DNA of 64,000 nucleotides from Candidatus Omnitrophota bacterium. GTDB taxonomy: Bacteria > Omnitrophota > Gorgyraeia > Gygaellales > Profunditerraquicolaceae. A model generated the notes under the pieces. That model did no database searches. It worked only from the letters and a program-made list of their open reading frames with translations, and was not told the DNA's origin. Both the position numbers and the translations under genes were made by a program. Shown piece after piece: positions 1-64,000 of the stretch. Numbering within the stretch: the stretch's first letter is position 1; each line of letters starts with the position of its first letter. The stretch lies in NCBI GenBank assembly GCA_028712255.1, contig JAQTQJ010000003.1:7173-71172 (forward strand), written 5' to 3'.

Positions 1-390
1 AAGGTCATTTAAAACTGTATAGCCGGATACCTGCAAGATGCCGTTTAAATAGACCTTAGCTGCTGCAGCATCAACCGGAAAATAATCCAGATTAAAAACT
101 GTCTGCTCTCCATCGCCTGCTCCAACCGCCTCGCCTGTAATCGTAAAGCTCGTCGGAAACTTTACCCAAAAAGTATCGAACTTGCCTTTGCGCGCCTTAA
201 AGAATTCCCAGATTAAATTTACTGCTTCTTCGTTTTCATTCTCAAGCCAGGTGTCAAGGGTGCGTATCGGTTTAGACCATTTAGACCTGCGCTTTTCCCT
301 GCCCGAGTCCGCCTGAAAAATCAGTGTAGAAAACTCCACATCCTCTTTTAAGCCGAATTCAGGAGTAAAGGTTAAAACTTCTACGCTCAT
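1..390 (-). CDS. Minor tail protein M-like, N-terminal part (gene continues past window start)
   Basis: The reverse-complement ATG at 390-388 overlaps the tape-measure stop (ATGA coupling). Translation MSVEVLTFTPEFGLKEDVEFST... resembles lambda gpM-family minor tail proteins, and it sits after the tape-measure gene as in lambda. Confidence 0.45.
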   Translation of the reverse strand, partial: MSVEVLTFTPEFGLKEDVEFSTLIFQADSGREKRRSKWSKPIRTLDTWLENENEEAVNLIWEFFKARKGKFDTFWVKFPTSFTITGEAVGAGDGEQTVFNLDYFPVDAAAAKVYLNGILQVSGYTVLNDL

Positions 391-1937
391 ATGCGGTTGC
401 GGATTGCGCTTCTTATAGGTTTATTTTTGTTTAGAGCGTCAATGATTGCGCTCTCAAAGATATCCGGATGCTGCACGAGCATATCCCGGAATGACTTTGC
501 GTCATTAGCATTGATGTAAACGTTAAAAACCTGAGCCCCTTCAGATATGCCTTCTCCGCGGTTTAGCTTACGCAGGTTATTCGCACCTAATGCTGCCATG
601 CCGCGCCTGGAAACTACTCCCTCGCCGCTCTGCGCAATTATCGGCACTTCATCGGGCGATAGTCCTGCATGCGCGTATACCGGCTGAACCTTCCCGCCTG
701 AATGATAAACCATGCCTCCTTTATGGAAAAAGGGGATCATCCCCGGGAATATTGCGCCTATGGTTTTAATCAGGATTATTTTTGCCAAAACCTCTGCTAA
801 AATATCCAGCATCATATTGCCGAATTCAACAAAGTAATCCTTGGCATCCTCAATTTGGCCGCGGAAGGCATCGCTAAAGAAGTGCTTAAACGCGCTTCCT
901 AATGACCTGGCAGTGCCTTCGCCTATTGCCTTTATGGCATCAAAGGATTGCGCTACTTCGTTAATCTTTATGTCCTTGCCTAAGTTTCTAAGCGAATTGA
1001 TAAAGCTGCCGATAGCAGCGCGCGCCTTGTCATAGCCTTTAACCAAACTGCCTTCTCCGGTAACCAAGATATTCGAGATTTTGTTTCCCACTCTCTCCAT
1101 CTCAGTATCCGAGGCATTAATCAAGCTGTCTAAATTCTCCCTGAATTTTTTGATATGCTCGGCTGCTTCTCTGTAAGGCTCGCCGAGCTTTCCGGGAAGC
1201 TTTCCTAAAACCTCGTAGAACTTTTCTAGGCCAAGAGCTAATTTGTCAAAGCCGACTAAGAGGTATTTGATCAGTTTTACAAAACCGATGTAGACCATCT
1301 CTGCGCCAATCTCTGTTGCATTTAAGACCGGCACAGCCACATCCCTGAATTTAAGAAAAACAACGATAAGAATAGACACAGCAATAGCAATACCGGCAAT
1401 CCAAGGATGCGCCAGAGCGAGCAAGGCAAGCTTACCAACTAAATCTAAAATTATCCCGCTTACCCTGATTAAACGGCCCGCAAGGCTGACCACTACTCCG
1501 CTTAAGGTTAAGAATATTCCGGTTATAGCAATTCCCTGAATAATCATCTGTTGGGTTGCAGGCGGGATACTATTCCATATTGCAAGAAGGTTACCGAATA
1601 CATTGGCCAGTTTATGCACTACCGGCACCAATGCCTCGGCAATACTGACGCGCAAAGCGATAAAAGCATTTTCTAAACGCTTAAGCTCATTGGATACGGA
1701 AAGAGAGTATTTCTCCGAAGATTTAAAAGCTAATGCCAAAGGACCGGTTATGGCAGCGCCCATAAAGGTTAAGGTTGAGCCTACCTGGGAGATCTCCCGT
1801 CCTACCTGGCGCATAGTCATGCCCAGCTGCCGGGTAGAATTAGCAAACTTCTGCAGATTGCCTTCTATACCGGCAAGGCGCTTTGAGACCTCATCCTTTA
1901 GCTTCATGATGATTTCCAGTTCCCTGTTGGTAGGCAT
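387..1937 (-). CDS. Tail tape measure protein
   Basis: 516 aa with a long helical, hydrophobic segment-rich body and the C-terminal region typical of tape-measure proteins. It follows the G/G-T chaperone pair. Confidence 0.65.
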   Translation of the reverse strand: MPTNRELEIIMKLKDEVSKRLAGIEGNLQKFANSTRQLGMTMRQVGREISQVGSTLTFMGAAITGPLALAFKSSEKYSLSVSNELKRLENAFIALRVSIAEALVPVVHKLANVFGNLLAIWNSIPPATQQMIIQGIAITGIFLTLSGVVVSLAGRLIRVSGIILDLVGKLALLALAHPWIAGIAIAVSILIVVFLKFRDVAVPVLNATEIGAEMVYIGFVKLIKYLLVGFDKLALGLEKFYEVLGKLPGKLGEPYREAAEHIKKFRENLDSLINASDTEMERVGNKISNILVTGEGSLVKGYDKARAAIGSFINSLRNLGKDIKINEVAQSFDAIKAIGEGTARSLGSAFKHFFSDAFRGQIEDAKDYFVEFGNMMLDILAEVLAKIILIKTIGAIFPGMIPFFHKGGMVYHSGGKVQPVYAHAGLSPDEVPIIAQSGEGVVSRRGMAALGANNLRKLNRGEGISEGAQVFNVYINANDAKSFRDMLVQHPDIFESAIIDALNKNKPIRSAIRNRI

Positions 1938-2254
1938 TAGTCCTTTTCCTCTTTAATTTTTATTACTTCTGCTGCAATAAGGCGCATTGCCTGGATAAAT
2001 TTAAGCGGCTGATCTAACCAGCCGCCGGGATTAGGAAGAAATCCTTCTTTAAAAAAGATGTATGCGTTTAAATATTCAATGCTCTTTATGGTAACCAGAC
2101 CTCTTGGGCATCTTGAAAACTCCCAATCTCCTATCTTCCACATCTCCGGGATGTTTGAGTCAGCTGCGCAGCCCCGCTCAAGCTTCAACGCATCGCTGCA
2201 CTTTTGGCAGTCTAGCCCAAACTTAGGCAGCCAGACTGCCAAGACTAGTTTTTT
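1937..2254 (-). CDS. Tail assembly chaperone extension (lambda T-like), expressed as a G-T fusion by a -1 frameshift
   Basis: This ORF is in the -1 frame relative to 2245-2670. After a -1 slip at AAAAAAC the reading continues K-K-L-V-L-A-V-W-L-P-K-F-G-L, which is the start of the 1937-2242 ORF. Confidence 0.5.
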   Translation of the reverse strand, partial: KKLVLAVWLPKFGLDCQKCSDALKLERGCAADSNIPEMWKIGDWEFSRCPRGLVTIKSIEYLNAYIFFKEGFLPNPGGWLDQPLKFIQAMRLIAAEVIKIKEEKD

Positions 2255-2670
2255 GCCTCTTCCTCACTCAGTATGTTCTCTGCCAAGATTACCTCAGCCA
2301 GCTCATCGATAAGCGTCTTAGGGAACATAGAAAGTATCTCTTCGCTGGCTGCGGTATAATTCTTGCCGATTATTGATACTGAAACTGAGTCAAACTTAAC
2401 CGGCTTCTTATCCCTGGGATCCAGAAAGCTATCTAGACCTTTTAAGCCGAACCTGACTACCAAAAGATTCCTTTTTGAGGCATTGATATTTGCCTTGGCT
2501 GGATCCTTAGGATTCTTTGAGCTAAACTCAAAAGAAGTGGTCTGGTCTTCGATATAGGCTCTTAAATAAGAATCAAGAGAGCCGATATGAAAAATCGTGG
2601 GGTTGTCTTTGTCCGGATCGAGTTTTGAATGATAGGGCTTAGTCTCGTAAATATTAATTCCGGTAAGCAT
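2245..2670 (-). CDS. Tail assembly chaperone (lambda G-like)
   Basis: 141-aa ORF directly upstream of the tape measure. It ends ...EEEAKN* immediately after the slippery heptamer AAAAAAC. Confidence 0.5.
   Translation of the reverse strand: MLTGINIYETKPYHSKLDPDKDNPTIFHIGSLDSYLRAYIEDQTTSFEFSSKNPKDPAKANINASKRNLLVVRFGLKGLDSFLDPRDKKPVKFDSVSVSIIGKNYTAASEEILSMFPKTLIDELAEVILAENILSEEEAKN
2248..2254 (-). promoter_or_regulatory. Programmed -1 ribosomal frameshift slippery heptamer AAAAAAC (G/G-T)
   Basis: Minus-strand sequence GCA AAA AAC TAG. The X_XXY_YYZ pattern lies at the G stop codon and the downstream -1 frame ORF is in phase. Confidence 0.55.
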
Positions 2671-2688
2671 GAGATATCCTCCTTAGGT

Positions 2689-3831
2689 TTATAAAGCTAA
2701 AATTGTCAATTCATCGTCGCCGGATGAGAGCGATCCGTTTAAATTAAAGCTGCTTTTAGCCAGCTGCAGTCCGTCTCTATCCTCATCCTCAACTTTGGTG
2801 TATTGCGCACGCGGGATGTAAAACCTGAACTTATTTCCGGCAACTGAGCCGACTATAAAATCAACTACCATCTCAGTACCTTGAAACCACTTGCTATGGA
2901 AATCATGCGCTGCGCAGGAAACCATCTCCGGATTAAATGAGCCGGAGACTTCTCTGCCGGTAATAGCAAAGGATAAGATTCCCCGCGGGTCATTCACATC
3001 ATCCCGGACCGCCAAAGTATTCCCTACATCAATATCCATCTCGCCTATCTTTGCGGAATAGGCATCCATCGAGAAAAGCGCATTTAAGAATGCGGGCGGT
3101 TTAGTGGTTTCGTAGGTTACGCCTGCAAGAAAGGACACATCCGCAACCCCGGCTTCTACCCCTTGGAACTCAAAATCCAGAAACACCGGCTCCCCTGATT
3201 TAAAGCCAAGTTTTACCTTGCCGCGGGAGCCCTTTAAGAGCTTGCGTACTCCGTCTTCGTAACTGCCCTGGGTAAGCGAAGGGATATTTTCCGAAATCAG
3301 CTTAAACTCATTGCCGACAGCTGAAGGCGCAGAAGACGTCATGGCAGTTGCGGTTGAGGTTTCGCCGGTGATGGTTTCGCCTGACTGAAATGTCCCTGAA
3401 ATAGACACAAACATAATCGCAGCTTGGCCATTGGCAGTATTAATCACTACCCTCCCCGTTGCTACAGATGTCCCGCCGGTAATGGTCTCTCCGTGCTGAA
3501 AAGGCCCGTTGGTAACCACTCCGATATCCATGGACTTTAAGGCGTTCACTCCGAATCCGCAGGCTTGAAGCAGCTTTGCCCACTCCGGCGCAGTTACAGT
3601 TGCGCCTGAGCCTCGCAGCTCTAAGCGAAAACTTAAAGCCGCTGGCCGTTTGCCGGGAATCTTAGCGATATTGGAAAAAGACGGCCTGGCAGGATTGCGC
3701 TCAAACATGGCAATGTCAAAACTCACCTTCGGGTTATAAACTAAAATCTTGGCATCAGCTGCAGCTAAAGTTTCAGCAGTGCCCTCTGCTGCCTCAATCT
3801 TCGCGGCAAGCTGTCTTTTGCGTGTAAGCAT
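2689..3831 (-). CDS. Major tail protein with internal tandem repeat GxFQxGETITG (Ig-like C-terminal region?)
   Basis: Position matches lambda V. 380 aa, with the duplicated motifs GPFQHGETITGGTSVATG and GTFQSGETITGETSTATA. Confidence 0.45.
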   Translation of the reverse strand: MLTRKRQLAAKIEAAEGTAETLAAADAKILVYNPKVSFDIAMFERNPARPSFSNIAKIPGKRPAALSFRLELRGSGATVTAPEWAKLLQACGFGVNALKSMDIGVVTNGPFQHGETITGGTSVATGRVVINTANGQAAIMFVSISGTFQSGETITGETSTATAMTSSAPSAVGNEFKLISENIPSLTQGSYEDGVRKLLKGSRGKVKLGFKSGEPVFLDFEFQGVEAGVADVSFLAGVTYETTKPPAFLNALFSMDAYSAKIGEMDIDVGNTLAVRDDVNDPRGILSFAITGREVSGSFNPEMVSCAAHDFHSKWFQGTEMVVDFIVGSVAGNKFRFYIPRAQYTKVEDEDRDGLQLAKSSFNLNGSLSSGDDELTILAL

Positions 3832-3842
3832 GGTTTAACCTC

Positions 3843-4301
3843 CTATCCCGAAACTTCGGGATCATCTTGTTTATGCTGGTAAATTATCTCAAGCTCTATA
3901 ACAATACCCGCCTGCGGCTGGCCTTCTAAGGTCTCAAAAAGAACATTAGATTTGATATTGGTGTCTTTGGCAAAACCACCCCGGGTGTAATCAGCCATAA
4001 GGGCCTTCTCCATATCGCCTAACAAGCTGTTTAAGAGTGAATCTGTGGGCTGAAGATCAGCTGCGTCCTGCCTCATCCAGACATCCAGATAAACTGTGAA
4101 TCTGCAGGTGGTAAAAGGATTTGGGCTGGGTTCTTTTTCTTCAGGCCCGGCGTTAATCACAATGCAGGGCACATTCAATAAAGAATTGCCAGACTGCCTC
4201 CAGCGCTGGACACTGGCGATATCATTGTGATAGCCGTTTGAGATTAAAATAGTTTCAAGCGCTGTCTTTAAATTTTCTAAAATGCTTTCTCTGACGGTCA
4301 T
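3843..4301 (-). CDS. Tail terminator / head-tail joining protein (lambda U-like position)
   Basis: 152-aa ORF between the capsid and major tail genes. Assigned by position only. Confidence 0.3.
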   Translation of the reverse strand: MTVRESILENLKTALETILISNGYHNDIASVQRWRQSGNSLLNVPCIVINAGPEEKEPSPNPFTTCRFTVYLDVWMRQDAADLQPTDSLLNSLLGDMEKALMADYTRGGFAKDTNIKSNVLFETLEGQPQAGIVIELEIIYQHKQDDPEVSG

Positions 4302-4903
4302 ACTTTATTCAGCGTTTTTTCAATAGATTTGTTTAAAATCTGGATGCGCTCGTTTTGCATCTCATCCCAGGTTTTGTAGAACATCAGTCTCGGCCGGATG
4401 CGCACGCTGTTCTTTAAGACAAAAAGAGGCAAGAGTTCGCGCAGTTTCTTTTTAACCTTGGCTAGGAAGGTCTTACCTCTCAGTTGAATAGGCACAACAT
4501 TTTTAAGCAATCTCGGCTGGCGGTATTGTTTTTTTAACCTGCCGTCTGCTGTAAATAATTCTTTGCGCGCCGATAAAGGCACTGCAAGCTTTCCGCCTCC
4601 TGGATTCTTAAGCGTTGCCCCTTCCTCGTGCATGCGCGCAATCTTTGAGTCTGAAAAAATCACCATACCCATGCCTTCAATATTCTGGGATAATAAACTT
4701 GCCCGGCTGAAGTGCGTGAATATGCCGTGCGGCCTGCCCTTTATTCCCGGAGGGCCCTGCAGCCGTTCCTGACGGAATGTTTTTAAGAACTTGCGGCTGA
4801 TGTGATCCATGCCGTCGGCAATCTCGTATTTAAGCTCCTTCGGAAACATCCTCAAAGCCCGCTCAAGATTCCTGGTATTTATCTCTAACGTTAATTCGCT
4901 CAT
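4298..4903 (-). CDS. Head-tail connector / tail completion protein (lambda Z/FII-like position)
   Basis: 201-aa ORF with start/stop overlap to its neighbours. Assigned by position only. Confidence 0.3.
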   Translation of the reverse strand: MSELTLEINTRNLERALRMFPKELKYEIADGMDHISRKFLKTFRQERLQGPPGIKGRPHGIFTHFSRASLLSQNIEGMGMVIFSDSKIARMHEEGATLKNPGGGKLAVPLSARKELFTADGRLKKQYRQPRLLKNVVPIQLRGKTFLAKVKKKLRELLPLFVLKNSVRIRPRLMFYKTWDEMQNERIQILNKSIEKTLNKV

Positions 4904-5298
4904 TTCTGCACCAGCAAATGCCAGATGCCCTCGTCATGGTCTAAAATATCCGCAACTATCCAGCTGATAACCGCGCCTCCGATTGTTTCAGCAAATGAAA
5001 CAATATCTCCGCCTTTATTTATTGAGGTAACACCCGCTGCTGCATCATTGGCAATAAAGATTTCACCCTGATTAAGAAGCACGCGACCGGTATCTTCATA
5101 AGCCGGATCTAAGCGTTTGCGGATTATGACCGCTTTAATTATTTTCGGCACTCCAGCCTTAGGCGTATATGTCAAATCTTCCGCAAATGCAGCTCCGTCA
5201 AGAAAAACCTTTATTACATCCTGCGTAACTTGCGATTTAAAAGTCATGACCTGTCCTTTCAAAGAAAGCCGGGGGAGATTTGATTCCCCCCGGCTCAC
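4900..5298 (-). CDS. Head-tail adaptor (lambda FII-like position)
   Basis: 132-aa ORF directly downstream of the major capsid gene. Confidence 0.3.
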   Translation of the reverse strand: MSRGESNLPRLSLKGQVMTFKSQVTQDVIKVFLDGAAFAEDLTYTPKAGVPKIIKAVIIRKRLDPAYEDTGRVLLNQGEIFIANDAAAGVTSINKGGDIVSFAETIGGAVISWIVADILDHDEGIWHLLVQK

Positions 5299-5303
5299 CT
5301 TAT

Positions 5304-6263
5304 TTAGGCGTCGACTTTCATCAGATGCGCAAAATACGGGTCAATGATCAGCTCATCGACATGCTGGCGCACGCGAAAGATATCGCTTCTGGCTGCGTCA
5401 TCCCGGTACTGTTCGACCGTTGCATTATCCGGGCTGTCTGCACTCCACAAGAAGGTCCTGCCTACGCTTGGCACAGAAAGCCTCTCTGAAGCGTCGATTA
5501 CCGCAACCAGCGCGTAGTCATCGCTCCAGATATCCGCTGAAACAAAGGCCTTGCCTTCTTTTGCGGAATTGTAAATTCCTTTGCCGACAATGATCCTCTG
5601 AATACCCAGGATATCTGCCAGGGCATTTAAGATCTCCGCTTCCGTCAGGCGCGCCACGTACTTGATGGCATCCTTTATGCCGGTATTTACAAGCAGCCGA
5701 TCAATGTTGGCCTTGCTTATAACCAAGACGTTTGGCTCTAAGCCGCTGTTCTGGCGCACCTTCTCCCGGGCCGCTCTTACCTGCGCTACGGCATCTGTAG
5801 CCACGTTATCCCAGGGGTTAGCGGAATTATCCGTATACAGAGGGGCGCCCGTAAAGGTAGTGGCGTTAAAAACTACCGCAGCAATCCGCCTTTCCTGCGC
5901 CTGCAGGACCCTGCGGGTTACGATCTGCACTGTGGTAAGCTCTGCGTCAAAATCGGTAGCATACAGGGCTCGCTCTCCGTCATCCAGAGGGCCTTCTAAG
6001 CCAAACTCCTCGCAGTTATACTGCCTGTCCTTGGCTGAAAAACCGTCACGGTTGTAATTGCCTCTTGGCGCGCGCTTGGTGTCAGCCTCTCTAGTGATGC
6101 TCTCCCGGGTGATTGCCGGGAATATGCTTGCTTTTTTCTTGGTAGAGAATATCGGCAAAACCTGAGTCCCGATAAACTCATTCTGCTGCTGGATAAACTC
6201 CAAAGCAGCCTCTCCTAATTCCATCCTTGGCACTGCTCTTGTTCCCTGATAATCAACTCCCAT
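5304..6263 (-). CDS. Major capsid protein
   Basis: 319 aa, placed after the decoration and protease/scaffold genes. The sequence has the overall look of phage major capsid proteins. Confidence 0.55.
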   Translation of the reverse strand: MGVDYQGTRAVPRMELGEAALEFIQQQNEFIGTQVLPIFSTKKKASIFPAITRESITREADTKRAPRGNYNRDGFSAKDRQYNCEEFGLEGPLDDGERALYATDFDAELTTVQIVTRRVLQAQERRIAAVVFNATTFTGAPLYTDNSANPWDNVATDAVAQVRAAREKVRQNSGLEPNVLVISKANIDRLLVNTGIKDAIKYVARLTEAEILNALADILGIQRIIVGKGIYNSAKEGKAFVSADIWSDDYALVAVIDASERLSVPSVGRTFLWSADSPDNATVEQYRDDAARSDIFRVRQHVDELIIDPYFAHLMKVDA

Positions 6264-6286
6264 CTGAATCCTCCTGTTCTGTTTAA

Positions 6287-6640
6287 TTACGCTAACAACC
6301 CTTCTACGATTTCTCCGTCTGAGCCTGTGGCTTCAAGGACCACGCCTTGAATCGATCCGCTTACTGTAGCGCTTACCTTGCCGTCAGCTGCGCCGTAGAA
6401 GCTCCCGCCTACAGCTATTGCTCCGGCTGCGACGACCTTAAAGGTCCTGCCGGTTGACTTTAGATCAACTGAGACCATCTCTCCGGACACTGCCTTGGCG
6501 CTGGTTATGCCGATAAATGCCTCGCCTGCGTCCGCATACTCAACCTGGGTTCCGCTTCCTGCGGATAACTTTACCCTGCGGTAAGCCTCTAAATCCTCTC
6601 CTGCCGTAAAAGCCTTTGAACCGATATTAAACTGTGACAT
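6287..6640 (-). CDS. Head decoration protein (DUF2190 / lambda D-like)
   Basis: Gly/Ala/Val-rich 117-aa beta protein starting MSQFNIGSKAFTAGED. Start at 6640 is preceded by GAAGGAGG. The ORF-track start at 6712 is probably an artefactual extension. Confidence 0.5.
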   Translation of the reverse strand: MSQFNIGSKAFTAGEDLEAYRRVKLSAGSGTQVEYADAGEAFIGITSAKAVSGEMVSVDLKSTGRTFKVVAAGAIAVGGSFYGAADGKVSATVSGSIQGVVLEATGSDGEIVEGLLA

Positions 6641-6660
6641 TTTACTTTCCTCCTTCGTTA

Positions 6661-7677
6661 TTAAGGTTTTCTTTTTTCTGCCGTAGCCCTTAATGCTTCG
6701 GTCATGCTGCAATTATGCTCATCCTTGTAGGCCCTGGCGAGCTCCAAGTGAGTTTTCTGTTTCTTAGGCGGATTTTTATCTGCGTCAGGCCCAAGATTTG
6801 AAGGCGCGTTCTTTTCGAGTTCTGCAAGCCTCTTGTCTTTGAATTTTCCCAGCGCAGCCTCCACGCTGTCGCCTTTTTCTATTGCCTCCTGGGCAAGATC
6901 TCCCATACCCTCAAATCCCTTAGCCTCTTTTAAAACAGCAAGAATCCTCTCGCGCTCCTTTTGGCTGCCTGTTTCCCTGCCTTCTTTCAAAAGGACTTCG
7001 GTTAAATCCGACCTCTCGGTCTTTAACATCTCCAATGTTAAAGTTGATAGTTCCATATTCTCCACCTCCTCATTTTTGTTTTTGATTATCTCGATATCTA
7101 AATCTATATTTTCGCCCTTATCCTTAAGGGCGGTAGCTGAGGTATGCTCATCCGCTCCCAAAGCGCAGAAAGAGACCTCCCTTAAAACAGACTTCCTGAA
7201 TATCGTCCCGGGGCCTTTAAGCTTCTGGCCGTTGACCTCGGCTGTCTCGCCTTCCTTGACCCTCTCAATTGCCAGAGGCGGGATGTAAATAGAAGCCTGC
7301 CAGGGGAAGCCTTCATCGGCAAGCTCTAAGGCCTCTCTGCCGTCCTCGGTCTTTTCCGAGAAAATCCCATCGGCAATAATGCCTCTTTTCTCATCTATGT
7401 GAACGCCTTCGGTCCAGCCGACAATGCGGTTAGAATTATGCTCCCGCAGCGCAGGCTTTTTCTCACGGCCTATAGAGACTCCGGACAAATCTATGGCCAA
7501 ATTTCCCCAGAGCCAGTGGTTAAGCATTACCTTCCCGCTGTGCGCAACCATGCTGAATTTCCGCTTGCTTGTTTTTTCGCCTTCTTTTAAGGCGAGAATT
7601 GCAACAGGCTCATCTGCTTCCCTGAACCTCAAGGCTGCTTTCGGTATGTTTTCGGTTTTGGAATATGGCATATTCAT
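6661..7677 (-). CDS. Prohead protease fused to a charged coiled-coil scaffold-like C-terminus (lambda C/Nu3-like)
   Basis: N-terminal half looks protease-like. The C-terminal ~120 aa are Lys/Glu-rich and predicted coiled coil. It lies between the portal side and the decoration gene. Confidence 0.45.
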   Translation of the reverse strand: MNMPYSKTENIPKAALRFREADEPVAILALKEGEKTSKRKFSMVAHSGKVMLNHWLWGNLAIDLSGVSIGREKKPALREHNSNRIVGWTEGVHIDEKRGIIADGIFSEKTEDGREALELADEGFPWQASIYIPPLAIERVKEGETAEVNGQKLKGPGTIFRKSVLREVSFCALGADEHTSATALKDKGENIDLDIEIIKNKNEEVENMELSTLTLEMLKTERSDLTEVLLKEGRETGSQKERERILAVLKEAKGFEGMGDLAQEAIEKGDSVEAALGKFKDKRLAELEKNAPSNLGPDADKNPPKKQKTHLELARAYKDEHNCSMTEALRATAEKRKP

Positions 7678-7687
7678 CCCCCTTTTT

Positions 7688-8038
7688 TTAATCGACTAAT
7701 TTCCCCTCGACGTGTCCTTTGTCGATAAGGAATTTTGCTATGATTTCCGCTACATCGTCAGCCAATGACTTCGCTGTAGTCTTGATATTCCTCATCTCGT
7801 CATACTCCCTACCTTCGATTCTGAACTCTTCGCCGGGCCAGTTGGGAATCTCGATATAGATCCCGCCCTGCTTAAAACACTTGGCTGTATAAACGACGAA
7901 ATACCCGGGCTTATCGCGATATTGGCCAGACCGATAGATTTCCTCTTCGTATTTGCATATCCGCAAATGCGTGGCCTGGTCTTGCCTGTAAATACCAGAC
8001 GGTAAACTTTCGGGGTTTTTAAGCTGTATTACTTTCAT
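7688..8038 (-). CDS. Hypothetical protein (part of the insert between the portal and protease genes)
   Basis: 116-aa ORF, tightly packed with neighbouring genes. Confidence 0.3.
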   Translation of the reverse strand: MKVIQLKNPESLPSGIYRQDQATHLRICKYEEEIYRSGQYRDKPGYFVVYTAKCFKQGGIYIEIPNWPGEEFRIEGREYDEMRNIKTTAKSLADDVAEIIAKFLIDKGHVEGKLVD

Positions 8039-9234
8039 ATCATCGATAAATAAATATCTTTTGTGTGCCTTGCGATTTCCTTCCAGGAATATCGCTTAGC
8101 TGTTTCTTTTGCCTGCCGTAACTTTTCTGGAACGGCTTTATGATTTCTGATAGCCTTAATCAAGCTCTCTGCGGTGGGCTCAATCAAGATCGCATTATCG
8201 TCATTACAAAATTCTTTCAAGCCTCCGGTGTTGCTTACTATCAAGGACGCTCCCAGGCCCATCCATTCCAGGGCGGTGATTCCAAACGGCTCGTGTAGAG
8301 AGGGCATAATCGCGATATCCGCAATCTTCATCAATTTCCACTTCTCCTCTTGAGGGCAAAAGTTAAGCCATTCGAAATTCGCGTATCGCTCCTTCATCTT
8401 CTTGATTTCATGGGTAAGCGGGTTGCATGGCTCCAATGTCGGCGAAAGGGCAGAGATCAAAACGAAATGATGGTCTTGTATTTGCCTGATCGCCTCCAGA
8501 ATCTGCCAGACCCCTTTGGTCGGGACCATGCGGCCCACGAATACCACCAGGGGCTTGTCGTATTTCCTTTTGAGTTCTTCGTCGTATTTAATGCCCTGCA
8601 AAAATTCGTAATCCACTCCGTTAGGCACCACTTCTATTTTTTCCTCCAGCCAGTACTCCTCCTGCATCGCCCGCTTGTAATACTCGGATACCGTCAACAG
8701 CTTATTGCACGAATACAAGGCCGAGCCCTCCTGCTGGATGTCATAAAGATAAAAGGGATCTTCGGGAATCCGCTCGTGGGATAAGAATAAATTAAGGTGA
8801 CAGGACAAAAGGACAGGGCATTTATACAAGGCCTTCAAATGCCTGACCACGCCCCAGAGGTTGGTATCGTGCAGATGGATCAGATCAAATCTCTCCCGGC
8901 CAAGAAAGGCGAGCGCGTTCTCGAGAAAAATATCATCCGTAATAATCTTCTGCAGAAACCCGACCCTGGTCAAAAGCTGGTTGGTGTTATAAACCTCTAA
9001 TAACCGGTAATGATTCGGCTCGTGTTTCCAATCCTCGGGCTGGACGCGCTTTTTCTTGTTTCCCATCAAATAAAGTCCGCCCTCCTGGGTGTAATAATCA
9101 GCGCAAATGAGCGTCAATTCTATGTCTTCGAATTTCCTGAGCCCATCGCATAAATAGCGGGTATGCACGCCCAGGCCACCGTTGCTATCGAACGGACTGC
9201 CATTGATAAACATGAGGATTTTATTTGTAGACAT
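8035..9234 (-). CDS. Glycosyltransferase, family GT4 (GT-B fold)
   Basis: 399 aa. The C-terminal half carries GT4 hallmarks: VVFVGRMVPTKGV...EPFGITALEWMGLGASLIVSNTGGLKEF. Confidence 0.7.
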   Translation of the reverse strand: MSTNKILMFINGSPFDSNGGLGVHTRYLCDGLRKFEDIELTLICADYYTQEGGLYLMGNKKKRVQPEDWKHEPNHYRLLEVYNTNQLLTRVGFLQKIITDDIFLENALAFLGRERFDLIHLHDTNLWGVVRHLKALYKCPVLLSCHLNLFLSHERIPEDPFYLYDIQQEGSALYSCNKLLTVSEYYKRAMQEEYWLEEKIEVVPNGVDYEFLQGIKYDEELKRKYDKPLVVFVGRMVPTKGVWQILEAIRQIQDHHFVLISALSPTLEPCNPLTHEIKKMKERYANFEWLNFCPQEEKWKLMKIADIAIMPSLHEPFGITALEWMGLGASLIVSNTGGLKEFCNDDNAILIEPTAESLIKAIRNHKAVPEKLRQAKETAKRYSWKEIARHTKDIYLSMI

Positions 9235-9718
9235 GATAATTGCCTTTTATGGTTACGCTTGCGTCCTGCGTGGCATGGGAGTTCTGAAGGACCAGTTCGA
9301 TCGTATTGCCTACAATCTGAACGCTCTTTATCCTGACCAATTGCCAGCCCGTATTGTTATAAAAGTTCCCTGAAAGAAAACCGTCATCCTCGTAAGCGTA
9401 CCCTTTCACCCACCAGTCGTAAAAAACGCAAAGGCTAATCATATTCGTGCTCATACCTGCGCTTTGGGCTTTGGCATTGTTTATGTCGGTGGTGAACATG
9501 ATGTAAGAATGCGCCCTGCGCCAGGATGAAACCGCTGCCTGCGGGACGTATAAAAGCAAATGCCCCATCTTGTAGTCCGCGCGACCCAGGGGAATAACAA
9601 GCGTGTAAGTCGTGCCTGCCGGAATAGCCTGGTTCGTGCAACCGAAACTCCCTTCTTCCCGGCCGCCTTTTTCGACCACGTCCAGCTTGCCTGTGATGGG
9701 ATTAAATTTCATCGACAT
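9221..9718 (-). CDS. Hypothetical beta-rich protein (insert)
   Basis: 165-aa ORF overlapping the GT start. Confidence 0.3.
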   Translation of the reverse strand: MSMKFNPITGKLDVVEKGGREEGSFGCTNQAIPAGTTYTLVIPLGRADYKMGHLLLYVPQAAVSSWRRAHSYIMFTTDINNAKAQSAGMSTNMISLCVFYDWWVKGYAYEDDGFLSGNFYNNTGWQLVRIKSVQIVGNTIELVLQNSHATQDASVTIKGNYHVYK

Positions 9719-9719
9719 A

Positions 9720-10553
9720 TTAGTTCCTGGTTATGGTGGCGATCTCGTTTCCCGGATTATAAGCTAAAGTCAAGACCGCAACCGCGGTGCCTGAAACGCC
9801 GCCCTTTTTGTATGTCACGGTTTCGATTTCTCCCTGGCCATTTCCGGAAGATACATAAGTCAAGGCGATATAATCGAAAGCCGGGATTTCAAAGCCGATT
9901 AATTTCCTAAGTTCCGCTAAAATCGCGCCGTCGCTTCCGCCTCCGACGTAGACATTACCGGCCCGATAAAATTTCTCGCCGTCTTCAGTCACCAGCCTGA
10001 CGGGTATTGCCTCTTTGGGCTTTGTGTTCTTGACAAAACTATTGAAGATAATCGCCTTGAGCTGTTTCCAGAACTCCTCGCTCGAATCTTTGAAAAAATT
10101 AAATAACTTTCCGAAATCGAACTCTTTATACCAAACAGGTCTTTTAATGCTTACCTCATCAGGAAATTCTTTAGGTTTTATTTCCTTTAAGTTGGATACC
10201 CTTATCTCTTTCGGGTGCTCGCTTCTTAAATCCTGCGCGTTGGATATCTTGACCTCTCTCACGGCGTCAGGAAAGTTACTGACGAACACCCTGAATTCTT
10301 TGCCAAGCGTTTCCTGATATTTATCCAGGGCTTGTATGAGCTCGCGGACTTCATTCCTGATATCCTCAAACGTCTGGGAATCCTTGCCGTCCTTTATCAG
10401 CACATAGACCTTAGCGATGATATCAACGATGTCCTTCTGCCGGTCTAAAGACTTAAGCAGAAAGATATTTCTCTCCAAGTTGTCGTCCTCGGTTTGGGTG
10501 CCTAATAGCCGGCTGATTTTGTTTCGTTCTAAAAGGACGGCTTTCTTATCCAT
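9720..10553 (-). CDS. Hypothetical protein (insert)
   Basis: 277-aa ORF between the portal and the 165-aa ORF. Confidence 0.3.
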   Translation of the reverse strand: MDKKAVLLERNKISRLLGTQTEDDNLERNIFLLKSLDRQKDIVDIIAKVYVLIKDGKDSQTFEDIRNEVRELIQALDKYQETLGKEFRVFVSNFPDAVREVKISNAQDLRSEHPKEIRVSNLKEIKPKEFPDEVSIKRPVWYKEFDFGKLFNFFKDSSEEFWKQLKAIIFNSFVKNTKPKEAIPVRLVTEDGEKFYRAGNVYVGGGSDGAILAELRKLIGFEIPAFDYIALTYVSSGNGQGEIETVTYKKGGVSGTAVAVLTLAYNPGNEIATITRN

Positions 10554-12291
10554 TAGCTAAAACCTCCGAAAGCTTATTTTTTATTCCGCAGAGCTCTTCT
10601 TTTAAGGCGCTGTTATCGTTCCCTATCTTCGCAAGCTCGCTGCTTAAGTTCTCATTTCTCTTTGTAACTTCTCCGGCGTCTTCTAGAATCTGACGAATCT
10701 CTTCTTCTTGCTGTGCTTCCTCTGTTCCCCCGTCTTTAGGAATTTTTGAGTCAGCGGTTGTCTCCGGAAGGCCGAGCTCTTTTCTTTTCTGCTCTTCTCT
10801 TGCCCTCTGCTCCAAAATCTCCTCCCAGTCTTTGCCCTGCCCAGCTGCTTCATCTGCTAAGCTTGAGATATTTCCCGTAATAGCCTCCCTGGATGCCTTT
10901 ACTTCTTTAAGCGGATCCACCCAGGACCAGCCGGGAGCAATCCATCTTGCCCTCAGCCATGCAGATCTTGGCCTGCCTTTTTCGTAAAACTCAGCGGCCT
11001 CCAGCTCGCCCTTTAAGTACGCCTCTTCCAAAAGCATCTCCCAGACCGGCTGGCAGAGCTTTTGGGAGAGCCATTCCTGCCTAACCTTAAAATATCTCCT
11101 GGCTTCTAAGAGAGCTGCCCTTGCGCTTGAGTAATTGGTCTTAGAGAAATCTTTTGCCACCAGCTCATACGGAAGGCCAAGGGCTGCGGATATGGCTTTT
11201 AAGATTCTGTCTACGAACGGTTCAAACGTCGCGCTCGGCCTCTGGGGATTAAATGAGGTGATAGTCTCCCCAGGCATAAGATGCTTAATCATCCCGGGCT
11301 CTAAGGATTCCAGCATCTGACCGGAAGGATTTCGCTCGTAGGCGGAATTGACTGCCACATCCATCGAGGCCTCGGAAGTTATAAAAAGTGAGAAGCATGC
11401 TGCAATACGGCTGGCAACCAGCTCTGCCTCGGTATACTCGGCTAAATCTTTAAAATAGGTCAATACCGGAGCAAAAAAGGGAACGCCTCTGGTCTGGCCT
11501 GAACGCAAAACATAATACAAATGAAAAATATTTCTTCTGCCCATTACGCCCTTGGACTGGATTTCTATATACTGCTTTGCTTCTTCCGCAGACCGGTGAT
11601 AGATATCTCCGGGGTGCGTCTTTTGAATAAAGTAGGAAACCGGCTCGCCGTTTTCTCCGATCTTGACGCCAGACCTGACTGCCTTGTCGCTTTTTTTATC
11701 AGCCGGGGTGTTGAGCCTGTCTGACTCAATCACTTGCAGGGCCAACGGGTACGGCCTGCCGTTAGTTTCCAATCTCAACGGGACGATTATTGCCTCGCCG
11801 TTTTCTAAGATCTGCCTGTCTACTAACTGCTGGATCTCATAGAAGTCCATGCGCTCTCCGGCATCAGCATAAGGAGTCCAGCGCCTCCATACCTTTTCGG
11901 CTTTTCTTTGGAATTCGTCTGCCAGCCCCTCGTCTATGCCAAGTTCTTCCTTATCCACCCTGCTCTGAGGCCTGATGCCGGTGCCGATGACATTTACAGT
12001 CATCGTTGAGGTAATCCCTGCGGCGTGCGCGTCATTTCTGTTTAAATCGCGACTGCGCTCCCGGATATCGGATAATTCAGGCAGCAAGTCCTGGTCTGCC
12101 GAGCCTCCTCCGGGAATCCATGACGACCTTAGGCGGTCCCTGCTTGCGCCTTTATACGCGCCGAACTTCTGAGAAATATTTATTGCCTCGCGGTACATCC
12201 TGCGCTTAAACCCGGCCTTGGGGGAAAAGAAAGAAACGATATTGTCTATTGCGCCCGCGATTCTTTCTGAAAGTTTATTTTTAATTTTCAT
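10546..12291 (-). CDS. Portal protein (lambda B family)
   Basis: 581 aa. The N-terminal region KAGFKRRMYREAINISQKFGAYKGASRDRLRSSWIPGGGSADQDLL is characteristic of lambda-type portals. It follows W and the large terminase. Confidence 0.7.
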   Translation of the reverse strand: MKIKNKLSERIAGAIDNIVSFFSPKAGFKRRMYREAINISQKFGAYKGASRDRLRSSWIPGGGSADQDLLPELSDIRERSRDLNRNDAHAAGITSTMTVNVIGTGIRPQSRVDKEELGIDEGLADEFQRKAEKVWRRWTPYADAGERMDFYEIQQLVDRQILENGEAIIVPLRLETNGRPYPLALQVIESDRLNTPADKKSDKAVRSGVKIGENGEPVSYFIQKTHPGDIYHRSAEEAKQYIEIQSKGVMGRRNIFHLYYVLRSGQTRGVPFFAPVLTYFKDLAEYTEAELVASRIAACFSLFITSEASMDVAVNSAYERNPSGQMLESLEPGMIKHLMPGETITSFNPQRPSATFEPFVDRILKAISAALGLPYELVAKDFSKTNYSSARAALLEARRYFKVRQEWLSQKLCQPVWEMLLEEAYLKGELEAAEFYEKGRPRSAWLRARWIAPGWSWVDPLKEVKASREAITGNISSLADEAAGQGKDWEEILEQRAREEQKRKELGLPETTADSKIPKDGGTEEAQQEEEIRQILEDAGEVTKRNENLSSELAKIGNDNSALKEELCGIKNKLSEVLANG

Positions 12292-12524
12292 GACGGCTTA
12301 TCAAATTTTGCGTATGTGGTAGTGTCGTTTGAGCCTGCGATTTCTCTGCGCAATTGGTCGCGCAGCTTTATTAGTTCAGTAAGGGGAATATATTGAAGAT
12401 TCCTTCCGCCGATAGAATAAGATTGCACAGCGCCGCCAGTCGTCCTGGCGTTAATGGCATTCTCGACGTTATCAAGCATCTCCTGCTTCGTGGGCACGCT
12501 CACAAAAAACTCCTTTTGCCTCAT
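12288..12524 (-). CDS. Head-tail joining protein W-like
   Basis: Small ORF just before the portal, with similarity to gpW in the GGAVQSYSIGGRNLQYIPLTELIKL region. The true start is more likely the GTG at ~12503, preceded by AAGGAG. Confidence 0.4.
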   Translation of the reverse strand: MRQKEFFVSVPTKQEMLDNVENAINARTTGGAVQSYSIGGRNLQYIPLTELIKLRDQLRREIAGSNDTTTYAKFDKPS

Positions 12525-12530
12525 CCCAAT

Positions 12531-12571
12531 AAAAAACCCGACTCCAACCGATGCATCGGAATCGGGTTTTT
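12531..12571. terminator. Bidirectional intrinsic-terminator-like hairpin (A6, stem-loop, T5) between the terminase side and W
   Basis: aaaaaa-cccgactccaaccgatgcatcggaatcggg-ttttt. A second hairpin gcggcag...ctgccgc plus TTTTT lies at 12585-12616. Confidence 0.45.
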
Positions 12572-12694
12572 GCTGCTATTGGGCGCGGCAGCAGTGATCA
12601 GCTACTGCCGCTTTTTAAGTTTCCTAATTCAATATTACCCAAATACAGTTTTTTGGCAATAGGGTCGTTATGCTGTTATAGTAATAATTCAAAT

Positions 12695-12979
12695 TTAGCC
12701 CTCTTGCTCTATAGACTTAAAATTATAGCCGCATTCTTTGCAGCGGTGATACCTGACCGGCGGATGACTCGCATACCAGCGGATCTTCTTTGATCCGCAT
12801 CTTGGACACCTAAGTGGAATAAACCTGACAGCATAATCATCGCCTGTATTCCCGGGGCGACCGGCGCTTCTTTTTCTAACATCAACATTTCCTGAATGAT
12901 TTTCATTTTTTAACCAATTCTCTTTTCTCTCAAGCCATCGCCCCATCAAAGCCAAGAGCCCTCTCTTTTGCGGATCCAA
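12695..12979 (-). CDS. Small zinc-ribbon protein
   Basis: CPRCGSKK...CKECG. Its start overlaps the 3' end of the large terminase gene. Confidence 0.3.
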   Translation of the reverse strand: MDPQKRGLLALMGRWLERKENWLKNENHSGNVDVRKRSAGRPGNTGDDYAVRFIPLRCPRCGSKKIRWYASHPPVRYHRCKECGYNFKSIEQEG

Positions 12980-14796
12980 GCCTCTCTTGAATGGCCTTGG
13001 ACTTCAGTTTTCGGCTGATAAACTCTTGTCGAATCATCTTTGCGGATATTTAATGCCCGGATAATGTCTGCGGCAGCCAAGGCATAAACCTCTGCATCGA
13101 GAAAGTGATTTGCTGCCGCCTCTTTCTTTTTCTGCCACACTTCCTTTGCCCGGCCAGTCGTGCGGTTACGTATTAATATTTTGTGTTCGGAAGTAAACTG
13201 AGTTAAATACTCCTCGTTCGAATTTTTAAAGATGTGCCATTTAACCGGATCCCGAGAAGTGACGAGCCGATTGATTTTGTCTTTATACTGCGTTACGTTC
13301 AAATGCCATAAAACAAGGCCTCCTGGAATAACTGCCCCGGTCCGCGAATTGATATCTATTTTGTTTGCACGATAGAAACGACCTCCGCTAATTTCTTCAA
13401 CTCCCTTGATCGCTTTAGTCTTATCGGCCCAGTGACGGCAAAACCGGTATACCTCATCGGTTTTAAATCCCGAATCGATACATGACATATAGACAGTGAG
13501 AGTTTCCGCTGAACTTAATCTTTTATATTCCGTTTTGAACAATTCCTCTACTAGGTCATCCCAATACTCAACTCGTCCTGCGCGGATGAGCCATGATTCT
13601 TCATAATATCCCCAGCCTCGTATGACGAAATAAAAATGATCCTTCTGCACGTCAACGCCTGCAGTCAAAACCAAAACATCATCCGGAACAATTCCCTCGT
13701 CATAATCCCGGGCGAGATTGCGCACCTTATCTACCGTTGTCTCTTCAATCTTTTCTTCCCAAACCTCCGCAAGCCACGAATTGACGAAATTCATCAACAG
13801 CTCAATGTAGTCCTTAGACTTTAAGAACTCTGCTGCGATATCGCTCCATGTAAGCCAAGGAGAATAAAGAGAGCTGATCCAGAAACCGCGGTTTCTGTTT
13901 TTCTCTTTCTTCTCCGGAATCCACTCTCCGCTTAACATTATCTTTTGCTTCTGCGCGTCTTCTATCTTTCTGCCGCAATAGAAACATTCATACCAGGCAA
14001 GCCGCTCGTTTTTAATTCTCTCCGGCGATGATTCCTCTCTCGGCCATTTGATTTGACCAAATACCAAAACTTGCAATTTCCCGCAATGAGGGCAGGGAAC
14101 GTAAAATCTCCTTTGATCTGACTTCTCATATTCCCGGAAGATATAACCTTCGCGTGTAGTAGGCGTTGAAACCTTAATTGTCTTTTTATTCCAAAAAGTC
14201 TTCTGCCTCTCTGAAGCAAGTTTTATCGGATCTGCCTCGCGGCCCGAAAACTTCGGATATTTATCAACCTCATCCAGAAATAGATACCGGATAGGCCTTG
14301 ACGCAAGATCAGCCGGGCTGTTTGATCCTGCGAAATACAGGATCATGCGGTCAAAATGATATTCGAGTTTCGTGATATCATCGAGATTCTCGGGGAGATA
14401 TTTATTTAATACCGGCGATGCTTCAATCATCGGGCGGACTCTATTATACGAAACGCTCTTTGCATCATCGGCCCGCGGCGAGACCATAAGCGTCGGACCC
14501 GGGTCCTGGTCGATTACATAACCCAGCATATTATACATTGCCTCAGTCTTACCAACTTGAGATGCAGCCATAACTGTTATCTCATCAACAAACGGATCCG
14601 TGAAAGCATCCATGATCCCTTTTAAATAGGGTGTCCTTGTTGTCGACCACTGCCCGGGCTCTGCGGAAGTCTTAACATCAAGGCGTCTGAACGTATCCGC
14701 CCACTCGCTCACCGTCATCTTATTCGGCAAAACCCACTCTTCTGCCGCATAAGGCAATACGGTGCTAACTATCGCTTTTGCTATTTTTATCCCCAT
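12946..14796 (-). CDS. Terminase large subunit (lambda GpA family)
   Basis: 616 aa. N-terminal ATPase region with a Walker-like motif (VGKTE) and a C-terminal nuclease region. Gene order TerS-TerL-W-portal. Confidence 0.8.
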   Translation of the reverse strand: MGIKIAKAIVSTVLPYAAEEWVLPNKMTVSEWADTFRRLDVKTSAEPGQWSTTRTPYLKGIMDAFTDPFVDEITVMAASQVGKTEAMYNMLGYVIDQDPGPTLMVSPRADDAKSVSYNRVRPMIEASPVLNKYLPENLDDITKLEYHFDRMILYFAGSNSPADLASRPIRYLFLDEVDKYPKFSGREADPIKLASERQKTFWNKKTIKVSTPTTREGYIFREYEKSDQRRFYVPCPHCGKLQVLVFGQIKWPREESSPERIKNERLAWYECFYCGRKIEDAQKQKIMLSGEWIPEKKEKNRNRGFWISSLYSPWLTWSDIAAEFLKSKDYIELLMNFVNSWLAEVWEEKIEETTVDKVRNLARDYDEGIVPDDVLVLTAGVDVQKDHFYFVIRGWGYYEESWLIRAGRVEYWDDLVEELFKTEYKRLSSAETLTVYMSCIDSGFKTDEVYRFCRHWADKTKAIKGVEEISGGRFYRANKIDINSRTGAVIPGGLVLWHLNVTQYKDKINRLVTSRDPVKWHIFKNSNEEYLTQFTSEHKILIRNRTTGRAKEVWQKKKEAAANHFLDAEVYALAAADIIRALNIRKDDSTRVYQPKTEVQGHSREAWIRKREGSWL

Positions 14797-15391
14797 TTTT
14801 CACACCCGCGAATTGATTGATGATATAACGCAACTCCGCGTCTAACATTTCGCACATAACCTTCGGATCCTGTTGATACAATTTTGGCGCGATGTATTTC
14901 GGAAGCCGCAAAAAACCGGCCTTAATCCCTCTTATTTGATTCTTAACAATTGAAGCGTGATCCGCAAAAGGAATAAGTTCTCCTTCTTTCTGCTTCAGTT
15001 CAAGTTCGCTTAATTTAGCGCGGTTCTTGCGGTATTCGTTTTCCCAATAATCTTTGCTGCCGTCTTCGGGATTCTGCGAGGCATAGAACCATTTAAAAAC
15101 ATCGCTGACCTTAAAGCGTGAAATCTCGCCTGAAGCGTCCCGGATAACCGGCATTCCCTGTTTGATGTAACGCCGGACCATGCGGGGTGATTTTTCTAAG
15201 AATACTGAAATTGTTCCGAGGTCGACCGTCCCGTCAAATACATCGGTTTCTTTCTTCTGCTCGGATTTTTCAAACTCCTCGAGCTCCTTAAGCTCTTTGG
15301 CAGATAGTGTCCCCCGCTGGAGTTTCTCAACAAGAGAAATGTAGCGTTTCTTGCGGGCAATCTCTATTAGATTCTGACTTTTTTCATCCAT
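14765..15391 (-). CDS. Putative terminase small subunit / DNA-binding protein
   Basis: Immediately upstream of the large terminase. Contains an HTH-like segment (MVRRYIKQGMPV). The start is probably the internal MDEKSQ at 15391, giving an 8-bp overlap with the upstream gene. Confidence 0.35.
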   Translation of the reverse strand: MDEKSQNLIEIARKKRYISLVEKLQRGTLSAKELKELEEFEKSEQKKETDVFDGTVDLGTISVFLEKSPRMVRRYIKQGMPVIRDASGEISRFKVSDVFKWFYASQNPEDGSKDYWENEYRKNRAKLSELELKQKEGELIPFADHASIVKNQIRGIKAGFLRLPKYIAPKLYQQDPKVMCEMLDAELRYIINQFAGVKNGDKNSKSDS

Positions 15392-16691
15392 TACTATTTT
15401 CTCTATGCGCCTTTCTCCCCGAAAATTCTTCCCATCTTTTGACGGCCACGTCGCAAAAGATAGGCTCGATCTCCATTGCATAACAGCGCCTAGTTAACCG
15501 TTCTGCTGCAATGATCTGCGAACCGGAACCGCTGAACGGCTCGTAGCAGATATCTCCGGGTGACGTATGCACGCGCATAGGAATAGCAAATACCTCGGTA
15601 GGCTTAACCGTTGGATGATGCAGTCCGGGATTACGTTTCTTACCTTCCCAGTCCAGCTCCCAAACATCAGTATGATATTCAGGCTTCGTAGGATCGCCGG
15701 ACCGAAAGAAATTGACCATCCACACACTGCCGATAGATTTGTCCTTTGGCTTATAAAGCGGCTTTTTTCCTTTAACCCACATAAGAAGACAAGGCTCATG
15801 CCTCCACGAATAAAACGAATACGTTAATACTGCGCAAGGCTTCACCCAAATAATCTGCTGATGGACGAGAACTCCGAGATCATCGCAGATTTCATCAATC
15901 ATGCCTCTTCGTTTTGAGGCATGCCAAAGATAGAGCGCTGTGTTTTCTTTGATATGTTTAAGCCCCACCTCATAAAACTTTTTTATGAATTCCTTGGCAT
16001 CCGGAATGTCGACCTCATGATAAACACCGGACCAATCGTGACCGCCGGTAGGCCTATCAGCTCCGGTGTAGTCGACACAGTAAGGCGGATCAGTAGCAAA
16101 CAAACTTGCTTTCTCTCCAGCCATAAGCCTTGCAACATCTTCGTCGCTTGTAGAATCCCCGCAGAGAAGCCGATGATCACCTAATATCCAAAGGTCGCCT
16201 TTTTTAGTAATCGTCTCCTTGGGCGGTTCAGGAATATCATCCGGAAGCGTTTTGCCGTCGCCAATATTCTCAACACCCATGTCGCCAACGCTATCCCGTA
16301 AATTTTTGAGCCGAAGCGCAAGATAATCATCAGCCGCCTCTTTGCGCAGCCTCTCTAAAAGCGGAATAAGAGCCTGTGTCCACTGTCCGGCAATCTCCTG
16401 GTTATTAAGCGTGACATTCATTGCCTGCTCTTGAATTTCGTCAACGTCAACTATGATAGCCGGTGCGGTCTCAACGCCCTCCGCCTGCAAAATCTTATAC
16501 CGCTGATGCCCTGAAATGATATGCATATTGCGCTTATTTACCACCAATAGGTCCACATAGCCAAACTTCTCCAGGCTATGCCGCAGGCCCGCCAAGGCCT
16601 CGTTCGATATTTCCCTCGGATTATAAGGCGCCGGTTTAATTTCCGATATCTTTATGTCACTAATCGCAGGCTTAATATTGATTTTTGCCAC
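15384..16691 (-). CDS. ParB-like nuclease domain fused to a DNA methyltransferase (N6-adenine or N4-cytosine, DPPY motif)
   Basis: N-terminal ParB/Srx fold (ISEIKPAPYNPREIS...GHQRYKIL), a DPPY catalytic motif and a C-terminal FSGSGS SAM-binding motif. Confidence 0.75.
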   Translation of the reverse strand: MAKINIKPAISDIKISEIKPAPYNPREISNEALAGLRHSLEKFGYVDLLVVNKRNMHIISGHQRYKILQAEGVETAPAIIVDVDEIQEQAMNVTLNNQEIAGQWTQALIPLLERLRKEAADDYLALRLKNLRDSVGDMGVENIGDGKTLPDDIPEPPKETITKKGDLWILGDHRLLCGDSTSDEDVARLMAGEKASLFATDPPYCVDYTGADRPTGGHDWSGVYHEVDIPDAKEFIKKFYEVGLKHIKENTALYLWHASKRRGMIDEICDDLGVLVHQQIIWVKPCAVLTYSFYSWRHEPCLLMWVKGKKPLYKPKDKSIGSVWMVNFFRSGDPTKPEYHTDVWELDWEGKKRNPGLHHPTVKPTEVFAIPMRVHTSPGDICYEPFSGSGSQIIAAERLTRRCYAMEIEPIFCDVAVKRWEEFSGRKAHRENSNG

Positions 16692-16936
16692 GCATCCCTC
16701 CTTTTCCTAACATATTGACCCATATTGACTTAAATAATCAAAGGGACGCCCCGTTTTGCCCCGTAGGTGCCCATTTTCATTGACATTGACATCAATTTCT
16801 AAACCTACAATCACTGAAAGCCCGCGCCTCGCCCGACCCGCGCCGCACACCCGCCTGGAAGGACCCGCAAGCTTTCTTTTAAGCAATAACCAGAGTTATG
16901 CACAATTTCACAGCCTCTACTACTATCTTTTGTTAG

Positions 16937-17380
16937 TTATCTCTTGTTATATATCTCTTGTTCGGGTGACACACCGGTCACTACCTCTGGTGACACCTGT
17001 GTCACTACTCCAGTGACAGCCCTGTCACTGGTGACATCAATGTCACTACTTGGTTGTGGATAACTTTTCACTCCTGAAATATTAAGCAGCTTATAAATAT
17101 TCGGCTTACCCTTCTTCCTCTCAATCGCAACAGCCTTCAACCGCTCCAGCTGCTTTACTGCCCGCATGATCGTGCGCCGGGATACTCCGCAGTGATATGC
17201 CAATGTGGTAACAGACGGAAAACAGTCCTGCGCCTTAAAATTAGCGTAATAACAAAGCCATGAATAAACAGCAACGCCCATTGTCCCGGCATTCTCGCTA
17301 ATGAGTCTTAATGCTGCCTTATCTATCCAAAGGAATTTGCCGTCGCGCAAATCCCTGATATCTATCTTTTCGTTTCCCAT
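16937..17380 (-). CDS. HTH DNA-binding protein, candidate replication initiator (lambda O-like / replisome organiser N-terminus)
   Basis: N-terminal winged-helix/HTH (LAYHCGVSRRTIMRAVKQLERLKAV). The iteron array lies within its own coding sequence. Confidence 0.4.
   Translation of the reverse strand: MGNEKIDIRDLRDGKFLWIDKAALRLISENAGTMGVAVYSWLCYYANFKAQDCFPSVTTLAYHCGVSRRTIMRAVKQLERLKAVAIERKKGKPNIYKLLNISGVKSYPQPSSDIDVTSDRAVTGVVTQVSPEVVTGVSPEQEIYNKR
16966..17046. repeat. Four tandem dyad iterons GTGACA-N5-GTCAC (~20-bp period) inside the 3' end of the HTH gene, followed by an AT-rich region
   Basis: GTGACAcaccgGTCAC / GTGACAcctgtGTCAC / GTGACAgccctGTCAC / GTGACAtcaatGTCAC. Directly 3' of the array the direct repeat atctcttgtt occurs twice (16939-16962) in an AT-rich stretch. 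Confidence 0.6.
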
Positions 17381-17391
17381 AAAAATGCCTT

Positions 17392-17637
17392 TTAAGTGAA
17401 TACAAATTCGTACCAGGCCATCTTGCCTTTGAGGTTACGCTGGACGCATTCTTCTTTGCTTATTTTTCTTACTATGCCTCTGCGGACAAAATCCCTGACT
17501 GTTCTGTCGGCCCGGAGATAATAATTCTTAGTGCCAAAGGATATAACTTCGGCTTTAGAGAAAATTCTCTTTTGCTTACACCAGTTCAAAAGCTGCTTCT
17601 CCTTGGATAAGAATAAATCTCCCTGGCCATCATCCAT
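17392..17637 (-). CDS. Hypothetical protein
   Basis: 81-aa ORF in the early module. Confidence 0.3.
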   Translation of the reverse strand: MDDGQGDLFLSKEKQLLNWCKQKRIFSKAEVISFGTKNYYLRADRTVRDFVRRGIVRKISKEECVQRNLKGKMAWYEFVFT

Positions 17638-17643
17638 TGTTCT

Positions 17644-17826
17644 TTACCGCCTTCCAATGATTAAAATAATACCGATAAGGATCGACGAAATTACAAAGAG
17701 CCAAATCAGCATCCTTATGAATTCTTTTGGATCCTTGCCAAACGGCCGATTTGCCTCGGCAAGTTTATCGCGGTTATACCAGCTCAAGCCTTTATAGAGT
17801 TTATTTAGTCCCTGAGTAACTTTCAT
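17644..17826 (-). CDS. Small membrane protein
   Basis: 60 aa with one C-terminal hydrophobic helix. Overlaps its neighbour by 4 bp. Confidence 0.3.
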   Translation of the reverse strand: MKVTQGLNKLYKGLSWYNRDKLAEANRPFGKDPKEFIRMLIWLFVISSILIGIILIIGRR

Positions 17827-18098
17827 GGCTCCTCGCCCCTCCTTATTCTTTCCACGGTAAATTTATCCTCGCCAAGCTTGCGGGTCATTATTCCGATAAA
17901 TATCTGAGCAATGTATTCGCCTACATCGCTAGAGGTATCAATAGCTATCTTGTCATTTGTGGCTAGATAGCTGGTATGAAGCCTTACCCGTGCCTGGCCA
18001 AAGTTGTATTCAGCGGTTTCAATCGCGCGGGCTATCTCTTTCTCAATAGCTTTCTTGCCTATCTTTTCCTGGAATTTGAACTTGCATATATCGGTCAT
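17823..18098 (-). CDS. Hypothetical protein expressed from promoter/operator repeat copy A
   Basis: 91-aa ORF whose start is ~20 bp downstream of the conserved promoter element. Confidence 0.35.
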   Translation of the reverse strand: MTDICKFKFQEKIGKKAIEKEIARAIETAEYNFGQARVRLHTSYLATNDKIAIDTSSDVGEYIAQIFIGIMTRKLGEDKFTVERIRRGEEP

Positions 18099-18115
18099 TT
18101 TCTTTGCCTCTATAT

Positions 18116-18148
18116 ATGTATACAGATTTTTTTCTTAAACTGTCACAC
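18116..18148 (-). promoter_or_regulatory. Promoter/operator repeat copy A (-35 GTGACA, 18-bp spacer, -10 TATACA)
   Basis: The 33-bp block atgtatacagatttttttcttaaactgtcacac is nearly identical to 19081-19113. It lies upstream of 17823-18098 on the minus strand. Confidence 0.5.
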
Positions 18149-18160
18149 CTCGTGTAAGAA

Positions 18161-18733
18161 TTATTTCAGGTAGTCCCTTAGTCCCTCCTTTTCAAAGAGT
18201 TCTCTTATCCGAGCTATCTCACGATGAATAATCATTCTATGTTTATTAAGCTGCCTAGAGGCCTCGCTGATAGTCAGGCCTTCTTCGCCAAGCAGCTTGC
18301 ATAATTTCTGTTGCTGCGGAGTAAGCTTCTGGTAAACTCTGGAAAGTTCTAACTTGAGTTCAGACTTAATTTGCGGCAGGACATCATCGCTTTCAGCGAG
18401 TTTGTCTTTTAAGGCAGGCTCATCTTCATTGTCATCAAAGGGTTCATCCAGGGATACGCTTTCGTAAAACGCCCTCCTTTTATCAGCATTGGCTTTCTCG
18501 GCAAGATTGATAAGCATATTCCTAACAACCTCAGCCATATATGTCCTTTTTGAAGCGCCACGTTTTGTATCGTAGCGATCGCGGACCTCAAGCCAGTGCA
18601 TAAGACATTCCTGCAATAAATCGTCCAATCCTTCACGCGCCAAATATGTGTGCTCTTTTCTGTAATCATTAATAACTTTCTTGGCAACTGCAATCTCCCA
18701 ACTCTCAAATAAACCTCCGTAATTGAGACTCAT
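18161..18733 (-). CDS. RNA polymerase sigma factor, sigma-70 family (ECF-like, regions 2 and 4)
   Basis: 190 aa. Region 2-like segment (RDRYDTKRGASKRTYMAEVVRNMLIN) and a C-terminal region-4 HTH (LTISEASRQLNKHRMIIHREIARIRE). Confidence 0.6.
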   Translation of the reverse strand: MSLNYGGLFESWEIAVAKKVINDYRKEHTYLAREGLDDLLQECLMHWLEVRDRYDTKRGASKRTYMAEVVRNMLINLAEKANADKRRAFYESVSLDEPFDDNEDEPALKDKLAESDDVLPQIKSELKLELSRVYQKLTPQQQKLCKLLGEEGLTISEASRQLNKHRMIIHREIARIRELFEKEGLRDYLK

Positions 18734-18849
18734 GAGACACCTCCTTTTTTTATTTCTTGAGGTGTCTTTAAATGAGCCCTAACTAACGTTAGCCCTTTAA
18801 AACTATGAAGTAAATCACGGAGGTCTCATAAATATATAAAGAGATACCG

Positions 18850-19065
18850 CTATTTGTGCCTTTTTACTTTCGTAAGATCATCGATTCCAAACAGCTCTCT
18901 TTGCGTTGGCTCTCTGCCCAGGATGCCGGTTAAAACTTTTATCACTGCCTCGCAGAGTTTTCTATTTCGCTGCTCTCTCTGTGAAGGCGAAAGGTTCTTC
19001 GCGTAAACCACCTGAATCCGGTCCCCGAATCGCTTATTAAAATCGCCTTTTATCCCTCGTGCCAT
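18850..19065 (-). CDS. Small hypothetical protein expressed from promoter/operator repeat copy B
   Basis: 71-aa ORF with GGGAG 8 nt upstream of the ATG. Confidence 0.35.
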   Translation of the reverse strand: MARGIKGDFNKRFGDRIQVVYAKNLSPSQREQRNRKLCEAVIKVLTGILGREPTQRELFGIDDLTKVKRHK

Positions 19066-19080
19066 ATTTGCTCCCTACAG

Positions 19081-19123
19081 ATGTATACAGATTTTTTTCT
19101 CAAACTGTCACACTCCTGTGACA
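19081..19123 (-). promoter_or_regulatory. Promoter/operator repeat copy B with the perfect dyad TGTCACA-ggag-TGTGACA overlapping the -35
   Basis: Same 33-bp block as copy A. The palindrome is at 19106-19123. Confidence 0.5.
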
Positions 19124-19235
19124 AATTGTTAAAAAAATCGGTATATACATATAGAGGCATCGATTCCTCTTGACTTGTAGGGGTTTTGTTATAGGGTTGG
19201 GGTGTCCAAAAAATCTGAAAGGAGGTGACTACCAC

Positions 19236-19580
19236 ATGACTGCAGAGCAGAAAAAGAAAGACCGTGAGTTTTTGCATAAGCTTCATGCCAAGCATTACGG
19301 CAAGAAGAAAACAAAAGTTCAAAAAGCCAAAGCGCCGGTCGATAATTCTCCGTCGCCTAAGGAAGGTATTGTCTTAGCGGCAGGCAGCACGCGCAACGAA
19401 CTAATGCTGACGGCTAAGCAGCGCGGAGTTAAGAATTTCCGGGTGCTTAACAAGCAGGAACTCGCCGACGTTCTCAAGAACATCGGCGATCAGAAAGCTG
19501 TTGATGCTATTGTGGCCGGGGCTGTGGCCAGATGGAAGGCTGGCTGGGGCAAAGGCAAAACGCGGAAAGCCCAGGCATAG
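19236..19580 (+). CDS. Lys-rich small protein with a Rho-N/SAP-like motif
   Basis: AAAGGAGGTG lies 7 nt before the ATG at 19236. The ORF-track start at 19170 is likely spurious. It is transcribed divergently from the early minus-strand genes. Confidence 0.4.
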   Translation: MTAEQKKKDREFLHKLHAKHYGKKKTKVQKAKAPVDNSPSPKEGIVLAAGSTRNELMLTAKQRGVKNFRVLNKQELADVLKNIGDQKAVDAIVAGAVARWKAGWGKGKTRKAQA

Positions 19581-19652
19581 CTATTCTTAGCCGCCAGGCA
19601 GAAGATACTCCTCTGCCTGGCGGATGCCTGCACTCAAATGTGGTAGAAATCT

Positions 19653-21419
19653 ATGATCATAAAACCTAAGACAGATAAAACAACCAACAAAAAACGATAC
19701 GTTATCTATACGCGCTGCTCCACTGACGACCAGGCCCAGGGAGACTTTACCACCTTGGACAGCCAGGCTTATCACTGCAAGAACTTGCTGGACGCCTTTG
19801 GATACGAGCTCGCCAAGATAGGCAACAAAGGCCGAATAGACGATGACGGATACTCCGGCAAGGATCTCAACCGGCCCGGCATCCAGACGATTATCGACCA
19901 TGTGCGTAAAGAAACTGCCCCTTTTGATGGAATAATCTTCTTCCGCCTTGACCGCCTAACCCGGAATACCCGTGACCTCTACTGGCTTATTGATCTATTC
20001 AACTCCAAAGAGATCTCTTTCGTATCCGTACGCGAGAATCTTGACAGCTCAACCGCCATAGGCAGAGTGGTCATTGGTATACTTGGGATCTTGTCAGCCT
20101 TTGAGCGGGAACTCACCGGCGAGCGTGTGAAAGCCTCTTGCATAGCGCGTGTTCGCCAAGGCAAGTGGGTTGGCGGGATGCTGCCTTATGGATATAAGCT
20201 TATACCAGACGGACAACCTCTGCCTAACGGCCGCCAGCCACACAAGATCGTCCTTGATGAGAAGACATCTCTCCATCTTAAAGCTATCTGGGAGATGGCC
20301 GCAGATAATAAATCGCTTACGCAGGTAGGTCTTGAACTACATAGGCGCGGGCTAAAAACTCTAAACGGCAAGGAATGGCGCAGACAGGTTATCTCAAGGA
20401 TCTTAAAGAATCCCTTCTATAAGGGCTACATCCAGTACAGCGGAGAGTATCATAAAGGCACTCATCCTCCAATTGTAGAGGAGTGGCTCTGGGAAAGGGC
20501 TAATAAGATATTGAATGCAAGACTCCCCGGCCACAACTTTGTGCAGAAGGAAAGATTCTACGAATACCTCCTAGCCGGTATCATTAGATGCGGCGATTGC
20601 GGAAGCCATATGGTCTGCAATTTCTCAGGTGGCCGTGGCCGGAGAAAGTTCTTTTATTATGAATGCAGCCGCTCCAAACAGGCCCTGGGATGCAAGGCTG
20701 CGCGCATCTCAGCAACCACCTTTGACAAAGCCATAATCGATTATTTCAGGCGGGCATCCAAGGACAAAAACATTATCATAAAGGCCCTTGGGGACGCAAT
20801 GCTTGAGTCGCAGGCAAAGCTTAAAAAGATAGAAGCGGATCTTAAAGAAAAGGAAGCCAAACTAAATGGCTTCCGGCACCAGGCCAATAAGCTGCTGGAA
20901 TTGGCCATGGGTAACACAGTAACCAAAGGCTCAACCTATAAAGACAAAATGGCCGAATTGGAAACTGAGATCGTAAAGCTGGAAGACGAAATAGACAAGC
21001 TGCAGGCCCAGAAGAGAGTCACCAGCATAAACGCCTCCTCCGGTGAGCTCGTATACCGTACCATGGGCTTTGCCATCCAGCACCTCGAAGATGCCCCTCC
21101 GGAAGCCCAGAAAAGCCTTATTCAGGCCTTGATTAAGGATATCTATGTCTATAGCGACCGGTTGGTAATCAATATGTATATTGATGAGCCGCTGGAAAGC
21201 ATCCTCCCCACCGAAATAGCCTCTACAAACGAAAAGCGCCCTACAGAAGCCTGTAAGGCGCTTGCATCCACTGTATCGCTACCCGGAGTTTCGGATAGTT
21301 GTCAACAATGGCTGCCCCGCTTGGACTCGAACCAAGATAGTCAGATCCAGAATCTGAAGTCCTACCGATTAGACGACAGGGCAAATGTGTTAGAAAGTAT
21401 ATCGTGGATAAAAAGTTAA
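19653..21419 (+). CDS. Large serine recombinase (phage integrase)
   Basis: N-terminal resolvase catalytic domain (YVIYTRCSTDDQ), a recombinase domain, a zinc-ribbon-like Cys cluster (CGDCGSH...C) and a C-terminal coiled coil. 588 aa. Confidence 0.85.
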   Translation: MIIKPKTDKTTNKKRYVIYTRCSTDDQAQGDFTTLDSQAYHCKNLLDAFGYELAKIGNKGRIDDDGYSGKDLNRPGIQTIIDHVRKETAPFDGIIFFRLDRLTRNTRDLYWLIDLFNSKEISFVSVRENLDSSTAIGRVVIGILGILSAFERELTGERVKASCIARVRQGKWVGGMLPYGYKLIPDGQPLPNGRQPHKIVLDEKTSLHLKAIWEMAADNKSLTQVGLELHRRGLKTLNGKEWRRQVISRILKNPFYKGYIQYSGEYHKGTHPPIVEEWLWERANKILNARLPGHNFVQKERFYEYLLAGIIRCGDCGSHMVCNFSGGRGRRKFFYYECSRSKQALGCKAARISATTFDKAIIDYFRRASKDKNIIIKALGDAMLESQAKLKKIEADLKEKEAKLNGFRHQANKLLELAMGNTVTKGSTYKDKMAELETEIVKLEDEIDKLQAQKRVTSINASSGELVYRTMGFAIQHLEDAPPEAQKSLIQALIKDIYVYSDRLVINMYIDEPLESILPTEIASTNEKRPTEACKALASTVSLPGVSDSCQQWLPRLDSNQDSQIQNLKSYRLDDRANVLESISWIKS

Positions 21420-21432
21420 ATCAAGCAATAAA

Positions 21433-21477
21433 ATAGGGCGTTTCTCATGGTGGAAAACGCCCTATTTTGTTTTATTT
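21433..21477 (+). terminator. Rho-independent terminator after the integrase
   Basis: atagggcgtttctcatggtggaaaacgccctat followed by ttttgttttatt. An A-run precedes it, so it is bidirectional. Confidence 0.7.
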
Positions 21478-21490
21478 ACTCTTAAAAAAG

Positions 21491-21736
21491 CTACCAAAGA
21501 TTCTCTCTTACCCAATTGTCAGCTTTTTTAATAAAACCCACATCGTCTTTAAAACCCTGGCTAAACCCTCCTGCTGTGTTTTGAGCAACCGCAACAGCAG
21601 TACAACCAGTGCCCTGGGCAATACCATAAGCAGCACCGCCTGTTCCTTTAATTATAGTACATCCGCTAGCCAAAGAAACAAAAATAAAAAGAATACCAAA
21701 TAAAACACTCTTCCCAATCATTATTCTCTCCCTCAT
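21491..21736 (-). CDS. Small lipoprotein
   Basis: Signal peptide with lipobox LASGC, then a Gly/Ala-rich mature part. Confidence 0.4.
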   Translation of the reverse strand: MRERIMIGKSVLFGILFIFVSLASGCTIIKGTGGAAYGIAQGTGCTAVAVAQNTAGGFSQGFKDDVGFIKKADNWVRENLW

Positions 21737-21930
21737 TAACCTAATTTACTATTAATATAATACCATAAAATAAAAAGGCAAGGGGAAATTTTATTGGCTT
21801 TTACTCCTGGGCATTGCCTGCCCGCTGGTAGTTTACCCCTTGCCTTTGTCCAAACTTTCTACTCAAATATAACATAAATTTACTATCAATATCAAGTGAG
21901 AAGGAAAAATATTTTTTGGGCGCATAGTTC

Positions 21931-23223
21931 TTATCTTACCCATTTTAAGAGCCTCTTAATGCTTTTTTCTTTCCCCAGATAATAAATTACTTCGAATAAG
22001 CCAGGCCCGATAGTCTTTCCGGTAAGGGCAACGCGTACAGGATGTATCAACTTTTTAGCCTCAATACCTAACTCCACCACTAATTCTCGAAAAGCGCCTT
22101 CAATATTAACAATATTAAAATCAGCTAAATTCTTAAGCCTATCTGCGAAAAGTTTAAACTCTTTAGATAGATCAGTAGCTAAATATTTTTTTACTGCATC
22201 CTCATCCATTATCAGCTCATCAAGAAAGAAAAAATCCGCCCAATCTACAAAATCATTGAGCCTGGGAAGCCTGGCCTGAAATAATTTTACTAAACCTAAA
22301 AGGAAATCCCGGTCAAAATTATCTTTGTTTATATAGTTCTTGGCTGCAAGAAGCACAACAAGCTCATCCATTAACTTTTGCGGATCAGCAGCTTTAAGAT
22401 ATTGATTATTCATCCAATCCAGCTTCTTTAAATCAAAGGTAGCTGCAGTTTTATTTACATTTTTTATATCAAATAAATTTACCGCTTCTTTGATACTGAT
22501 CAATTCCCGATTGTCTCCCGGAGCCCAGCTAAGTAAAAGAAGGTAATTTAATAATGCCTCAGACAAATAACCCATCTTGCGGTAATCACTAATAGCCGTT
22601 GCACCTGTTCTTTTGGAGAGCCTGCCACCGTCAACCCCCATAATCAAAGGAAGATGCGCAAAAAGCGGTAATGGGAAACCCAGGGCTTGATAAATAAGGA
22701 CTTGTTTAGGTGTATTAGAAATATGGTCATCCCCGCGGATAATATGCGTAATATTCATCTCTGCGTCATCAACGACACAGGCAAAATTATAAGTAGGGGT
22801 TCCGTCGGATTTAATTAATACCTGATCCTTAATTAACGTAGAATCGAATTCAATCTGGCCGCGGATTAAATCATTCACTTTTATCTTCTGCTTCGGGACC
22901 TTGTAGATTATTGCTTCCTTGCCTTCAGGAGATTTTTCAATATAGGCAAGGCCTGCTTTTAACAATTTATCCGCGTGCATCCGGTAGCTGTCAAAACGCT
23001 CGCTTTGATAATAAAGTTCATCCCAGGCAAAACCCAACCATTTAAGGCTATCAAGAATTTCGTCGACAAATTCAGGCTTGGAGCGCTCCTTATCCGTATC
23101 TTCAATCCTTAAGATAAATTTACCTTTTTGCGACTGCGCAAAAAGCCAGTTAAACAAAGCGGTACGTCCTCCGCCGATATGAAGATTCCCTGTTGGGCTA
23201 GGAGCAAACCTTACTCTAACCAT
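21931..23223 (-). CDS. gltX: Glutamyl-tRNA synthetase
   Basis: N-terminal PSPTGNLHIGG (HIGH motif) and a KMSKS-like motif (LSKR). Confidence 0.85.
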   Translation of the reverse strand: MVRVRFAPSPTGNLHIGGGRTALFNWLFAQSQKGKFILRIEDTDKERSKPEFVDEILDSLKWLGFAWDELYYQSERFDSYRMHADKLLKAGLAYIEKSPEGKEAIIYKVPKQKIKVNDLIRGQIEFDSTLIKDQVLIKSDGTPTYNFACVVDDAEMNITHIIRGDDHISNTPKQVLIYQALGFPLPLFAHLPLIMGVDGGRLSKRTGATAISDYRKMGYLSEALLNYLLLLSWAPGDNRELISIKEAVNLFDIKNVNKTAATFDLKKLDWMNNQYLKAADPQKLMDELVVLLAAKNYINKDNFDRDFLLGLVKLFQARLPRLNDFVDWADFFFLDELIMDEDAVKKYLATDLSKEFKLFADRLKNLADFNIVNIEGAFRELVVELGIEAKKLIHPVRVALTGKTIGPGLFEVIYYLGKEKSIKRLLKWVR

Positions 23224-23752
23224 GATTTAATTTTTCTCCTTCTGCCAAGGCCAATTCATTAACCTCTAAAATTTTTAAATTACCCGCAGGAGCCATAAAC
23301 TTAAATACCTCTAAAATATTCTTGGTCTTAATAATCTTCTTGGCAGCTAGATATACGCCTAATGCCACCATATTGGCAACTTTAATATTGCCTAACTTTA
23401 TGGCAATATCGGTAAACGGGAATTGTAATATTTTTACTTTGGCATATGAATCGCTTTTAGCTAAAGAAGAATTAAGAATTAATAAACCATTATTTTTAAG
23501 CTTACCTTTAAATCTTCCCAGTGAAGGATTGTTTAAAATTATAAGCGAATCCGCTTTGGCTATATAAGGAGAGCCTACTTCCTGATCAGAGATCGTAACC
23601 ATGCAATGGCTGGTTCCTCCGCGCACCTCCGGCCCGTAAGCAGGAAACCAGCTAACATGCCAGCCTTGACGCATAGCTGCCTCTGCCAAGACCTTTCCCA
23701 AAAGCATCACCCCTTGACCGCCGCTGCCTGCGATAATTATGCGTTCGGTCAT
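23216..23752 (-). CDS. 2-oxoacid:ferredoxin oxidoreductase, gamma subunit
   Basis: [11 protein letters not shown]... typical POR/KOR/VOR gamma subunit. Last gene of the delta-alpha-beta-gamma cluster. Confidence 0.7.
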
Positions 23753-24477
23753 TTAATCCTTCCTAAAGGGAACTCTTTTTGCATCACATCCCTAATCCAA
23801 TCCAATGATTCTTTGGGGCTTTGCCCCCAATAAGTCGGGCAAGGAGAAAGCACCTCCACTAGAGAAAATCCCAAATTATTTATCTGGTTTTCAAACGCCT
23901 GCTTGATTGCGCGCTTAGCCTTTAATACTTCCTGAGGTGAATGCAGTGAGACCCTCTCAACATAGGCTACCCCAGGTAATATTGCCAACATCTCTGAAAT
24001 TTTCAATGGATAACCGTGTTTCTCTTTTACCCTACCTTCAATAGAAGTAGAGGTTTTTTGGCCTAAAAGCGTAGTAGGAGCCATCTGTCCCCCTGTCATG
24101 CCATAAACCGTATTGTTAATAAAAATTACGCTTAAATTTTCTCCGCGGTTTGCCGCATGTATAGTCTCGTTTGTACCAATAGCAGCTAAGTCCCCATCAC
24201 CCTGATAGGTAAAAACAATATTCTGCGGATGCACTCTTTTTATAGCCGTTGCCACAGCCAGCGCCCGGCCATGGGGAGCTTCCGAACAATCAAAATTCCA
24301 GTAATCATAAGCCACCACAGCACACCCTACAGGAGCTATCCCGACAGTTTTTTCTCTTATACCTAATTCATCAACTACCTGAGCAACCAGCCGGTGCGCA
24401 GTACCGTGGCCGCAACCTGGACAATAATGCGTGGGTACATCATACAAAGACTCTGGGCGAAAAAATGTTTTTTCCAT
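23749..24477 (-). CDS. 2-oxoacid:ferredoxin oxidoreductase, beta subunit (TPP-binding)
   Basis: CPGCGHG motif and TPP-binding GDG...N region. Confidence 0.8.
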
Positions 24478-25554
24478 TTACTGAAGTAATATTTTATTAA
24501 CTTTATTAATAATTTCTTCCTCGCTTGGAACCCCACCACCTGAGCGGCCAAGAAAATCAACCTTTTGCCTACAACAAACTGCCAATTTTACATCTTCAAG
24601 CATCTGGCCATAGGACATCTCAACCACCAGAAATTTAACCTTTTTATTTTTTATGCTAAACGGCACCTGCGGAAACGGCCAAAGCGTAATCGGACGAATC
24701 AACCCTATCTTCTTTCCCTGATTCCTTAACTGAATAACAGCGCCTTTGGCAATACGCGCCATTGTTCCATAAGCCACCAGGATAACTTTTGCATCGGATA
24801 AAAATATGCCTTCATAACGGGCTTCTTTTTTCCTAATCTGTTCATAATTAGCCTGGAGCTTAAGGTTAAATTCTTCCAAGGCCCCTTCACGTAAAAAGAA
24901 TGATTTAACAATATTGGGTTTTCTTCCTTTACAACCGGTAAGCGCCCAATTCTTAAAAGTATTAACCTTATTCTTTTTTTTAGATAAATGTACCGGCTCC
25001 ATCATCTGGCCTAAGATCCCATCTCCTAAAATCATAATCGGAATACGATATTTATCCGCCAACTCAAAACTTATTTTGGTAAGATCATATGCCTCCTGAA
25101 CACAGGAAGGAGCCAAAACTATCAAATGGTAATCTCCATGGCCGCCGCCGCGGGTAGCCTGAAAATAATCCGATTGGGCAGGAGCAATATTGCCAAGCCC
25201 CGGGCCGCCACGCATAATATTGACAATTACCGCCGGAAGCTGAGAGCCGGCAATATAGGATATTCCTTCCTGCATTAAACTTATCCCCGGGCTAGAAGAG
25301 GAAGTCATCGACCTTGCTCCGGCAGCGCAAGCGCCATAAACCATATTAATTGCAGCCAACTCTGATTCCGCTTGAATAAATACTCCTTTGGATTGCTCCC
25401 TGCCTGTCCGGCAGGCAGGCATACACTTAGCCATATAAGCAATAATTTCATTTTGGGGAGTAATAGGATAACCGGCATAGAAATTGCAGCCTGCCTGAAG
25501 GGCGCCTTGAGCAATTGCTTCGTTACCACTTAATAATATCTTCGCTTTAACCAT
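24478..25554 (-). CDS. 2-oxoacid:ferredoxin oxidoreductase, alpha subunit
   Basis: 358-aa pyruvate/2-ketoacid oxidoreductase core domain. Confidence 0.8.
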   Translation of the reverse strand: MVKAKILLSGNEAIAQGALQAGCNFYAGYPITPQNEIIAYMAKCMPACRTGREQSKGVFIQAESELAAINMVYGACAAGARSMTSSSSPGISLMQEGISYIAGSQLPAVIVNIMRGGPGLGNIAPAQSDYFQATRGGGHGDYHLIVLAPSCVQEAYDLTKISFELADKYRIPIMILGDGILGQMMEPVHLSKKKNKVNTFKNWALTGCKGRKPNIVKSFFLREGALEEFNLKLQANYEQIRKKEARYEGIFLSDAKVILVAYGTMARIAKGAVIQLRNQGKKIGLIRPITLWPFPQVPFSIKNKKVKFLVVEMSYGQMLEDVKLAVCCRQKVDFLGRSGGGVPSEEEIINKVNKILLQ

Positions 25555-25640
25555 GGTTTTTAATACTATACAAAAGTTATAAGTTGTAGGCTTTAAGTCT
25601 AAGGCTTATATCTTACGACTTACAGCTTATCCCAAGCTTC

Positions 25641-25847
25641 TCATTCTTTATACACATCAATACAACAATCCGGACAAATTACTGCGCATTGCATACAACC
25701 AATACATTCTCCATTGGTATCGAATTCCACAAAATTTAATCCCTTTTTGTTTAATTTGGCGCTTTTCTTAAGTAAGCCCTTGGGACAGAAATTTACGCAC
25801 AGAAAGCAACCCTTACATCTATCAGGATTAATTTTAATCTTAGCCAT
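25641..25847 (-). CDS. 2-oxoacid:ferredoxin oxidoreductase, delta subunit (2x[4Fe-4S] ferredoxin)
   Basis: 68 aa with two 4Fe-4S cysteine motifs, CxxCxxC...CP and CxxCxxCxxxCP. Confidence 0.75.
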   Translation of the reverse strand: MAKIKINPDRCKGCFLCVNFCPKGLLKKSAKLNKKGLNFVEFDTNGECIGCMQCAVICPDCCIDVYKE

Positions 25848-27705
25848 TGTTTTTTATATGCTGGCGGATGCTTGTGGCAATCCCCAAACCAGTCAATCCA
25901 TATTTTTCCAAAAGCAACCCTCTTGCCCCATGAGGAATAAATTCAAACGGCAGTCCGATACGTTCAACATGCTTATCTAATTCTTGGGCAATAGCGCTGC
26001 CAAAGCCTTCCTGTTTTATTCCCTCTTCAACTGTAAAAACAAATTTTGTTTTGGCGCTTACATCTTTAATTAATTTAATGTCTAAGGGCCAAACAAAACG
26101 CGCATTAATTAAATTACCAAATAATCCTTCTTTATTCAATATTTCAATTGCTTCCTGAGCAGCCAAAACCATAGATCCCAAAGCAACAATTGTAAAATCT
26201 TTGCCTTCTTTAATCAGCTCCGCCTTACCCAACTTTAATGGAATAGGCCTATCCTCTACCAGAGTGGTTTCTGCTCGCGGATATCTTATCGCCACAGGCT
26301 GATTCAACCCTATTGCAAATTCCAACATCTGCTCCAACTCCTGGCCACCCTTTGGCGCCATAACCACTAGGTTGGGAATACTGCTTAAGTAAGCAATATC
26401 AAATATCCCCTGATGGGTAACTCCATCTTCTCCCACAATGCCTGCTCGGTCAATAGCAAATATTACCGACAATCCCTGCAATGAAACTTCTTGAATGATC
26501 TGATCATATGCGCGCTGCAGGAATGTAGAATATACCGCAACCACCGGTTTAAATCCCTGCTTGGCAAGCCCGGCGGCAAAACAAACCGCATGGGGTTCGG
26601 CAATCCCGACGTCAAAAAATCTCGTTGGAAAACTATCCCGGAACTTATCCAGGCCTGTTCCTTCCGGCATAGCCGCGGTTATCGCCAGAATCCGCTTATC
26701 GGATCCTGCTAACTGCACTAATTTATTTCTGAATATTTCAGTATAGCTTTTTACTCCGACTTTAGATTTTTTTACTTCTACCTCTCCTGTATTTATATCA
26801 AAACAGCCAATCCCATGAAATTTTACCGGGTTTTTTTCGGCAAACTCACAACCTTTACCCTTTTTAGTTACTATATGCAAAAGCCGCGGGCCTCTAATCT
26901 CTGTGATATTCTTTAAGGTTACAGTTAGCTTACTTAAATCATGACCGTCAATCGGGCCAAAATAACGAAAACCTAATTCTTCAAATAGTATACCCGGAAC
27001 AAACAAGCCTTTTAACCCCTCTTCAAACTTAGACATAAGTTTTAACAGGCGACTGCCGCGTGGGACACGGCTTTTTAGAAAATTTTCTATGTTATTATGG
27101 AAACGGTTGTAAACCGGCAAGGAAATAATCTTATTCAAATAGTTACTGATTGCTCCCACATTCGGAGCAATGCTTAATTCATTAGTATTTAAAACTACCA
27201 AAATGTCTTTCTTCAGGTGGCCGGCATTATTCAAGCCTTCAAAACAAAGGCCGCCACTTAAAGAACCATCACCAATCACAGAAACTACCCTGAACTGCTC
27301 CTGGCAAGGCAATAGGTCTCTTCCACAAGCAAGGCCTAGCCCCAAAGAAACAGCATTTGAGCTGTGGCCGCTAGTGAAAGAATCATAAATCGACTCATCC
27401 TTCGAAGGAAAACCACTTAGGCCCTGATATTGCCTAAGCGTTGAAAAATTAGAATTACGTCCGGTTAATATTTTATGTGCGTATGCCTGATGCCCAACAT
27501 CAAATATGATTTTATCTTTGGGGGTATTCAGAGAATAATGCAGGGCAATAATCAGCTCTACTGCACCGAGGCTAGAAGCAAGATGCCCACCGACCCCAGA
27601 GACAACCTCAATCATTCTCTGACGGATCTCTTGAGCCAGGATTTTTAGTTCTTCAATATTTAATTTTTTTAAATCCTGCGGTGAATTTATCTTCTCTAAA
27701 AACAT
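25840..27705 (-). CDS. dxs: 1-deoxy-D-xylulose-5-phosphate synthase
   Basis: 621 aa with a transketolase-like TPP motif (GDG...N) and GHxxxxxK. Typical DXS length. Confidence 0.9.
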   Translation of the reverse strand: MFLEKINSPQDLKKLNIEELKILAQEIRQRMIEVVSGVGGHLASSLGAVELIIALHYSLNTPKDKIIFDVGHQAYAHKILTGRNSNFSTLRQYQGLSGFPSKDESIYDSFTSGHSSNAVSLGLGLACGRDLLPCQEQFRVVSVIGDGSLSGGLCFEGLNNAGHLKKDILVVLNTNELSIAPNVGAISNYLNKIISLPVYNRFHNNIENFLKSRVPRGSRLLKLMSKFEEGLKGLFVPGILFEELGFRYFGPIDGHDLSKLTVTLKNITEIRGPRLLHIVTKKGKGCEFAEKNPVKFHGIGCFDINTGEVEVKKSKVGVKSYTEIFRNKLVQLAGSDKRILAITAAMPEGTGLDKFRDSFPTRFFDVGIAEPHAVCFAAGLAKQGFKPVVAVYSTFLQRAYDQIIQEVSLQGLSVIFAIDRAGIVGEDGVTHQGIFDIAYLSSIPNLVVMAPKGGQELEQMLEFAIGLNQPVAIRYPRAETTLVEDRPIPLKLGKAELIKEGKDFTIVALGSMVLAAQEAIEILNKEGLFGNLINARFVWPLDIKLIKDVSAKTKFVFTVEEGIKQEGFGSAIAQELDKHVERIGLPFEFIPHGARGLLLEKYGLTGLGIATSIRQHIKNNG

Positions 27706-27706
27706 T

Positions 27707-27970
27707 TTATTTACCTTCCATCCTTAAGTCTTCAAATTTCTCTAAAGAAAATTTTCCGTCCTTTTTCATAAGCAGTTCGACTTTACGCTGGGCATCCATT
27801 AAGACTTGCGAGCAGGATTGGGCGATTTTTATCCCTTCTTCATATTTCTTAAGCGATTCCCCCAAACTAATTTTTCCGCTGGCAAGCTCCTCAACAATCT
27901 TCTGCAGCTTTTTTAGGTCTTCCTCAAATATTGGTTTTTCTTTCATCACTAAATACCTCCTGTATAACAC
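27707..27970 (-). CDS. xseB: Exodeoxyribonuclease VII small subunit
   Basis: 87-aa helical protein directly downstream of xseA, in the canonical pairing. Confidence 0.8.
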   Translation of the reverse strand: MLYRRYLVMKEKPIFEEDLKKLQKIVEELASGKISLGESLKKYEEGIKIAQSCSQVLMDAQRKVELLMKKDGKFSLEKFEDLRMEGK

Positions 27971-29147
27971 TGATAAAGGACCCTTTATGTAAAACTGTCC
28001 GTAACTTATCCCCCGGTTTTATCTGAGAAGTGTCTTTAACAATTAACCCTTCTGGTAAAAGCATGCTTAAACTATAACCACGGGATAATATGGATAGCGG
28101 GCTTAGAGTTTGGAGCCTTTGAATTAACGAACCATAGCGTTCAGAGGCTAATTCCAAAGAGTGGCGTATATTATAATTTAATCCGGTAAATAATTCATCC
28201 ACCTGTTGTTGCTTTTCAAACAGACGATCAGCCGGGCTTTTGAGCATGTGAGTTAAACCCGTAAGCCTGTTTTTTAGCTGTCCGATTTGATCGCTGGCGG
28301 AAAAATTCAATTCATGTAAAGAACCAGCTAGCTGTGCTAATAAAGAATTTTTCTTATCAACAATAATCTTTGCTGCAGCCGAGGGGGTTTCTACAAATTC
28401 ATCAGCAACTAAATCTGATAAAGTAGTGTTGATCTGGTGGCCTACAGCTGAAATTACCGGAAGCCTGGAACTATAAATCGCACGTGCTACCACCTCTTCA
28501 TTAAATGACCAAAGATCTTCGGTGCTACCGCCGCCACGACTGACAATAATCAAATCTAATTTACCAAAATCATTCAAGTCTTTTATCGCCTGGGCAATCT
28601 CTACGGCTGCCTGTTCACCCTGTACTCTTACATCGCATAAAACCACATCTACACAAGAGGCTCCTTTTTTAAGAATTTGCAGGATATCGCGCACTGCGGC
28701 GCCGCCAAGTGAGGTAACTATCCCCACAGAAAAAGGCATCTGCGGCAGAGGCTTTTTATGGCTTATTTCAAAAAGTCCCTCTAACTCTAATTTTTTCTTT
28801 AGTTGTTCAAAAGCCAGCTGTTGAGCCCCTACCCCTTTAGGCTCAATCCGTTCTACAATAATCTGATATTGGCCACGCGGGCCATATACATCAACTTTCC
28901 CAAAACAAATAACTTTCAGGCCATCTTCAAGCTTAAACTTCAACCCCTTATTTGCATTGGCAAACATCGCTGCCATGATAAGGGAATTTTGATCTTTGAG
29001 CGAAAAATAAAAATGCCCGCTGGTGGCGGCTTTAAAATTAGAGACTTCTCCTTCAAGCCAGATTTCACCAATACTATTTTCAAACAAGCCTTTAATTACC
29101 TGAGTAATTTCAGAAACAGTATAAATATGTTTACTTATTTTCTGCAT
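27924..29147 (-). CDS. xseA: Exodeoxyribonuclease VII large subunit
   Basis: N-terminal OB-fold (VWLEGEVSNF) and a catalytic core. 407 aa. Confidence 0.85.
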   Translation of the reverse strand: MQKISKHIYTVSEITQVIKGLFENSIGEIWLEGEVSNFKAATSGHFYFSLKDQNSLIMAAMFANANKGLKFKLEDGLKVICFGKVDVYGPRGQYQIIVERIEPKGVGAQQLAFEQLKKKLELEGLFEISHKKPLPQMPFSVGIVTSLGGAAVRDILQILKKGASCVDVVLCDVRVQGEQAAVEIAQAIKDLNDFGKLDLIIVSRGGGSTEDLWSFNEEVVARAIYSSRLPVISAVGHQINTTLSDLVADEFVETPSAAAKIIVDKKNSLLAQLAGSLHELNFSASDQIGQLKNRLTGLTHMLKSPADRLFEKQQQVDELFTGLNYNIRHSLELASERYGSLIQRLQTLSPLSILSRGYSLSMLLPEGLIVKDTSQIKPGDKLRTVLHKGSFISVIQEVFSDERKTNI

Positions 29148-30993
29148 TTCTCGTCTCCACAGTTTCAGCCTTATCCGCTGGTTTTACCTCAGGAGGATTC
29201 CCGGCTGGCTTTACTTCAGCGGGTTTTGTTTCCAAGGCTTTTTCCTCTGGTTTTATCTCGGAGGCCGCAGTCGTGGTTTGACCTGCATTATCCAAAACTA
29301 CAGGAGGCGCCGCGGGCTTTTTCTTAAAAACTAGCAGCTGTACTGAATATGGGCTTAATTCCACTGTCTCAATATAGCCTTGGCTAAAATCCACAACCTT
29401 TTCATCTTTTGGTTTAAATTCACAATCACGGCTGCATTTATTATCTACGATATATCTGCTAAAAATATAGGTATCTTTTAGGCCTTTAATGGAAATTTTT
29501 ATTTTACGATTTAACGAAGAAAATTTATTTACCAGGTTATTTAATTCTATGGCGCGGCCAAACATCTCTTTGACCTTGGCGCTAAGCCTCAAAGTAGCAA
29601 TATCTAGCTGTTTGGAAAGTATCTTTTGCATCCTGTCAGATTTAACTATGCCTAAAACCGCTTTTCTATCGGCGCTATTCAAATAAACTACCTTGCGCGA
29701 TAAATAATTCATCGCGGCTTGCGGATCTATATAGCTATAAATAAGAAATGCCAAATAATCAGGCGACTTAGTAGGGATCACTCCCACAAATTCGTCACTA
29801 AATTTGGAAACGAATAACTCTTTACCCAACAAATTGAGCATACGGAAAACATTATAGCTGGCTTTAGCGTGGCTCTTTGATTCCGGATGTTCCGTATCAA
29901 ATGAAAAAACTCCTACATTCCTGGTTGCCCCCAGGTTATTACCGCCGAAATCCTCCAGGGAAAAATAAACCTGATAATCTATCTGGGCCTCGTACATATT
30001 TTTAAGCCGCGATGGTATATAGCTGGCGCAAATATAAGAGTCTTTATCTCTTCTAGGTGACATATTAGCAATACCATCAAAATTCCATTCATCGACAACC
30101 AGTGGGATATTATTGTCAAAATGAAAATAACTTAGCCACTCTCTGATAAGTTTAATAAAAGATTTATTATAAATAGTATCCTGTTTTTCTTCTTGGGGAT
30201 CGCTCGAATAAGCATGCCATGAAATAAAATCCAGGGGTAGGCGATAACTATAGCAATATTTTATTAACTCATAGATCAAACTGCCCTCGGGTGAAAGTAT
30301 ATTGTTAGGTTGAATATTCCTAAACCAGGCACTTACCGAAGGCCCGCCTAGCGGTATATTCATTTTAGTTTCCTGGCGTAACTCTTTTACGGCCTCTGCT
30401 ATTACACGGTAAAGATTCAAGTATTCTGATCTTTCCCCTAAAAAGAAATCCTCCAGATCGGGCGCACTCCAAACTTCATACCAAATATTATATTTCTTCT
30501 GACAGCTTAATTTACGGATGGTATTCTTTACCAACTCTTTATATGCCTTTAAATTGTGAGGCGCACTGTTTCTATCAAGCACTCTGCCTAAACCATTTGG
30601 AGTGCCAAACAAATTAAGGATTACTGTTCCACCGCTATCGCTTATTTTTTTGATAATCTCTTCATAATTACCCAGAAGTTTAGCTTGAGCAGTTTGGTCG
30701 CCGGCCAGCTGCTGAATCTCCCAAAGATTATATTGAAGGCGATAAAAATTATTGAAACCTAAATCCACCTGCCAGAGATCCCGGGCATCTTTAGCAGCTA
30801 TTGTTTGAGGTAAAGCTATATCGCGATGGGCACCTCTACCGCTTAAATCAATATTTGATTTATATATATTAGGAAGGCTGACTGTAGGGGAATTAGAATC
30901 TAAATTAAATTCCAGCTCATCGGGCACCTGGGCAAAACCGGTACCGCTTAAGAAAAATAACGAAACAATTAAAAGTAACAGAACCCGATTCAT
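29131..30993 (-). CDS. Secreted TIM-barrel glycoside-hydrolase-like protein with a Pro/Lys/Glu-rich C-terminal tail
   Basis: Signal peptide, then WYEVWSAPD and VVDEWNFDG segments resembling GH5/GH39 catalytic strands. The C-terminal repeats read PAEVKPAGNPPEVKPADK. Confidence 0.3.
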   Translation of the reverse strand: MNRVLLLLIVSLFFLSGTGFAQVPDELEFNLDSNSPTVSLPNIYKSNIDLSGRGAHRDIALPQTIAAKDARDLWQVDLGFNNFYRLQYNLWEIQQLAGDQTAQAKLLGNYEEIIKKISDSGGTVILNLFGTPNGLGRVLDRNSAPHNLKAYKELVKNTIRKLSCQKKYNIWYEVWSAPDLEDFFLGERSEYLNLYRVIAEAVKELRQETKMNIPLGGPSVSAWFRNIQPNNILSPEGSLIYELIKYCYSYRLPLDFISWHAYSSDPQEEKQDTIYNKSFIKLIREWLSYFHFDNNIPLVVDEWNFDGIANMSPRRDKDSYICASYIPSRLKNMYEAQIDYQVYFSLEDFGGNNLGATRNVGVFSFDTEHPESKSHAKASYNVFRMLNLLGKELFVSKFSDEFVGVIPTKSPDYLAFLIYSYIDPQAAMNYLSRKVVYLNSADRKAVLGIVKSDRMQKILSKQLDIATLRLSAKVKEMFGRAIELNNLVNKFSSLNRKIKISIKGLKDTYIFSRYIVDNKCSRDCEFKPKDEKVVDFSQGYIETVELSPYSVQLLVFKKKPAAPPVVLDNAGQTTTAASEIKPEEKALETKPAEVKPAGNPPEVKPADKAETVETRNAENK

Positions 30994-31773
30994 CTAAAGT
31001 TTTTTCTGAACCCTTAAGATCGAAATTGCCTTACCCGTATTGTCATTTATTTCAATAAGAGCCCCATGCAATTGGATATTTTCCTGGGCAACCTCAAATT
31101 TAACCGGAATAGAACTTAAAAAACGTGTAAGCACATCTTCTACTCTTCTACCGATTACCGAATCATACGGACCAGTCATACCTGCATCAGTCAAATAAGC
31201 GGTACCTTTAGGCAAAATTTTATCATCGGCAGTTTGAATATGCGTATGCGTACCCAAAATAGCAGAAACTTTACCATCCAGATACCAACCTAAAGCAACC
31301 TTTTCAGAAGTAGCCTCGGCGTGAATATCTACAATAATAATTTTGGTTTCTACTGACAGCTCCTGGCAGGCCTTAAGCGTGGTTTTAAAAGGACACTCCA
31401 GGGCCTCCATAAAAACTCGTCCATTTACATTAATCACTCCTACCTTTTGACCATTTTTGGCAATAAATACTGCTGCGCCGCTGCCAGGTGCTCCGCTGGG
31501 GAAATTCAACGGGCGCAGTATTCTTTTCTCCCGATTAATCAACTCAAAAATCTCAGGCCTCTTCCAAATATGGTCACCGGAGGTAAGCACATCCACTCCG
31601 GAAGTAAAAAGCTCATCGGCAACCTTAGCCGTAATTCCTGAGCCACCAGAAGCATTCTCCGCATTGGCAATCACAAAATCTATTTTTAATTCCTGCCTTA
31701 AAGGCACGACTAGTTTCTTAATCGCCTCTCTGCCTGGTGAACCAACGATGTCTCCGATAAATAGAATATTCAT
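30994..31773 (-). CDS. ymdB: YmdB-like metallophosphoesterase (TIGR00282 family)
   Basis: MNILFIGDIVGSPGR...ANAENASGGSGIT...GDH. Start chosen at the internal ATG 31773 rather than the ORF-track start 31833. Confidence 0.8.
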   Translation of the reverse strand: MNILFIGDIVGSPGREAIKKLVVPLRQELKIDFVIANAENASGGSGITAKVADELFTSGVDVLTSGDHIWKRPEIFELINREKRILRPLNFPSGAPGSGAAVFIAKNGQKVGVINVNGRVFMEALECPFKTTLKACQELSVETKIIIVDIHAEATSEKVALGWYLDGKVSAILGTHTHIQTADDKILPKGTAYLTDAGMTGPYDSVIGRRVEDVLTRFLSSIPVKFEVAQENIQLHGALIEINDNTGKAISILRVQKKL

Positions 31774-31832
31774 TTCTTGCGCATCTCCCAAACAATACTT
31801 AACTTGTCGTGGGACAGTCCCTACTGGCAACA

Positions 31833-33389
31833 CTATTTAGCATACTCGATCGTGCGTGTCTCGCGGATTACTGTAACTTTGATCTGACCAGGATATTCCA
31901 TCCCCTCTTCGATCTTTTTACGTATATCCCTGCATAAAGTAATTGCTTCGCTATCGCTTATCTTCTCCGGCTGTACAATTACGCGGATCTCCCGGCCAGC
32001 CTGAATAGCAAAAGATTTTTCTACTCCTTTAAATAAATTAGCAATTGATTCTAATTTATCCAGGCGTTTGACATATATCTCCAGGGTTTCCCTTCTGGCT
32101 CCGGGACGCGCGGCGCTTACCGCATCAGCGGCGACGGTTAAAACTCCATACATACTCTGCGGCTGCGCCTCTTCATGATGCGATTCGATTGCTGAAACAA
32201 CTTCGGCGCTCTCGTTATATTTTTTGGCTAAATCAGCTCCTAACTTAGCATGCGTTCCTTCAACCTGATGATCCACTGCTTTACCGATATCATGTAAAAG
32301 CCCGATCCTGCGGCCCAGTTTAAAATCAAGCCCCAGCTCCGATGCCATTATTCCTAATAAAAAGGAAACTTCCTTTGAATGCTGTAGGGCATTTTGGCCG
32401 TAACTGGTGCGATATTTGAGCCTTCCTAAAAGTTTAATTATTTCCGGATGCAGGCCATTAATCCCTGACTCAAAAGCCGCCCGCTCTCCTTCTTCGCGGA
32501 TCTTTTCGTCCATCTCCTTCTTGGTCTTCTCAACGATTTCTTCAATACGCCCCGGATGAATTCTTCCGTCGGAGATAAGCTTTTCTAGGCTCAAGCGGGC
32601 AATCTCGCGGCGCACAGCGTCAAATCCGGATAATGTCACAGCCCCCGGAGTATCATCGATAATTACATCTACTCCAGTTGCCATCTCTAATGCGCGGATA
32701 TTCCTGCCTTCCCTACCGATAATCCGGCCCTTCATTTCATCATTAGGTAAATTTACCACGCTTACGGTCGACTCCACTGTATGTTCTGCTGCACAACGCT
32801 GGATAGCCAAGCTTAGAATCTCGCGGGCTTTCTTATCGGCAACACTACGTACATCTTCTTCCTGACGCTTGATAAATATTGCCTTTTCATTATTTAATTC
32901 ATCATTGAGGCGGCTAAGTAAAATTTGTTTTGCTTCTTCTGCAGACAAAGAAGAAATTTTCTGCAATCTTTCTTTTTCTTCAGCCACCAGAGCAAGCAAC
33001 TGATTATCTTTTACTTTTAAGGACTCCTCTTGTCGTTTAAGGTTTTCGCTACGCCCATCAATTTCTTTTTCCTTTTTCTCCAAGAGATCAAGCCTACGGT
33101 CGATATTCTCCTCTTTTTGCGTCAATCTCTTTTCAAGATTTATCGTTTCAGCCTTACGGTCTTTGGTCTCCCGCTCAAAATCCTGACGCATACGATACAA
33201 GAGATCCTTGGCTTCCAATTCCGCCTCCCGGCGTTTATCCAAAACCTCTTTCTTGGCTACTTCTAAGATATGCTCAGCTTCTATTTCTGCACTTTTTAGT
33301 TTTTTCTCTGCGACATGTTTTCTTAGAAAATAACCCGAGTATGCTCCGGCCAGAGCAATAAATATAAGCACTGCTATATTAAGAATCAT
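31833..33389 (-). CDS. rny: Ribonuclease Y
   Basis: N-terminal TM helix, a coiled-coil region, a KH domain and an HD domain (LLHDIGKA). 518 aa. Adjacent to ymdB, as is typical. Confidence 0.9.
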   Translation of the reverse strand: MILNIAVLIFIALAGAYSGYFLRKHVAEKKLKSAEIEAEHILEVAKKEVLDKRREAELEAKDLLYRMRQDFERETKDRKAETINLEKRLTQKEENIDRRLDLLEKKEKEIDGRSENLKRQEESLKVKDNQLLALVAEEKERLQKISSLSAEEAKQILLSRLNDELNNEKAIFIKRQEEDVRSVADKKAREILSLAIQRCAAEHTVESTVSVVNLPNDEMKGRIIGREGRNIRALEMATGVDVIIDDTPGAVTLSGFDAVRREIARLSLEKLISDGRIHPGRIEEIVEKTKKEMDEKIREEGERAAFESGINGLHPEIIKLLGRLKYRTSYGQNALQHSKEVSFLLGIMASELGLDFKLGRRIGLLHDIGKAVDHQVEGTHAKLGADLAKKYNESAEVVSAIESHHEEAQPQSMYGVLTVAADAVSAARPGARRETLEIYVKRLDKLESIANLFKGVEKSFAIQAGREIRVIVQPEKISDSEAITLCRDIRKKIEEGMEYPGQIKVTVIRETRTIEYAK

Positions 33390-33435
33390 TTCTATCCCCC
33401 TTTTTAACCTTGCTTATCAGGATTTTTTAGGAGTT

Positions 33436-33981
33436 TTAGGAGAAGATGATTTTTTTGACGCTTACATCAAAACTTGTGGTGGGGATTAAGGGTAGTATCT
33501 GGAAATCAAAAGCCAAACCTATAGAAGGCGTATCATCAGAAAGTTTACTTAAGAAACGGTCATAGCAACCCTTGCCGCGTCCCAAACGATTGCCTTTTTT
33601 ATCAAAGGCTAATCCCGGGACAACAATAAGATCTAAATCTTCTGGCTTCACAAAAGTTTCTGTAGCCGGCTCTAAAACACCATAGGGCCCTTTTTTTAAT
33701 TTAGCATGATCAACAAACATGGCTGGTTGCATAATTTCTTTATCTTTTCTGAAAATTGGCACACATATAAGCTTGCCTAACTTTATAGCTTCCCTAATCA
33801 TTTCCTTAGTATCTACTTCTCCACCAAAAGCGATGTAAAACATCACTACCTTCGCCTTTTTAAAAACCTTATTCCTTAAAAGTTTATCTTTAATGAGTAT
33901 ACTTTTTCGGTTTCGGTCTTCCTCCTTCTGTATTTTTAATCTCTTAAGAATTTTACTACGTATTTGAGCCTTTGTCAACAT
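33436..33981 (-). CDS. 5-formyltetrahydrofolate cyclo-ligase
   Basis: 181 aa with the C-terminal GLAFDKKGNRLGRGKGCYDRFL motif. Confidence 0.75.
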   Translation of the reverse strand: MLTKAQIRSKILKRLKIQKEEDRNRKSILIKDKLLRNKVFKKAKVVMFYIAFGGEVDTKEMIREAIKLGKLICVPIFRKDKEIMQPAMFVDHAKLKKGPYGVLEPATETFVKPEDLDLIVVPGLAFDKKGNRLGRGKGCYDRFLSKLSDDTPSIGLAFDFQILPLIPTTSFDVSVKKIIFS

Positions 33982-34013
33982 GACTAAATAGGATGGTAAA
34001 TGTTTAAAACAAG

Positions 34014-34062
34014 GGGACGGTTCTCTTTTTTAAGAGAACCGTCCCCTTGTTTTTACAAACAA
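34014..34062. terminator. Long perfect hairpin (16-bp stem) after iscU
   Basis: aaaacaaggggacggttctc-tttttta-agagaaccgtccccttgtttt. It overlaps the iscU stop. Confidence 0.6.
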
Positions 34063-34490
34063 GTTTCCCCTTCATGGGAATGTTGCTTATCCTCAAAAGG
34101 GGCAGGTTTTCCTTGCTTTTTATAATAATCTTTTAGTGCCGAACGTAATGCTTCTTCTGCTAAAACCGAGCAGTGCATCTTAACAGGTGGCAGGCCGCCT
34201 AAGGCTTCAGCTACCGCTTTATTAGTAATAGTTAATGCCTCACTTATGCTTTTTCCCTTAACCATCTCGGTAACCATAGAACTTGTAGCTACTGCTGCTC
34301 CGCATCCAAAAGTCTTAAATTTTACATCTACAATGATTTCACTTTCTATTTTTAAATACATCTTCATTACATCCCCGCAGACGGGATTGCCGACGGTACC
34401 GACACCGCTGGCATCCGGAATCTCTCCGACATTTCGGGGATTGGTAAAATGATCCATTACTTTTTCACTATAAGGGAGTGGGTCTGCCAT
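34053..34490 (-). CDS. iscU: Fe-S cluster assembly scaffold IscU/NifU-like
   Basis: NPVCGD...GCGAA...HCSVLAEEA conserved cysteines. 145 aa. Confidence 0.8.
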   Translation of the reverse strand: MADPLPYSEKVMDHFTNPRNVGEIPDASGVGTVGNPVCGDVMKMYLKIESEIIVDVKFKTFGCGAAVATSSMVTEMVKGKSISEALTITNKAVAEALGGLPPVKMHCSVLAEEALRSALKDYYKKQGKPAPFEDKQHSHEGETCL

Positions 34491-34491
34491 A

Positions 34492-35142
34492 TTATTTCAT
34501 AATTAATTTATGTGGTTTATCTGATTTCTGAAAATCCCTTGGTTTGTGAATTTCTTTTAATGCTTTTAATTTTTTATTTTTATACATTTCATTGTAGATT
34601 AACACCCAAGCGCAGTCTTTTTGATTATCTACTTCACATTTACCTTTATTCACCCCACCGCATGGGCCGTTGAGCAGTCCTTTTGGACAAAGCGTAATCG
34701 GGCAAATTCCTGCAGTTTTACCTAAAACACATTCGGCGCACATCGAGCATTTTTCAAAAAAGTCACCCTTGGCATCCATTACTGCGCCGAATATAGTATC
34801 GCAGGCAGGAAAAACTACCAGATTCAGGCGGTCATTATCCTTAAACGACTGTACACCCAAACCACAGGCTAGAACCAAAACCGCATCTGTTAGGCGCAAA
34901 GCTTTTAAATTCTTGGATAGCTCACCTTTTAGTTTAGCTGCTACGCAAGGTGCAGAAGGAATGCAGTGGCCGGTAATAATTTTACCGGCGCTCACCAAAT
35001 CCTTCTTCATTTTAAGAACTTCGACTTCCCCGCCGCTTTTACAGGTAGTTGCACACTCTCCACAACCTACTATAAATATTTTTTTATAATCTTTGAGGCT
35101 AAATAACAGCTCATCTAGAGGCTTAAGCTGACTGATAATCAT
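34492..35142 (-). CDS. Cys-rich Fe-S protein with an MTHFR C-terminal-like domain (MetV-like)
   Basis: Motifs CGEC, CPKGLLNGPCGG and CxxC, as in the methylenetetrahydrofolate reductase C-terminal (MTHFR_C) family. Confidence 0.45.
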   Translation of the reverse strand: MIISQLKPLDELLFSLKDYKKIFIVGCGECATTCKSGGEVEVLKMKKDLVSAGKIITGHCIPSAPCVAAKLKGELSKNLKALRLTDAVLVLACGLGVQSFKDNDRLNLVVFPACDTIFGAVMDAKGDFFEKCSMCAECVLGKTAGICPITLCPKGLLNGPCGGVNKGKCEVDNQKDCAWVLIYNEMYKNKKLKALKEIHKPRDFQKSDKPHKLIMK

Positions 35143-35186
35143 AATAAAATTCTAACACACATTCTTCCCTATCTCAAGGTAAATCC

Positions 35187-35230
35187 AGAAACCGTTTCTA
35201 TTTTTTGTTTAAAAAATAGAAACGGTTTCT
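35187..35230. repeat. Palindromic extragenic repeat, copy 1
   Basis: agaaaccgtttctattttttgtttaaaaaatagaaacggtttct, then a T-run. Shares its core with the copies at 37270 and 39848. Confidence 0.7.
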
Positions 35231-35235
35231 TGTTT

Positions 35236-37260
35236 TTAGTCGCTAAAATAATCCTCTATATGTTCAAAAAAGGCCTTATTTCCGCTTCTTTTTTCTCCAA
35301 TAATATCTTCGATGTCTATATCATCCAGCTCATTTGAGCCACCTGAGCTCTGCACATCTACGAATTTATTAAGCAGATTGCCCTGTTCAAGGAACCGGGA
35401 AACCTGAGTAAAAACCGATCCACCATTGTCCATAAAACTCCTAGGAGATCGGTCAATATGCGGTTTTAATAAAAACAAGTTTACTTTGGCGCGCGTTGAG
35501 GCAACATAAAACAGGCGCCTTTCCTCTTCAATCTCATCCTCTGTTTCTAACGACAGGTACGACGGGAGGTGCCCTTCTGCAACATAGATTAAAAATACCG
35601 TGTGCCATTCCAGGCCTTTTGCCGAATGTATAGTTGATAAGGTAAGCGGGGAGTCAGTGTTATCTTTTTTACCAGCTTCTATCAAAGCTCTCTCCGGTGG
35701 CTCTAAAGCCATGTCCACCAAAAATTGTTCCACTGTTTTATAACGTTGAGCTATTCTTAAGAGTGAATCCAAGTCATTCAAGCGTTTATTAAAATCATCG
35801 TATTTGATTTTTAATAGCGGCTGGTAATACGCAAGAAACTTTTCAATAATTTTATCCGGCGTGTCAATTTGACAATTCAGATCTTTTAATATTTCAAATA
35901 ATTTCTTAAGCTCGCTATTTCTTTCCACTAACTCCTTAAAATCACCCTTATCTACAATCATTTGAATAATTTTTGCAGCGGTGACTGGGCCGATTTTAGG
36001 AATCAGTAAAAGAGCGCGTAACCAGCTAACCTGATCGTAGCTATTATAGGCAATGCGTAAATAGCTCATCAAGTCTTTAATGTGGGAAGCCTCCACAAAT
36101 TTCTGTCCTCCGTATTTTACAAAAGGAATATTACGGGAGGCCAGCTCGATTTCCAGGTCATTGGAATGCCAGCCTGAACGGAAAAGTACGGAAATATCTT
36201 TTAAAGCAACCCCCTCCTCTTTCAGCTCCAAAATCTTATCTGCCACAAAAACCGATTGAGAATTCTCGTCGGGACAATCAACAAAAACAGGAATATTCCC
36301 GTCTTTTTTCTTAGTATAAAGGTTTTTCTCAAATTTTTCTTTAGCTTGGGCAATAACCGCATTGGTTAAAGTTAAAATCGGCTGCGTTGAACGGTAATTC
36401 TCCTCAAGGGTAATAATTTTGGTGCCTTTAAAAATTTTAGGGAAATCAATGATATTTTTAAAATTTGCTCCGCGGAAAGAATAAATACTCTGGGCATCAT
36501 CGCCAACCACCATAATATTGGTATGGTCTGCTGCCAAAAGGCAAGCAATATGCGCCTGAAGCTTATTGGTATCCTGATACTCATCAACCATGATATATTT
36601 ATATTTGGAAGATATGCTCACACGCGCACCTTCATGATTGCTTAACAGATTTTTTAAGAAAACTAATAAATCATCATAATCCAGGAGTGATTTTTGGCGC
36701 TTATATTTAGTATATTCGTTACGAATCTTTTTTATCTCTTCGGTAAATTCCATAAACTGCGGGTATTCATCGTAAAGCACATCGCTGATATCTACGGATT
36801 TATTTACACTTTTAGAAATTGCTTCTAAAATGGCATGTTTTCGCGGAAAGCGCTTTTCGGATTTATGAAAACCCAGCTGTGTACGTACCAAATTTACCGC
36901 ATCCTCTGCATCCGCCTGATCGAGAATCGTAAAATTATTGCTTAGCTCTAGAAGCTTGGCATATTTCCTTAAAATCATATTGGCGAATGAATGAAATGTC
37001 CCGCCGGAAACATTTTTACAGCGCTCATCTAAAAGAATGCTTGCCCGCCGTAGCATCTCTTCAGCTGCCCTGCGCGTAAAAGTAAGCAATAAAATCTGCT
37101 CCGGGCTTACTCCTTGTTCAACCAAATAAGCTACCCGGTGCACTAAAACGCGAGTCTTACCGCTCCCTGCTCCTGCAATAACCAAGTGCGGGCCACAAAT
37201 GGATTCCACTGCGGCAAGTTGGGCGGGATTTAATTCTTTATGATAATCAATTTTTTTCAT
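35236..37260 (-). CDS. UvrD/PcrA-family DNA helicase
   Basis: Walker A (GAGSGKTRVL) and helicase motifs throughout. 674 aa. Confidence 0.85.
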   Translation of the reverse strand: MKKIDYHKELNPAQLAAVESICGPHLVIAGAGSGKTRVLVHRVAYLVEQGVSPEQILLLTFTRRAAEEMLRRASILLDERCKNVSGGTFHSFANMILRKYAKLLELSNNFTILDQADAEDAVNLVRTQLGFHKSEKRFPRKHAILEAISKSVNKSVDISDVLYDEYPQFMEFTEEIKKIRNEYTKYKRQKSLLDYDDLLVFLKNLLSNHEGARVSISSKYKYIMVDEYQDTNKLQAHIACLLAADHTNIMVVGDDAQSIYSFRGANFKNIIDFPKIFKGTKIITLEENYRSTQPILTLTNAVIAQAKEKFEKNLYTKKKDGNIPVFVDCPDENSQSVFVADKILELKEEGVALKDISVLFRSGWHSNDLEIELASRNIPFVKYGGQKFVEASHIKDLMSYLRIAYNSYDQVSWLRALLLIPKIGPVTAAKIIQMIVDKGDFKELVERNSELKKLFEILKDLNCQIDTPDKIIEKFLAYYQPLLKIKYDDFNKRLNDLDSLLRIAQRYKTVEQFLVDMALEPPERALIEAGKKDNTDSPLTLSTIHSAKGLEWHTVFLIYVAEGHLPSYLSLETEDEIEEERRLFYVASTRAKVNLFLLKPHIDRSPRSFMDNGGSVFTQVSRFLEQGNLLNKFVDVQSSGGSNELDDIDIEDIIGEKRSGNKAFFEHIEDYFSD

Positions 37261-37269
37261 TTAAATCTA

Positions 37270-37315
37270 GGGACCGTTTCTATTTTTTGTTTAAACAAAA
37301 AATAGAAACGGTCCC
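37270..37315. repeat. Palindromic extragenic repeat, copy 2
   Basis: gggaccgtttctattttttgtttaaacaaaaaatagaaacggtccc. This is a perfect 46-bp palindrome. Confidence 0.7.
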
Positions 37316-37353
37316 TTGTTTTCGGTTGGGAATCTATAAGTAGTTTTTTAGCT

Positions 37354-37896
37354 TTATTTTATATATGCCCGGATGATTTTTTGCTCTGCGATAGGCCGGT
37401 CTTCTGCGCCAACCGGAGTATTTTCAATTTTCTGCACTACATCTAAGCCCGAAACCACCTCTCCGAATATGGTATGGCGCATATTTAACCAGGGAGTTTG
37501 AGCGCAGGTAATAAAAAACTGGCTTCCGTTAGTATTGGGCCCGGAATTGGCCATTGCCAAAATTCCCGCTACATCGAATTTCGCTACTGGAGTCACTTCA
37601 TCTTCGAAGGGTTTACCCCAGACTGATTCTCCTCCCATCCCGGTTCCGGTAGGGTCTCCACCCTGAATCATAAAACCTTTAATCACCCGGTGAAAAATTA
37701 GCCCGTTATAATAACCTTTTTCTACCAATTTCACAAAATTTTCACAAGCCTTGGGAGCGATATCGGTTTTAAGTTTAAGTTCGATATTTCCCTGATTAGT
37801 CTCTAGCACTACAATTGTTTCTGCCATAGCAAAACTCCCTCCAAAGCAAAATGTTAAACATAAGGTTAATATTAATACTGATATTTTGTTTTTCAT
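37354..37896 (-). CDS. Peptidyl-prolyl cis-trans isomerase, cyclophilin type (secreted)
   Basis: Signal peptide and the FHRVIKGFMIQGGDP cyclophilin signature. Confidence 0.85.
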   Translation of the reverse strand: MKNKISVLILTLCLTFCFGGSFAMAETIVVLETNQGNIELKLKTDIAPKACENFVKLVEKGYYNGLIFHRVIKGFMIQGGDPTGTGMGGESVWGKPFEDEVTPVAKFDVAGILAMANSGPNTNGSQFFITCAQTPWLNMRHTIFGEVVSGLDVVQKIENTPVGAEDRPIAEQKIIRAYIK

Positions 37897-38828
37897 AATA
37901 AGTTATTTCCCTCCTCTTTTTGTTGATTTTCTTCGATAGGTTTATCTAACTTTTCTTCCGCGGGTTTGGGCTCCTCCTGCTTAACTCCTTCAACGGGCGG
38001 CGCTTCTTCTACTGGGTGCCTCGGTTCTTCTATACGCTTATCCTCTTGTATCTGTATAGGTTTTTCTGTTTGTTTAACTTCTTCTACCTGCTTAATTTTT
38101 TCTTCTTTTTTAACCTCTTTTCTGAAATGTGCGATTTCTTCGGCAAAACTTTTTAACCTCTCTTGAGCAGCCTCTAAATCCTTCTCTAGCTGCGAATATT
38201 CCTCATTCAATTTATTAAACTCTGCCTTAGGTATCCATTCACTGATTTTCTCTTTACGGTTAAACTCAGCAATTGTATCCGAATAATCCTTAATACTCTT
38301 GAGCTGTTCTTCAATTTGATGCTTCTGCGCCTGTATCTGATCTTCTTTTAGCCGACAGGCTATCTCTTTTGCTTCAAGGGCTGATTTTAGTTCACGCAGC
38401 TGGCGTGAAAAATTTACATTTTTAGCAAACTCATCCTGCAGTTCTTTTTCTTTAGTTATAAATTTATTGCTTAAATCCGTATTCTCTACCTTTACCTTGG
38501 TCAATTCAGCTTCTGCCTTAGCTACCCACTCTTCCCTGCGCTTTAACTCATCAGAAAACTTCAATTCAGCTTCTTTGGCAACCATAAAAGTAGCATTGCC
38601 TTGCGCATATTCAGATTTCATTTTCTCTATCAGAATTCCCAGATCAACTACCTGACCCTGTAATCGTTGAATTTTCTGCTCCTTACCAATATCCACAGTA
38701 GGCAGCAGCGGATTTTCATTTTTTTTCTTTTTAATAGCTTCGGATTTTGGCGAAGAGAACACTCCAAAAACAGCATAAAGCACCATCCCTGCGCCTAAAA
38801 ATGCCAATATTTGTAATGCCAGTATCAT
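37893..38828 (-). CDS. Membrane-anchored coiled-coil protein
   Basis: N-terminal TM helix, then a long Lys/Glu-rich coiled coil and a Pro/Glu-rich C-terminus. Confidence 0.35.
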   Translation of the reverse strand: MILALQILAFLGAGMVLYAVFGVFSSPKSEAIKKKKNENPLLPTVDIGKEQKIQRLQGQVVDLGILIEKMKSEYAQGNATFMVAKEAELKFSDELKRREEWVAKAEAELTKVKVENTDLSNKFITKEKELQDEFAKNVNFSRQLRELKSALEAKEIACRLKEDQIQAQKHQIEEQLKSIKDYSDTIAEFNRKEKISEWIPKAEFNKLNEEYSQLEKDLEAAQERLKSFAEEIAHFRKEVKKEEKIKQVEEVKQTEKPIQIQEDKRIEEPRHPVEEAPPVEGVKQEEPKPAEEKLDKPIEENQQKEEGNNLL

Positions 38829-39246
38829 TTTAACCTACCTATATTTATTCATCGTCAATATCTTTTATTATATCAAAATTTGGAGAATAAAAAACTGTAA
38901 TTTATTAACTGTAAGTTTTTAGCTTATAGCTTCTCCTAATATATACTATTGACAAACTGGTTAAATAGCGATAAATTATTATTGGGAAAAATAAACATGG
39001 TATTGTAGAAAAAAATACGCGCAAAGGAAGAAATGCAGAACAGCGCAAAAAATCAGGTTCAGCTAAAAACCCTGATTCATGACCCGAATATAAGTTCTAA
39101 TATTCGGGTTTTTCTTTAAGCAGGAATTTTTTCAATTATATTCAAGAAAGGTACAATCATAAGGATGGTGCACTCTGGGCAAAGTCCGTTTACGGTAGAA
39201 GAAGAACATTCTATTTTACGTTACCATTAAATGAAAGAAGGTAAAT

Positions 39247-39609
39247 ATGGCAAAAAAGATCTTAATTATCGATGATGAACCAGATATTCTTAGGCTGGCG
39301 GCAATAAGATTGGAAGCTTCGGGTTATAAACTTACGGAGGCCACTGACAGTGAAAAAGCGCTCAAATTACTGGAGAAAGAAATACCGGATCTGATCCTAT
39401 TGGACTTACTTCTGCCTAAAATGCAGGGGGGAGAATTTTGCAAAAAACTAAAATCTGATACTAGGTTTAAAAACATACCAATTGTGTTTTTTACCGCCAA
39501 TGTAACCGGTATTGCGGATATAGTCAAAGAAACCGGTGCACAGGATTATATAATAAAACCCTTTGAGCCCGAAGAATTACTTTCCACAATCACAAAGTTT
39601 ATACATTAA
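39247..39609 (+). CDS. Stand-alone response regulator receiver domain (CheY-like)
   Basis: DDEPD...D...K receiver residues. 120 aa. Confidence 0.8.
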   Translation: MAKKILIIDDEPDILRLAAIRLEASGYKLTEATDSEKALKLLEKEIPDLILLDLLLPKMQGGEFCKKLKSDTRFKNIPIVFFTANVTGIADIVKETGAQDYIIKPFEPEELLSTITKFIH

Positions 39610-39847
39610 ATCCTCTTAAAAAAATCCCCGCAAATGTGCCGTTGGAACGATATTCTGAACCGATTTGGTTTCAGGTGGGTACCCTCTTCCTAGGCACTCG
39701 TGCCTAAGAAATTATGGGTTCCCGTGAAAATTGTGTTGGTTCAACAATTATCAGTTTTCCAACGTGCACCGCAGGGATATTTAAAAGAACCGTTTCATTC
39801 TAAATGAAGTATAGCACATATTTATAACAGAATCAACCTACCCTGCG

Positions 39848-39907
39848 AAAATCCAGGGACCTTTCTATTTTTTGTTTAAACAAAAAATAGAAAGGTCCCT
39901 GGATTTT
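39848..39907. repeat. Palindromic extragenic repeat, copy 3
   Basis: aaaatccagggacctttctattttttgtttaaacaaaaaatagaaaggtccctggatttt. The stem is extended and carries compensatory changes relative to copy 2. Confidence 0.7.
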
Positions 39908-39913
39908 AGATTT

Positions 39914-41944
39914 TCAACGCAATCTTATGCCAAAACGCTCTTTTAATAGGAAACAGATTTCATTATGTAGTGGGTAAATTTCTTCTTCGGTGAGAGTACG
40001 CTCATCTAATCGATAAACGCATGATATGGTCAACCCCGTAAAACCTTCGGGTATTTGCTTGCCTCGATAATAATCTACAACTCTAGCCTGTCGTAATAAT
40101 GAAGCACCTTTTGCCTCTATTGCCGAAATTAAATCCTTTACAGGCACTTCATTCTTAACCACAAAGCTTATATCTCTGGTAATTGGCGGAAATTTAGCAA
40201 TATTTGAAAATTTCTTATCTAAGTTTATATGGCTCAATAATTTTTCTAAACTGAGCTCGGCCAAAACAACCTGCCTGTTTTTAATATCGAAGGCCTCCAA
40301 AGTTTGCCGTGCCAAATCCAGTATAAAACCTGTTTCCTCTTGGCCAACAATAATATCTATCCTATGGTCATCCTTACGGATAAAATCAAAACCCCTAACT
40401 CCAAGCCTGCTAAATAGAGTTTCTAGTATGCCTTTTAAATGCAGGAGAGTTATCTCGTCTTTAACCAATCCCTGCCTGGTCAAGAACGAATTGATTCCGC
40501 ATAAGGCTATGCCTAAACAAGATTCTTCCCGGGTAGAATTAGCTCCTGCAGAAAAAGTATTGGCTATTTCAAAAACCTTAATACTTTCCTGCTGCTGGTC
40601 CAAATTGTAGGCAACACAACGAATAAGGCTGGGCAAAAGCGTTGGGCGCAAAACTTCCTGTTCACAACTTATAGGATTTAGAATTTTAACCAGATTTCTT
40701 TCGGTATTGATCCCTGATTTTACAAGTAGATTGCGGTCAACCAAGCTATAAGTAATCACTTCACGCAAACCCAAACCACTTAATATCTTCTTTATACCGC
40801 AAGTAATATTATTTTTATCAGAGATATTCTGGCCAAGCCTTATTACAGGAAGGGTTTTAGGAATTTTTTCATAACCATAAACACGAGCAACCTCTTCAAT
40901 CAAATCTATTTGTAATTTAAGGTCTTGGCGAAAACTGGGAATCTTTACCAACAGGGTATTTTTTGTTTTGGCTCTTACCTGAAGCCCCAGCCCACTTAAA
41001 ATTTGTTTAATCTTAATAACGGATAAAGTTAACCCTAATACTCTATTTACATAAGCTGCATCCAGCCTAATTATAGGGTTGGTTGATTTTTTTATCCCTA
41101 TACTCTTATAAACGCAAGGCCTGCCAGAAGCTAATTTTAAAATTAATTCCTGTGCCGCTAAACTTGCAGTTTTGGCGGTTTCAAAATCCACCCCCCTTTC
41201 AAACCTGTACGCTGATTCAGATTGTATTGCCAACTTTTGCTTTGCCCGGCGCACAAGTATGGGATCAAATACCGCTGACTCAAGTAAAATATTACGCGTC
41301 TTAAAAGTTACCTCGGTTTCTTTACCCCCCATAATCCCGGCAATGGCTATCGGCTTATCTTTATCAGCAATTACTAAGATTTCAGGGTTTAATATTTCTT
41401 GCTGCCCATCAATAGTAATAATTTTTTCATCGGTTTTAGCCCTACGCACATTCACCTCTTTTTGGCTTAGGCTATCTAAATCAAAAACGTGTAGGGGCTG
41501 GCCTGTTTCAAATAAAATATAATTTGTAATATCCACAACATTATTTACGGGCCGGCAACCAAGGGAAGTTAGTCTTTTCTTGAGCCAATCAGGAGATGGC
41601 TCAACCAAAACATCACAAATAACCCTAGCACTATAAAATGAACAGTCTTTTTTATCGCTAACCGAAATTTTTACCGGTAAGCATTCTTTGCTTTTTATTT
41701 TTCTCTCTTTTAAATTAACCGTCTTAAATTTTAACCCGCAAATTGCGCCAATTTCACGGGCAACCCCTGTAACACTTAACCAATCTGGCCGGTTTGAGGT
41801 TATTTCAATTTCAAAAACAGAATCTCCCCCTATTTCCTCCAGAGAAACTACCTCTAAGCCTGCCATCGTCAGTTTCTCAGCCAGCTCTGCCGGAGGAATT
41901 TTTATATCAACAAAATCTTTCAACCAACTATAAGTAACTTTCAT
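39914..41944 (-). CDS. pheT: Phenylalanyl-tRNA synthetase beta subunit
   Basis: B3/B4, B5 and anticodon-binding regions. It directly follows pheS. 676 aa. Confidence 0.85.
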   Translation of the reverse strand: MKVTYSWLKDFVDIKIPPAELAEKLTMAGLEVVSLEEIGGDSVFEIEITSNRPDWLSVTGVAREIGAICGLKFKTVNLKERKIKSKECLPVKISVSDKKDCSFYSARVICDVLVEPSPDWLKKRLTSLGCRPVNNVVDITNYILFETGQPLHVFDLDSLSQKEVNVRRAKTDEKIITIDGQQEILNPEILVIADKDKPIAIAGIMGGKETEVTFKTRNILLESAVFDPILVRRAKQKLAIQSESAYRFERGVDFETAKTASLAAQELILKLASGRPCVYKSIGIKKSTNPIIRLDAAYVNRVLGLTLSVIKIKQILSGLGLQVRAKTKNTLLVKIPSFRQDLKLQIDLIEEVARVYGYEKIPKTLPVIRLGQNISDKNNITCGIKKILSGLGLREVITYSLVDRNLLVKSGINTERNLVKILNPISCEQEVLRPTLLPSLIRCVAYNLDQQQESIKVFEIANTFSAGANSTREESCLGIALCGINSFLTRQGLVKDEITLLHLKGILETLFSRLGVRGFDFIRKDDHRIDIIVGQEETGFILDLARQTLEAFDIKNRQVVLAELSLEKLLSHINLDKKFSNIAKFPPITRDISFVVKNEVPVKDLISAIEAKGASLLRQARVVDYYRGKQIPEGFTGLTISCVYRLDERTLTEEEIYPLHNEICFLLKERFGIRLR

Positions 41945-41947
41945 AGG

Positions 41948-42961
41948 TTAGAATTGTTTTAAAAATCTTAAATCATTCTCAAAAAATAATCTAATATCAT
42001 TTATTCCGTATTTTAACATGGCTATTCTTTCCACTCCCATACCAAAAGCAAAACCTGTATACTTTTTGGGGTTATACCCTACCTGCCCAAAAACATTCGG
42101 ATGGATCATGCCTGCTCCCAAAACTTCAAGCCACCCCTTTCTACCGCATACAGAGCACCCCTTGCCTTTACAGATAATACAAGAGATATCCACTTCTGCC
42201 GAAGGTTCGGTAAAAGGAAAAAAATGCGGACGAAAGCGCATTTTAATATCCTGGCCAAAAACACTCTTGACAAAAAGCTCTAAAATCCCTTTTAAATCGG
42301 AGAATTTTATATTTTCATCAACCATAAACCCTTCGATCTGATGGAACATGAAAAGATGGCTGGCATCTACCGCATCTGGCCGGTACACTCTTCCCGGAAC
42401 AACTATAGCCAATGGCGGCTTATACTCCTTCATTACCCGCACCTGCACTGGAGAAGTATGGCTACGCAGAAGGAGCTTGGAATAATTTTTCAAATAAAAG
42501 GTATCAAAAGCATCGCGAGAAGGATGCTCTAGGGGAATATTTAACCCTGTGAAATTGTTATATTCTGTTTCAATTTCCGGGCCTTCAACAACAGAAAAAC
42601 CCATGCGATTAAATATGGCGCAAATCTCGTCAATAATCTGGGTAATTGGATGGATACCGCCTAGCTCCTGGGCAATCCCAGGCATACCTACGTCTAAACT
42701 TTCTTTTTTTGAAACACTGCTGCTACTTTTTATAACATTTTCTCTTTCTTCAATAAAATTCAGGAGTTTATTTTTTAAGGCATTAACTTCTTTACCAAAT
42801 GCCCCACGCTGCTCAACCGGAAGACCAGGTATTAATCCTGTTAACTCTGCCAGTAATCCCTTCCTGCCCAGGTATTTAATACGCACCTCTTCTAGGGCCT
42901 GCACAGAAGTAACTGCGGCTAGATCGCTTTCTATTTGCGCCTGAATAAGTTTAATATCCAT
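41948..42961 (-). CDS. pheS: Phenylalanyl-tRNA synthetase alpha subunit
   Basis: Class II motifs FRPHFFPFTEPSAE. 337 aa. Confidence 0.9.
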   Translation of the reverse strand: MDIKLIQAQIESDLAAVTSVQALEEVRIKYLGRKGLLAELTGLIPGLPVEQRGAFGKEVNALKNKLLNFIEERENVIKSSSSVSKKESLDVGMPGIAQELGGIHPITQIIDEICAIFNRMGFSVVEGPEIETEYNNFTGLNIPLEHPSRDAFDTFYLKNYSKLLLRSHTSPVQVRVMKEYKPPLAIVVPGRVYRPDAVDASHLFMFHQIEGFMVDENIKFSDLKGILELFVKSVFGQDIKMRFRPHFFPFTEPSAEVDISCIICKGKGCSVCGRKGWLEVLGAGMIHPNVFGQVGYNPKKYTGFAFGMGVERIAMLKYGINDIRLFFENDLRFLKQF

Positions 42962-43419
42962 ATTAAAAATAATACTCCTAATAAAATAAGCCCCAAGCTT
43001 ACTTTACCAAAGTTTAATTTCTGATTAATAATTTCTCCGCTAGCAACCTTATGCACTGTTTGCGCGTGAATATCCAGGTCTCCGCCATGTTCAAGGCAGG
43101 CGCGATGAAATATTCCAGTTATTTCAAGAATATCACCATGAGATTTGTAGTTCCCCGTAAAGTTTATTTCTTTTGTCAAACCAGCATTTATCCAAACACC
43201 GACGGCATTATCGCCATCATTTATATTTACCCAGGCAAACTCGCCGCGGCCCATTACATCCCCAATTACTTCACCAGAATATGTAATTACTTGTCCATCA
43301 TACTGTTTAGCATGCGAAATCAATTCAGCGCTGCTTAAGCTCTGCGGAAAAGCAGCCTGCGGCCAAAAGATTGGAACAAAAAACAAGCTTATTAAAGTTA
43401 ATTTAAAATTATTCCTCAT
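42931..43419 (-). CDS. Hypothetical exported protein with a C-terminal membrane anchor
   Basis: Signal peptide plus a C-terminal hydrophobic helix. Confidence 0.35.
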   Translation of the reverse strand: MRNNFKLTLISLFFVPIFWPQAAFPQSLSSAELISHAKQYDGQVITYSGEVIGDVMGRGEFAWVNINDGDNAVGVWINAGLTKEINFTGNYKSHGDILEITGIFHRACLEHGGDLDIHAQTVHKVASGEIINQKLNFGKVSLGLILLGVLFLIWILNLFRRK

Positions 43420-44921
43420 TTTTTTCCTTTAATCGCCGCCGCTAAAAATCCGATTATCGCAAATACCGACATGAATTCTAAACGGCCTACCCACATCTGT
43501 ATGATATAGGTAATCTTGAGCGCCGCGGGCATAGCAGCATTGGTTATCCCACAAGATAATCCTACATTGGCTGCTGCCGATGTAGATTCAAAAAGTGACT
43601 CTAAAAAAGAATACCCGTAAAACATTCCTATCAACGCTCCTAAACCATACAAAACAATATAAGCCAAAGTAATAGTCAAAGCGCTCCTGACGATCTTATC
43701 CTCTAAAAATATCTCTTTTATATGATGAAACTTTTCGATTACAACTGCTTTCTCAGGCATAATAATCTTCTTTATGTCTTCTTTAAGGGCTTTAAAAATA
43801 ACTCCTAAACGCAACATTTTTATACCGCCGGCAGTAGAGCAGATACAGCCTCCCAAAGCCATAGCACAGATCAAACCAAACAAAGCCAAATTTCCCCATT
43901 CAGCAATAAACTGCTGGGCAGAGACCGTCATATAACCGGTGGTGGTATGGGCTGAAATAAGCTGGAAAAGGCCTTTGCGAAACAATGCAATCGCCTGAGG
44001 GTATACTCCTAGCTGATGTAAACCAATAGCCACAATAAAAAATGTCAACATAATGCTGATAAAGAATGTCCGGCTTTCAATATTCCTCAGGGTCTCTTTA
44101 CGATTGCCAATCCATAATTGATAATGAAAATTAAAATTTAGCGAACCAACGATCATGATTACTATAGTTATTATCTCAAAGATTAAGCTGTGATAATAAA
44201 GTATATTTTGAGATTGCGGGGCAAAGCCGGCAGTATCAAAACCTGCCATAAAAATACAGGCGCCGTGGAAAAATGAATTTATTGGTTTTAGCCCGATACA
44301 AATACCTGTTATACCCAAAGTAATGGTACCGATGATTAAATATATTATACTGATTAACCAAATAAACCTGGCGGTATGTATAACATTTGGGAGCAATCTT
44401 TCATCCCGGCCTTCGCCTACATACATTTTAAAAGCACCGCTGGTCCCTTTGAGCAAAAAAGAAAGGGCAATAATAGCGATACCCTGGCCTCCGATAAAGG
44501 GCCCCAAATGCCTCCAGAGATTGTGCGCATAAGAGAGATGGTCTAAATCCTGCACCAAAGTCAGCCCCGTCGTAGTAAAACCTGACATGGTCTCAAAACA
44601 TGCATCCAAGAATGATTTATAATGGCCGCTTAAATATAGCGGTAACGCACTTAAGACCATGGCCGCAATCCAAGATAGGCTTATAACAATCATTCCCTGC
44701 ATCCAGTTTAGATCTTTATCCGTATGGCATATTTTAGTAAGTAGCAGGCCGATAAGAACGGATATTTCGATAGCAATAATAAAATCCAGTGCTGGGTTTA
44801 CCTCTTTAAAAAACATCCCGATTAAAATCGGAATAAACATAGTTATGGCAAGGCCTAAAATGATTTTCCCAAGATAAAAACCGATAATCTTTAAATCTTC
44901 TAAGCGCGGCCTAAGGATCAT
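43416..44921 (-). CDS. trkH: K+ transporter membrane subunit (TrkH/KtrB family)
   Basis: Polytopic membrane protein with the recurring selectivity-filter-like GFTTTG / TTTGY motifs. Confidence 0.8.
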   Translation of the reverse strand: MILRPRLEDLKIIGFYLGKIILGLAITMFIPILIGMFFKEVNPALDFIIAIEISVLIGLLLTKICHTDKDLNWMQGMIVISLSWIAAMVLSALPLYLSGHYKSFLDACFETMSGFTTTGLTLVQDLDHLSYAHNLWRHLGPFIGGQGIAIIALSFLLKGTSGAFKMYVGEGRDERLLPNVIHTARFIWLISIIYLIIGTITLGITGICIGLKPINSFFHGACIFMAGFDTAGFAPQSQNILYYHSLIFEIITIVIMIVGSLNFNFHYQLWIGNRKETLRNIESRTFFISIMLTFFIVAIGLHQLGVYPQAIALFRKGLFQLISAHTTTGYMTVSAQQFIAEWGNLALFGLICAMALGGCICSTAGGIKMLRLGVIFKALKEDIKKIIMPEKAVVIEKFHHIKEIFLEDKIVRSALTITLAYIVLYGLGALIGMFYGYSFLESLFESTSAAANVGLSCGITNAAMPAALKITYIIQMWVGRLEFMSVFAIIGFLAAAIKGKK

Positions 44922-45040
44922 AATTTAAAATATATTGCCAAACAAAATAAAAAAGCTGTTAGTATTATAAATAGGGAGTATAAAATTTCTGTAGTTATAC
45001 CGAATATAGTATTTAAGGTAGGTTTAAATCTCATTATATG

Positions 45041-45703
45041 TTAGAGTTTTCCGGCTAAAAGGCTCAGCAATTGCGGTTCGTTGCCGATTAAAGTCAAGGC
45101 GATAACATCATCTCCAGATTTAAGCATGGTGTCTCCTTTGGGCAGAATCACCTCTTCTCCCCTTACAATGGAAACCAATACCGCATCCTTGGGTAAATTA
45201 ATATCTTTCAGCTGTTTATTAATCACTGGAGCGTCGCTAGGCAGATCAACGCGTACAATAGCCAGCTTGCCGCGTTTAAAACTCATTAGATTTACAAAAT
45301 CAGAAAATGAGACCTCTTCTTCAATAATCTTGGCAATTATTTTTGTCGAGTCAACCGGCACATCAATACCTAACTCGCTAAAAGCATACTCATTATCAGG
45401 GTTATTTACCCGTCCAACCGTGCGTTGGATACCGAATTTTTCTTTGGCTAATTGGCAAATAACCAGATTATCCTCATCATCTCCGGTTACTGCTGCCACA
45501 ACATCAGCACGCTGGATTCCTGCTTCTTCCAGCATCCTTGGATCGCATCCATCACCATTAATTACCAACAACTCAAGTTCCTTAGCAATCTCCTCACAAA
45601 TCTGGCGGTCTTTGTCAATAATACTGACTGTATGTTTTCCCTGACAAAGACGCTTTGCCAAAAAATAACCCACTTTACCTGCGCCAACTATCAAAATGTA
45701 CAT
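45041..45703 (-). CDS. trkA: K+ uptake regulatory subunit TrkA/KtrA (RCK, NAD-binding)
   Basis: N-terminal Rossmann fold (ILIVGAGKVG) and a C-terminal RCK_C domain. Confidence 0.75.
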   Translation of the reverse strand: MYILIVGAGKVGYFLAKRLCQGKHTVSIIDKDRQICEEIAKELELLVINGDGCDPRMLEEAGIQRADVVAAVTGDDEDNLVICQLAKEKFGIQRTVGRVNNPDNEYAFSELGIDVPVDSTKIIAKIIEEEVSFSDFVNLMSFKRGKLAIVRVDLPSDAPVINKQLKDINLPKDAVLVSIVRGEEVILPKGDTMLKSGDDVIALTLIGNEPQLLSLLAGKL

Positions 45704-45705
45704 AG

Positions 45706-46359
45706 TTATTTTCCTTTTAGATGGAACTTTTCCCTGATTTCTTTAAGGCTGGAAACTTTAACTACTCCCATTAAGATATCTTTATCTTTCAGGACAGTTT
45801 TAGGCTCAGGTATAATAACCCCCTGCATTCTACGCAGGGCAACCACAATAAAATCTCCCGGAATATTTATATCCTGAATAATCTTTCCAACTAAATCATC
45901 TTTGATTTCAATCTCGAGCACTCCTAAATCCTTAGATTCAATTAGATAGCTGGAAAATCTGCTCTCAATAATCTTATCCCTGAGCATAGCCGAAAACAAC
46001 ATTGTCCCGCTAATAATATCTAGGCCAAGGGCTGCGTAAATATGGGCACGCTGCGGGTCATAGATACGTGCAAAAACTTTGGGCACGCGGAAAATCTTTT
46101 TAGCAACTTGAGCGCTAATTAAATTGGTGTTATCCCCATTAGCGACTGCGCAGAAAGCATCGGCCTTTTCAATCCCCACCTGCTTAAGGAGGGCCAAATC
46201 AAAACCATTGCCAACCATAGTCATCCCATTAAAGGTATCGCCAAGGCGGTTAAAAGATTCCCGCGACTTATCAATCACCACTACATCATGGCCTTCCCCG
46301 GATAAAAGCTTTGCTAATTCTGCTCCTACCCTACCACAACCCACAATAATTACATGCAT
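45706..46359 (-). CDS. trkA: Second TrkA/KtrA paralog
   Basis: VIIVGCGRVG Rossmann fold. Arranged in tandem with the previous gene. Confidence 0.75.
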   Translation of the reverse strand: MHVIIVGCGRVGAELAKLLSGEGHDVVVIDKSRESFNRLGDTFNGMTMVGNGFDLALLKQVGIEKADAFCAVANGDNTNLISAQVAKKIFRVPKVFARIYDPQRAHIYAALGLDIISGTMLFSAMLRDKIIESRFSSYLIESKDLGVLEIEIKDDLVGKIIQDINIPGDFIVVALRRMQGVIIPEPKTVLKDKDILMGVVKVSSLKEIREKFHLKGK

Positions 46360-46450
46360 GATCTCTCCAGCTTAAACTTTAAATCTCAAACAAAAGCTTT
46401 AAGCCGTAAGCTATAAGCTTAAAACTTAACACTTACAACTTACAGCTAAT

Positions 46451-46798
46451 TTATTCTTTTGATTTTTCAACCAGTTTTTTAAAAGCATGGCTGTCTCTAA
46501 CTGCTAAATCCGCCAAGATCTTACGGTCCAGGTTAATTTTAGATTTCTTTAACCCACTCATAAATGCGCTGTAGGTAATCCCAACTTCTCTACAAGCTGC
46601 ATTAATTCGCGCAATCCAAAGAGAACGAATTTCCCGTTTTTTATTCCTGCGGTCCCGGTAAGAATATTTAAGCGCATGCATCAGGACCCTTTTTGCCTGC
46701 TGGTATTGCTTACTATGGTCTCCCCAAAAACCTTTCGCTTGTTTTAAAACTTTCTTTTTTCTTTTTCGTGTTGCTACACTGTGTTTAACTTTTGCCAT
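46451..46798 (-). CDS. rplT: 50S ribosomal protein L20
   Basis: [24 protein letters not shown]... Start taken at ATG 46798. The ORF-track start at 46828 is an upstream extension. Confidence 0.9.
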
Positions 46799-46812
46799 TA
46801 TTGATCTCCTTA

Positions 46813-46863
46813 CCCACAAGGGTAACACCAGCGCAATTCCAATTAGCGCTGGGTGTAGCTTAT
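46813..46863 (-). promoter_or_regulatory. Conserved hairpin-plus-RBS leader element, copy 1 (upstream of rplT)
   Basis: ~85% identical to 55518-55567. On the minus strand it reads ACACCCAGCG-12nt-GCGCTGGTGT, CCCTTGTGGG, AGGAG, then 7 nt and the ATG. Confidence 0.5.
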
Positions 46864-46911
46864 TATTAAGGGTACATCCGCGTAAAACCTTTAAACGCCA
46901 GGTATTAGAAT

Positions 46912-47112
46912 CTATCCATAAGGTAACATGGATTTAATAAACCTTACTTCTTTTTTTCCGGCAAGCGTCCGGCGCCTCTTGAGGTTCCTGATCTTCTTTG
47001 TTTTTTTAGATGAAGCCAGGTGGCTCTTGCCTCCGGGTGAATATTTGACTTTGCCTCTCTTGCTAATTTTAAAGCGTTTAGCTACTCCTCTTTTTGTTTT
47101 TAATTTTGGCAT
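46912..47112 (-). CDS. rpmI: 50S ribosomal protein L35
   Basis: [22 protein letters not shown]... Confidence 0.9.
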
Positions 47113-47131
47113 TCTTTCTCCTTATTATACC

Positions 47132-47638
47132 TTATTTTGGGGCAATCACAAAAGACATAATTCTTCCTTCTAGTGACGGCGTTTTCTCCACCACTCCATC
47201 GCTCTGTGTCGAATCAATAAATTTATCTAAAACCTTCCTTCCCAAATCCAAATGCTCCATCTGCCTACCGCGGAAGAAAAGATTAACTCTAACTTTATCT
47301 TTTTTCTTCAAAAAGCTGATCACTTGTTTAACCTTAGTTTCGAAATCATGTTCATCAATATTGGGTTTGAGCCGGATTTCCTTTAAACGCCCCTGCTTTT
47401 GGTGCTTTTTTGATTCACGTTCTTTTTTCTCAAGGTCATATTTAAATTTACTAAACTCAATAATCCGGCAGACCGGCGGATTAGCCGCTGGAGCAACCTC
47501 TACCAAATCCAACTCGTGTTGATTGGCAATCTCCAACGCCCTCTGCACAGACATTACTCCTAGCTGGCCCCCATCATGCCCAATAACCCTAATCTGCGGT
47601 GAACTAATTCTGTCGTTAATCCTAATAAACCTTTTTAT
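47132..47638 (-). CDS. infC: Translation initiation factor IF-3 with a non-AUG (AUU/AUA) start
   Basis: The ORF-track ATG at 47554 truncates the protein. The in-frame upstream sequence encodes RINDRISSPQIRVIGHDGGQLGV, which matches the conserved IF3 N-terminus. ATT 47626 or ATA 47638 follows the in-frame stop. Confidence 0.8.
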   Translation of the reverse strand: MKRFIRINDRISSPQIRVIGHDGGQLGVMSVQRALEIANQHELDLVEVAPAANPPVCRIIEFSKFKYDLEKKERESKKHQKQGRLKEIRLKPNIDEHDFETKVKQVISFLKKKDKVRVNLFFRGRQMEHLDLGRKVLDKFIDSTQSDGVVEKTPSLEGRIMSFVIAPK

Positions 47639-47652
47639 AGCAGCCTCTCTTT

Positions 47653-49416
47653 CTATTTATGTTCCTGAATCCGGTTAATTAATTCCTCAATAAATTTATC
47701 TATTGCCACCACGCCCTGCTGGCCGCTTCCTTTTTTACGCACGCTTACCTGTTCCTGTTTTGCTTCACGCTCTCCTATAATTAAAGAATAAGGAGTTTTA
47801 TTTAGCTCGGCTTCGCGGATTTTTTTATCCAGAGTTTCATTACGTGTATCTATCTCCACGCGTATATTATTACTTTCCAACTTATTCTTTACTGTCTGAG
47901 CATAAGGAATAACTGTTTCTTTAATCGGAATTAACAAAACTTGGACTGGACTAAGCCATAAAGGCAACTCTCCCTTGTAATGTTCAATCAGGGCCCCGAT
48001 AAAACGCTCTAAGCTGCCCAACAGCACACGGTGCAGCATAATCGGCTGTTTTTCTTTTCCATCGGCATCAACATAGGCCAAATCAAATCTTTTAGGAAGA
48101 GCAAAATCACATTGGATAGTCGCGCACTGCCAAGTTCTCTTAAGCGCATCTTTTAATTTAATATCAATCTTCGGTCCGTAAAATGCACCATCTCCTTGAT
48201 TAATCTCATAAGATATCCCTCTTTCTTTTAGGGCATCCTCTAGCGCATCTGTGGCCTTTTTCCAGTCATCATCTGAACCGATATATTTTTCCGGACGTGT
48301 ACTTAACTCTACTCCCCACTGATCAAAACCAAAAACCTTCATTGTGTGAAAAACAAAATCAATGATGTTCTTTATTTCATCTCTGAGCTGCTCAGGCAAA
48401 CAAAAAATATGCGCATCATCCTGAGTAAATCCGCGCACACGTAATAACCCGTGCAAGACACCAGCTTTTTCCCGGCGATAAACCGTACCTAGCTCAAAGA
48501 ATCGTATGGGCAAATCTTTATAACTTCTAGTTTTTGATTTATAAATCAAGATATGCCCCGGGCAATTCATCGGTTTTAAAACAAATTCCCCGCCACACTT
48601 CTCGGCGGGCCCGCCAATGTTTTTGGCGGGCTTGCTATCCTCCATGTTGAGGATATACATATTCTCTTTGTAATATTCGTAGTGCCCGCTGGTCTTCCAA
48701 AGCGCAACATCCATAATGTGCGGAGTAATTACGATTTGATAACCACGTTTTAAATGTTCTTTCTTTTCATAATCTTCAATGATTGTGCGCAAAAGCGCCC
48801 CCTTAGGATGATAAAATACTAATCCGGCCCCTGCCTGCTCATGGTAAATATCAAAGAATCCTAATTGAGGGCCTAATTTTCTATGGTCACGTAATTTTGC
48901 TTCCTCTAAATTTTTTAAATACTCATCCAGCTCTTTTTGAGAATTAAAACATGTCCCATAAATTCTCTGAAGCATAGGATTAGTTTCAATCCCATGCCAA
49001 TAGGCACCGGCAACCGATAGTAATTTGAAAACCTTAATCTGGCCGGTAGATTCTATATGTGGGCCGCGGCATAAATCAAGAAAAGAGGTACCAGTTTTAT
49101 AAATAGAAACTTTTTCCTGCGCTAAATCCTGAATAAGCGAAACCTTATAATCCTCTTTTAATTTTTTAAATAACTCAATTGCTTGGGCCTTATCTAATTC
49201 TTCATGCAAGAATGGCTCATTTTTGGCAATAATCTGGCGCATCTTCTTTTCAATCGCCAACAAATCCTCGTCGCTAAATGGTTCTTTTTTGTCAAAATCA
49301 TAGTAAAAGCCGTCCTCAATAGAAGGGCCTATGCCTAATTTAACTTCCGGCCATAATTGTTTTACAGCTTCAGCCATAATGTGCGAACAGGAATGTCTTA
49401 GTGTATTTAAGTCCAT
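47653..49416 (-). CDS. thrS: Threonyl-tRNA synthetase
   Basis: HxxxH editing-domain motif and class II core. It heads the conserved thrS-infC-rpmI-rplT cluster. Confidence 0.9.
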   Translation of the reverse strand: MDLNTLRHSCSHIMAEAVKQLWPEVKLGIGPSIEDGFYYDFDKKEPFSDEDLLAIEKKMRQIIAKNEPFLHEELDKAQAIELFKKLKEDYKVSLIQDLAQEKVSIYKTGTSFLDLCRGPHIESTGQIKVFKLLSVAGAYWHGIETNPMLQRIYGTCFNSQKELDEYLKNLEEAKLRDHRKLGPQLGFFDIYHEQAGAGLVFYHPKGALLRTIIEDYEKKEHLKRGYQIVITPHIMDVALWKTSGHYEYYKENMYILNMEDSKPAKNIGGPAEKCGGEFVLKPMNCPGHILIYKSKTRSYKDLPIRFFELGTVYRREKAGVLHGLLRVRGFTQDDAHIFCLPEQLRDEIKNIIDFVFHTMKVFGFDQWGVELSTRPEKYIGSDDDWKKATDALEDALKERGISYEINQGDGAFYGPKIDIKLKDALKRTWQCATIQCDFALPKRFDLAYVDADGKEKQPIMLHRVLLGSLERFIGALIEHYKGELPLWLSPVQVLLIPIKETVIPYAQTVKNKLESNNIRVEIDTRNETLDKKIREAELNKTPYSLIIGEREAKQEQVSVRKKGSGQQGVVAIDKFIEELINRIQEHK

Positions 49417-49422
49417 TTGTCT

Positions 49423-50232
49423 TTATTTAAGGTGAAATATATCCACGCGCATATCGTCGGAAATTTTGGGCGCAGGCGAAGCAGAGCCGAATTCAATATG
49501 AAACTTCGCTGTTTTATCTTGCGCCCCTAGTAATTTGAGAGTTCCGGTCTGCTCTAAGCCACCGGTAACAAAGCTTACCCCTTCTTCAATAGCCAATTTT
49601 TGTTCCGCTTCGTAGTCTTCAGTGGTAATCAAAACTTCTGCGCTATTTGCAGACAAAGATAAAAGCTTAATTTGAATAGTTCCTATTTCTCCTTCTATTA
49701 TATTTACACCCTGTCCTAATTCCAGATCAAAACTTCCTTGCTTGCCTCGAAATGAAAAATTGGGCTGCTCAAATTCCGTATATTTATAGAGCGTAGTAAT
49801 CTTGATTGCTTCCCGCTGGCCTAAGTCTTCGTATACATCTTTAGGAGCAGACTTTAAATATCTTCCGAAATAAAGGTTTGATAAAATATATGGCCCGTTC
49901 ATTTTGTCTTTGAAAATTTTGTACCCATCAAAGTGAAGAGTAACGATGTTTACGCCTTTTTTTAAATCAAGATTATATTTATTATATACTTGATAAGGAT
50001 GGCCTTCTTTAGACTTAAGGTCAGTTTCGCTTATCAAGAATCCTCTTATAAGATATTGATTGCCATCCACAGGCACATTCAATTCTACATCAATGTCTAG
50101 CTCATCCGCCTTGCCATCAGCATCTGAATCAACTTTATAATCCTTAAAGGAGCCGGTAAATACTTCAGCGGCCTCTAAGCGTGTAACCGCGGTCATAAGT
50201 GATATTATAAAGATTAGGTAGCTTACTTTCAT
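49423..50232 (-). CDS. Hypothetical secreted protein
   Basis: The signal peptide begins at MKVSYLIF. The ORF-track start at 50283 would overlap tRNA-Val. Confidence 0.35.
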   Translation of the reverse strand: MKVSYLIFIISLMTAVTRLEAAEVFTGSFKDYKVDSDADGKADELDIDVELNVPVDGNQYLIRGFLISETDLKSKEGHPYQVYNKYNLDLKKGVNIVTLHFDGYKIFKDKMNGPYILSNLYFGRYLKSAPKDVYEDLGQREAIKITTLYKYTEFEQPNFSFRGKQGSFDLELGQGVNIIEGEIGTIQIKLLSLSANSAEVLITTEDYEAEQKLAIEEGVSFVTGGLEQTGTLKLLGAQDKTAKFHIEFGSASPAPKISDDMRVDIFHLK

Positions 50233-50238
50233 TTTTAT

Positions 50239-50315
50239 TGGTGGGCCCAGGAGGATTTGAACCCCCGGCCTTTTCCATGTCAAGGAAACGCTCTAACCAA
50301 CTGAGCTATGAGCCC
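50239..50315 (-). tRNA. tRNA-Val (GAC) with encoded CCA
   Basis: Cloverleaf read by hand: acceptor gggctca/tgggccc, anticodon loop ttGACat, T-loop ttcaaat and a 3' ACCA. Confidence 0.8.
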
Positions 50316-50574
50316 GTCACTGCGCTGTTGCTTATTCTAAGCTTTTCGAAATATCTATGCTACTTTTGTATCTATTACTCCTGCCGCATTCTAATGACGC
50401 TTCGTTCCTTAGGAGGGGGCAAGCCCCCCTCCTAACGCTTATAGTCTAATACAATGAGACGCTGGTCTCCCCCAACCGCGGGGAAATTCTTTCCCCGCAC
50501 CCCTTGAGGTTTTTAACAGCATTTATTTTTACCACTAACGATATCCGCCAAAGGCGGATAGCTGTTAAAAACCT
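50316..50574 (-). other. Structured non-coding region with three strong hairpins (candidate small RNA or regulatory region)
   Basis: A 13-bp stem ggtttttaacagc...gctgttaaaaacc enclosing a nested atccgcctttggcggat, then gcggggaaagaatttccccgc, then aggagggggcttgccccctcct. No ORF and no T-run. Confidence 0.3.
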
Positions 50575-51000
50575 TCAGCTCTTATTCCTTACCAAAAAAC
50601 TAAGACTTCTTTCATCTATGGAAGTCCTTTTACCCCACAAATCTTTCCTCATCGCACTTACTACTTTTATGTATGACGAATAATCTGGATTACTAATAAA
50701 ATTCGCCATTTTCTTAATAACATCATCACTAGCGAATAAAATACTATTCAGCAATTCTGCTTCAACCTCATTCTTAAAATCTTGTATATTTTTTAAATCA
50801 GGTCTAAATTCTGACGCGTGACGCAATCCATTTTCCGGATCCAGAATTGTTAACATCTGGATAATTATAGATAAATATCTTTTACTTTTTAATTCATGTT
50901 CTTGTTCTTTTAGCTGCTTTTTCCGCTCGAATAGTGATTGAAAATATGCTCCCGATATTCCCGCTAATAAAGCAACTATAATCTGTGATAAGTTTGACAT
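50575..51000 (-). CDS. Hypothetical membrane protein
   Basis: N-terminal TM helix. 141 aa, AT-rich. Confidence 0.3.
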   Translation of the reverse strand: MSNLSQIIVALLAGISGAYFQSLFERKKQLKEQEHELKSKRYLSIIIQMLTILDPENGLRHASEFRPDLKNIQDFKNEVEAELLNSILFASDDVIKKMANFISNPDYSSYIKVVSAMRKDLWGKRTSIDERSLSFLVRNKS

Positions 51001-51081
51001 TTCATTAATTATAGACTATAGATCTATACTATAAATTAAACTGGACAGGAAGAAGCCGAATTCTTTCTACCCTTTAATAAA

Positions 51082-51165
51082 TGCCGGGGGAGGGAATCGA
51101 ACCCTCATATCCTTACGGACGGCGGATTTTAAGTCCGCATCGTATACCAATTTCGACACCCCGGC
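51082..51165 (-). tRNA. tRNA-Leu (TAA), type II with long variable arm
   Basis: Acceptor gccgggg/ccccggc, anticodon loop ctTAAaa, a 15-nt variable arm and T-arm gaggg-ttcgatt-ccctc. Confidence 0.75.
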
Positions 51166-51174
51166 AAAATCATT

Positions 51175-51834
51175 TTAATTAAGAATCGTTTTGCTTTTGC
51201 TCCAACCGTAATCTGAACCCAAACATTCATTAGCCAATTTTATTTTTCTTTCTAACCCAAAACAACCTTTATAATAACAGCATTCAGCAATTTTTCTAGC
51301 GGCCATTTTACCATATTTTAATACCCGGGTATTAGCTGCATTCTTATGTCTTTTACCGCAAACTTTTAATAATCGCTCTACTTTATTATCCAGCCAAGCC
51401 ATAAACTCTGCAGAGCCAGAATAAATCCTTAAACTCCATTGTTCTCTCTTATTAGTCGGATGTATCCAATGACGAATACAACCATCGCCATCAATAACAC
51501 CTCTTAAAAAATCAGGAAAATATTGCCTTGGTATTTTTATCGCACCCAGCGTCAATGATTTTTTTGGCGTAAGCCCGACAGATAACAAAAATTCATAAAA
51601 ACTTATATTCGCAATTTGCAAATGGTAAGATTGATTAATCCTACCTTTATTTTTCACGCCTATCTTATTCACTAAACTAAAACCCGATTTAATCTTCTCT
51701 AAAAACTCTGCGTCTTTTGAGGTTATATCAATATGTCTGCCATCTCTTGATAAACAGCCATCACTGGTAATCAAACCAACTAAATACCAAAGATTTGCTC
51801 CTTCAATTTTTAATTCTTTTCTGTGTGCTAGCAT
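51175..51834 (-). CDS. Free-standing LAGLIDADG homing endonuclease (two-motif, monomeric type)
   Basis: Two LAGLIDADG motifs, LVGLITSDGCL and LRGVIDGDGCI, separated by ~95 aa. 219 aa. Lies between tRNA-Leu and tRNA-Cys. Confidence 0.75.
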   Translation of the reverse strand: MLAHRKELKIEGANLWYLVGLITSDGCLSRDGRHIDITSKDAEFLEKIKSGFSLVNKIGVKNKGRINQSYHLQIANISFYEFLLSVGLTPKKSLTLGAIKIPRQYFPDFLRGVIDGDGCIRHWIHPTNKREQWSLRIYSGSAEFMAWLDNKVERLLKVCGKRHKNAANTRVLKYGKMAARKIAECCYYKGCFGLERKIKLANECLGSDYGWSKSKTILN

Positions 51835-51852
51835 CTTTCAAAAAAGTTTTAA

Positions 51853-51923
51853 GGCGACGAGCGGATTCGAACCGCTGAATAGTTCTTTTGCAGAGAACTG
51901 CCTTACCACTTGGCTACGTCGCC
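51853..51923 (-). tRNA. tRNA-Cys (GCA)
   Basis: Acceptor ggcgacg/cgtcgcc, anticodon loop ctGCAaa and T-arm agcgg-ttcgaat-ccgct. No CCA encoded. Confidence 0.8.
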
Positions 51924-51928
51924 AAAAA

Positions 51929-52474
51929 CTATAATATATTTTTTACCTGCCTTACGATTTCTTCAGTCTCTGCTAAACAACCTATCCCCACTGCTCCACA
52001 TGCAAGCAGGCCTCTAGTCGGAGCAATAAATTTATAGCCACAGGATTTTAATTTTGCGATATTGCTTTGAGTAATTTTATTTTTATACATATTCTCATTC
52101 ATTGCCGGTGCGATTAAAACTTTTGACTTGGTTGCACAAACCGTGCAGGTTAAAAGATCGTCACAAATACCACAGGCAAGTTTTGCAATGATATTGGCGG
52201 TTGCCGGGGCAATTAAAATTAAATCCGCTTTTCCTGCCAAAGAGATATGTTCAATCTCCCAGGTTTCCTGCTCTTCGAAAATTCCCCCCCGATAAACGCG
52301 GTTGCCGCTTAAGCTCTGGAAAACAATCGGCTTAATTAATTCTTCTGCCTCTTTAGTCATCACCACGCAAACATTAAATCCGCTTTTTCTAAGCAGGCGT
52401 ACTAAATCACAAGCCTTATAAATAGCAATACTGGCAGTTACGCCTAAAATAATATTCTTTGCAGCTTTGGCCAT
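51929..52474 (-). CDS. coaC: Phosphopantothenoylcysteine decarboxylase flavoprotein (CoaC half only)
   Basis: Flavoprotein fold (ILGVTASIAIYKA). No CoaB domain. Start chosen at MAKAAKN (52474) to avoid overlap with rpoZ. Confidence 0.7.
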   Translation of the reverse strand: MAKAAKNIILGVTASIAIYKACDLVRLLRKSGFNVCVVMTKEAEELIKPIVFQSLSGNRVYRGGIFEEQETWEIEHISLAGKADLILIAPATANIIAKLACGICDDLLTCTVCATKSKVLIAPAMNENMYKNKITQSNIAKLKSCGYKFIAPTRGLLACGAVGIGCLAETEEIVRQVKNIL

Positions 52475-52475
52475 A

Positions 52476-52685
52476 TTACTCTTTTTCCTTTGTTTTCCTG
52501 GCTTCGATCCTGCCAGCTGCGATTTCATGTAAAGCTACAGTAGAAGGCTTTACAGAAGCATCATCTGCAACTAATTTTGGCTGGCCTTCGGCAATCTCCA
52601 AAGCCCTTTTGGATGCCAAAATTACCAATTTATAAATTGACCCCATACTCTTATCTAAAAGTTTTTCCCTTCCCTCATAACCCAT
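52476..52685 (-). CDS. rpoZ: DNA-directed RNA polymerase subunit omega
   Basis: SIYKLVILASKRALEI... 69 aa. Conserved gmk-rpoZ neighbourhood. Confidence 0.75.
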   Translation of the reverse strand: MGYEGREKLLDKSMGSIYKLVILASKRALEIAEGQPKLVADDASVKPSTVALHEIAAGRIEARKTKEKE

Positions 52686-52707
52686 TTTTACCCCCTAAAA
52701 GTAAATG

Positions 52708-53307
52708 TTAAATGCGAATTTCTTGTAAAAATATATCTTTTAATTCTTCGAGTGCAATTTCTAAGTTTTGATTCAAAATACAATAATCGAATCGGCGCGC
52801 AGCTAATAATTCTTTAGCCGCCAGACGTATACGCCAAGCTACTTCTTTTTTATTAGTCTTACTGCAACGGCTTTGGATCCTAGCTTTAAGCACATCAAGC
52901 GAAGGAGGCAAAACAAAAACCCTTACCGTATTCTTAGGATATAATTTCTTAAGAATCGCGGCGCCCTTAAGATCTAAACATAAACCAATATTCTTACCAA
53001 CGTTAATCTGGCTTTCTAATGGCCCCCTAGGCGTTCCGTAATAATAGCCCAAATACCTGGTCCATTCAAGAATTTTTTTTGCCCTTAACAGCTGCCGAAA
53101 CTGATCTTGGGTAACAAAAAAATAGTCCTTACCCTCCTTTTCCCTAGAACGCTTGGGACGGGTGGTAACTGAACATGATTTTACAAGCAGCTTAGCGATT
53201 TTTCTGTCTTTGATTAAACAGCTCAGAAGGGTGGTTTTGCCTGAACCCGAAGGCCCGCAGATAATAAAAATTTTCCCCGGTTTATTTTTTATTTTTTCGG
53301 CTTTCAC
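52708..53307 (-). CDS. gmk: Guanylate kinase
   Basis: P-loop GPSGSGKTT and a guanylate kinase fold. 199 aa. Confidence 0.85.
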   Translation of the reverse strand: MKAEKIKNKPGKIFIICGPSGSGKTTLLSCLIKDRKIAKLLVKSCSVTTRPKRSREKEGKDYFFVTQDQFRQLLRAKKILEWTRYLGYYYGTPRGPLESQINVGKNIGLCLDLKGAAILKKLYPKNTVRVFVLPPSLDVLKARIQSRCSKTNKKEVAWRIRLAAKELLAARRFDYCILNQNLEIALEELKDIFLQEIRI

Positions 53308-54149
53308 TACTCGATATTTTGCACCTGTTCGCGAATCTTCTCAATCTGGCTTTTCATCTGCACGGCACGTCCAGAAATTACCAAATCAAATGACTTTGCC
53401 GCCAAAGTATTAGCCTCCCTCTGCATCTCTTGTGTAATAAAATCCAATTCCTTGCCAACAGAACCGCCACTTGCAATTTTATGCTGGAAATTCTTAATAT
53501 GGAAATGCAAACGGTCTATCTCTTCAGCAATATCGGCGCCTTTTTGAAAAGCCAGGCGTTCTTCAGGCGTTTGAATTTTCTTAATCCTATTCTTTATCGC
53601 CACTGTAAAACGCTGTTTGACAAAAAGCACATCTTTATTAAGCAATTCACTTCTACTCTTTAATAAACTTGCCAAGGCTGCCCCTTCTTTCTGACGGGCC
53701 TTCAATAAATTCATAAGTGCCTGCAAAAAAACGGGTTTAAGCTTATCCCAAATATGGCTTCCTGTAGGCCGGCTTTCTTTAAGCGATAAAATTCCGGGTA
53801 GGCGAATTAATGAATCAAGGGTTAAACCATCCTTGATTTTAAACTCCTTCTTTATGCCATTTAGCTCATGTAAATAATTTTTAAGTAGCTTGCGGTTTAC
53901 AAATATACCATGGATAACCTGGTCTTTTATGTTTATAGCGCAATAAACCCTTCCCCGCCTGATTTGACTTTCGATTTCTTTCTTTAGTTTGTCCTCTAAA
54001 GAAATTAAGCCTTCCGGTAAATTAAAAACGGATTCTAAAAATTTATGGTTGGTGCACCTTAATTCCACACTGATTCTTCCGATAACATCAATCTCTATTT
54101 CATGACTACCAAAGCCAGTCATGCTGCTGATTATTTTTTTCATGCCCAA
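53307..54149 (-). CDS. yicC: YicC-family protein
   Basis: N-terminal SMTGFG... (YicC_N), a C-terminal DUF1732-like region and the conserved yicC-gmk-rpoZ arrangement. Confidence 0.75.
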   Translation of the reverse strand: MGMKKIISSMTGFGSHEIEIDVIGRISVELRCTNHKFLESVFNLPEGLISLEDKLKKEIESQIRRGRVYCAINIKDQVIHGIFVNRKLLKNYLHELNGIKKEFKIKDGLTLDSLIRLPGILSLKESRPTGSHIWDKLKPVFLQALMNLLKARQKEGAALASLLKSRSELLNKDVLFVKQRFTVAIKNRIKKIQTPEERLAFQKGADIAEEIDRLHFHIKNFQHKIASGGSVGKELDFITQEMQREANTLAAKSFDLVISGRAVQMKSQIEKIREQVQNIE

Positions 54150-54643
54150 ACCTTCCTCTCAACTTCTTTTTGTATTACATCTTTTACAGGATAAAGGTCA
54201 ACAATAATCTCATCTGGATCAAACCAAAGCTTAATCTCCCTTTGTGCTTCAGAATCATTTGATGAAACATGGATTACATTTTCATATATTCCGCTGGTCG
54301 TAATTCTCCCATAAGAGCCACGGATAGATGTTGATTCCGCCTCCTCCGGATTGGTAGCGCCGGCCAAATCCCGGCATTTTTTTATTGCATCAATCCCCCA
54401 ATAAACTAGAGCCATAACTTTTTTGCGGTCATGGAACTCCCCTTGCAGATATTGAATAATCTCGCCAAAAAAAGGCTTATCTTTTAAATGCTGATAATGC
54501 TCTTGCGCTAAAGCCTTTGATACACGCACCATTTTTGCAGCAACAATTTCAAGTTTTGTCTCGGATAAACGCGTAAGAATATTACCGGTCAAAGATTTTT
54601 TCAACCCATCGGGCTTAATTAATATTAAGACTGCTTGTTCCAT
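54140..54643 (-). CDS. ndk: Nucleoside diphosphate kinase-like protein
   Basis: IKPDG...HY..H...PFF...GATNP...IRG...N.IH.S pattern with the catalytic His retained (NVIHVSS). Confidence 0.65.
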   Translation of the reverse strand: MEQAVLILIKPDGLKKSLTGNILTRLSETKLEIVAAKMVRVSKALAQEHYQHLKDKPFFGEIIQYLQGEFHDRKKVMALVYWGIDAIKKCRDLAGATNPEEAESTSIRGSYGRITTSGIYENVIHVSSNDSEAQREIKLWFDPDEIIVDLYPVKDVIQKEVERKVWA

Positions 54644-54646
54644 TAT

Positions 54647-55504
54647 TTATTTTCCTCCTTTAATAACACCAACTATGCGTTCTAAATCTTCCTGCGAATA
54701 AAATTCGATATTGATATGCCCGCGTTTTTTTCTTTTACTTATCCTGACCTTAGTGGCCAAGGCATGTTGAAGCTGTTCTTCAAGAATTGCCACAAGCGGT
54801 TCACGAGTGCCTTGACCGATACTTCTTTTTATTGAGCTAGGCCGTTTACTTTTTATCAGATTCTCCAGCTCGCGCACCGAGAGCCCCTTGGCAATGGTAT
54901 CCTGCGCAAGCCTTCGCTGTTGGTTCTCGTCCTCAATCTCAAGTAATGCCCTACCGTGTGCAAAACTAATCCGGCCCTTTTTCATCTCCCCCTGAATTTC
55001 ATGAGGAAGTTTAAGCAGGCGTAAAGTGTTAGTAATGGACACTCTTGCTTTACCTAAAACTTCACTGATTTTTTCCTGAGTAACTTGGAATTTATCAATT
55101 AAGTGTTGATAAGCATGCGCTTCTTCAATGGGATTTAATCCTTCCCTCTGGATATTTTCAATCAAAGCTAATTCAAGAGAATCCTGGTCGCTGACCTCTC
55201 TAACAATAACTGGTATCTCTTTTAATCCCAGCAAACTAGAGGCGCGAAATCTTCTTTCTCCGGCAATCAATTCATAATTGTCACCTCTTTGCCTAACCAA
55301 AAGCGGCTGAATAACACCTTTCTCTTTGATTGATTGCGCCAGCTCTTCAATGCTTTGCTGATCAAAATCTTCACGCGGCTGAAAAGGATTAGGTTTTATT
55401 TGTCCAGACTGGACATAAATAATCTCTTCTTTACGTGTTGTAGCATCAACCACCTTCTCAGGTATTAATGCACCCAAACCCTTTCCTAAAGCTCTTCTCT
55501 CCAT
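54647..55504 (-). CDS. parB: Chromosome partitioning protein ParB/Spo0J
   Basis: ParB box GERRFRAS, an HTH and a C-terminal dimerisation region. Start taken at MERRALGKGLGAL (55504). Confidence 0.85.
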   Translation of the reverse strand: MERRALGKGLGALIPEKVVDATTRKEEIIYVQSGQIKPNPFQPREDFDQQSIEELAQSIKEKGVIQPLLVRQRGDNYELIAGERRFRASSLLGLKEIPVIVREVSDQDSLELALIENIQREGLNPIEEAHAYQHLIDKFQVTQEKISEVLGKARVSITNTLRLLKLPHEIQGEMKKGRISFAHGRALLEIEDENQQRRLAQDTIAKGLSVRELENLIKSKRPSSIKRSIGQGTREPLVAILEEQLQHALATKVRISKRKKRGHINIEFYSQEDLERIVGVIKGGK

Positions 55505-55517
55505 TAAGCAGCTCCTT

Positions 55518-55567
55518 CCCATAAGGGAACACCGGCGCAATTCAAATAAACGCCGGGTGTAACTTAT
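55518..55567 (-). promoter_or_regulatory. Conserved hairpin-plus-RBS leader element, copy 2 (upstream of parB)
   Basis: cccataagggaacaccggcgcaattcaaataaacgccgggtgtaacttat. Same architecture as 46813-46863, with compensatory stem changes. Confidence 0.5.
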
Positions 55568-56328
55568 ATTTGTAAGCCTAAAATTTCTCTGCTCAACTCT
55601 TCATATTTCTGAGCGCCTAAAGAGTCTTTATCATACAAGGCAATCGGCTTACCAAAACTCGGTGCTTCGGTTAAACGAATATTTCTAGGAATTACTGTAT
55701 TATAGACTTTATCCTTAAAGTGATTGCGCGCTTCCTGAATAACTTCTTTAGTAAGATTGGTGCGAAAATCTGCCATAGTTAAAAGCACGCCTTCAACACT
55801 TAGGGTAGGATTAAGGTTTTCTTTTACAAGTCTAACTGTATTATGAAGTTGCGTCAAGCCTTCTAAGGCATAATATTCACATTGGACAGGAATTATTACT
55901 GAATCAGAAGCACATAGCCCATTAATCGTAAGTAATCCTAAGGAAGGCGGAGAATCAATAATCACAAAATCAAAATTTTCTTTTTCAATTTGCAAAGCCC
56001 TTTTTAATCTATACTCACGGCCAAGCGCCCCAACCAGCTCCACCTCTGCACCAGTTAAGTCTAAATTAGAAGGGGCAAGTAAAAGATTATCAATTGCTGT
56101 TTTTTGTAAAATATCGGCGAGCTTTAATTCTTCAAGAAGAATATGGTATGTGCTTTTTTGAATATCATGTTTATTTATTCCAATACCGCTAGTAGCATTT
56201 GCTTGAGGATCCAAATCAATGAGCAAAATTTTCTTCCCTGCCATAGCCAGGTACGCCGCGAGATTAATCGAGGTTGTAGTTTTACCTACCCCGCCTTTCT
56301 GGTTACAGATTGCGATTATTTTACCCAT
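55564..56328 (-). CDS. parA: Chromosome partitioning ATPase ParA/Soj
   Basis: Deviant Walker A KGGVGKTT. 254 aa. Confidence 0.9.
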   Translation of the reverse strand: MGKIIAICNQKGGVGKTTTSINLAAYLAMAGKKILLIDLDPQANATSGIGINKHDIQKSTYHILLEELKLADILQKTAIDNLLLAPSNLDLTGAEVELVGALGREYRLKRALQIEKENFDFVIIDSPPSLGLLTINGLCASDSVIIPVQCEYYALEGLTQLHNTVRLVKENLNPTLSVEGVLLTMADFRTNLTKEVIQEARNHFKDKVYNTVIPRNIRLTEAPSFGKPIALYDKDSLGAQKYEELSREILGLQI

Positions 56329-56409
56329 TGATATTATTATGGTTACGTAAGGTTCCCCGAGAAACGTACCTTTTTAACTAAATTAATTATCTCAAAACTA
56401 AAATACTTG

Positions 56410-56610
56410 TCAAGTATTTTCTTTGTTAGAAATTACGCTTACACGTACCTTTGCTGGCTTAGCTCCGGGCATACCAAAAAGCCCCTTTTTCTCCTCGACT
56501 ACACTTTCTATTTTTACACGGTTGCGCGGGAGTTTTAATTCTTGCAAGGCCTTTTCAATGGCCTCTTCCACAGTCTTCCCTTCAACTTCAATATATTTTA
56601 CTTTTTTCAC
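56410..56610 (-). CDS. Jag/KhpB N-terminal-domain-only protein
   Basis: 66 aa with a YIEVEGKTVEEAIEKALQELKL...VKIES...GLFGMPGAKPAKVRV pattern (Jag_N). No KH or R3H domains. Sits in the usual position after yidC. Confidence 0.5.
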   Translation of the reverse strand: MKKVKYIEVEGKTVEEAIEKALQELKLPRNRVKIESVVEEKKGLFGMPGAKPAKVRVSVISNKENT

Positions 56611-58184
56611 TTTTGACTATTAATTTTTACTTGATAACTCAACATCAATATGCTATTTACAAACCAATAAAGTACCAATCCCGACGGCATTTGGTAAAAA
56701 ATAACTCCAAACATGATCGGCATAATGATCATCATTATTTTTTGTTGTTGAGCAGCGTCACCAGTTGCTTTACCCATAGAAATCTTTTGCTGAACAAACA
56801 TGCCAATAGCCATCAAAATTGGTAAAATATTTAATTGGTTGCCTAACAACGGTATTGAATTTTTAAAAACAAAAAGCTTGTCCGGAGAAGACAAATCCTT
56901 AATCCACCAGAAATGCGCTCCTCTTAAATCTACTGAACGAATTAACGCCTGATAAAGCGCAAAAAATATAGGCATCTGCAATAAAAGTGGCAAACACCCG
57001 CTAAGCGGGTTAACCTTGTGCTCTTTATATAGCTCCATGATTTCTTTATTTAATCTTTGTGGATTATCTTTAAACTCCTTACGTAGAGCTTCGATTTTAG
57101 GCTGTAAGATCTGCATCTCTTTCATGGAGCGCATTTGTTTAATCGATAGGGGAAATAATAGAAAATAGACTGCAATGCTTAAGATAATTATGGCCAAGCC
57201 CCAATTATGAACTAGGCCATAGAAAAATCCAAGAAGTTGTAAAAGAAGCTGAGCAATAAAATCAAACATCCCAAAATATATAATAGGTGTCCATTCTGGT
57301 TTAATGCTGTTTAGCAGCTTAAGATCCTGTGGGCCTAAAAATATGCGATATAAATGTCCAATCTGAGCTCCAGGTTTTAAATTCTCATCATTATAAAAAA
57401 TACCCACTTCTGATTCTTGCGAATTAATTTTTTTAACATAACCGCTAGAGGTAAAATTAACGGGCTCAACAATAGCGCAAAAATACTGATCACGCAGCCC
57501 AATAAACTTCACGTCTGGAGCACTAAAATCTTTACCCGCTCCGAGGTGTAAGGTTTTTTCCTTGCCTCCCAGCAAAACGTCCTGATATCGTGCTTGGGAA
57601 TTTTTAGCCGACAAATCTAATCTTCCTAAAACTAATTGAGGTTTTTGCAACAATAGAGGAGAGGATGATAAATTTTGGGTCTTAATCTCTAACTCTATGA
57701 CATAACTATTGTTAGGAATAGTGAACTTCTTGACAATACGCTTATCTTGATCTTCATGGACAAAACTGATGGTATCTTTAGTTATATTTTGCTGTTTAAA
57801 AACAAGGCCTTCGTCACTAAGAAAACCAATTTTAAGCGGTAGACGGTGCTCAATGTTATTTTTAAAAATTACCTCTAAAATAGCGGCCCTATTTGGATTA
57901 AAAATAATTTCTCGACTATCTTGAGTAAATTTAACAGTCTCTTTCACCTCATTGGCGTCCGCAGATAATGGAGCGACGCCTGATGGAGACAAGGTTGTCC
58001 CTGTAGCTACTGAAGTCTGCAATTGAGCATTTATCGCATTAACTCCTTTATTATCAACTAGTTGCGGCTTATGGCTTTGGCCAAAGGAAGCCAAACCATT
58101 GCCTTCCGGCTTAGGAGTTAGAGCTGACCAGCTCAGTAATACTAATAAAGATAAGGCAATGGCTAGAACTAAACGTTTTTCCAT
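56607..58184 (-). CDS. yidC: Membrane protein insertase YidC
   Basis: N-terminal TM helix, a large periplasmic domain and a C-terminal 5-TM core. 525 aa. Confidence 0.85.
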   Translation of the reverse strand: MEKRLVLAIALSLLVLLSWSALTPKPEGNGLASFGQSHKPQLVDNKGVNAINAQLQTSVATGTTLSPSGVAPLSADANEVKETVKFTQDSREIIFNPNRAAILEVIFKNNIEHRLPLKIGFLSDEGLVFKQQNITKDTISFVHEDQDKRIVKKFTIPNNSYVIELEIKTQNLSSSPLLLQKPQLVLGRLDLSAKNSQARYQDVLLGGKEKTLHLGAGKDFSAPDVKFIGLRDQYFCAIVEPVNFTSSGYVKKINSQESEVGIFYNDENLKPGAQIGHLYRIFLGPQDLKLLNSIKPEWTPIIYFGMFDFIAQLLLQLLGFFYGLVHNWGLAIIILSIAVYFLLFPLSIKQMRSMKEMQILQPKIEALRKEFKDNPQRLNKEIMELYKEHKVNPLSGCLPLLLQMPIFFALYQALIRSVDLRGAHFWWIKDLSSPDKLFVFKNSIPLLGNQLNILPILMAIGMFVQQKISMGKATGDAAQQQKIMMIIMPIMFGVIFYQMPSGLVLYWFVNSILMLSYQVKINSQK

Positions 58185-58190
58185 AGAATT

Positions 58191-58415
58191 TTATATTAAG
58201 GGATCATACCCTGAGCGCCGAGAAAAAGGATGGCAGCGCAATAACCTGGCTAACCCCTTACATACTCCTCTTATTATTCCGTATTTTAAAATTGCCTGCT
58301 TAGTATAATCAGAACAGCTTGGTTCAAACCGGCAACATAGCGGCAAAACCGGCCTTAAAAATTTTTGATAGCCTGCTATTAAGGCGATTGAAAAATTTCT
58401 TAGCTTTAAATACAA
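58191..58415 (-). CDS. yidD: Membrane protein insertion efficiency factor YidD
   Basis: [10 protein letters not shown]...RCHPF..GYDP signature. Apparent TTG start overlaps the rpmH stop. Confidence 0.8.
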
Positions 58416-58543
58416 AGCCTTTTCCTGCCTTTGCTCCGTCGGCGCGCTAAAAGCTTTCTACCGGATTTAGAAGCCATTTTACTACGAAAACCATGGCGCT
58501 TTTTACCGACAATGTTTGTAGGTGTCTTTAAATTTTTCTTCAT
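58406..58543 (-). CDS. rpmH: 50S ribosomal protein L34
   Basis: [45 protein letters not shown]. Not in the ORF track, presumably because it is short. Read by hand. Confidence 0.85.
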
Positions 58544-58624
58544 CTTTACCGCTCCTTTAGATTGTTAAATACTTTCGAATTTTGTGAATTGTAACATACA
58601 TTTATTGCAAGGTCAAGTTTTTTA

Positions 58625-58702
58625 TTGACGCCCAAGCATATTGTTGTATAATAACTAACGTTTAACTTTTTTACTTGCAAGGATTTTGGTCTCTGTTATA
58701 AT
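58625..58702 (+). promoter_or_regulatory. Two tandem sigma-70-type promoters upstream of dnaA
   Basis: P1 is TTGACG(58625)-17nt-TATAAT(58647-58652). P2 is TTGCAA(58675)-16nt-TATAAT(58697-58702). Confidence 0.55.
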
Positions 58703-58733
58703 AGCTTTGTTTAAAAAATTTGCAGTAACTATT

Positions 58734-58764
58734 TTATCCACAGATTTATGCAAGTTGTGTATAA
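58734..58764 (+). promoter_or_regulatory. DnaA boxes in an oriC-like region upstream of dnaA
   Basis: Perfect TTATCCACA at 58734-58742 and a one-mismatch box TGTGTATAA at 58756-58764. AT-rich surroundings. Confidence 0.55.
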
Positions 58765-58797
58765 GCTGTTAACTCTGTAGATACGGTTATAAAAACC

Positions 58798-60132
58798 ATG
58801 GTTGAGCTTATTAAGAATTGGGAAGAAGCACAGGTAGATTTAAAGACAAGGATGGGCGATACTATCTTTGCTACCTGGATAGCTCCGCTGAAGTTTTTAC
58901 CTCAAGATAACCACAGTATAAATCTTGAGGCTCCAGACCAATTTTTCAAAGACTGGGTAGAAAAACATTATCTTGAACTTATTCGGGATACCTTAAAACG
59001 TAAGGGCGTGGATAATCTGTTAGTAAAGTTAGTTGTCAGCACCGCTCAAAGCGATTTATCTATTCCTTCTAACAATGAAATCAGTATCAAGAACGCTCCA
59101 TCTGCTAGTTGTATCAATCTTAATTCGCGTTATACATTTGAAAATTTTGTTATCGGGGCTTCCAATAGGCATGCGCACGCCTATTCTTTAGCTGTAGCCA
59201 ACTCACCGGCTAAAACATATAATCCATTATTCATTTATGGAGGAGTGGGGCTGGGAAAGACCCATTTGATCCAAGCTATCTGCCATCAAATAAAAAACAA
59301 TAACCCAACGGGAATAAAAATATGCTATGTTTCGAGTGAAAAATTTACCAACGAGCTTATCGACGCTATAGCGCATCGTTCTACTAATGCTTTTCGCCAA
59401 AAATACCGCAACCTCGATGTCCTTGTTATTGATGATATTCACTTTATCGCAGGAAAAGAATCTACTCAAGAGGAGTTTTTCCACACCTTCAATACTTTAT
59501 ATGATGCTCACAAACAAATTGTATTCTCCTCAGATCGGCCGCCTAAAGAAATTACCAACCTACAGGAACGGCTGATTTCACGGTTTGGGTGGGGCCTGGC
59601 TACAGATGTCCAGCCCCCAGATCTAGAAACACGCGTGGCAATCCTAAAGAAGAAAATTGAACGTGAACCCGTCACGGTTCCCGATGATGTAATATTTTTT
59701 ATCGCTCAATTAATTAAAACCAATATTCGCGAACTAGAAGGCGCCTTAATCAGAACGATTGCCTATTCTTTGCTAGAGGAAGCTCCGGTTACCTTACAAT
59801 TAACTAAAGAGGTACTGAAAGACCTGCTCAAAGAACCTACAAAATTAATTACTGTAGATTTTATCCAACGCTGCGTAGTCGAGGAATTCGGAGTTTCTTT
59901 ACAGGACCTTAAAACAAAAAGACGCAACAAACAAGTTGTGCTTCCACGACAAATTGCTATGTATTTAAGTAGGGAATTAACGGATTTATCTCTCCCGGAA
60001 ATCGGAGAACTTTTTGGTGGCAAAGATCACACTACAGTTTTACACTCTTACAATAAAATCAAGGAAGAGATTATCCAAAACCCGGAGCTAAAAGGAAGGG
60101 TTGAAAAAGTTATTCAAGTTGTTAAACAGTAA
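58798..60132 (+). CDS. dnaA: Chromosomal replication initiator DnaA
   Basis: AAA+ Walker A GGVGLGKTHL, sensor motifs and a C-terminal DNA-binding domain. 444 aa. Confidence 0.95.
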   Translation: MVELIKNWEEAQVDLKTRMGDTIFATWIAPLKFLPQDNHSINLEAPDQFFKDWVEKHYLELIRDTLKRKGVDNLLVKLVVSTAQSDLSIPSNNEISIKNAPSASCINLNSRYTFENFVIGASNRHAHAYSLAVANSPAKTYNPLFIYGGVGLGKTHLIQAICHQIKNNNPTGIKICYVSSEKFTNELIDAIAHRSTNAFRQKYRNLDVLVIDDIHFIAGKESTQEEFFHTFNTLYDAHKQIVFSSDRPPKEITNLQERLISRFGWGLATDVQPPDLETRVAILKKKIEREPVTVPDDVIFFIAQLIKTNIRELEGALIRTIAYSLLEEAPVTLQLTKEVLKDLLKEPTKLITVDFIQRCVVEEFGVSLQDLKTKRRNKQVVLPRQIAMYLSRELTDLSLPEIGELFGGKDHTTVLHSYNKIKEEIIQNPELKGRVEKVIQVVKQ

Positions 60133-60273
60133 TGCCCAAGTTATTAGAATACATTATTTCTCCTAAATATGCCTCAAACAAAGAGTTATGTGCTTGTTAA
60201 CAAAAAGTAGGTTATATTACGACTATTACTGTTTTAAGTATTGAAATATATATAAATAGAAGGAGATTGAAAA

Positions 60274-61368
60274 ATGAAACTTCGAGTAGAAAAAAATCAT
60301 TTAATTAGTGCAATTCAAGCTGTACAAAACATAATTACTTCAAAATCAGCTTTACCTATCCTTTCTAATATTTTAATTGAGACTCAAGGGGCACTTTTGC
60401 GCCTAACAGCAACAGATTTAGATATAGGAATAACCTGTGCAATTCCTGGGGAAATCCTGGAACAAGGTGCGATCACTATTCCAGCCAAGAGGTTTAGTGA
60501 TATAATTAAAGAATTCCCTTTGGATGTAGTTAATATTACTACTAAAAAAAACAACCAGGTGATTATTGATTCAGATATGTGTCAGTTTAAAATTATGGGG
60601 TTGGCTAAAGAGGAATTTCCAAAACTTCCTGAATTTAAAGATAAAAAAGTGATTAAGATTGAGCAGGGTGCTCTAAGACAAATGTTGTCATTAACCTCTT
60701 TTGCTTCGTCATTAGATGAAACGCGTTATGTTTTAAATGGTATTTTATTTAAAATTAATAAAGGAGTATTGGTTTTGGTAGCTACTGATGGTAAAAGGTT
60801 GGCGATTGCCGAGAGAAAATTGGTTGGAGTGGAAGTAGATATCGAAGTTAGTATAATTATTCCTATTAAAACAATCCAGGAATTAAATCGTAATCTTAAA
60901 GATATTGGAGATCTATCATTAGTGATTAGTAGTAATCAAGCGCTTTTTGATTTGGGCTCTGTTGCGGTTGTATCGCGGCTTATTGAGGGAGAATTTCCGG
61001 ATTATAAACAGGTTATTCCCGTAGCATCCGAAAATAAAATAAAAATAGAGCGCAGTCAGTTTTTGTTAGCGGTAAAGCGAGCCGCACTTTTGGCTACGCC
61101 GGATTACCAGGCGGTAAAGCTAGAGGTTTTTAAGAACAAGCTGGTTATTTCTAAGTCTACTCCTGATGTTGGCGAGTTTCATGAAGAGTTGGTAGTAGAG
61201 TATCAAGGAAAAGAGTTGGTGATTGGTTTTAACCCGGTTTATTTAATGGATGTTTTAAAGAGTTTAGATGAAGATGTTGTTAATTTAGAGTTAACCGATG
61301 GTGAAAAACCAGGAGTTATTCGTATTAGTGGCTATATTTATATAGTTTTACCTATGCGGCTTAATTAG
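60274..61368 (+). CDS. dnaN: DNA polymerase III beta sliding clamp
   Basis: Three-domain clamp, 364 aa. RBS GGAG before the ATG. Confidence 0.9.
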   Translation: MKLRVEKNHLISAIQAVQNIITSKSALPILSNILIETQGALLRLTATDLDIGITCAIPGEILEQGAITIPAKRFSDIIKEFPLDVVNITTKKNNQVIIDSDMCQFKIMGLAKEEFPKLPEFKDKKVIKIEQGALRQMLSLTSFASSLDETRYVLNGILFKINKGVLVLVATDGKRLAIAERKLVGVEVDIEVSIIIPIKTIQELNRNLKDIGDLSLVISSNQALFDLGSVAVVSRLIEGEFPDYKQVIPVASENKIKIERSQFLLAVKRAALLATPDYQAVKLEVFKNKLVISKSTPDVGEFHEELVVEYQGKELVIGFNPVYLMDVLKSLDEDVVNLELTDGEKPGVIRISGYIYIVLPMRLN

Positions 61369-61372
61369 AAAT

Positions 61373-61657
61373 ATGGAGCTTTTAAAAAAAACCCTAGATG
61401 AGGTTATGCGCGGGCTTGGTGTTAAAAAAAACAATTCCTCAGTCGGAGATCCTCAAGAATGGTTAAAAAAAGCCTTGACAAAGAAAGAGTTGCAGCATAT
61501 AAAAGTTAAATATTTCAATAAGGGAATGCTTGGTTTAAGTGTTGATTCTTCTGCTTGGCTGTATATTTTAAGCTTAAAAAAAGAAGAATTACTAGAAGGG
61601 TTAAAAAAAGAAAATTCCGGAATCAAAAATATAATTTTCCGTATCGGAGAAGTTTAA
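61373..61657 (+). CDS. dciA: DUF721/DciA-like small protein between dnaN and gyrB
   Basis: 94 aa with the ...GMLGLSVDSSAWLYILSLKKEELLEGL pattern typical of DUF721 proteins. Synteny is dnaN-X-gyrB. Confidence 0.5.
   Translation: MELLKKTLDEVMRGLGVKKNNSSVGDPQEWLKKALTKKELQHIKVKYFNKGMLGLSVDSSAWLYILSLKKEELLEGLKKENSGIKNIIFRIGEV

Positions 61658-64000
<2,343 letters not shown>

Follow-up and report, generated by a model that had tools for sequence, protein, structure and literature searches.

Why would the head operon of a lambda-like prophage carry a glycosyltransferase? The window analysed here, a stretch of 64,000 nucleotides from an uncultivated Omnitrophota bacterium, holds part of such a prophage, and Pfam and PHROG matches place its gpA-type TerL, W-like, portal, protease, gpD-position and major head protein genes in the lambda-like head order. 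Four further genes, one of them encoding a family GT4 glycosyltransferase (GT), lie between the portal and protease genes at 7688-10553. The features that matter are as follows:

15384-16691: ParB-DNA methyltransferase, near the insert
14765-15481, minus strand: TerS, upstream flank of the insert
12946-14796, minus strand: TerL gpA (PF05876 and PF20454)
12288-12524, minus strand: W-like head-tail joining protein
10546-12291, minus strand: lambda-family portal, 581 aa, upstream boundary of the insert (PF05136, 7.7e-107; phrog_21)
9720-10553, minus strand: ORF277, 277 aa, lineage-specific protein
9221-9718, minus strand: ORF165, 165 aa, N-terminal motif plus new beta-sandwich domain
8035-9234, minus strand: GT4 glycosyltransferase, 399 aa (PF00534, PF13439)
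7688-8038, minus strand: ORF116, 116 aa, small soluble protein
6661-7677, minus strand: head maturation protease, 338 aa, downstream boundary of the insert (phrog_3244, 6.2e-28)
6287-6712, minus strand: 141-aa protein in the gpD position (phrog_673, PHROG label head scaffolding protein)
5304-6263, minus strand: major head protein, MCP (phrog_1005)

An earlier note on this DNA had described the insert as four co-oriented ORFs embedded in the late operon, and we recovered all four, on the minus strand. The junctions are overlapping or tight throughout: the portal gene and ORF277 overlap by 8 nt, with GGAGG upstream, ORF277 and ORF165 are separated by 1 nt, ORF165 and the GT gene overlap by 14 nt, the GT gene and ORF116 share an ATGA overlap, and 10 nt containing GGGGGA separate ORF116 from the protease gene. 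Promoter-like sites were at background level (15 vs 13.3 +/- 4.1 in shuffles), and within the insert the coding strand has a single terminator-like match, a weak 5-bp stem at 9775-9788 in ORF277. The arrangement supports the placement in the late operon and suggests that the insert genes are expressed late. The G+C content of the insert (0.43-0.52) did not differ from that of the flanks. The protein in the gpD position gave a weak Phage_cement_2 match only through a homologue from a relative.

The four-gene block is a true insertion, since approximately 56 relatives with portals 66-76% identical to that of the window (L118 and L169, for example) have the portal gene directly next to the protease gene and thus show the uninterrupted order. 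Closer relatives, with portals of 81-91% identity, all carry ORF277, and either ORF165-GT-ORF116 or unrelated genes come next. In L105, ORF277 persists only as its residues 1-210, and L109 retains just the 15-residue N-terminal motif of ORF165, on a different protein; Pfam and PHROG scans of the alternative cassettes in these two prophages returned nothing usable. A constant N-terminus combined with a variable distal domain is a pattern typical of virion appendages, as in the modularity of tail fibres. The insert is thus variable among related prophages, with ORF277 kept and the next three genes swapped in some, and the earlier view of the four genes as one cassette had to be abandoned: ORF277 is separate, and ORF165-GT-ORF116 is a distinct three-gene module that moves between unrelated phages. 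Neither of the two outcomes that had been named as speaking against an added cassette was found, as the genes are not conserved structural components in homologous phages and the GT is not degraded. The best explanation of the portal-protease interval is a hypervariable accessory site in the head operon of a lambda-like Omnitrophota prophage.

The conserved unit, with the genes in the order ORF165, GT4 and ORF116, recurs in unrelated phage structural modules. The pair of ORF165 and GT, in most cases joined by ORF116, follows a PF04860/Mu-F portal in L021, the capsid gene in L004 and tail-fibre genes in L019, and lies upstream of the tail-tube gene in L020; in L001, ORF165 and the GT stand at the end of the structural block. 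A wider IMG/VR group has two to three tandem ORF165 paralogues, then the GT, between portal and scaffold. Homologous modules were found in a structural operon in all cases examined, and the capsid and portal types that accompany the GT-ORF165 pair comprise the lambda type, an SU10-type capsid with a PF04860 portal, Phage_capsid_4, and a phrog_145 portal with a phrog_1328 capsid. Some copies carry extra glycan genes, with three GTs in L004 and added methyltransferases in L019 and L021. Linkage within the pair is strict: an ORF with the ORF165 domain lies upstream of each viral GT4 that reaches 185 bits or more with the clade profile, and a clade GT lies downstream of the ORF165 domain wherever downstream sequence exists. 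The two proteins also co-diverge (distance-matrix Mantel r 0.85-0.98, a value reached in 0 of 2000 permutations). Searches of 50,697 phage records found no cultured phage carrying the module: the 10-kb head region had no nucleotide match, and ORF165, the GT and their L033 counterparts gave nothing or only matches of 24% identity in protein searches. The GT itself had just two such matches by tblastn, both to uncultured 'Bacteriophage sp.', and no link to characterised phage GTs. The module was not described in the literature searched.

The proteins flanking the GT had been regarded as featureless. This does not hold for ORF165, which belongs to a beta-sandwich family always paired with a GT of this clade, nor for ORF116, the conserved third partner. 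ORF165 consists of a 15-residue N-terminal motif (MSMKFNPITGKLDVV) and a beta-sandwich domain of approximately 145 residues, as modelled with AF2 from alignment A3; this model supersedes a poor one built from close homologues only (pLDDT 65). The domain matched no Pfam or PHROG family and is rare, with 92 cluster representatives among 1.84 billion proteins. Whatever its function, it defines a new domain family, which together with the hypervariable portal-protease site in a lambda-like lineage is of interest independently of any role in glycosylation. The domain also forms the C-terminus of 256-, 269- and 574-aa proteins, again followed by the GT. Fusions occur with a decoration-protein domain and with virion-type proteins of larger size, of which one matches a tail-fibre PHROG; a tool-based virion label was obtained for only two of the fusion partners, at modest scores (Pfam 24.6 bits, cutoff 24; PHROG 1.5e-5). 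The genes that precede ORF165 in other phages gave no usable match to Pfam or PHROG. Ser116 of ORF165, located in a D-x-x-L-S loop, is nearly invariant and is a candidate acceptor residue only.

The GT matched PF00534 (86.5 bits, cutoff 26.4, 2e-24) over residues 218-381, PF13439 (70.1 bits, cutoff 28.5, 3e-19), the N-terminal GT4-type Rossmann domain, and PF13579 (48.4 bits, cutoff 29.7). Its clade, P0001-P0044, spans 32-89% identity, which falls to at most 28% for generic archaeal GT4 enzymes. Across 26 clade members and two archaeal outgroups (26-28 sequences), G19, G20, D123, R235, K240, E315 and E323 show no variation, and H120 and H122 almost none. The EX7E motif E315-PFGITAL-E323 is intact, with both glutamates invariant across the clade, as is the GR..KG motif, in which R235 and K240 are the basic residues that bind the donor phosphate. 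Searched against PDB sequences, the clade profile found the alpha-glucosyltransferases 6tvp (GlgM, 3.7e-39) and 2bis (archaeal GlgA, 1.2e-33) as the best solved relatives; with these and 3fro, members of GT4/GT5, the enzyme shares the GT-B fold, an N-terminal GGLG-type motif and EX7E. The assignment as a GT-B-fold, retaining-type GT4 of a phage-specific clade with intact catalytic motifs is solid at the sequence level, and activity is predicted. The protein also matched PF20706, a GT4 family of conflict systems (35.7 bits, cutoff 26), over residues 224-366 only and beneath the stronger generic GT1/GT4 matches. Membership of a defence system appears unlikely, since PADLOC returned no hit to any of the four; the genes themselves sit in the head operon of a phage.

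ORF116 matched no family in Pfam, PHROG, PADLOC or NCBIfam. The gene next downstream of the GT encodes a homologue in L004, L019, L020, L021, L031, L096 and L181, and R36, G45, E63, L104 and G108 are invariant. The gene is missing from L001 and L182, and the third gene is therefore dispensable; an accessory or chaperone role for its product is a guess.

Taken as a whole, the module may be a portable cassette by which the virion gains a glycosylated surface domain, the acceptor being ORF165, a reading that we favour tentatively. The pathway that we infer, covering function, donor sugar, acceptor, virion location and the roles of ORF116 and ORF277, would begin with the production of the three module proteins late, along with the head proteins. 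The GT4 enzyme would then move a sugar, which may be alpha-linked glucose if judged only from the nearest relatives of the GT, from a nucleotide-sugar to the folded beta-sandwich domain of ORF165. ORF116 would assist, perhaps as an adaptor or chaperone, and glycosylated ORF165 would attach to the virion via its short N-terminal motif, serving as a decoration or fibre-tip domain. Among the roles first proposed for the GT, glycosylation of virion proteins thus remains the best reading, while modification of DNA or of the host surface, put forward as equal alternatives, is disfavoured. Strict linkage and co-divergence would equally fit an ORF165 that binds the product of the GT or one that is a subunit of the enzyme. 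We regard as rather doubtful a more specific version, in which the ORF165 domain and the GT are a self-contained, horizontally portable 'glyco-tag', with the domain as dedicated acceptor, perhaps via Ser116, and the GlgA-like GT4 building an alpha-glucan or other glycan that additional GTs and methyltransferases extend in some phages. If this version is true, lambda-like, Mu-F/SU10-like and other phages could gain a glycan-tipped head or tail appendage by a single recombination step, and the module would represent a first for phage appendages, a protein-specific glycosylation system, and would carry virion glycosylation well beyond actinobacteriophages.

The linkage of the pair could also be explained by receptor masking, where ORF165 would be a glycan-binding receptor-recognition domain and the GT would modify the matching host surface glycan; the two would be inherited together because their specificities must match. 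The enzyme would act at the cytoplasmic face on a lipid-linked precursor, and the modification would block superinfection or the sticking of progeny to debris. We consider this unlikely, given that the genes lie inside a late structural operon with overlapping junctions and promoter-like sites at background. Membrane segments are absent from all four proteins (maximum KD19 at most 1.23), and no flippase or Gtr-type partner was seen. The features of Gtr-type O-antigen modification by seroconverting prophages, with a GtrA flippase, the GT2 enzyme GtrB and GtrC and with moron genes expressed in the lysogen, were likewise absent, as there is no membrane component among the four proteins, the enzyme is GT4 and not GT2, and the genes are placed in the late operon. 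Moreover, the best solved relatives of the GT are soluble enzymes of the glycogen-synthase type, and the modules with extra GTs and methyltransferases suit the building of a glycan on a defined acceptor.

A virion protein other than ORF165 could be the substrate, as in mycobacteriophages; the GT would then decorate the MCP or tail tube, and ORF165 would be either a decoration protein unconnected with the enzyme or a subunit that confers specificity or targeting. There is precedent for phage GTs that modify capsid and tail tube (PMC12619734, PMC11600133), the GT of the window is embedded among head genes, and ORF165 could serve as an adaptor. In actinobacteriophages (PMC12619734, PMC10877033 and PMC11600133, citing Freeman et al. 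2023, Cell Host Microbe), the major capsid and tail-tube subunits are glycosylated at their C-termini. In cluster O mycobacteriophages, whose capsid and tail tube are modified, an O-methyltransferase gene precedes three GT genes in tandem (PMC11600133), a gene set that resembles the copies of the present module with tandem GTs (L004) or a methyltransferase (L019 and L021). Both systems have a phage-encoded GT among virion structural genes, here in the portal-protease interval, and share a presumed outcome, a glycan-coated virion, which in our case is a prediction. They differ in that the MCP of the present prophage has no GT-specific tail and the GT is tied to a dedicated, co-diverging beta-sandwich domain; the hosts, too, are uncultivated Omnitrophota and not Actinobacteria. 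The C-terminus of the MCP is identical in relatives with and without the GT and shows no extension, and it is therefore more likely that the acceptor travels with the GT. The pairing of the same GT and ORF165 with unrelated capsid and portal types would also require a capsid-specific enzyme to re-adapt each time, and tblastn across the 50,697 phage records, among which the deposited actinobacteriophage genomes should be found, gave no match to any of these. These points make glycosylation of the MCP or tail tube improbable.

A metabolic role is very unlikely. Here, the GT would be an alpha-glucan enzyme similar to glycogen synthase that acts, while infection proceeds, on a cytoplasmic glucan or small molecule, with ORF165 and ORF116 as non-virion subunits, such as a carbohydrate-binding module. 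Despite the shared fold and motifs, no NCBIfam model reached its cutoff: the GT scored far below those of the glycogen synthase families (99.9 vs 302.4 bits for TIGR02149 and 57.8 vs 328 for TIGR02095). It belongs to a phage-specific clade, and its context is not glycogen metabolism but a structural operon in every instance. The fusions of the ORF165 domain, whose partners are a decoration domain and larger proteins of virion type (one of them matching a tail-fibre PHROG), argue in the same direction, as does the exchange of ORF165 in sister prophages for other appendage-like genes that keep the N-terminal anchor motif. Glycosylation of hydroxymethylated phage bases to evade restriction is barely credible: phage GTs are classically DNA-modifying (PMC12619734) and a ParB-DNA methyltransferase is encoded nearby, but the GT had no Pfam match to T4-type (alpha/beta-GT) DNA glucosyltransferases, neither the part of the prophage within the window nor the examined flanks of homologous modules showed a hydroxymethylase, and the constant partner of the enzyme, in some cases fused to virion proteins, is a beta-sandwich domain and not a nucleotide-metabolism gene.

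Several bacterial protein GTs are encoded beside a dedicated substrate, including GtfA/GtfB with serine-rich adhesins, EarP with EF-P, HMW1C with HMW1 and TibC with TibA; GtfA is also a GT4 enzyme, and such substrate-linked GTs sometimes have a small accessory or chaperone partner. These systems resemble the phage module in that a specific protein is tightly linked to an enzyme and inherited with it. No homology to their substrates or accessories was found, however, and the present genes belong to a phage structural operon with a new domain as candidate acceptor. Modular tail fibres, tailspikes and head fibres offer a second parallel, as they combine a constant N-terminal anchor with an exchangeable distal domain, as seen in ORF277 and ORF165, although the site here lies between the portal and protease genes and not in the tail-fibre region. 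We know of no appendage gene at a modular tail-fibre site that is paired with a glycosyltransferase.

To our knowledge, demonstrations that phage-encoded enzymes glycosylate virion proteins have so far come essentially from actinobacteriophages alone, where the modification alters antibody recognition. The module quite possibly extends this phenomenon to other phages. If so, virion glycosylation would be more widespread and include phages of candidate phyla from groundwater, and a defined two- or three-gene system, expressible in E. coli, would be at hand for protein-specific glycosylation, along with a portable tag for the glyco-engineering of phage particles.

The constant gene of the site, ORF277, has a modular layout of its own, with a conserved N-terminal part of approximately 210 residues, a Gly-rich linker (GNVYVGGGSDG) and a swappable C-terminal domain of approximately 65 residues that is confined to the close clade. 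In the homologue from L105, identity is 72% across residues 1-210 and the remainder is unrelated. Residues 217-269 matched phrog_26903, a function-unknown family, and searches of Pfam, NCBIfam, PADLOC and PDB sequences gave no match. ORF277 is probably an adaptor or anchor protein. As a speculation, its C-terminal domain could dock the FNP-motif N-terminus of the next protein, a scheme that fits only the two-state pattern of L105 and L109; no homologue of the domain was found in L001 or L019, though both have the FNP motif. The portal protein of the window differs as well. Its last 50 or so residues form a charged tail that looks like a coiled coil by eye and occurs only in the ORF277-carrying clade, while the portals of insert-free relatives are 525-529 aa long and their alignment to the window portal ends at residues 508-548. 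The C-terminal tail faces the capsid interior in known portals, and the co-occurrence of this clade-specific tail with ORF277 means that ORF277 at least could be an internal head protein.

The four genes were inserted into the head operon of a prophage, at a site that is hypervariable. All genes of the head region lie on the minus strand, and their transcription order is:

15384-16691, minus: ParB-DNA methyltransferase fusion
14765-15481, minus: TerS
12946-14796, minus: gpA-type TerL (PF05876 and PF20454)
12288-12524, minus: W-like head-tail joining protein
10546-12291, minus: lambda-family portal (PF05136, 7.7e-107)
9720-10553, minus: ORF277
9221-9718, minus: ORF165
8035-9234, minus: GT, the GT4 glycosyltransferase (399 aa)
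7688-8038, minus: ORF116
6661-7677, minus: head maturation protease (phrog_3244)
6287-6712, minus: 141-aa protein in the gpD position (phrog_673, head scaffolding protein), homologous to a protein of relatives with a weak Phage_cement_2 match
5304-6263, minus: major head protein, MCP (phrog_1005), with tail genes downstream

The coordinates and sizes of the four insert ORFs in the earlier note proved exact. At the insert junctions the genes overlap or are separated by 1-10 nt, Shine-Dalgarno-like sequences are present, and promoter-like sites in the scanned head region occur at background frequency. Within the insert, the coding strand has a single terminator-like match, a weak 5-bp stem at 9775-9788. 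G+C content does not differ between insert and flanks, and none of the four proteins contains a hydrophobic segment. Positions 5000-16000 contain 21 terminator-like hairpins, roughly double the 11.8 +/- 3.8 of shuffled sequence, and most of the hairpins are on the non-coding strand or within genes.

Scanning IMG/VR with the portal gave 80 relatives, onto which the neighbouring proteins were all mapped; the insert is variable, being present in some and absent or replaced in others. In ~56 loci (66-76% portal identity) the protease directly follows the portal, which was verified at the ORF level in L118 and L169 (L-numbers denote related loci, P-numbers homologous proteins). At 81-91% portal identity ORF277 follows the portal in every locus, and behind it are found ORF165-GT-ORF116 (e.g. 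L005, L016, L023, L025, L108, L111 and L116) or, elsewhere, other genes. Three other ORFs replace this module in L109, L113, L114 and L115, of which the first (196 aa) has only its first ~15 residues (MSMKFNPTTAKLDIV) in common with ORF165 and is followed by 362-aa and 210-aa ORFs. In L109 the alternative cassette lies at 8577-10822, and its 196-aa protein has an MSMKFNP.T.KLD N-terminus. The ORF277 homologue of L105 is 72% identical over residues 1-210 and wholly divergent past a Gly-rich linker; behind this swapped C-domain lie unrelated 75-, 117- and 290-aa ORFs (7739-10236). Neither Pfam nor PHROG gave matches for the alternative-cassette proteins of L105 and L109. A constant N-terminal part followed by exchangeable distal domains typifies modular virion appendages. 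In the insert-bearing clade the portal has 581 aa, against 525-529 aa in insert-free relatives (L118, 6004-7593; L169, 572-2149), the ~50 extra C-terminal residues (window 10546-10700) being charged and coiled-coil-like by eye. This tail and ORF277 were found together in all loci seen, and the tail makes it conceivable that ORF277 is an internal head protein. The only PHROG match of ORF277 covers its C-terminal ~55 residues and is to a family of unknown function.

Taken by the earlier note as one possible cassette, the four genes do not hold as a unit: ORF277 occurs only in the close clade, and the conserved, portable unit is ORF165-GT-ORF116.

Contexts of the module in distant loci, with GT identity to the window enzyme
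L001, 53%: 165 aa, then GT; end of structural block, before RusA
L021, 48%: PF04860/Mu-F portal, 114 aa, ORF165 homologue, FkbM-type methyltransferase, GT, ORF116 homologue, then scaffold-like gene and SU10-type MCP
L019, 41%: tape-measure and Laminin_G tail-fibre genes, then 175 aa, GT, ORF116 homologue, SAM methyltransferase
L004 and L018, 38%: capsid, GT, GT, 159 aa, GT, 51 aa, ORF116 homologue
L020, 32%: 174 aa, GT, 124 aa; upstream of tail-tube gene

An HMM scan of 104 loci placed an ORF165-domain ORF upstream of every viral GT4 scoring at least 185 bits against the clade profile. A broader IMG/VR group (L032-L046, L051, L056-L063, L070-L073, L080, L082, L092) has two or three tandem ~165-aa ORF165-domain paralogues ahead of a more divergent GT4 (23-29% identity), and in L033 (5473-8218) these lie between a third portal type (phrog_145) and scaffold and MCP genes. 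Distances between ORF165 domains correlate strongly with those between their GTs (Mantel r: 16 core pairs, 0.985; window clade cut to one representative, 0.854; all 34 pairs, 0.913). In none of the three sets did any of 2000 permutations attain the observed r. ORF116, which has no family match, has homologues 3' of the GT in most core-clade contexts, with R36, G45, E63, L104 and G108 invariant; they are absent in L001, L182 and the multi-paralogue group.

ORF165 matched no family in Pfam, PHROG or NCBIfam and defines a new domain family. When 1.84 billion representatives were searched exhaustively with a profile, only 92 members turned up, most of them stand-alone proteins of 150-175 aa. Several members are fusions with the ORF165 domain at the C-terminus. 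In P0192 the N-terminus is a decoration domain, Phage_cement_2 (24.6 bits, cutoff 24), the N-terminal part of P0115 matches a tail-fibre PHROG (1.5e-5), and the N-terminal regions of P0108, P0118, P0120 and P0144 contain what we take to be tail-fibre-like motifs (LDADTVDGYH; repeated NADWNAxTGDAxILNKP). P0134 starts, as ORF165 does, with FNPFTGKLD. A clade GT also lies downstream of the fused genes wherever the contig extends far enough: a GT N-terminus 42% identical to the window GT in L180, GT plus ORF116 homologue in L181, and GT in L182. The conserved polar residues of ORF165 (D48, R67/R68, T76/T77, Y107/Y109, D112, S116, N146) are found at strand ends and in loops; among them S116, part of a D-x-x-L-S loop that hardly varies, is a candidate for the acceptor residue. 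In L181, an unrelated phage with the module, an 870-aa gene after the portal (495-3107) carries a LAGLIDADG intein (PF14528; weak Intein_splicing match).

Genomic context, the few fusions and weak fold similarity point to a location of ORF165 on the virion. The most economical reading, which we favour tentatively and at somewhat less than even confidence, is that the module is portable and serves virion glycosylation. ORF165 would supply a dedicated beta-sandwich domain that the particle displays, in some phages as a decoration of its own, held by the short N-terminal motif, and in others at the end of a longer fibre. The co-inherited GT4 would glycosylate this domain in the cytoplasm late in infection, with ORF116 as an accessory and with further GTs and methyltransferases elaborating the glycan in some phages. 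The GT-ORF165 linkage fits an acceptor and a product-binding partner alike; a role in receptor masking seems unlikely. Generic glycosylation of capsid or tail tube is equally improbable: relatives that have the GT and relatives that lack it share an identical MCP C-terminus, and the GT-ORF165 pair occurs beside unrelated capsid types, both of which argue for an acceptor within the module and against one in the core virion. Actinobacteriophages are the known precedent for such modification, and reports on them describe phage GTs that modify capsid and tail-tube C-termini and, in cluster O, an O-methyltransferase gene with three tandem GT genes downstream (PMC12619734, PMC10877033, PMC11600133). 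The present system differs from what is described there in that its predicted acceptor lies within the module. No cultured phage in INPHARED has ORF165 or a close GT, and full-text searches turned up no phage in which the pairing of a GT with a fibre or decoration domain is described. Phage-encoded virion glycosylation is already known, and what appears new is the distinctive portable architecture and the domain family.

The GT recognized in the earlier note is intact, with invariant catalytic motifs and Pfam GT1 and GT4 domains scoring far over their cutoffs. An alignment of 26 clade members and two archaeal outgroups shows no variation at G19, G20, D123, R235, K240 (GR..KG motif) or the EX7E pair E315/E323, and very little at H120 and H122. 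Its homologues form a tight, phage-specific clade, nearly all metagenomic (P0001-P0044, 32-89% identity); outside it, identity falls abruptly to at most 28% (generic archaeal GT4). The clade profile is nearest to GlgM (6tvp, 3.7e-39) and archaeal GlgA (2bis, 1.2e-33), followed by MshA, BshA and PimA, and no NCBIfam model came near its cutoff (glgA_Coryne, 99.9 bits vs 302.4); a glucan-metabolic enzyme complex is a still more doubtful explanation than receptor masking. PADLOC gave no matches for the insert proteins. DNA glycosylation is very improbable.

The right end of the prophage is marked by a large serine recombinase (19653-21419, plus) whose ORF 3' end overlaps the opposite-strand tRNA-Gln(CTG) gene (21309-21383, minus), and the attachment site likely lies there because of this overlap. 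From ~21.9 kb onward the genes are those of the host (a Glu/Gln-tRNA synthetase-like gene, DXP synthase); the left window edge cuts the element, which continues beyond. Three Omnitrophota MAGs contain near-identical prophages, as does one labelled Margulisiibacteriota (L026, JBAZKW010000014.1), which may be due to incorrect binning or to a host range wider than Omnitrophota. As listed, the TerS ORF shares ~98 nt with the ParB-methyltransferase ORF, and the real start of TerS is probably further downstream, since its PHROG match begins only at residue 93. Late transcription may be under the control of two proteins encoded upstream of the packaging genes (18161-18733 and 16937-17380), an ECF-like sigma factor (Sigma70_r2, Sigma70_ECF) and an HTH_36 protein, in which case sigma-70 consensus scans would be uninformative here.

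Follow-up and report, generated by a model that had tools for sequence, protein, structure and literature searches.

Results

Four palindromic iterons lie inside the 3' end of an HTH_36 gene

The window analysed here, a stretch of 64 kb in all, includes a prophage part in which a minus-strand gene for a winged-HTH protein carries an array of repeats in its last codons. The features of this locus are listed in gene order below; the DnaA boxes and DnaA-trios were called as such from sequence, and DnaA binding to them is a prediction.

17380..16937 (16937..17380), minus strand: gene for an initiator-like winged-HTH (HTH_36) protein of 147 aa, identified by its ORF, Pfam HTH_36, PHROG and relatives
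17055..17063, minus strand: predicted distal DnaA box, perfect consensus TTATCCACA, 8 bp from iteron 1
17031..17046, no strand: iteron 1, GTGACATCAATGTCAC, read S-D-I-D-V-T
17013..17028, no strand: iteron 2, GTGACAGCCCTGTCAC, read S-D-R-A-V-T
16990..17005, no strand: iteron 3, GTGACACCTGTGTCAC, read in the other frame as V-T-Q-V-S-P
16966..16981, no strand: iteron 4, GTGACACACCGGTCAC, read V-T-G-V-S-P
16924..16962, plus strand: predicted AT-rich unwinding element, three tandem 14-bp repeats (TATCTYTTGTT)
16917..16925, plus strand: three DnaA-trio-like triplets, CTACTACTA (3'-GAT-5' three times on the other strand; motif definition from PMC8287927 and PMC7561715)
16913..16916, plus strand: GC-rich 4-bp spacer GCCT, leading from the boxes to the trios (spacer description from PMC8287927)
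16905..16912, plus strand: weak tandem second DnaA-box-like element, ATTTCACA (GAATTCACA in relatives), pair identity 0.92
16896..16904, plus strand: predicted proximal DnaA box, TTATGCACA, of the TTATNCACA class, pointing to the trios 12 bp away

The array consists of four 16-bp palindromes, GTGAC-N6-GTCAC (GTGACA-N4-TGTCAC in most), which span 16966-17046 with start-to-start spacings of 24, 23 and 18 bp in coordinate order. They occupy codons 112-139 of 147, within the last 35 codons of the gene, and two reading frames are used for the one DNA motif, giving SDxxVT in one and VTxxSP in the other. Even with one mismatch allowed, these four are the sole GTGAC-N6-GTCAC sites in the window; the chance expectation is 0.34 per window, and four were reached in 0 of 100 shuffles. 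A sequence-only reading of this DNA had placed four dyad iterons inside the 3' end of an HTH gene, and this was borne out at the positions it gave with small corrections, the repeat unit being the 16-bp palindrome and not GTGACA-N5-GTCAC. For comparison, we used a set of 56 related Omnitrophota prophage loci, 45 of them unique, in which the protein occurs either in the short form seen here or in a long form.

The same reading had found the GTGACA hexamer at two early promoters and taken it to link replication and transcription control sites. The hexamer is indeed present in two repeated promoter blocks (18141-18146, and 19106-19111 with 19118-19123). However, the link is refuted because the promoter element varies while the iterons do not: in two related loci (L003 and L041) the promoter palindrome is GCGACA/TGTCGC, not GTGACA/TGTCAC, although their iteron arms are identical and their recognition helix nearly so. 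Binding of the early promoters by the iteron-binding protein was rejected on this ground. Note also that the promoter half-sites stand in swapped orientation relative to the iterons.

Predicted DnaA boxes, DnaA-trios and an AT-rich tract flank the array

Neither the flanking DnaA boxes nor the DnaA-trio module figured in the sequence-only reading. The perfect distal 9-mer occurs just twice in the window, the second copy lying upstream of the host dnaA at 58798-60132, and it is invariant in the short-form clade, third codon positions included. Among the 45 unique loci, a predicted box is present at the distal position in 35 and at the proximal position in 32; in the 267-aa clade the distal one has the opposite orientation and encodes different residues. 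The proximal box has 0 mismatches to TTATNCACA, where the criterion for a basal unwinding system (BUS) accepts up to two. It is non-coding here and encodes L-W-I in long forms, and immediately beyond it conservation falls to 0.53 in the short clade.

Between 16896 and 16925 the order is thus TTATGCACA, the weak box, GCCT and CTACTACTA. The last of these is unique in the window and has a pair identity of 0.95 in the short clade, and its variants keep the trio consensus. Shuffled windows contain a relaxed BUS pattern 0.65 times on average, and the 64 kb includes two further weak matches to it. Around the host dnaA, neither the rpmH-dnaA nor the dnaA-dnaN spacer has a recognisable BUS-like element, and only two boxes lie upstream of the gene.

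The TATCTYTTGTT repeats start at 16924, 16938 and 16952, with a period of 14 bp (0.17 expected by chance; three reached in 0 of 100 shuffles), and the last two extend over the gene's final codons and stop codon. All clades have conserved these repeats, irrespective of whether they are coding. The 46-bp tract 16917-16962 has 26% GC, against 47% in the prophage part, and is locally the least stable duplex, its 40-mer falling in the lowest 0.08% of the prophage part by nearest-neighbour energy. This confirms the AT-rich stretch previously noticed 3' of the array; the direct repeat reported with it is also there, in three copies rather than two. The 14-mers may resemble the 13-mers of E. coli oriC (GATCTnTTnTTTT), a likeness to which we gave no weight. 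Rfam returned no match in 16400-17500, and a scan of the region for sigma-70 promoters and terminators stayed at chance level. GC skew over 15-20 kb showed no switch at the array, and it is uninformative because transcription direction dominates it in a 30-kb phage transcribed mostly one way.

The array is conserved as DNA

Across the 45 unique loci, the spacing of 18, 23 and 24 bp (gene order) is exact and the iteron arms are invariant; the centres vary and freely change the encoded amino acids. In the short clade, synonymous sites of the N-domain are near saturation (dS of about 1), with a third-position pair identity of 0.66, and the values for the arms, both DnaA boxes, the AT repeats and the trios are 0.92-1.00. 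Moreover, the iteron arrays co-vary with the recognition helix of the HTH protein: the clade with SGRTIAR has symmetric CTGACA-N4-TGTCAG sites, and SRRTIMR goes with GTGACA-N4-TGTCAC. Our comparisons show that selection acts on the array as DNA rather than on the protein, its elements being conserved independently of coding.

Natural truncation of a two-domain initiator to 147 aa

The protein matches Pfam HTH_36 (PF13730) over residues 37-81 with 49.1 bits, the cutoff being 25, and its long relatives score 50-58 bits. In PHROG, the protein came closest to the winged helices at the N-termini of phage replication initiators: phrog_270 (2.7e-11), phrog_8102 and phrog_391 ('O-like') match only its N-terminal part, and PHROGs labelled 'O-like' match its winged HTH at 3e-8. 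Both Pfam and the AF2 model give a single winged HTH, and in the model the linker is disordered exactly where the putative origin is encoded. A relationship to lambda O, for which the sequence-only reading had pointed to profile comparison, was not detectable: the hhalign probability was 1.3%, and the Pfam match was to HTH_36, with none to Phage_rep_O. Pfam matches to Rep_3 and RepA_N domains were likewise absent from the protein, and Foldseek gave weak matches to the RepA_N initiator structures 4pql, 4pt7 and 5kbj that were not significant (E about 0.02). An exact-sequence lookup of the protein matched no contig, and GenBank phages and PLSDB plasmids contained no relative of more than 35% identity.

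The long forms, of about 255 aa, consist of a winged HTH, a disordered linker in which the iterons and AT repeats are encoded, and a helical C-domain. The 147-aa protein is a natural truncation of this two-domain initiator, keeping the N-domain and the linker. In support of this, a tblastn search with five long-form C-domains against the short-form loci and the whole window found no remnant (best E = 0.24), which indicates a clean deletion of the domain and neither a split nor a frameshift; owing to this loss, the gene stops shortly behind the array. The lost domain itself had no Pfam or PHROG match, a PDB profile search found nothing for it, and Foldseek returned only generic winged helices (E > 1e-3). 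The stop codons of the short forms fall at three different places, yet all the elements persist as non-coding DNA. In one locus (L055) the stop codon even precedes the array, which is kept downstream as non-coding DNA.

The trio module co-occurs exclusively with truncated forms. A box, a 12-13-bp spacer and at least three consensus trios are found together in 14 of 15 truncated loci and in 0 of 30 long-form loci, an association that involves only two independent lineages.

No helicase, loader, primase or polymerase gene in the phage regions covered

As the sequence-only reading had noted, no helicase-loader gene sits beside the array. We found no helicase, loader, primase or polymerase gene in the early region or in the structural region of the window, nor downstream of the tape-measure gene in related contigs. 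The prophage extends to the left beyond position 1 of the window. The host encodes DciA, adjoining dnaN. Omnitrophota is an essentially uncultivated phylum with almost no genetic tools.

A model for the origin

Our results suggest that the roughly 170 bp at 16896-17063 are probably a lambda-like in-gene origin of an integrated Omnitrophota siphovirus, one that would recruit host DnaA. The comparative evidence strongly supports the idea, already put forward in the sequence-only reading, of an ori-lambda-like origin inside a gene, with an AT-rich tract for unwinding and a replication module of unusually few parts. In this model, the vegetative origin would sit in and just beyond the 3' end of its own initiator gene, and replication would start at the array. 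Dimers of the 147-aa winged-helix protein would bind the four 16-bp palindromes, while host DnaA would bind the perfect box by iteron 1 and the tandem boxes across the AT tract. By analogy with the basal unwinding system of oriC, a DnaA-ATP filament may then run from the tandem boxes over the GC spacer onto the three DnaA-trios and open the adjacent element of three 14-bp repeats. Finally, host factors would load the host helicase, which would explain a phage without a loader, helicase or primase gene; the predicted host DnaA sites in the origin may explain how such a loader-less phage starts copying its DNA.

Several points temper this model, among them the chance frequency of the relaxed BUS pattern, the two lineages behind the trio association and the lack of a recognisable BUS-like element near the host dnaA. 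The three trios are the minimum number reported as required, and we counted this against the reading. We also counted against it that we know of no demonstrated way in which a single winged helix without a C-domain could aid helicase loading. Finally, since trios are missing from long forms and exact DnaA boxes from some clades, dependence on DnaA may not be general.

Alternative explanations

The alternative that survives best, which we consider unlikely, accepts the origin DNA as real and holds that the 147-aa protein is not a competent initiator. It could instead be an iteron-binding competitor against related superinfecting or co-resident phages (incompatibility or exclusion), or the origin could be served in trans by the full-length initiator of a co-resident long-form prophage. 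Such pairs exist: both Ca. Velamenicoccus archaeovorus LiM (L034 and L043) and a Tibet MAG (L037 and L045) carry one short-form and one long-form prophage that share their iteron arms. The loss of the whole C-domain, with no remnant in the window, agrees with this explanation, and the strong purifying selection on the N-domain (dN/dS = 0.05 in the short-form clade) would fit any DNA-binding role. However, the short clade is widespread and diverse (dS of about 1) and occurs in prophages with intact structural modules as well as in viral contigs, and no long-form initiator was seen in the 64-kb window. Moreover, the gain of a conserved box and trio module suggests a working origin with a different helper.

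It is distinctly improbable that the HTH protein regulates transcription and that the palindromes, with no role in replication, serve as operators, be it as a roadblock or attenuator where the early operon ends or for autoregulation. The sources label relatives 'ArsR family regulator', Foldseek returns mostly transcription regulators, and the generic winged-HTH families GntR, HTH_11 and Crp-like give weak matches. Against this, the GntR Pfam profile scored 25.2 bits, under its cutoff of 27, and the NCBIfam regulator models reached 15-23 bits against cutoffs of 60-275 (for example 22.6 against 212), the best PHROGs being those of replication initiators. At family level, no profile of GntR- or ArsR-type regulators matched above its cutoff. 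The sites also lie at the 3' end of the gene and not at a promoter, have conserved DnaA boxes, trios and an AT tract of tandem repeats on their flanks, and stay constant while the promoter palindromes vary independently.

We regard as very improbable a third explanation, in which the array is a packaging or partition site, serving either as accessory cos sites used by the GpA-type terminase or as the centromere of the ParB_N-methyltransferase protein encoded next to it. TerL is indeed GpA-type, the gene next to the array has a ParB_N domain, the 16-bp palindromes recall parS, and a conserved GC-rich element, possibly cosN, lies 25-90 bp beyond the array. Nevertheless, the ParB_N-methyltransferase fusion has no Pfam HTH domain, and a partition system is not needed because the phage integrates with a serine integrase. 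The array is on the side of the GC-rich element away from the terminase genes, and L035 and L037 have an inserted gene between the two, which makes them separable modules. Packaging or partition would also leave unexplained the DnaA boxes and trios, and the co-variation of the arrays with the recognition helix argues against it. Lastly, we give almost no credence to the repeats being a mere by-product of a repetitive VT/SD/SP linker without DNA function: the protein alignment does show a conserved peptide motif, VTSD..VVTPVSP, but one DNA motif is read in two frames, third-codon positions are invariant in the arms and near saturation elsewhere, the centres change amino acids freely in a linker predicted to be disordered, and in L055 the array persists downstream of the stop codon.

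Implications of a proposed DnaA-recruiting phage origin

If the locus is a lambda-like origin that recruits DnaA, a further step can be proposed, tentatively. The C-domain, presumed to recruit the helicase, has disappeared, and in the same spot the origin would have gained a chromosomal-type DnaA unwinding module of a tandem DnaA box pair, a GC spacer and three trios; possibly, a host DnaA filament and not a phage protein now melts the origin, leaving the winged-helix protein as a specificity or architecture factor. If true, nature would here offer a case in which a mobile element has moved from Rep-driven to DnaA-driven opening of its origin. No DnaA-trio/BUS module outside a chromosome turned up in the literature searched, and this one would then be the first on record.

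Since lambdoid phages are the classic example of initiator-gene origins, the basic finding is surprising for its phylum and not for its biology. What goes beyond the classic case is the full grammar of a basal unwinding system beside the phage's own initiator sites, and a natural series of relatives with and without the C-domain, with the trio module only where that domain is gone. If confirmed, the locus would offer a testable model of how small temperate phages without helicase, loader or primase hijack DciA-type host replication, would bear on the interconversion of Rep-dependent and DnaA-dependent origin opening, and would give Omnitrophota a defined pair of origin and initiator.

Comparison with known systems

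The locus shares with ori-lambda four 16-18-bp dyad initiator sites at intervals of about two helical turns, with spacings of 20/24/23 there and 18/23/24 here. In lambda the sites lie in the initiator linker at nt 349-433 of O; here they lie, likewise in the linker, at nt 335-415, a nearly identical codon position. In both cases an AT-rich tract directly follows the iterons and transcription of the initiator gene crosses the origin, and the long-form relatives have the same layout of N-domain, linker and C-domain. In contrast, the initiator here is an HTH_36 protein without a C-domain and without detectable homology to O, there is no P-like helicase-loader gene, and conserved predicted host DnaA boxes and DnaA-trios flank the array. 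To our knowledge, DnaA boxes and DnaA-trios are not part of the ori-lambda core.

RepA_N plasmids have their origin within the central part of the rep gene. RepA_N replicons and the RepA of the Vibrio PLE satellite also resemble our system in having an N-terminal DNA-binding domain and a dimer on repeats (predicted here), but they have not been reported with flanking DnaA-box and trio modules, and the 147-aa protein lacks a RepA_N Pfam match.

In iteron plasmids, the Rep carries two winged-helix domains and occupies direct-repeat iterons as a monomer. Compared with such direct repeats and monomeric Reps (PMC10797057), the sites here are palindromes facing a single winged HTH, which implies dimers, and the origin is inside the rep gene. 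Iteron plasmids (RK2 oriV, pSC101, P1 oriR and F) do share Rep-binding repeats, DnaA boxes and AT-rich short tandem repeats with the locus; the AT-rich element of RK2 has four 13-mers, and in these plasmids DnaA assists the element-encoded initiator (PMC10797057). However, no data indicate that DnaA interacts with the single-stranded DUE of plasmids (PMC10797057), whereas here a consensus trio run abuts the predicted DnaA boxes.

The grammar of the BUS comprises a DnaA box, optionally paired with a weaker one in tandem downstream, a GC-rich gap of about 4 bp, trios of the form 3'-[G/A]A[T/A]-5' and an AT-rich DUE (PMC8287927, PMC7561715); the reported distance from the strong box to the first trio peaks at 10-13 bp, and at least three trios are required (PMC8287927, PMC7561715). 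As in bacterial oriC, 16896-16962 has the stronger box upstream, 12 bp to the first trio, GCCT, three trios and an AT element. It differs in belonging to a phage and not a chromosome, in having the minimum number of trios and in that its DnaA sites are predicted; and the other side of its unwinding element is bordered by the putative phage initiator sites and a further predicted DnaA box.

Four palindromes and an AT-rich tract at the 3' end of the HTH gene

The sequence-only reading described four dyad units in the 3' end of a helix-turn-helix (HTH) gene, followed by an AT-rich tract. Our analysis confirmed this observation with small corrections: the units are 16-bp palindromes of the form GTGAC-N6-GTCAC rather than GTGACA-N5-GTCAC, and the direct repeat of the tract, TATCTYTTGTT, is present three times and not twice (at 16924, 16938 and 16952; period 14; 0.17 expected).

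16937-17380, minus strand: HTH gene, 147 aa
16966-16981, 16990-17005, 17013-17028 and 17031-17046: the four palindromes (iterons), codons 112-139 of the HTH gene
16917-16962: AT-rich tract, downstream in gene orientation

A repeat search placed the four palindromes in one family with spacing 24/23/18, and permitting one mismatch gave no further match in the 64 kb. The expected number in this window is 0.34, and four was reached in 0 of 100 shuffles. The tract has 26% GC vs 47% for the prophage part and contains the locally least stable 40-mer, which ranks among the 0.08% least stable in that part.

The HTH protein occurs in long and short forms

The HTH protein matched Pfam HTH_36 (49.1 bits, cutoff 25), and its top PHROGs were phage replication initiators, phrog_270 (2.7e-11) and phrog_8102, with further matches to the 'O-like' phrog_391 and phrog_678 and the DnaD-like phrog_186. 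These matches cover only the N-terminal winged helix of families of 300-380 aa. In the family profile searches, regulator families fell far under their cut-offs.

A protein search returned 76 relatives, those named being Omnitrophota/Omnitrophica. From viral, genome and metagenome collections we took 56 loci (45 unique); the complete genome of Ca. Velamenicoccus archaeovorus LiM contributed two of these, both prophages. The order of genes is kept: integrase, small divergent gene, 71-aa gene, sigma factor, 91-aa gene, small gene, HTH gene, ParB-methyltransferase and terminase genes. Members of the HTH family are either long (~242-281 aa) or short (139-148 aa), and the short form lacks the C-domain. 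AlphaFold predicted for one long form a winged helix at residues 21-98, then a disordered linker (101-149) and, with confidence, a helical C-domain (167-254), for which Pfam, PHROG and PDB searches gave no relative. The short forms group as a single clade inside the long forms, sister to those of loci L041 (273 aa) and L014 (256 aa), and L055 (114 aa) is an independent truncation. No C-domain remnant was found in the short-form loci or the window. A dN/dS of 0.05 at a dS of about 1 indicates strong purifying selection on the N-domain of the short forms.

Note that short- and long-form prophages share a genome in LiM (CP019384; L034 and L043, ~48 kb apart) and in a Tibet MAG (L037 and L045). 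In both genomes the two forms have identical iteron arms, and cross-talk, trans-complementation or incompatibility between the putative co-resident origins is a possibility.

The repeats are conserved as DNA

Five lines of sequence evidence indicate that the repeats are a DNA element and not a peptide repeat. Across the 45 unique loci, the four sites have a constant spacing of 18/23/24 and keep their GTGAC/GTCAC arms, whereas their centres vary freely, non-synonymous changes included. Sites 1-2 translate as SDxxVT and sites 3-4 as VTxxSP, and therefore the same DNA motif is read in two frames. In the short clade, pair identity at third codon positions is 0.66 in the N-domain vs 1.00 in the iteron arms, and the iteron centres range from 0.48 to 0.80. 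Moreover, the short forms stop at three different codons (GAA-to-TAA, GAG-to-TAG, or a one-base shorter repeat period), and the stop codon of L055 precedes the array; despite this, the whole stretch from the array through the second DnaA box is kept as non-coding DNA. Directly past this second (proximal) box, conservation in the short clade goes down to 0.53.

DnaA boxes and a trio module flank the array

The sequence-only reading missed the DnaA boxes that flank the array and the proximal trio module.

17055-17063, minus strand: distal DnaA box, perfect TTATCCACA, 8 bp from iteron 1
16896-16904, plus strand: proximal DnaA box TTATGCACA, beyond the AT tract
58798-60132: host dnaA, ~37 kb from the prophage
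60274-61368: host dnaN
61373-61657: host DciA-family gene

The only other perfect TTATCCACA in the 64 kb (58734-58742) lies 56 bp upstream of host dnaA, where it forms an inverted pair with TTATACACA at 58756. Neither spacer flanking host dnaA had a clear box cluster or DnaA-trio run, and the host oriC was not located. A box occupies the distal place in 35/45 unique loci. The 267-aa clade has it in inverted orientation (TGTGGATAA), coding P-V-D-K instead of S-Y-P-Q, which is difficult to account for without selection acting on the box itself. A DnaA box in distal position is reported to be functional in either orientation (PMC6669920).

On the plus strand, the proximal module reads TTATGCACA, ATTTCACA, GCCT, CTACTACTA (16917-25; unique in the window) and three 14-mers. 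The proximal-place box, present in 32/45 loci, codes L-W-I in long forms and is non-coding in short forms. The Murray laboratory has described the basal unwinding system (BUS) of bacterial oriC. In it, a DnaA box, in many cases together with a second, weaker box in tandem on its downstream side, is followed by a gap of ~4 bp, formerly called the GC-rich region, and by at least three DnaA-trios (3'-[G/A]A[T/A]-5', most often GAT) adjoining an AT-rich element, with a box-to-trio spacing peak of 10-13 bp (PMC8287927). In the C. difficile example, 5'-CACCTACTACTATTACTACTATGA-3', the boxes stand before the trios and the AT-rich unwinding element (DUE) after them (PMC7561715). By sequence, the proximal arrangement matches the BUS: its spacing is 12 bp (12-13 bp in relatives), and triplet variants in relatives (TTA; extensions such as TTATTTTTT) remain inside the trio consensus. 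The trios here number three, the reported minimum (PMC8287927), and a relaxed form of the pattern is not rare: shuffled windows have 0.65 on average, and the real window has two other weak matches. The full pattern is present in 14/15 truncated unique loci, the independent L055 included, vs 0/30 long-form loci, an association resting on two independent lineages.

No helicase-loader gene was found in the prophage part of the window

The prophage is integrated beside tRNA-Gln (21309-21383) and gltX, and its left end is outside the window.

19653-21419: large serine integrase
Early region: divergent 136-aa gene
Early leftward operon: 71-aa gene, ECF-type sigma factor, genes of 91, 60 and 81 aa
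18161-18733: ECF-type sigma factor (TIGR02937, 50.5 bits, cutoff 42.9)
After the HTH gene: ParB_N-DNA methyltransferase fusion, TerS, GpA-type TerL, portal, protease, major head protein
Thereafter: tail genes and the tape-measure protein, the latter at the window edge

As the sequence-only reading had it, no helicase-loader gene sits next to the array; none was found anywhere in the window's prophage part or in related contigs, nor were helicase, primase or polymerase genes. Past the tape measure, the related contigs carry nothing but tail genes.

The integrase ORF overlaps tRNA-Gln, which is encoded on the other strand, by ~110 nt. Relatives occupy this gltX-proximal location too, and the attachment site probably lies within the tRNA gene. 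The window and L034 have ~300 bp extra between the 91-aa and HTH genes (17392-17826), including an 81-aa ORF without family match, vs only a 38-aa ORF in L003 and L012. Directly after the putative origin, ParB_N is fused to an N6/N4 DNA methyltransferase (15384-16691; phrog_498, E = 2.6e-104), whose gene overlaps that of the small terminase. Within the head-morphogenesis module, a glycosyltransferase-like gene (phrog_2170, 8035-9234) separates the portal/protease region from the head genes.

The stretch from the putative origin to the methyltransferase gene contains a conserved GC-rich element (16780-16872; gene strand GGGTCCTTCC..GCGCGGGTCGGGCGAGGCGCGGGC..CAGTGAT, then TTGATGTCAATGTCAATG), without Rfam match. 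It also follows the stop codon of long forms, and in L035 and L037 an inserted gene stands between it and the array. It may serve the GpA-type terminase as cos site, or else act as a late promoter or a terminator.

The HTH protein as the probable palindrome binder

All clades with the recognition helix SRRT[IV]MR have GTGACA-N4-TGTCAC sites, and the clade with SGRTIAR (L028, L031) has symmetric CTGACA-N4-TGTCAG sites. This covariation supports the HTH protein as the protein that would bind the palindromes.

The proposed GTGACA link between iterons and early promoters did not hold. A promoter-like block, GTGTGACAGTTTRAGAAAAAAATCTGTATACAT, occurs upstream of the 91-aa and 71-aa genes (18099-18160 and 19065-19125), and the second copy has the palindrome TGTCACA-CTCC-TGTGACA, whose half-sites are swapped in orientation compared with the iterons. 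The block arms of L003 and L041 are TGTCGC...GCGACA and the rest of the block is unchanged, although these loci share iterons and recognition helix with the window; therefore, the promoter element must be read by another protein. The arm change suggests a specificity determinant co-varying with another phage protein, possibly the ECF sigma factor or the 136-aa gene product.

A model for initiation

The elements, their conservation as DNA, the truncation and the restriction of the trio module to truncated forms are observed; every functional statement is inferred from these sequences. Initiator dimers would occupy the four palindromes, and host DnaA would bind the distal box as well as the tandem boxes of the proximal module. 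From these tandem boxes, a DnaA-ATP filament would extend onto the trios and open the 3 x 14-bp AT element, and host factors would load the host helicase (the host has DciA). This scheme would explain a phage without any loader. In the long-form relatives, which have no trios, the C-domain may do part of the job of the DnaA/trio module.

Another possibility is that the truncated protein is an inhibitor, or depends on a co-resident long-form prophage, and the two genomes carrying both forms with identical arms fit this. The array may instead be the operators of a transcription factor, but its position, its flanks and the family scores speak against that. It may also be a packaging or partition site; however, it is separable from the nearby GC-rich element and covaries with the HTH protein. 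Finally, a pure peptide repeat is contradicted by the two-frame reading, the invariant third positions of the arms, the free centres and the non-coding retention.

Comparison with known origins

The origin proposed here, with host DnaA acting beside a phage initiator, shares its trio module with oriC, and our literature search found no paper linking DnaA-trios to a phage or prophage origin. With the iteron plasmids RK2, P1, pSC101 and F, where two-domain Reps act on direct repeats, it shares DnaA boxes and a DUE built of repeats (PMC10797057); according to a 2024 review, DnaA contact with the single-stranded DUEs of plasmids has not been shown (PMC10797057). Unlike in lambda, there is neither a C-domain nor a P gene, and the HTH protein had no detectable homology to lambda O. 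The proposed ori-lambda-like architecture was nonetheless supported: the four dyad sites of lambda lie at nt 349-433 of O, with spacing 20/24/23, and precede an AT-rich tract, and the layout here, with four dyad sites of similar spacing inside the gene and the AT-rich tract after them, closely parallels it.

Follow-up and report, generated by a model that had tools for sequence, protein, structure and literature searches.

The window analysed here (64,000 nucleotides of an Omnitrophota MAG) carries a tailed prophage integrated at a tRNA-Gln gene, with the left end of the prophage falling outside the window. Within the prophage a block of the form ATGTATACAGATTTTTTTCT(T/C)AAACTGTCACAC occurs twice, at 18116–18148 and 19081–19113 (one mismatch, 965 bp start to start). 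The original prediction took the two copies for a pair of co-regulated early promoters with a classic repressor operator over one of them, and suggested that the sigma factor gene lying between them is either the regulator or a regulated gene. The analysis indicates that there are three such cassettes, that they are probably the cognate and partly autoregulatory promoters of this element-encoded 190-residue ECF-type sigma factor (18161–18733), and that the sigma gene is very probably both regulator and regulated, the latter through copy B.

The repeat itself is as first described. At up to three mismatches the block is found twice in the window and not at all in 100 dinucleotide-preserving shuffles; the copies are 97% identical over 33 nt, and their ungapped likeness reaches 39 nt (18110–18148 versus 19075–19113). 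Both lie upstream of minus-strand start codons and on that strand both read TGTGACA, an 18-nt spacer and TATACA, in agreement with the promoter elements originally assigned, with the hexamer ending 18 nt before the ATG at 18098 in copy A and 16 nt before that at 19065 in copy B. The Shine–Dalgarno sequences of the genes after A and B lie 7–11 nt past TATACA, so transcripts starting at these putative promoters would have very short leaders unless the real −10 element lies a few bases upstream. The perfect inverted repeat reported at copy B is likewise present (TGTCACA-N4-TGTGACA, 19106–19123), and copy A has a single half-site, the second being absent. A third, inverted copy of the cassette, overlooked by the original prediction, lies on the plus strand next to copy B; its sequence is TGTGACA-N18-TATATA...ATATAGAGGCA and it is 81% complementary to copy A over 43 nt. 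The cassettes, with the genes and elements around them, are as follows.

17823–18098, minus strand: 91-residue protein, the first gene after cassette A, kept behind the sigma gene in 75 related loci.
18105–18148, minus strand: cassette A (P_A), with heptamer TGTGACA at 18141–18147, an 18-nt A-tract spacer and TATACA at 18117–18122.
18161–18733, minus strand: sigma factor of 190 residues with sigma-2 and sigma-4 domains and an acidic linker, the proposed reader of the cassettes.
18734–18849, minus strand: leader of the sigma gene, the predicted RNA of which pairs the Shine–Dalgarno sequence, the AUG and codons 5–8 of sigma.
18850–19065, minus strand: 71-residue protein, the first gene of the putative P_B operon.
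19075–19113, minus strand: cassette B (P_B), with heptamer TGTGACA at 19106–19112, an 18-nt spacer and TATACA at 19082–19087.
19115–19159, plus strand: cassette C (P_C), with heptamer TGTGACA at 19117–19123, an 18-nt spacer and TATATA at 19142–19147.
19169–19194, plus strand: invariant box CTTGACTTG-N8-TTGTTATAG, between P_C and the integrase operon.
19236–19580, plus strand: basic protein of 114 residues with a weak Rho_N/SAP-like motif, the first gene after P_C.
19653–21419, plus strand: large serine recombinase (integrase) with Resolvase, Recombinase and Zn_ribbon_recom domains (phrog_95, E = 1e-106).

Scored with a weight matrix derived from 25 distinct copies in relatives, the three cassettes of the window reach 59, 56 and 46 bits, the last being P_C. 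No other independent site in the 64 kb exceeds 0.2 bits; a reading of P_C shifted by 2 nt scores 4.5 bits, and the maximum across 20 shuffles is 12.9 bits. This gap means that the 64 kb contain exactly three copies; the scan of the window found no others in the 42 kb of host DNA or close to the terminase gene or the prophage ends. The proposal of a pair of co-regulated promoters is thus supported in its promoter geometry, in the evident co-regulation and by conservation in about 100 related loci, but the copies number three rather than two.

P_A begins 13 nt past the stop codon of the sigma gene, with no terminator in between, and stands ahead of the 91-residue gene and the rest of the minus-strand array, which comprises about 18 kb of replication and virion genes (O-like initiator, ParB-methylase, terminase, portal, capsid and tail). 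P_B stands ahead of the 71-residue gene and the sigma gene. P_C diverges from P_B and precedes the operon of the 114-residue gene and the serine integrase, the 3′ end of which overlaps tRNA-Gln (21309–21383) and marks the prophage end. The B/C intergenic region is the only divergent one, and the cassettes are placed before genes. The invariant box downstream of P_C is present as a single copy per element in 53 loci, always just upstream of the integrase operon, and is constant across all sigma types, unlike the cassette heptamer. The 114-residue gene (Pfam Rho_N, E = 0.005, below the cut-off) occurs in 26 of 51 box-carrying loci, and the other 25 have a different ORF there, nearly always serine-integrase-like. 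A terminator/antiterminator pair in the P_C leader was considered on account of a terminator-like hairpin (19166–19183) and rejected, as the leader folds no better than its shuffles (z = +1.6). No Rfam family matches either the sigma leader or the integrase leader.

The sigma factor contains only sigma-2 and sigma-4 domains and at 190 residues falls within the size range of ECF-type factors (∼170–220 residues). It matches Pfam Sigma70_r2 (E = 5e-7) and TIGR02937 (50.5 bits against a cut-off of 42.9), and scores 20.8 bits against Sigma70_ECF, just under the cut-off of 21.1. Its PHROG matches (phrog_1740/351, sigma factor) are to generic sigma families only and it reaches no specific ECF subfamily model. 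The helix–turn–helix of region 4 aligns and is conserved, with a region-4.2 helix reading ...NKHRMIIHREIARIR... in this protein. The family is compact and comprises 281 clusters; only 850 proteins reach E ≤ 1e-3 among 1.84 billion representatives.

The 71-residue protein gave no match in family searches, and its homologues form only 11 clusters, confined to Omnitrophota or metagenomes; its structure model is of low confidence (pLDDT 69) and too poor for a structure search. The gene for the 91-residue protein occupies the usual position of an anti-sigma gene. Its model is ferredoxin-like (pLDDT 92; best PDB E-value 1.8e-3, TM ∼0.45) and it has no family match; examined as a candidate anti-sigma factor or DNA binder, it shows only a generic fold without a specific structural match. 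No recognisable anti-sigma gene was found by family and structure searches, of which the latter are limited for the 71-residue protein by its low-confidence model.

The cassettes recur well beyond this prophage. A total of 112 related loci were fetched from IMG/VR, GTDB genomes and JGI metagenomes and 106 were usable; they span sigma identities of 41–95% and GC contents of 0.41–0.66 and include Omnitrophota prophages and parA-linked elements of Rhodocyclales and Burkholderiales. Relatives also occur in Candidatus Velamenicoccus archaeovorus, with two such prophages in the LiM culture. The motif NNN(G/C)ACA-N17-(G/A)(T/A)AT lies 7–21 nt past the sigma gene in 95 loci, a divergent upstream copy that always faces the integrase operon is present in 95, and a copy precedes the sigma operon in 54 phage-type loci; the same motif therefore stands ahead of sigma's own operon and of its candidate targets, always oriented into the adjacent genes. 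The betaproteobacterial loci contain 35 instances of CGACA-N17-GTAT in 173 kb, all except one at cassette positions (0–2 instances in shuffles). The B copy is missing from these relatives, which means that autoregulation does not extend to the whole family. Distant relatives carry CCGACA-N15–16-CGTAT. Behind sigma stands the gene for the 91-residue protein in 75 loci, for ParA in 17 and for some other protein in five, leaving sigma as the only constant partner of the motif. A scan of IMG/VR with the exact pattern TGTGACA-N7-AAAAAAATC-N-GTATA returned no matches because the pattern is too strict; protein-anchored searches succeeded. No close relative was found in deposited phage or plasmid collections, and nothing relevant on a prophage or ICE sigma of this sort, or on Velamenicoccus prophages, turned up in the literature searched. 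TGCGACA also recurs at +44 within the sigma gene, on its antisense strand; it presumably falls in conserved coding sequence (sigma residues ∼13–15) and was treated as chance.

Within any one element the heptamer is identical in all copies, and across the 106 loci the heptamer types partition perfectly by the region-4.2 helix of the accompanying sigma. A helix of the type KHRM..(Y/H)RE accompanies TGTGACA (30 loci, 83 of 87 sites; the exceptions are four occurrences of a second upstream site, placed ∼130 nt more distant from sigma), KHRS(N/V).YRDV accompanies (T/C)GCGACA (16 loci, 43 of 43 sites) and (T/I/K)(P/H/S)R(S/G/A)T.Y(D/E)E accompanies NCCGACA or, rarely, NTCGACA (about 50 loci). In one lineage VGRATVYREIDRIR is found with TGAGACA at all three sites, and KHRRHLYRE is found with TGTCACA. 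The partition is independent of similarity in the N-terminal part of sigma, which is 66–78% identical for any pair, while the helix–turn–helix is 77–97% identical within a heptamer type and 52–55% identical between types. A GCGACA clade is nested inside the GTGACA clade, and the heptamer type follows sigma-4 rather than overall descent. The transitions are few (about five types and ten parsimony changes, including noise), so part of the correlation reflects shared descent. Nevertheless, the comparative evidence suggests that region 4.2 sets the −35 specificity of these sites.

Three other explanations have to be weighed. The heptamer could be the site of a different co-evolving transcription factor encoded by the element, an activator or repressor, with sigma acting elsewhere or indirectly. 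The covariation is correlative, and the uncharacterised 91-residue protein accompanies sigma in the 75 loci noted above, as does the 71-residue protein in the Omnitrophota group. However, the motif stays in place where ParA or other genes replace both small proteins, the 91-residue model shows no DNA-binding match, the partition tracks the residues of the sigma-4.2 recognition helix exactly and the fixed distance of 17–18 nt to a second conserved block is a sigma-like geometry, all of which makes this explanation improbable.

Still less probable is a model in line with the original proposal, in which the cassettes are early promoters for the host housekeeping sigma and the −35 element is occluded by a phage repressor, perhaps a small protein of this region, with the dyad as its operator. 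GTGACA and TATACA match TTGACA and TATAAT at five and four of six positions with an 18-nt spacer, the dyad is perfect in the window and head-to-head heptamers are found in every phage-type relative. However, given the third cassette at 19115–19159, the second half-site is the −35-like head of P_C and the dyad is the junction of two complete cassettes placed back to back. In relatives, 28 distinct junctions show gaps of 4, 5, 6, 7, 9 or 10 nt between the heads, of unconserved sequence, so that no inverted repeat of fixed spacing is kept, which argues against a dimer bound to a fixed dyad. Cassette A and all A-type sites lack a partner half-site. Family searches of the 71-, 91-, 60-, 81- and 114-residue proteins found no CI/Cro/XRE, HTH or RHH repressor family in this part of the prophage, the left end of which lies beyond the window and could encode a conventional repressor. 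Nor do the cassettes resemble host promoters in detail: a scan with the host sigma-70/sigma-A consensus does not call them, of 91 distinct sites (Omnitrophota-type groups) at least 90% have A at the final position of the hexamer, where the key T of a −10 element is expected, and a host tRNA-Gln promoter nearby reads TTGATT-17-TATACT. A host-read −35 would be expected to keep a consensus independent of the element, but the heptamer switches (TGT/TGC/CGC/NCC/TGA-GACA) with the element's own sigma-4.2 helix across hosts of different phyla. Further GTGACA...TGTCAC dyads, a search for which had been suggested as a check, do exist at 16963–17050 but are iterons within the replication-initiator gene; they were rejected as operators of the same reader because they stay GTGACA in elements where the promoters have turned GCGACA, and so belong to a different system.

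The third alternative denies the copies any part in transcription and takes them for the product of a recent local duplication, or for a signal in recombination or packaging. It would account for the 97% identity of the window copies but hardly for the persistence of three positions and a bipartite pattern at 41–95% sigma identity while flanks and spacers diverge, for the constant orientation into adjacent genes or for the lack of copies near the terminase gene and prophage ends, and is very unlikely.

The reading of the cassettes as promoters of the element's own sigma factor suggests the following mechanism. The sigma factor would bind host core RNA polymerase, with region 4.2 reading the heptamer TGTGACA and region 2 reading the conserved (C)(G/T)(G/A)TATA(C/T)A block 17–18 nt downstream, in which the −10 register is putative. 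P_B would transcribe the 71-residue gene and sigma itself, giving positive autoregulation; P_A would boost the 91-residue gene and the ∼18 kb unidirectional array behind it; and P_C, back to back with P_B, would transcribe the operon of the 114-residue gene and serine integrase. Once made, sigma would thus activate the lytic genes and the recombinase at the same time as its own production. The leader RNA, predicted to hide the ribosome-binding site of sigma, probably gates this loop. Its minimum free energy is −39.2 kcal/mol (z = −4.5; none of 200 shuffles folds as well) and its sequence is kept in eight of nine relatives with little compensatory change. The starter that an autoregulatory loop requires was not found.

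The sigma factor and its promoters most likely represent a module common to uncultured phages and other mobile elements. A more far-reaching view, that sigma and the three promoters are the whole lysis–lysogeny switch and a portable orthogonal module across phyla, is doubtful. If true, the phage would be temperate yet have no CI-type repressor, and a positive-feedback sigma loop restrained by an RBS-masking RNA would decide induction, with the lytic genes and integrase firing at once. Phages and integrative or plasmid-like elements with parA would then exchange the unit of sigma followed by its own promoter, in orthogonal variants (TGTGACA, TGCGACA, CCGACA and TGAGACA) set by one or two helix residues. 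The cassettes would provide a first regulatory model for prophages of the Omnitrophota, a phylum with almost no genetics, and the sigma proteins form a compact family, confined to mobile elements, for which a promoter consensus can be predicted. As a testable recognition code, the natural pairing of residues with bases (Met with T, Ser/Asp with C, among others) could give small orthogonal sigma–promoter pairs, as in synthetic biology. The putative sigma-dependent promoter before the serine integrase also suggests how excision may be coupled to induction.

Among known systems, the autoregulated operons of ECF (group 4) sigma factors, for example those of Escherichia coli RpoE and Bacillus subtilis SigW, share the two-domain architecture of about 190 residues, a bipartite promoter with a fixed spacer and a cognate promoter before the sigma operon (here cassette B). 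They differ in having a GAAC −35 and CGT −10 signature, in place of which the window has TGTGACA-N18-TATA(C/T)A, and in controlling a stress regulon; the present sigma is prophage-borne and would control phage and integrase genes, and no anti-sigma gene was recognised with it. Phage lambda has divergent early promoters with CI/Cro operators, and the locus resembles it in having a divergent control region between the integrase/immunity side and the early lytic genes. Unlike lambda, it has no operator of fixed geometry and no CI/Cro-like gene detected in the region, and the elements with promoter geometry track the sigma gene. The promoter of sigma-28 (FliA) is TAAAGTTT-N11-GCCGATAA, and many cassettes read GACAGTTT-N10-CCGATATA, which resembles both FliA halves. 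This likeness is a lead only. The sigma factor lacks region 3, the spacing is about 2 nt off and the heptamer varies with the element's own sigma; the FliA/WhiG model scores 29 bits against the protein, far under the FliA cut-off of 189.6.

A further parallel is with phage-encoded members of the sigma-70 family that redirect the host core polymerase to a phage-specific consensus repeated before gene blocks, although such redirection is here a prediction. No homology to a characterised phage sigma was found; a tblastn search of 50,697 phage records gave two partial matches (26–36% identity), both in unannotated faecal contigs. The promoter of phiEco32 gp36 is a single element (tAATGTAtA), and that of phage 7-11 gp47 is bipartite with a fixed spacer (GTAAtg-N16-aCTA); both phages are lytic, and their sigma, encoded by a middle gene, drives 6–8 middle or late promoters (PMC8948821). 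The present element differs from them in being temperate, with a serine integrase beside tRNA-Gln, and in having three promoters only, of which one putative promoter drives sigma itself and another the integrase.

The first ~21400 nt of the window have a GC content of 0.45-0.49, compared with 0.35-0.42 across the remainder, and carry the gene set of a tailed phage with the following features.

Within 1 to ~21400, minus strand: tape measure, minor tail, major head, protease, portal, TerL and TerS
Within 1 to ~21400, minus strand: ParB-methyltransferase
16937-17380, minus strand: O-like replication initiator, with four 23-bp iterons in its 3' end
Minus strand: three small ORFs
18161-18733, minus strand: sigma factor, 190 aa (Sigma70_r2, Sigma70_ECF; TIGR02937 at 50.5 bits, cut-off 42.9)
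Minus strand: 71-aa ORF
19169-19194, plus strand: conserved box, CTTGACTTG-N8-TTGTTATAG, between cassette C (described below) and the 114-aa gene
Plus strand: 114-aa basic protein
19653-21419, plus strand: large serine recombinase (integrase), 3' end overlapping tRNA-Gln

From the divergent cassettes B and C, one arm leads from C through the box and the 114-aa gene to the integrase gene, and the other from B through the 71-aa and sigma genes to cassette A, a 91-aa ORF and, further on, the replication, packaging, head and tail genes. A Candidatus Omnitrophica MAG has an annotated protein identical to the product of this ORF. The tRNA-Gln(CTG) gene (21309-21383, minus strand), overrun by the integrase ORF, marks where the prophage ends on the right; on the left the prophage extends past window position 1. 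A hairpin between the 114-aa and integrase genes (19591-19623, plus strand; 15-bp stem, 3-nt loop, 93% complementary) is not a canonical terminator, since no T-run follows it.

The duplicated 33-nt block of the original prediction is present at 18116-18148 (cassette A) and 19081-19113 (cassette B), with one mismatch between the copies; allowing up to three mismatches, the window contains two matches and a set of 100 shuffles none. Each copy, taken on the minus strand, consists of TGTGACA and TATACA separated by an 18-nt spacer with an A-tract, and ends 18 nt (A, 91-aa ORF) or 16 nt (B, 71-aa ORF) upstream of the ATG. The predicted inverted repeat TGTCACA-N4-TGTGACA is likewise real (19106-19123), and its right arm starts a third full cassette, C (19115-19159, plus strand; TGTGACA-N18-TATATA-CATATAGAGGCA), which was located with a repeat finder, had been overlooked in that prediction and shows 81% complementarity to copy A across 43 nt. 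With a weight matrix derived from 25 distinct copies, the three sites obtain 59, 56 and 46 bits; the next-best site in the 64 kb, shifted readings of the three excluded, obtains 0.2 bits, and shuffles reach 12.9 at most. The window contains exactly three cassettes, A and B directed leftward and C rightward, and the scan gave no further copy along the 18-kb minus-strand array.

A search with the sigma protein yielded three IMG/VR contigs, 29 GTDB genome loci and 80 metagenome loci, with sigma identities of 41-95%. Among the genome loci are two related prophages of Candidatus Velamenicoccus archaeovorus LiM (L004 and L006, ~48 kb apart), several Omnitrophota MAGs and a clade of 42-46% identity in Rhodocyclales, Sulfuritalea and Burkholderiales. 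The cassette occurs at the same three positions in every Omnitrophota-type locus. The pattern NNN(G/C)ACA-N17-(G/A)(T/A)AT lies 7-21 nt 3' of the sigma gene in 95 of the 106 usable loci, upstream in divergent orientation in 95 and before the sigma operon in 54. In the betaproteobacterial loci parA replaces the 91-aa gene after sigma, and their 173 kb contain CGACA-N17-GTAT 35 times (0-2 times in shuffles); with a single exception, these sites lie right after sigma or ~110 nt upstream and divergent. In the Rhodocyclales, Sulfuritalea, Burkholderiales and high-GC metagenome loci (L011-L027, L097, L107-L112), the same kind of unit, with CCGACA-N17-GTAT directly behind sigma and a divergent copy ~110 nt upstream, precedes parA/parB-like genes, and these GC-rich elements resemble integrative or plasmid-like elements rather than phages. 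Their sigma ribosome-binding site is covered by a hairpin, CCCTTTC-N7-GAAAGGG, unlike the leader structure in the window.

On comparison of these loci, the cassettes are probably promoters read by the element's own sigma factor. The -35-like heptamer at the head of the cassette varies between elements, is uniform among the copies of one element and splits, with zero exceptions, according to the helix sequence in sigma region 4.2.

Sigma region-4.2 helix, heptamer and loci
KHRM(I/V)..(Y/H)RE: TGTGACA; 30 loci
KHRS(N/V).YRDV: (T/C)GCGACA; 16 loci
(T/I/K)(P/H/S)R(S/G/A)T.Y(D/E)E: NCCGACA, rarely NTCGACA; about 50 loci
VGRATVYREIDRIR: TGAGACA at all three sites; locus L101
KHRRHLYRE: TGTCACA at the one visible site; locus L066

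The consensus sequences are TGTGACA.tTt...aaAAAA..CgaTATAcAc (53 distinct sites), tGCGACAtttt....aaaAA.cc.aTATacA (38) and CCGACA.tTt........attcCGTAT (77). N-terminal sigma identity is 66-78% whichever pair is compared, whereas that of the helix-turn-helix is 77-97% for sigmas of one type and 52-55% across types, and a GCGACA clade is nested within the GTGACA clade in a neighbour-joining tree. By these comparisons, heptamer type follows sigma region 4 and not overall relatedness; the small number of evolutionary transitions is a weak point. Cassette A is followed by the gene for the 91-aa protein in 75 loci, by a ParA gene in 17 and by some other gene in five, and sigma is the only constant neighbour of the cassettes. 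The sigma factor had been put forward as either regulator or regulated gene; four lines of evidence favour it as the reader, while autoregulation through cassette B stays a proposal.

The cassettes are unlike housekeeping promoters, because a consensus scan for such promoters did not call them, at least 90% of sites have A as the final -10 base and the host's tRNA-Gln gene, at a distance of 2 kb, has a canonical promoter (TTGATT-17-TATACT). The interpretation of the dyad as a repressor operator is not supported. In 28 distinct B/C junctions the head-to-head gap is 4 nt (three junctions), 5 (three), 6 (eight), 7 (11), 9 (one) or 10 (two) and unconserved in sequence, and A-type sites never have a partner half-site, which fits two independent back-to-back promoters rather than a dimeric repressor site. 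Protein-family searches found no repressor-like family among the adjacent small proteins. Further GTGACA-N4-TGTCAC repeats, for which a search had been suggested, do exist as four tandem 23-bp dyads at 16963-17050 in the 3' end of the initiator gene. These are iterons unrelated to the cassette reader, since they are still GTGACA in GCGACA-type elements, and look like a lambda-style origin within the initiator gene.

The box that follows cassette C (CTTGACTTG-N8-11-TTGTTATAG) shows no variation across 53 loci, which cover every sigma type, and is present once per element, always just 5' of the serine-integrase operon. Its invariance beside a variable heptamer implies a constant reader for the box and, for the heptamer, one that co-varies with sigma region 4. 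It resembles TTGACT + TGtTATAGG with a spacer of only 14-15 nt, its RNA has no stable fold, and the box may serve as a promoter for the integrase or as a regulatory site. Cassette C faces the integrase operon in all checkable loci; the 114-aa gene is missing in 25 of 51 box-bearing loci, in nearly all of which the integrase gene starts 20-40 nt past the box.

In the proposed mechanism, sigma would direct host core polymerase to start transcription at B (its own operon), A (the lytic array) and C (the integrase operon). This switch is less certain than the assignment of the promoters to sigma; weak points are the very short leaders of the genes behind A and B, if TATACA is the -10, and the position of the left prophage end beyond the window. 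The 116-nt sigma leader (18734-18849, minus strand) is predicted to fold with its Shine-Dalgarno sequence, AUG and codons 5-8 paired (-39.2 kcal/mol, z = -4.5), the fully conserved upstream CCUCCGUGAUU pairing with AAUUACGGAGG in the coding region. Its sequence is conserved with few compensatory changes, and Rfam gave no match; the structure may gate sigma translation. The 91-aa gene (17823-18098, minus strand) sits where ECF operons usually carry the anti-sigma factor; its product is modelled confidently as a ferredoxin-like beta-alpha-beta-beta-alpha-beta fold (pLDDT 92), for which no specific structural or family match was found.

The sigma factor reached no specific NCBIfam model, has no close match among 50,697 phage and 72,556 plasmid records and belongs to a small family (850 of 1.84 billion representatives at E<=1e-3, 281 at E<=1e-10), and literature searches found no published description of such a protein; it is thus not a member of any characterised subfamily. 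The system appears to fit a known pattern, in which a mobile element encodes a sigma factor and carries the promoters cognate to it. Known here from sequence, it would work in the manner of an autoregulated ECF sigma and also resembles the sigma-promoter sets of lytic phages, such as phiEco32 gp36 (promoter tAATGTAtA) and phage 7-11 gp47 (GTAAtg-N16-aCTA) (PMC8948821). Unusual are its fixed tri-promoter architecture, which includes the integrase, and the natural series of promoter-specificity variants.

Follow-up and report, generated by a model that had tools for sequence, protein, structure and literature searches.

MITEs and the Rickettsia palindromic elements are miniature, non-coding repeats whose ends are inverted and which lack their own transposase; they include palindromic insertions that lie in frame. 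Correia elements, which measure 100-150 bp and carry a TA duplication, are small palindromic elements co-opted for transcription or RNA processing. The DNA uptake sequences of Neisseria are 10-12-nt words that form terminator-like hairpins at gene ends when they occur as inverted pairs, with a density of about one per kb and strong genome-wide over-representation. In phages, the RNase III hairpins of T7 and the PeSLs of T4-type phages are repeated, related hairpins in short intergenic spaces, with each family found in one phage group.

The palindromes described here (P0 to P3) lie in a 64-kb stretch of Omnitrophota DNA, which was analysed as a whole and is called the window below. REPINs, which occur as inverted pairs, singlets and tandem clusters of one short word (Bertels & Rainey 2011, PMC3116915), offer a close comparison. 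Like them, the window repeat is a short extragenic inverted pair of one word that forms a hairpin, sits in 3' intergenic space and maintains the pairing of its arms, and the word is found as doublets (the window copies and related contigs L090 and L011), as single arms (L013, L015 and phage contigs) and as tandem clusters (L095-L100). Unlike REPINs, the repeat is smaller and its window copies are perfect palindromes without a 5' GTAG; no RAYT, the transposase whose gene such repeats typically flank, turned up in the window or among 1.2 Mb of loci. The short words of REP elements recur many times in a genome, and the 64 kb analysed here hold four copies. The RAREFAN preprint describes REPIN/RAYT systems as passed on vertically inside lineages, whereas the present arm is common to Omnitrophota and to phages of unrelated hosts.

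With MITEs and Rickettsia elements the repeat shares inverted ends, presence or absence between relatives and, among phage-contig members, in-frame positions inside open reading frames (L098, 2983-3031; L100, 3140-3200); however, neither a target-site duplication nor a parent insertion sequence was found, all window copies are intergenic, and 48-60 bp is below the usual size of MITEs as well as that of Correia elements with their TA duplication. The likeness to uptake sequences extends to word length, inverted pairing and terminator-like hairpins at gene ends, but one exact pair in 64 kb is far too low a density: GGGACGGTTC occurs only in P0, which led us to reject this candidate, and we know of no link between the word and competence. 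The phage-contig members resemble T7 hairpins and PeSLs as repeated, related intergenic hairpins co-oriented with transcription, yet their arm spans hosts of 30-65% GC and a bacterial chromosome. Integron attC sites were rejected because the flanks (AAAACAAG and CTRGATTT) differ from RYYYAAC and GTTRRRY and the neighbours are syntenic housekeeping genes, where an integron would have a cassette array beside an integrase. A CRISPR array, with direct repeats about every 60-70 bp, was likewise rejected, as the copies lie 1.1-2.6 kb apart, inverted and separated by genes.

Four palindromic copies at gene ends

The palindromes are real and far above chance. Four perfect hairpins of at least 18 bp were observed, against none in 20 dinucleotide shuffles of the window; the 30-nt core had zero expected matches (100 shuffles), and folding z-scores of the copies ranged from -7.4 to -11.2 over both strands. 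A covariance model built from six members recovered exactly four copies in the 64 kb at 58-86 bits, with the next match at 20 bits, and no further copy was found across the whole window by the model or by pattern searches (Table 1). The preliminary description had listed three intergenic copies, P1 to P3. All three hairpins are confirmed and P0 had been overlooked. The outer-stem differences that it quoted are correct, as is the extra CCAGGG/CCCTGG outer stem of P3. The 30-nt core that it regarded as shared, TTCTATTTTTTGTTTAAACAAAAAATAGAA, is present only in P2 and P3. P1 reads TTCTATTTTTTGTTTAAAAAATAGAA; a central deletion of 4 nt has left it without GTTTAAAC, and it is not the perfect palindrome with a palindromic centre that had been reported.

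Table 1. Palindromic copies and neighbouring features in the window
Feature	Position	Strand	Structure and sequence	Fold, kcal/mol (z)	Family model, bits	Placement
P0	34006-34053		AAAACAAGGGGACGGTTCTCTT/AAGAGAACCGTCCCCTTGTTTT; perfect 22-bp stem, 4-nt loop; arm is the ancestral GGGGACGGTTCT	-40.4 (-10.9)	58-64	Between NifU stop (34053) and 5-FTHF cyclo-ligase start (33981)
P1 (copy 1)	unit 35181-35238; perfect stem 35187-35230		20 bp, 4-nt loop; arm GAAACCGTTTCT	-25.8 (-9.0)	63-72	Between UvrD/PcrA-type helicase stop (35236) and promoter-like site of DUF5981-NifU unit
P2 (copy 2)	unit 37263-37322; perfect 48-nt palindrome 37269-37316		24 bp, no unpaired centre; arm GGGACCGTTTCT	-33.8 (-10.8)	83-86	Between cyclophilin PPIase stop (37354) and helicase start (37260)
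P3 (copy 3)	39848-39907		Perfect 60-nt palindrome, 30 bp, no unpaired centre; arm GGGACCTTTCT	-43.3 (-11.2)	70-72	Between pheT stop (39914) and 6S RNA gene promoter
Promoter-like site	35177-35149	minus	TTGAGA-17-TAGAAT with TG extension			Beside P1
6S RNA gene (ssrS)	39621-39780	minus	RF00013, 70.5 bits (gathering score 46.4)
ssrS promoter	39836-39808	minus	TTGATT-17-TATACT

The copies are discrete units with defined ends, in which similarity reaches past the perfect stems into unpaired flanks and stops at identical flank positions. On the gene strand the unit reads 5'-AAAACAAG...CTRGATTT-3'. There are two flank types, AAAACAAG and AAAATCCAG; P1 and P2 carry one of each, P3 is flanked symmetrically by AAAATCCAG, and the flanks of P1, unpaired yet conserved, read AAATCC.. 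and ..CTTGTTTT. Both arms of the repeat descend from GGGGACGGTTCT, a word of 12 nt, and lead into an AT-rich top (TTCTATTTTTT...).

All four copies lie within 5.9 kb, each in the intergenic spacer 3' of a minus-strand gene, 0-6 nt from the stop codon for P0, P1 and P3 and 38 nt for P2, among syntenic housekeeping genes (pheST, PPIase, helicase and NifU). They fill four of five consecutive spacers of at least 40 nt, of which the host part of the window has about 19, a clustering with p ~0.016 by hand calculation from the gap list. Local duplication or conversion of terminators could explain equally well why four copies lie in 6 kb and the remaining 58 kb hold none. P0, P1 and P3 lie at putative ends of transcription units, and conserved promoter-like sites follow P1 and P3; none was identified in the spacer downstream of P0. 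At P2 only 9 nt separate the foot of the stem and the helicase ATG, which leaves no space for a promoter. P3 stands between the pheST operon and the ssrS promoter, and its assignment to a gap between convergent genes does not hold, since the 6S RNA gene lies directly downstream and pheT and ssrS share a strand. The 6S gene and its promoter are conserved in relatives; the spacer upstream of them is not.

In every copy an A-tract precedes the stem and a T-tract follows it. The gene-strand tails of P0 (UUGUUUU) and P3 (UGGAUUUU) are adequate, and P3 was scored on both strands by a terminator-like scan, whereas P1 (UGGAUUUAC) and P2 (UAGAUUUAAAU) have gene-strand U-tracts that fall short of the criterion of that scan; the antisense-strand U-tracts are good in all four. 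Judged by these features, predicted termination is convincing for P0 and P3 and would be at best leaky on the gene strand at P1 and P2. An efficient terminator at P2 would silence the helicase, which counts against a terminator role. With no promoter space before the ATG, the earlier suggestion of dedicated bidirectional terminators is a poor fit for this copy.

Mirrored changes between the arms

Across the six Omnitrophota copies, stems of 20-30 bp contain zero internal mismatches (6/6), and at least ten arm positions differ, none of them unmirrored inside the stems. As first proposed, these gene-end palindromes are a genuine family that can fold into hairpins, with every arm difference mirrored in the partner arm. 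The step from covariation to selection on an RNA hairpin cannot be made from mirrored changes alone. The symmetry of P2 and P3 runs through a centre that is unpairable in a hairpin, which points at least partly to a process acting on DNA that keeps the arms identical. Conservation also goes beyond pairing to the sequence itself, in the unpaired flanks as well as in the 12-nt arm, which distant taxa share.

Relatives in Omnitrophota

Among the close relatives compared (helicase 65-91% identical), most lack the repeat at the same sites. The spacer between NifU and the 5-FTHF cyclo-ligase measures 71 nt with P0 in the window and 9-10 nt in L090, L091, L093 and L094, and in relatives the spacers that follow the helicase and pheT contain either unrelated sequence or different small hairpins, some of them canonical, such as AAAAAGGGCCCTAATTTTTAGGGCCCTTTTT. 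Variants occur at the P1 site in L090 (helicase 91% identical), which combines the ancestral arm with the top of P1-P3 (CCAGGGGACGGTTCTATTTTTT), and at the P2 site in L011 (80%). The arm with an ACAAG flank was also found at non-orthologous sites in four related metagenomic contigs besides the window, paired in L011 and L090 and single in L013 and L015. P2 itself lies inside what is a tight PPIase-helicase pair in L116 and L118, with spacers of 36 and 2 nt, and long gene-end hairpins with a G-rich base and AT-rich top are common in the clade (L065, L117, L090).

A simple MITE would carry flanking direct repeats and a transposase, and neither was found within the window. A tblastn search with IS608 TnpA gave no transposase match, RAYT (Y1 HUH) included, at E <0.7 in the window and 1.2 Mb of loci; this is a weak test, as the query was approximate, and it shows absence only locally. 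The one clean comparison of filled and empty sites, the NifU-FTHF spacer with its gain of ~62 nt, showed no target-site duplication, and no duplicated word is common to the flanks of all four copies.

The 12-nt arm in phage contigs

Sixteen phage contigs, with GC contents of 30-65%, contain the arm GGGGACGGTTCT, which occurs there in inverted pairs, singly or in tandem arrays of 39-nt repeats, whereas two scrambled 12-mers searched as inverted pairs gave no matches. A 10-12-nt word is invariant across these hosts while the surrounding stems and spacers vary. The word often lies in the loop of a short stem whose sequence is variable but complementary, as in GGAGACAA-GGGGACGGTTCT-TTGTCTCC, GGAATGAG-GGGACGGTTC-CTCATTCC and GCACCGG-GGGACGGTTC-CCGGTGC. 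Flanks were complementary over at least 5 bp at 37% of word occurrences, against a mean of 12.6% and a maximum of 26% for permuted flanks (1000 runs). The relatives in phage contigs run in the same direction as the genes and carry no U-tracts. Paired words are spaced 10 to 35 nt apart, a variation that rules out a simple dimeric operator. In Rfam 15 the phage-contig members match nothing, and the window copies fall below gathering scores, with only generic long hairpins returned (miRNA precursors and plastid 3'UTR hairpins).

Discussion

The reading that we favour, with confidence that is moderate and no higher, is that the four palindromes are copies of one miniature foldback repeat of ~48-60 bp, which resembles REPINs and MITEs and also serves as a two-way terminator or 3'-end hairpin. 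The preliminary description left the choice between terminator, protein-binding site and mobile element open, and the evidence now favours a mobile or fast-turnover repeat that is able to terminate. Such a repeat would be non-autonomous, being added to or replacing short spacers, and would spread over short distances, either by copy-and-paste or through conversion among adjacent copies. The intermediate was probably single-stranded and folded, in which case the arms would automatically stay complementary. Transcription of an inserted repeat would give a hairpin of very high stability (-26 to -43 kcal/mol) which, because an A-tract and a U-tract flank it, may act as a two-way intrinsic terminator or a 3'-end protector and insulate adjacent transcription units. 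Against this reading count the searches of the window and loci, which yielded no transposase, the one clean filled and empty comparison, which showed no target-site duplication, the confinement of the copies to 6 kb of the window, the position of P2 just before the helicase, the failing gene-strand U-tracts of P1 and P2, and stems far longer than those usual in terminators.

Much of this evidence would also suit ordinary, immobile bidirectional intrinsic terminators, whose likeness would come from local duplication or gene conversion and whose mirrored changes would come from selection for hairpin stability. All four copies lie just past stop codons and between putative units, fold very stably on both strands and have the A-tract and T-tract that give either strand a stem and a U-tract; they are tightly clustered, relatives hold other, partly canonical hairpins at the same positions, and the searched window and loci yielded neither transposase nor target duplication. 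We nevertheless consider this explanation unlikely. Stems of 20-30 bp with an AT-rich top are well above the usual length, the copies are near-identical, two gene-strand U-tracts are poor, and P2 abuts a start codon with no room for a promoter before the helicase. Immobile terminators also leave unexplained the conserved unpaired flanks, the symmetry through an unpairable centre and the arm with its ACAAG flank at non-orthologous sites in four related contigs, and local duplication cannot account for an arm found in phage contigs of 30-65% GC. The hairpins might instead serve as RNA processing or stability elements, with 20-30 bp of double-stranded RNA acting as an RNase III substrate or exonuclease block that would split or stabilize polycistronic transcripts, and with P2 modulating helicase translation. 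Typical RNase III substrates have stems of at least 20 bp, as here, and the weak gene-strand U-tracts of P1 and P2, the place of P2 within an otherwise tight gene pair and the co-oriented phage relatives without U-tracts would all fit. We regard this proposal as very doubtful, as it accounts for neither the conservation of the arm sequence and unpaired flanks nor the central symmetry.

The cross-phylum arm is the part that the favoured repeat leaves unexplained. One proposal is that the copies are cis-acting recognition sites, in which a hairpin presents GGGGACGGTTCT and its complement to a widespread sequence-specific partner that binds or cuts, such as an HUH/Y1-type nuclease, another recombinase or an RNA-binding factor. 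The invariance of the word amid differing surroundings, its display in loops with complementary flanks well above the permuted level and the empty search with scrambled words speak for such sites. Against them, the hairpins of P1-P3 remain perfect after losing the exact word, which indicates that in this genome pairing was kept and not the word; no candidate partner gene was found nearby, and the spacing of the words excludes a simple dimeric operator. On balance, we find it distinctly improbable that the window copies act in this way. Somewhat better, though still only a tentative possibility, is that the window palindromes are degenerate local offshoots of an undescribed cross-phyla hairpin family. 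Its members would hold the invariant word in a stem's loop or, where two words form an inverted doublet, in a 12-bp stem, both in Omnitrophota chromosomes and in intergenic spaces of phages whose contigs span 30-65% GC. Such breadth would imply a widely shared partner, whether a nuclease or recombinase that mobilises the hairpin or a conserved RNA- or DNA-binding factor, and the family would then be more than a terminator repeat of one lineage.

These comparisons indicate that, among close Omnitrophota relatives, the turnover of intergenic hairpins is fast. As a palindromic repeat specific to one lineage, with a second role as terminator, the element would be a further example of a well-known theme; it would mark transcription-unit boundaries in an uncultured phylum, and its practical value would be modest. 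If the word does have a shared recognition partner, the family would represent a new hairpin module, mobile or regulatory, whose range of hosts is unusually wide.

Four related hairpins at gene ends

The three long palindromes of the preliminary description (P1, P2 and P3) lie where it had placed them, but a fourth related hairpin, P0, had been overlooked. Each pairs two inverted arms derived from one 12-nt word. The AT-rich 30-nt centre, or core, that all three were said to share is present in P2 and P3 but not in P1, where four central bases are gone and GTTTAAAC is absent. Under a covariance model of six members (P0-P3 and variants from two Omnitrophota relatives, L090 and L011), the four copies score 58-86 bits in the 64-kb window, where the best non-family match reaches 20 bits. 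Perfect hairpins of 18 bp or more number four in the window and zero in 20 dinucleotide shuffles. Folded as RNA, P0-P3 reach energies of -25 to -43 kcal/mol, and their z-scores on the two strands run from -7.4 to -11.2. A chance origin is excluded, and the four are discrete repeat units. They are also clustered, filling four of five consecutive spacers (p ~0.016, our own calculation from the list of spacer gaps). An assembly artefact was rejected because variants occur in the independent assemblies L090 and L011.

In the window, which belongs to an uncultured Omnitrophota bacterium, the minus strand carries every gene from 21.9 to 58.2 kb, and those around the hairpins encode 5-FTHF cyclo-ligase (FTHF), NifU, DUF5981, a UvrD/PcrA-type helicase, a cyclophilin PPIase, a coiled-coil protein, and pheT and pheS. 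All four hairpins occupy 3' spacers: P0 starts on the final base of the NifU stop codon, P1 starts 5 nt past the helicase stop, P2 starts 38 nt past the PPIase stop and ends 9 nt ahead of the helicase ATG, and P3 starts 6 nt past the pheT stop. P3 had been read as lying between convergent genes; as the 6S RNA gene (ssrS) is directly downstream, P3 instead stands between pheST and the promoter of ssrS. Both P1 and P3 are followed by promoter-like sites that have an extended -10 and are kept in relatives. The relative L092 has ssrS in the same place (8389-8548). Between ssrS and the coiled-coil gene, the opposite strand encodes a single-domain response regulator, which L090 lacks at that position; in L094 and L117 an MgsA-type AAA ATPase occupies the interval after ssrS. 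The spacer region around ssrS and the response regulator is a hot spot of gene turnover.

Elsewhere in the window, a prophage-like block (1-21419; GC 45-49% versus ~40% elsewhere) contains none of the palindromes, and positions 58200-64000, where GC skew changes sign near 60 kb, are likely the replication origin region. ParA- and ParB-like ORFs, judged by eye from translations, lie just upstream of it.

Positions of hairpins and other features (window coordinates unless a relative's locus or phage contig is named)
Feature	Position	Strand	Description
P0	34006-34053		AAAACAAGGGGACGGTTCTCTT / AAGAGAACCGTCCCCTTGTTTT, 22-bp stem
P1	35187-35230		perfect stem of 20 bp, loop of 4 nt
P2	37269-37316		24 bp per arm, centre without unpaired bases
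P3	39848-39907		30 bp per arm, centre without unpaired bases
Helicase	35236-37260		identical to a protein encoded on a 137-kb contig of a 'Candidatus Omnitrophica' MAG
Response regulator	39247-39609	plus	single-domain
ssrS (6S RNA)	39621-39780	minus	70.5 bits; directly downstream of P3
ssrS promoter	39836-39808		extended -10; conserved
gpA-type large terminase	12946-14796	minus	in prophage-like block
Large serine recombinase	19653-21419	plus	in prophage-like block
tRNA gene	21312-21383	minus	edge of prophage-like block; overlaps recombinase ORF end
Free-standing ORF	51175-51834	minus	LAGLIDADG_3 domain, E 1e-8; between tRNA genes at 51082-51165 and 51852-51923
ParA- and ParB-like ORFs	54647-56328
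dnaA	58798-60132	plus
dnaN	60274-61368	plus
gyrB	from 61658	plus
TTCCCGATTRG module	L091 3090-3125; L094 6650-6700; L090 8085-8130; L015 600-640
Unrelated long hairpins	L117 3668-3735; L065 1888-1962; L090 15521-15559		18-26 bp, at gene ends
NifU homologue with intein	L118 5547-7109		LAGLIDADG domain (precomputed Pfam matches)
24-nt tandem repeats	L099 4180-4480 and 2500-2720		translated as PLAMTKY repeats; near GGGGACGGTTCT elements (phage contig)

Variable spacers in relatives

We compared the syntenic region in about a dozen relatives whose helicases are 65-91% identical; gene order is collinear, without conservation of the spacers. With P0, the window's NifU|FTHF spacer measures 71 nt, versus 9-10 nt in four relatives (L090, L091, L093 and L094), and no clean direct repeat marks this gain of ~62 nt at P0. 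In relatives, the stretches after the helicase and after pheT are unrelated in sequence or hold small canonical terminators or long hairpins of other kinds. In L090, the closest relative, the hairpin at the P1 site joins both window types, with an outer arm CCAGGGGACGGTTCT as in P0 and a top TTCTATTTTTT as in P1-P3; another variant occupies the P2 site of L011, and single arms occur in L013 and L015. The presence or absence of the hairpin varies between close relatives. The mixed hairpin and the members in L011, L013 and L015 make all of these a single family with GGGGACGGTTCT as its ancestral arm, in which P1-P3, with arms GGGACCGTTTCT, GGGACCTTTCT and GAAACCGTTTCT, are a derived local subfamily.

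Spacers of the relatives also hold other non-coding elements. A conserved block of ~110 nt lies in the PPIase-helicase spacer of L090 (9855-9990), L091, L092, L093, L094 and L117, in most relatives after a canonical terminator and upstream of the helicase, with the motif order GGAGGGGATAATCCTCGATGGCTTGCGCTATC...TCCTCCGTTT...TTAACAAAAAAGGTTA...AAGCATGCCATATGC. It is missing in L116, in L118 and in the window, where P2 stands instead; it has no Rfam match and could be a leader or small RNA that has escaped annotation. A second small intergenic repeat, TTCCCGATTRG followed by CCGRAAACAGTTTCGG, recurs in different, non-orthologous spacers. Several of the unrelated long hairpins in relatives combine a G-rich base with an AT-rich top, and the gain and loss of long terminator-like hairpins seems characteristic of the clade.

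The arm in phage contigs

The conserved part of the family is the outer arm, which makes the AT-rich core the wrong probe for further copies: an exact-core scan returned nine single, unrelated matches from other phyla in genome contigs and none in metagenome contigs. In IMG/VR, the exact ancestral 12-mer as an inverted pair was found in six contigs and the 10-mer GGGACGGTTC in 16, and the same kind of search with two scrambled 12-mers and with the P2-type arm found none for each. The contigs range in GC from 30% to 65%, and some at least resemble prophages: their capsid and lysin genes have distant matches in isolate phages, many infecting Firmicutes.

The phage-contig elements occur as doublets, singlets and one 39-nt tandem array, co-oriented with genes and mostly intergenic, occasionally in-frame within ORFs. 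They have no recurrent neighbour gene, being flanked by assorted structural genes. Often the word is held in the loop of a short stem, which varies in sequence by contig yet keeps its complementarity; flanks are complementary over at least 5 bp in 37% of word occurrences, versus a permutation mean of 12.6% and maximum of 26%. The phage-type element has no BLAST match in isolate phages and plasmids, and its members have no Rfam match at E up to 0.1. Its translated frames give only three weak matches among 5.8 billion proteins, which means either a rare family or one that ORF calling passes over. Literature searches returned unrelated primers only for the arm sequence, and nothing relevant for Omnitrophota and palindromes. 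Compared with tRNA T-arms, RNase P, tmRNA or CsrA sites, the arm has no convincing known likeness.

Origin and possible function

Across the six Omnitrophota copies, each of which pairs without interruption over 20-30 bp, the arms differ at 10 positions or more. Among the differences are the length of a G run, GG replaced by AA, a G/C swap, indels of a G and of a T, three alternatives at the position that follows TTCT, and flanks of ACAAG versus TCCAG. Every difference is mirrored in the partner arm, as the preliminary description had reported for its compensatory stem changes, and the arms are strictly complementary. That point stands, and two facts urge caution before it is taken purely as selection on an RNA hairpin. 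The symmetry of P2 and P3 passes through the very centre (GTTT|AAAC), where pairing is impossible; as the shared centre counts as one event, this evidence is weak. Unpaired flanks are also conserved in sequence: P1 and P2 are flanked by AAAACAAG at one end and by CTRGATTT at the opposite end. A DNA-level process, such as copying of a folded single strand or arm-to-arm correction, would yield the same mirrored pattern.

We infer that P0-P3 are copies of a miniature foldback repeat, non-autonomous and spreading locally. Among known kinds it comes closest to REP/REPIN elements and to bidirectional intrinsic terminators. Like REPINs, which are organized as doublets, singlets and clusters, the phage-contig elements take all three forms (PMC3116915). 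As REPINs, however, the elements fall short on one defining feature, a cognate RAYT gene: a weak search with a Y1 transposase query over 1.2 Mb of window and other loci found none. The palindromes match no known RNA family at the Rfam gathering score, and integron attC sites, CRISPR, DNA uptake sequences and dimeric operators were each rejected for the palindromes.

Each of P0-P3 has A-tract/stem/T-tract anatomy. P0 (UUGUUUU) and P3 (UGGAUUUU) look competent as gene-strand terminators and P1 and P2 look weak in that direction, while the antisense strand looks good for every copy. P2 is an efficient terminator only if the helicase is unexpressed; with the PPIase and helicase genes 36 nt apart in L116 and 2 nt apart in L118, read-through is natural there. 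A role for P2 in RNA processing or stability, instead of termination, is a reasonable alternative. Once inserted, the repeat would supply a stable hairpin at which transcripts from either direction end or are protected.

We give about even odds to the family belonging with the small, dispersed palindromic repeats that have been co-opted at the ends of genes. The sole aspect likely to surprise a specialist is that Omnitrophota and phages of unrelated hosts have the same 12-nt arm in common.
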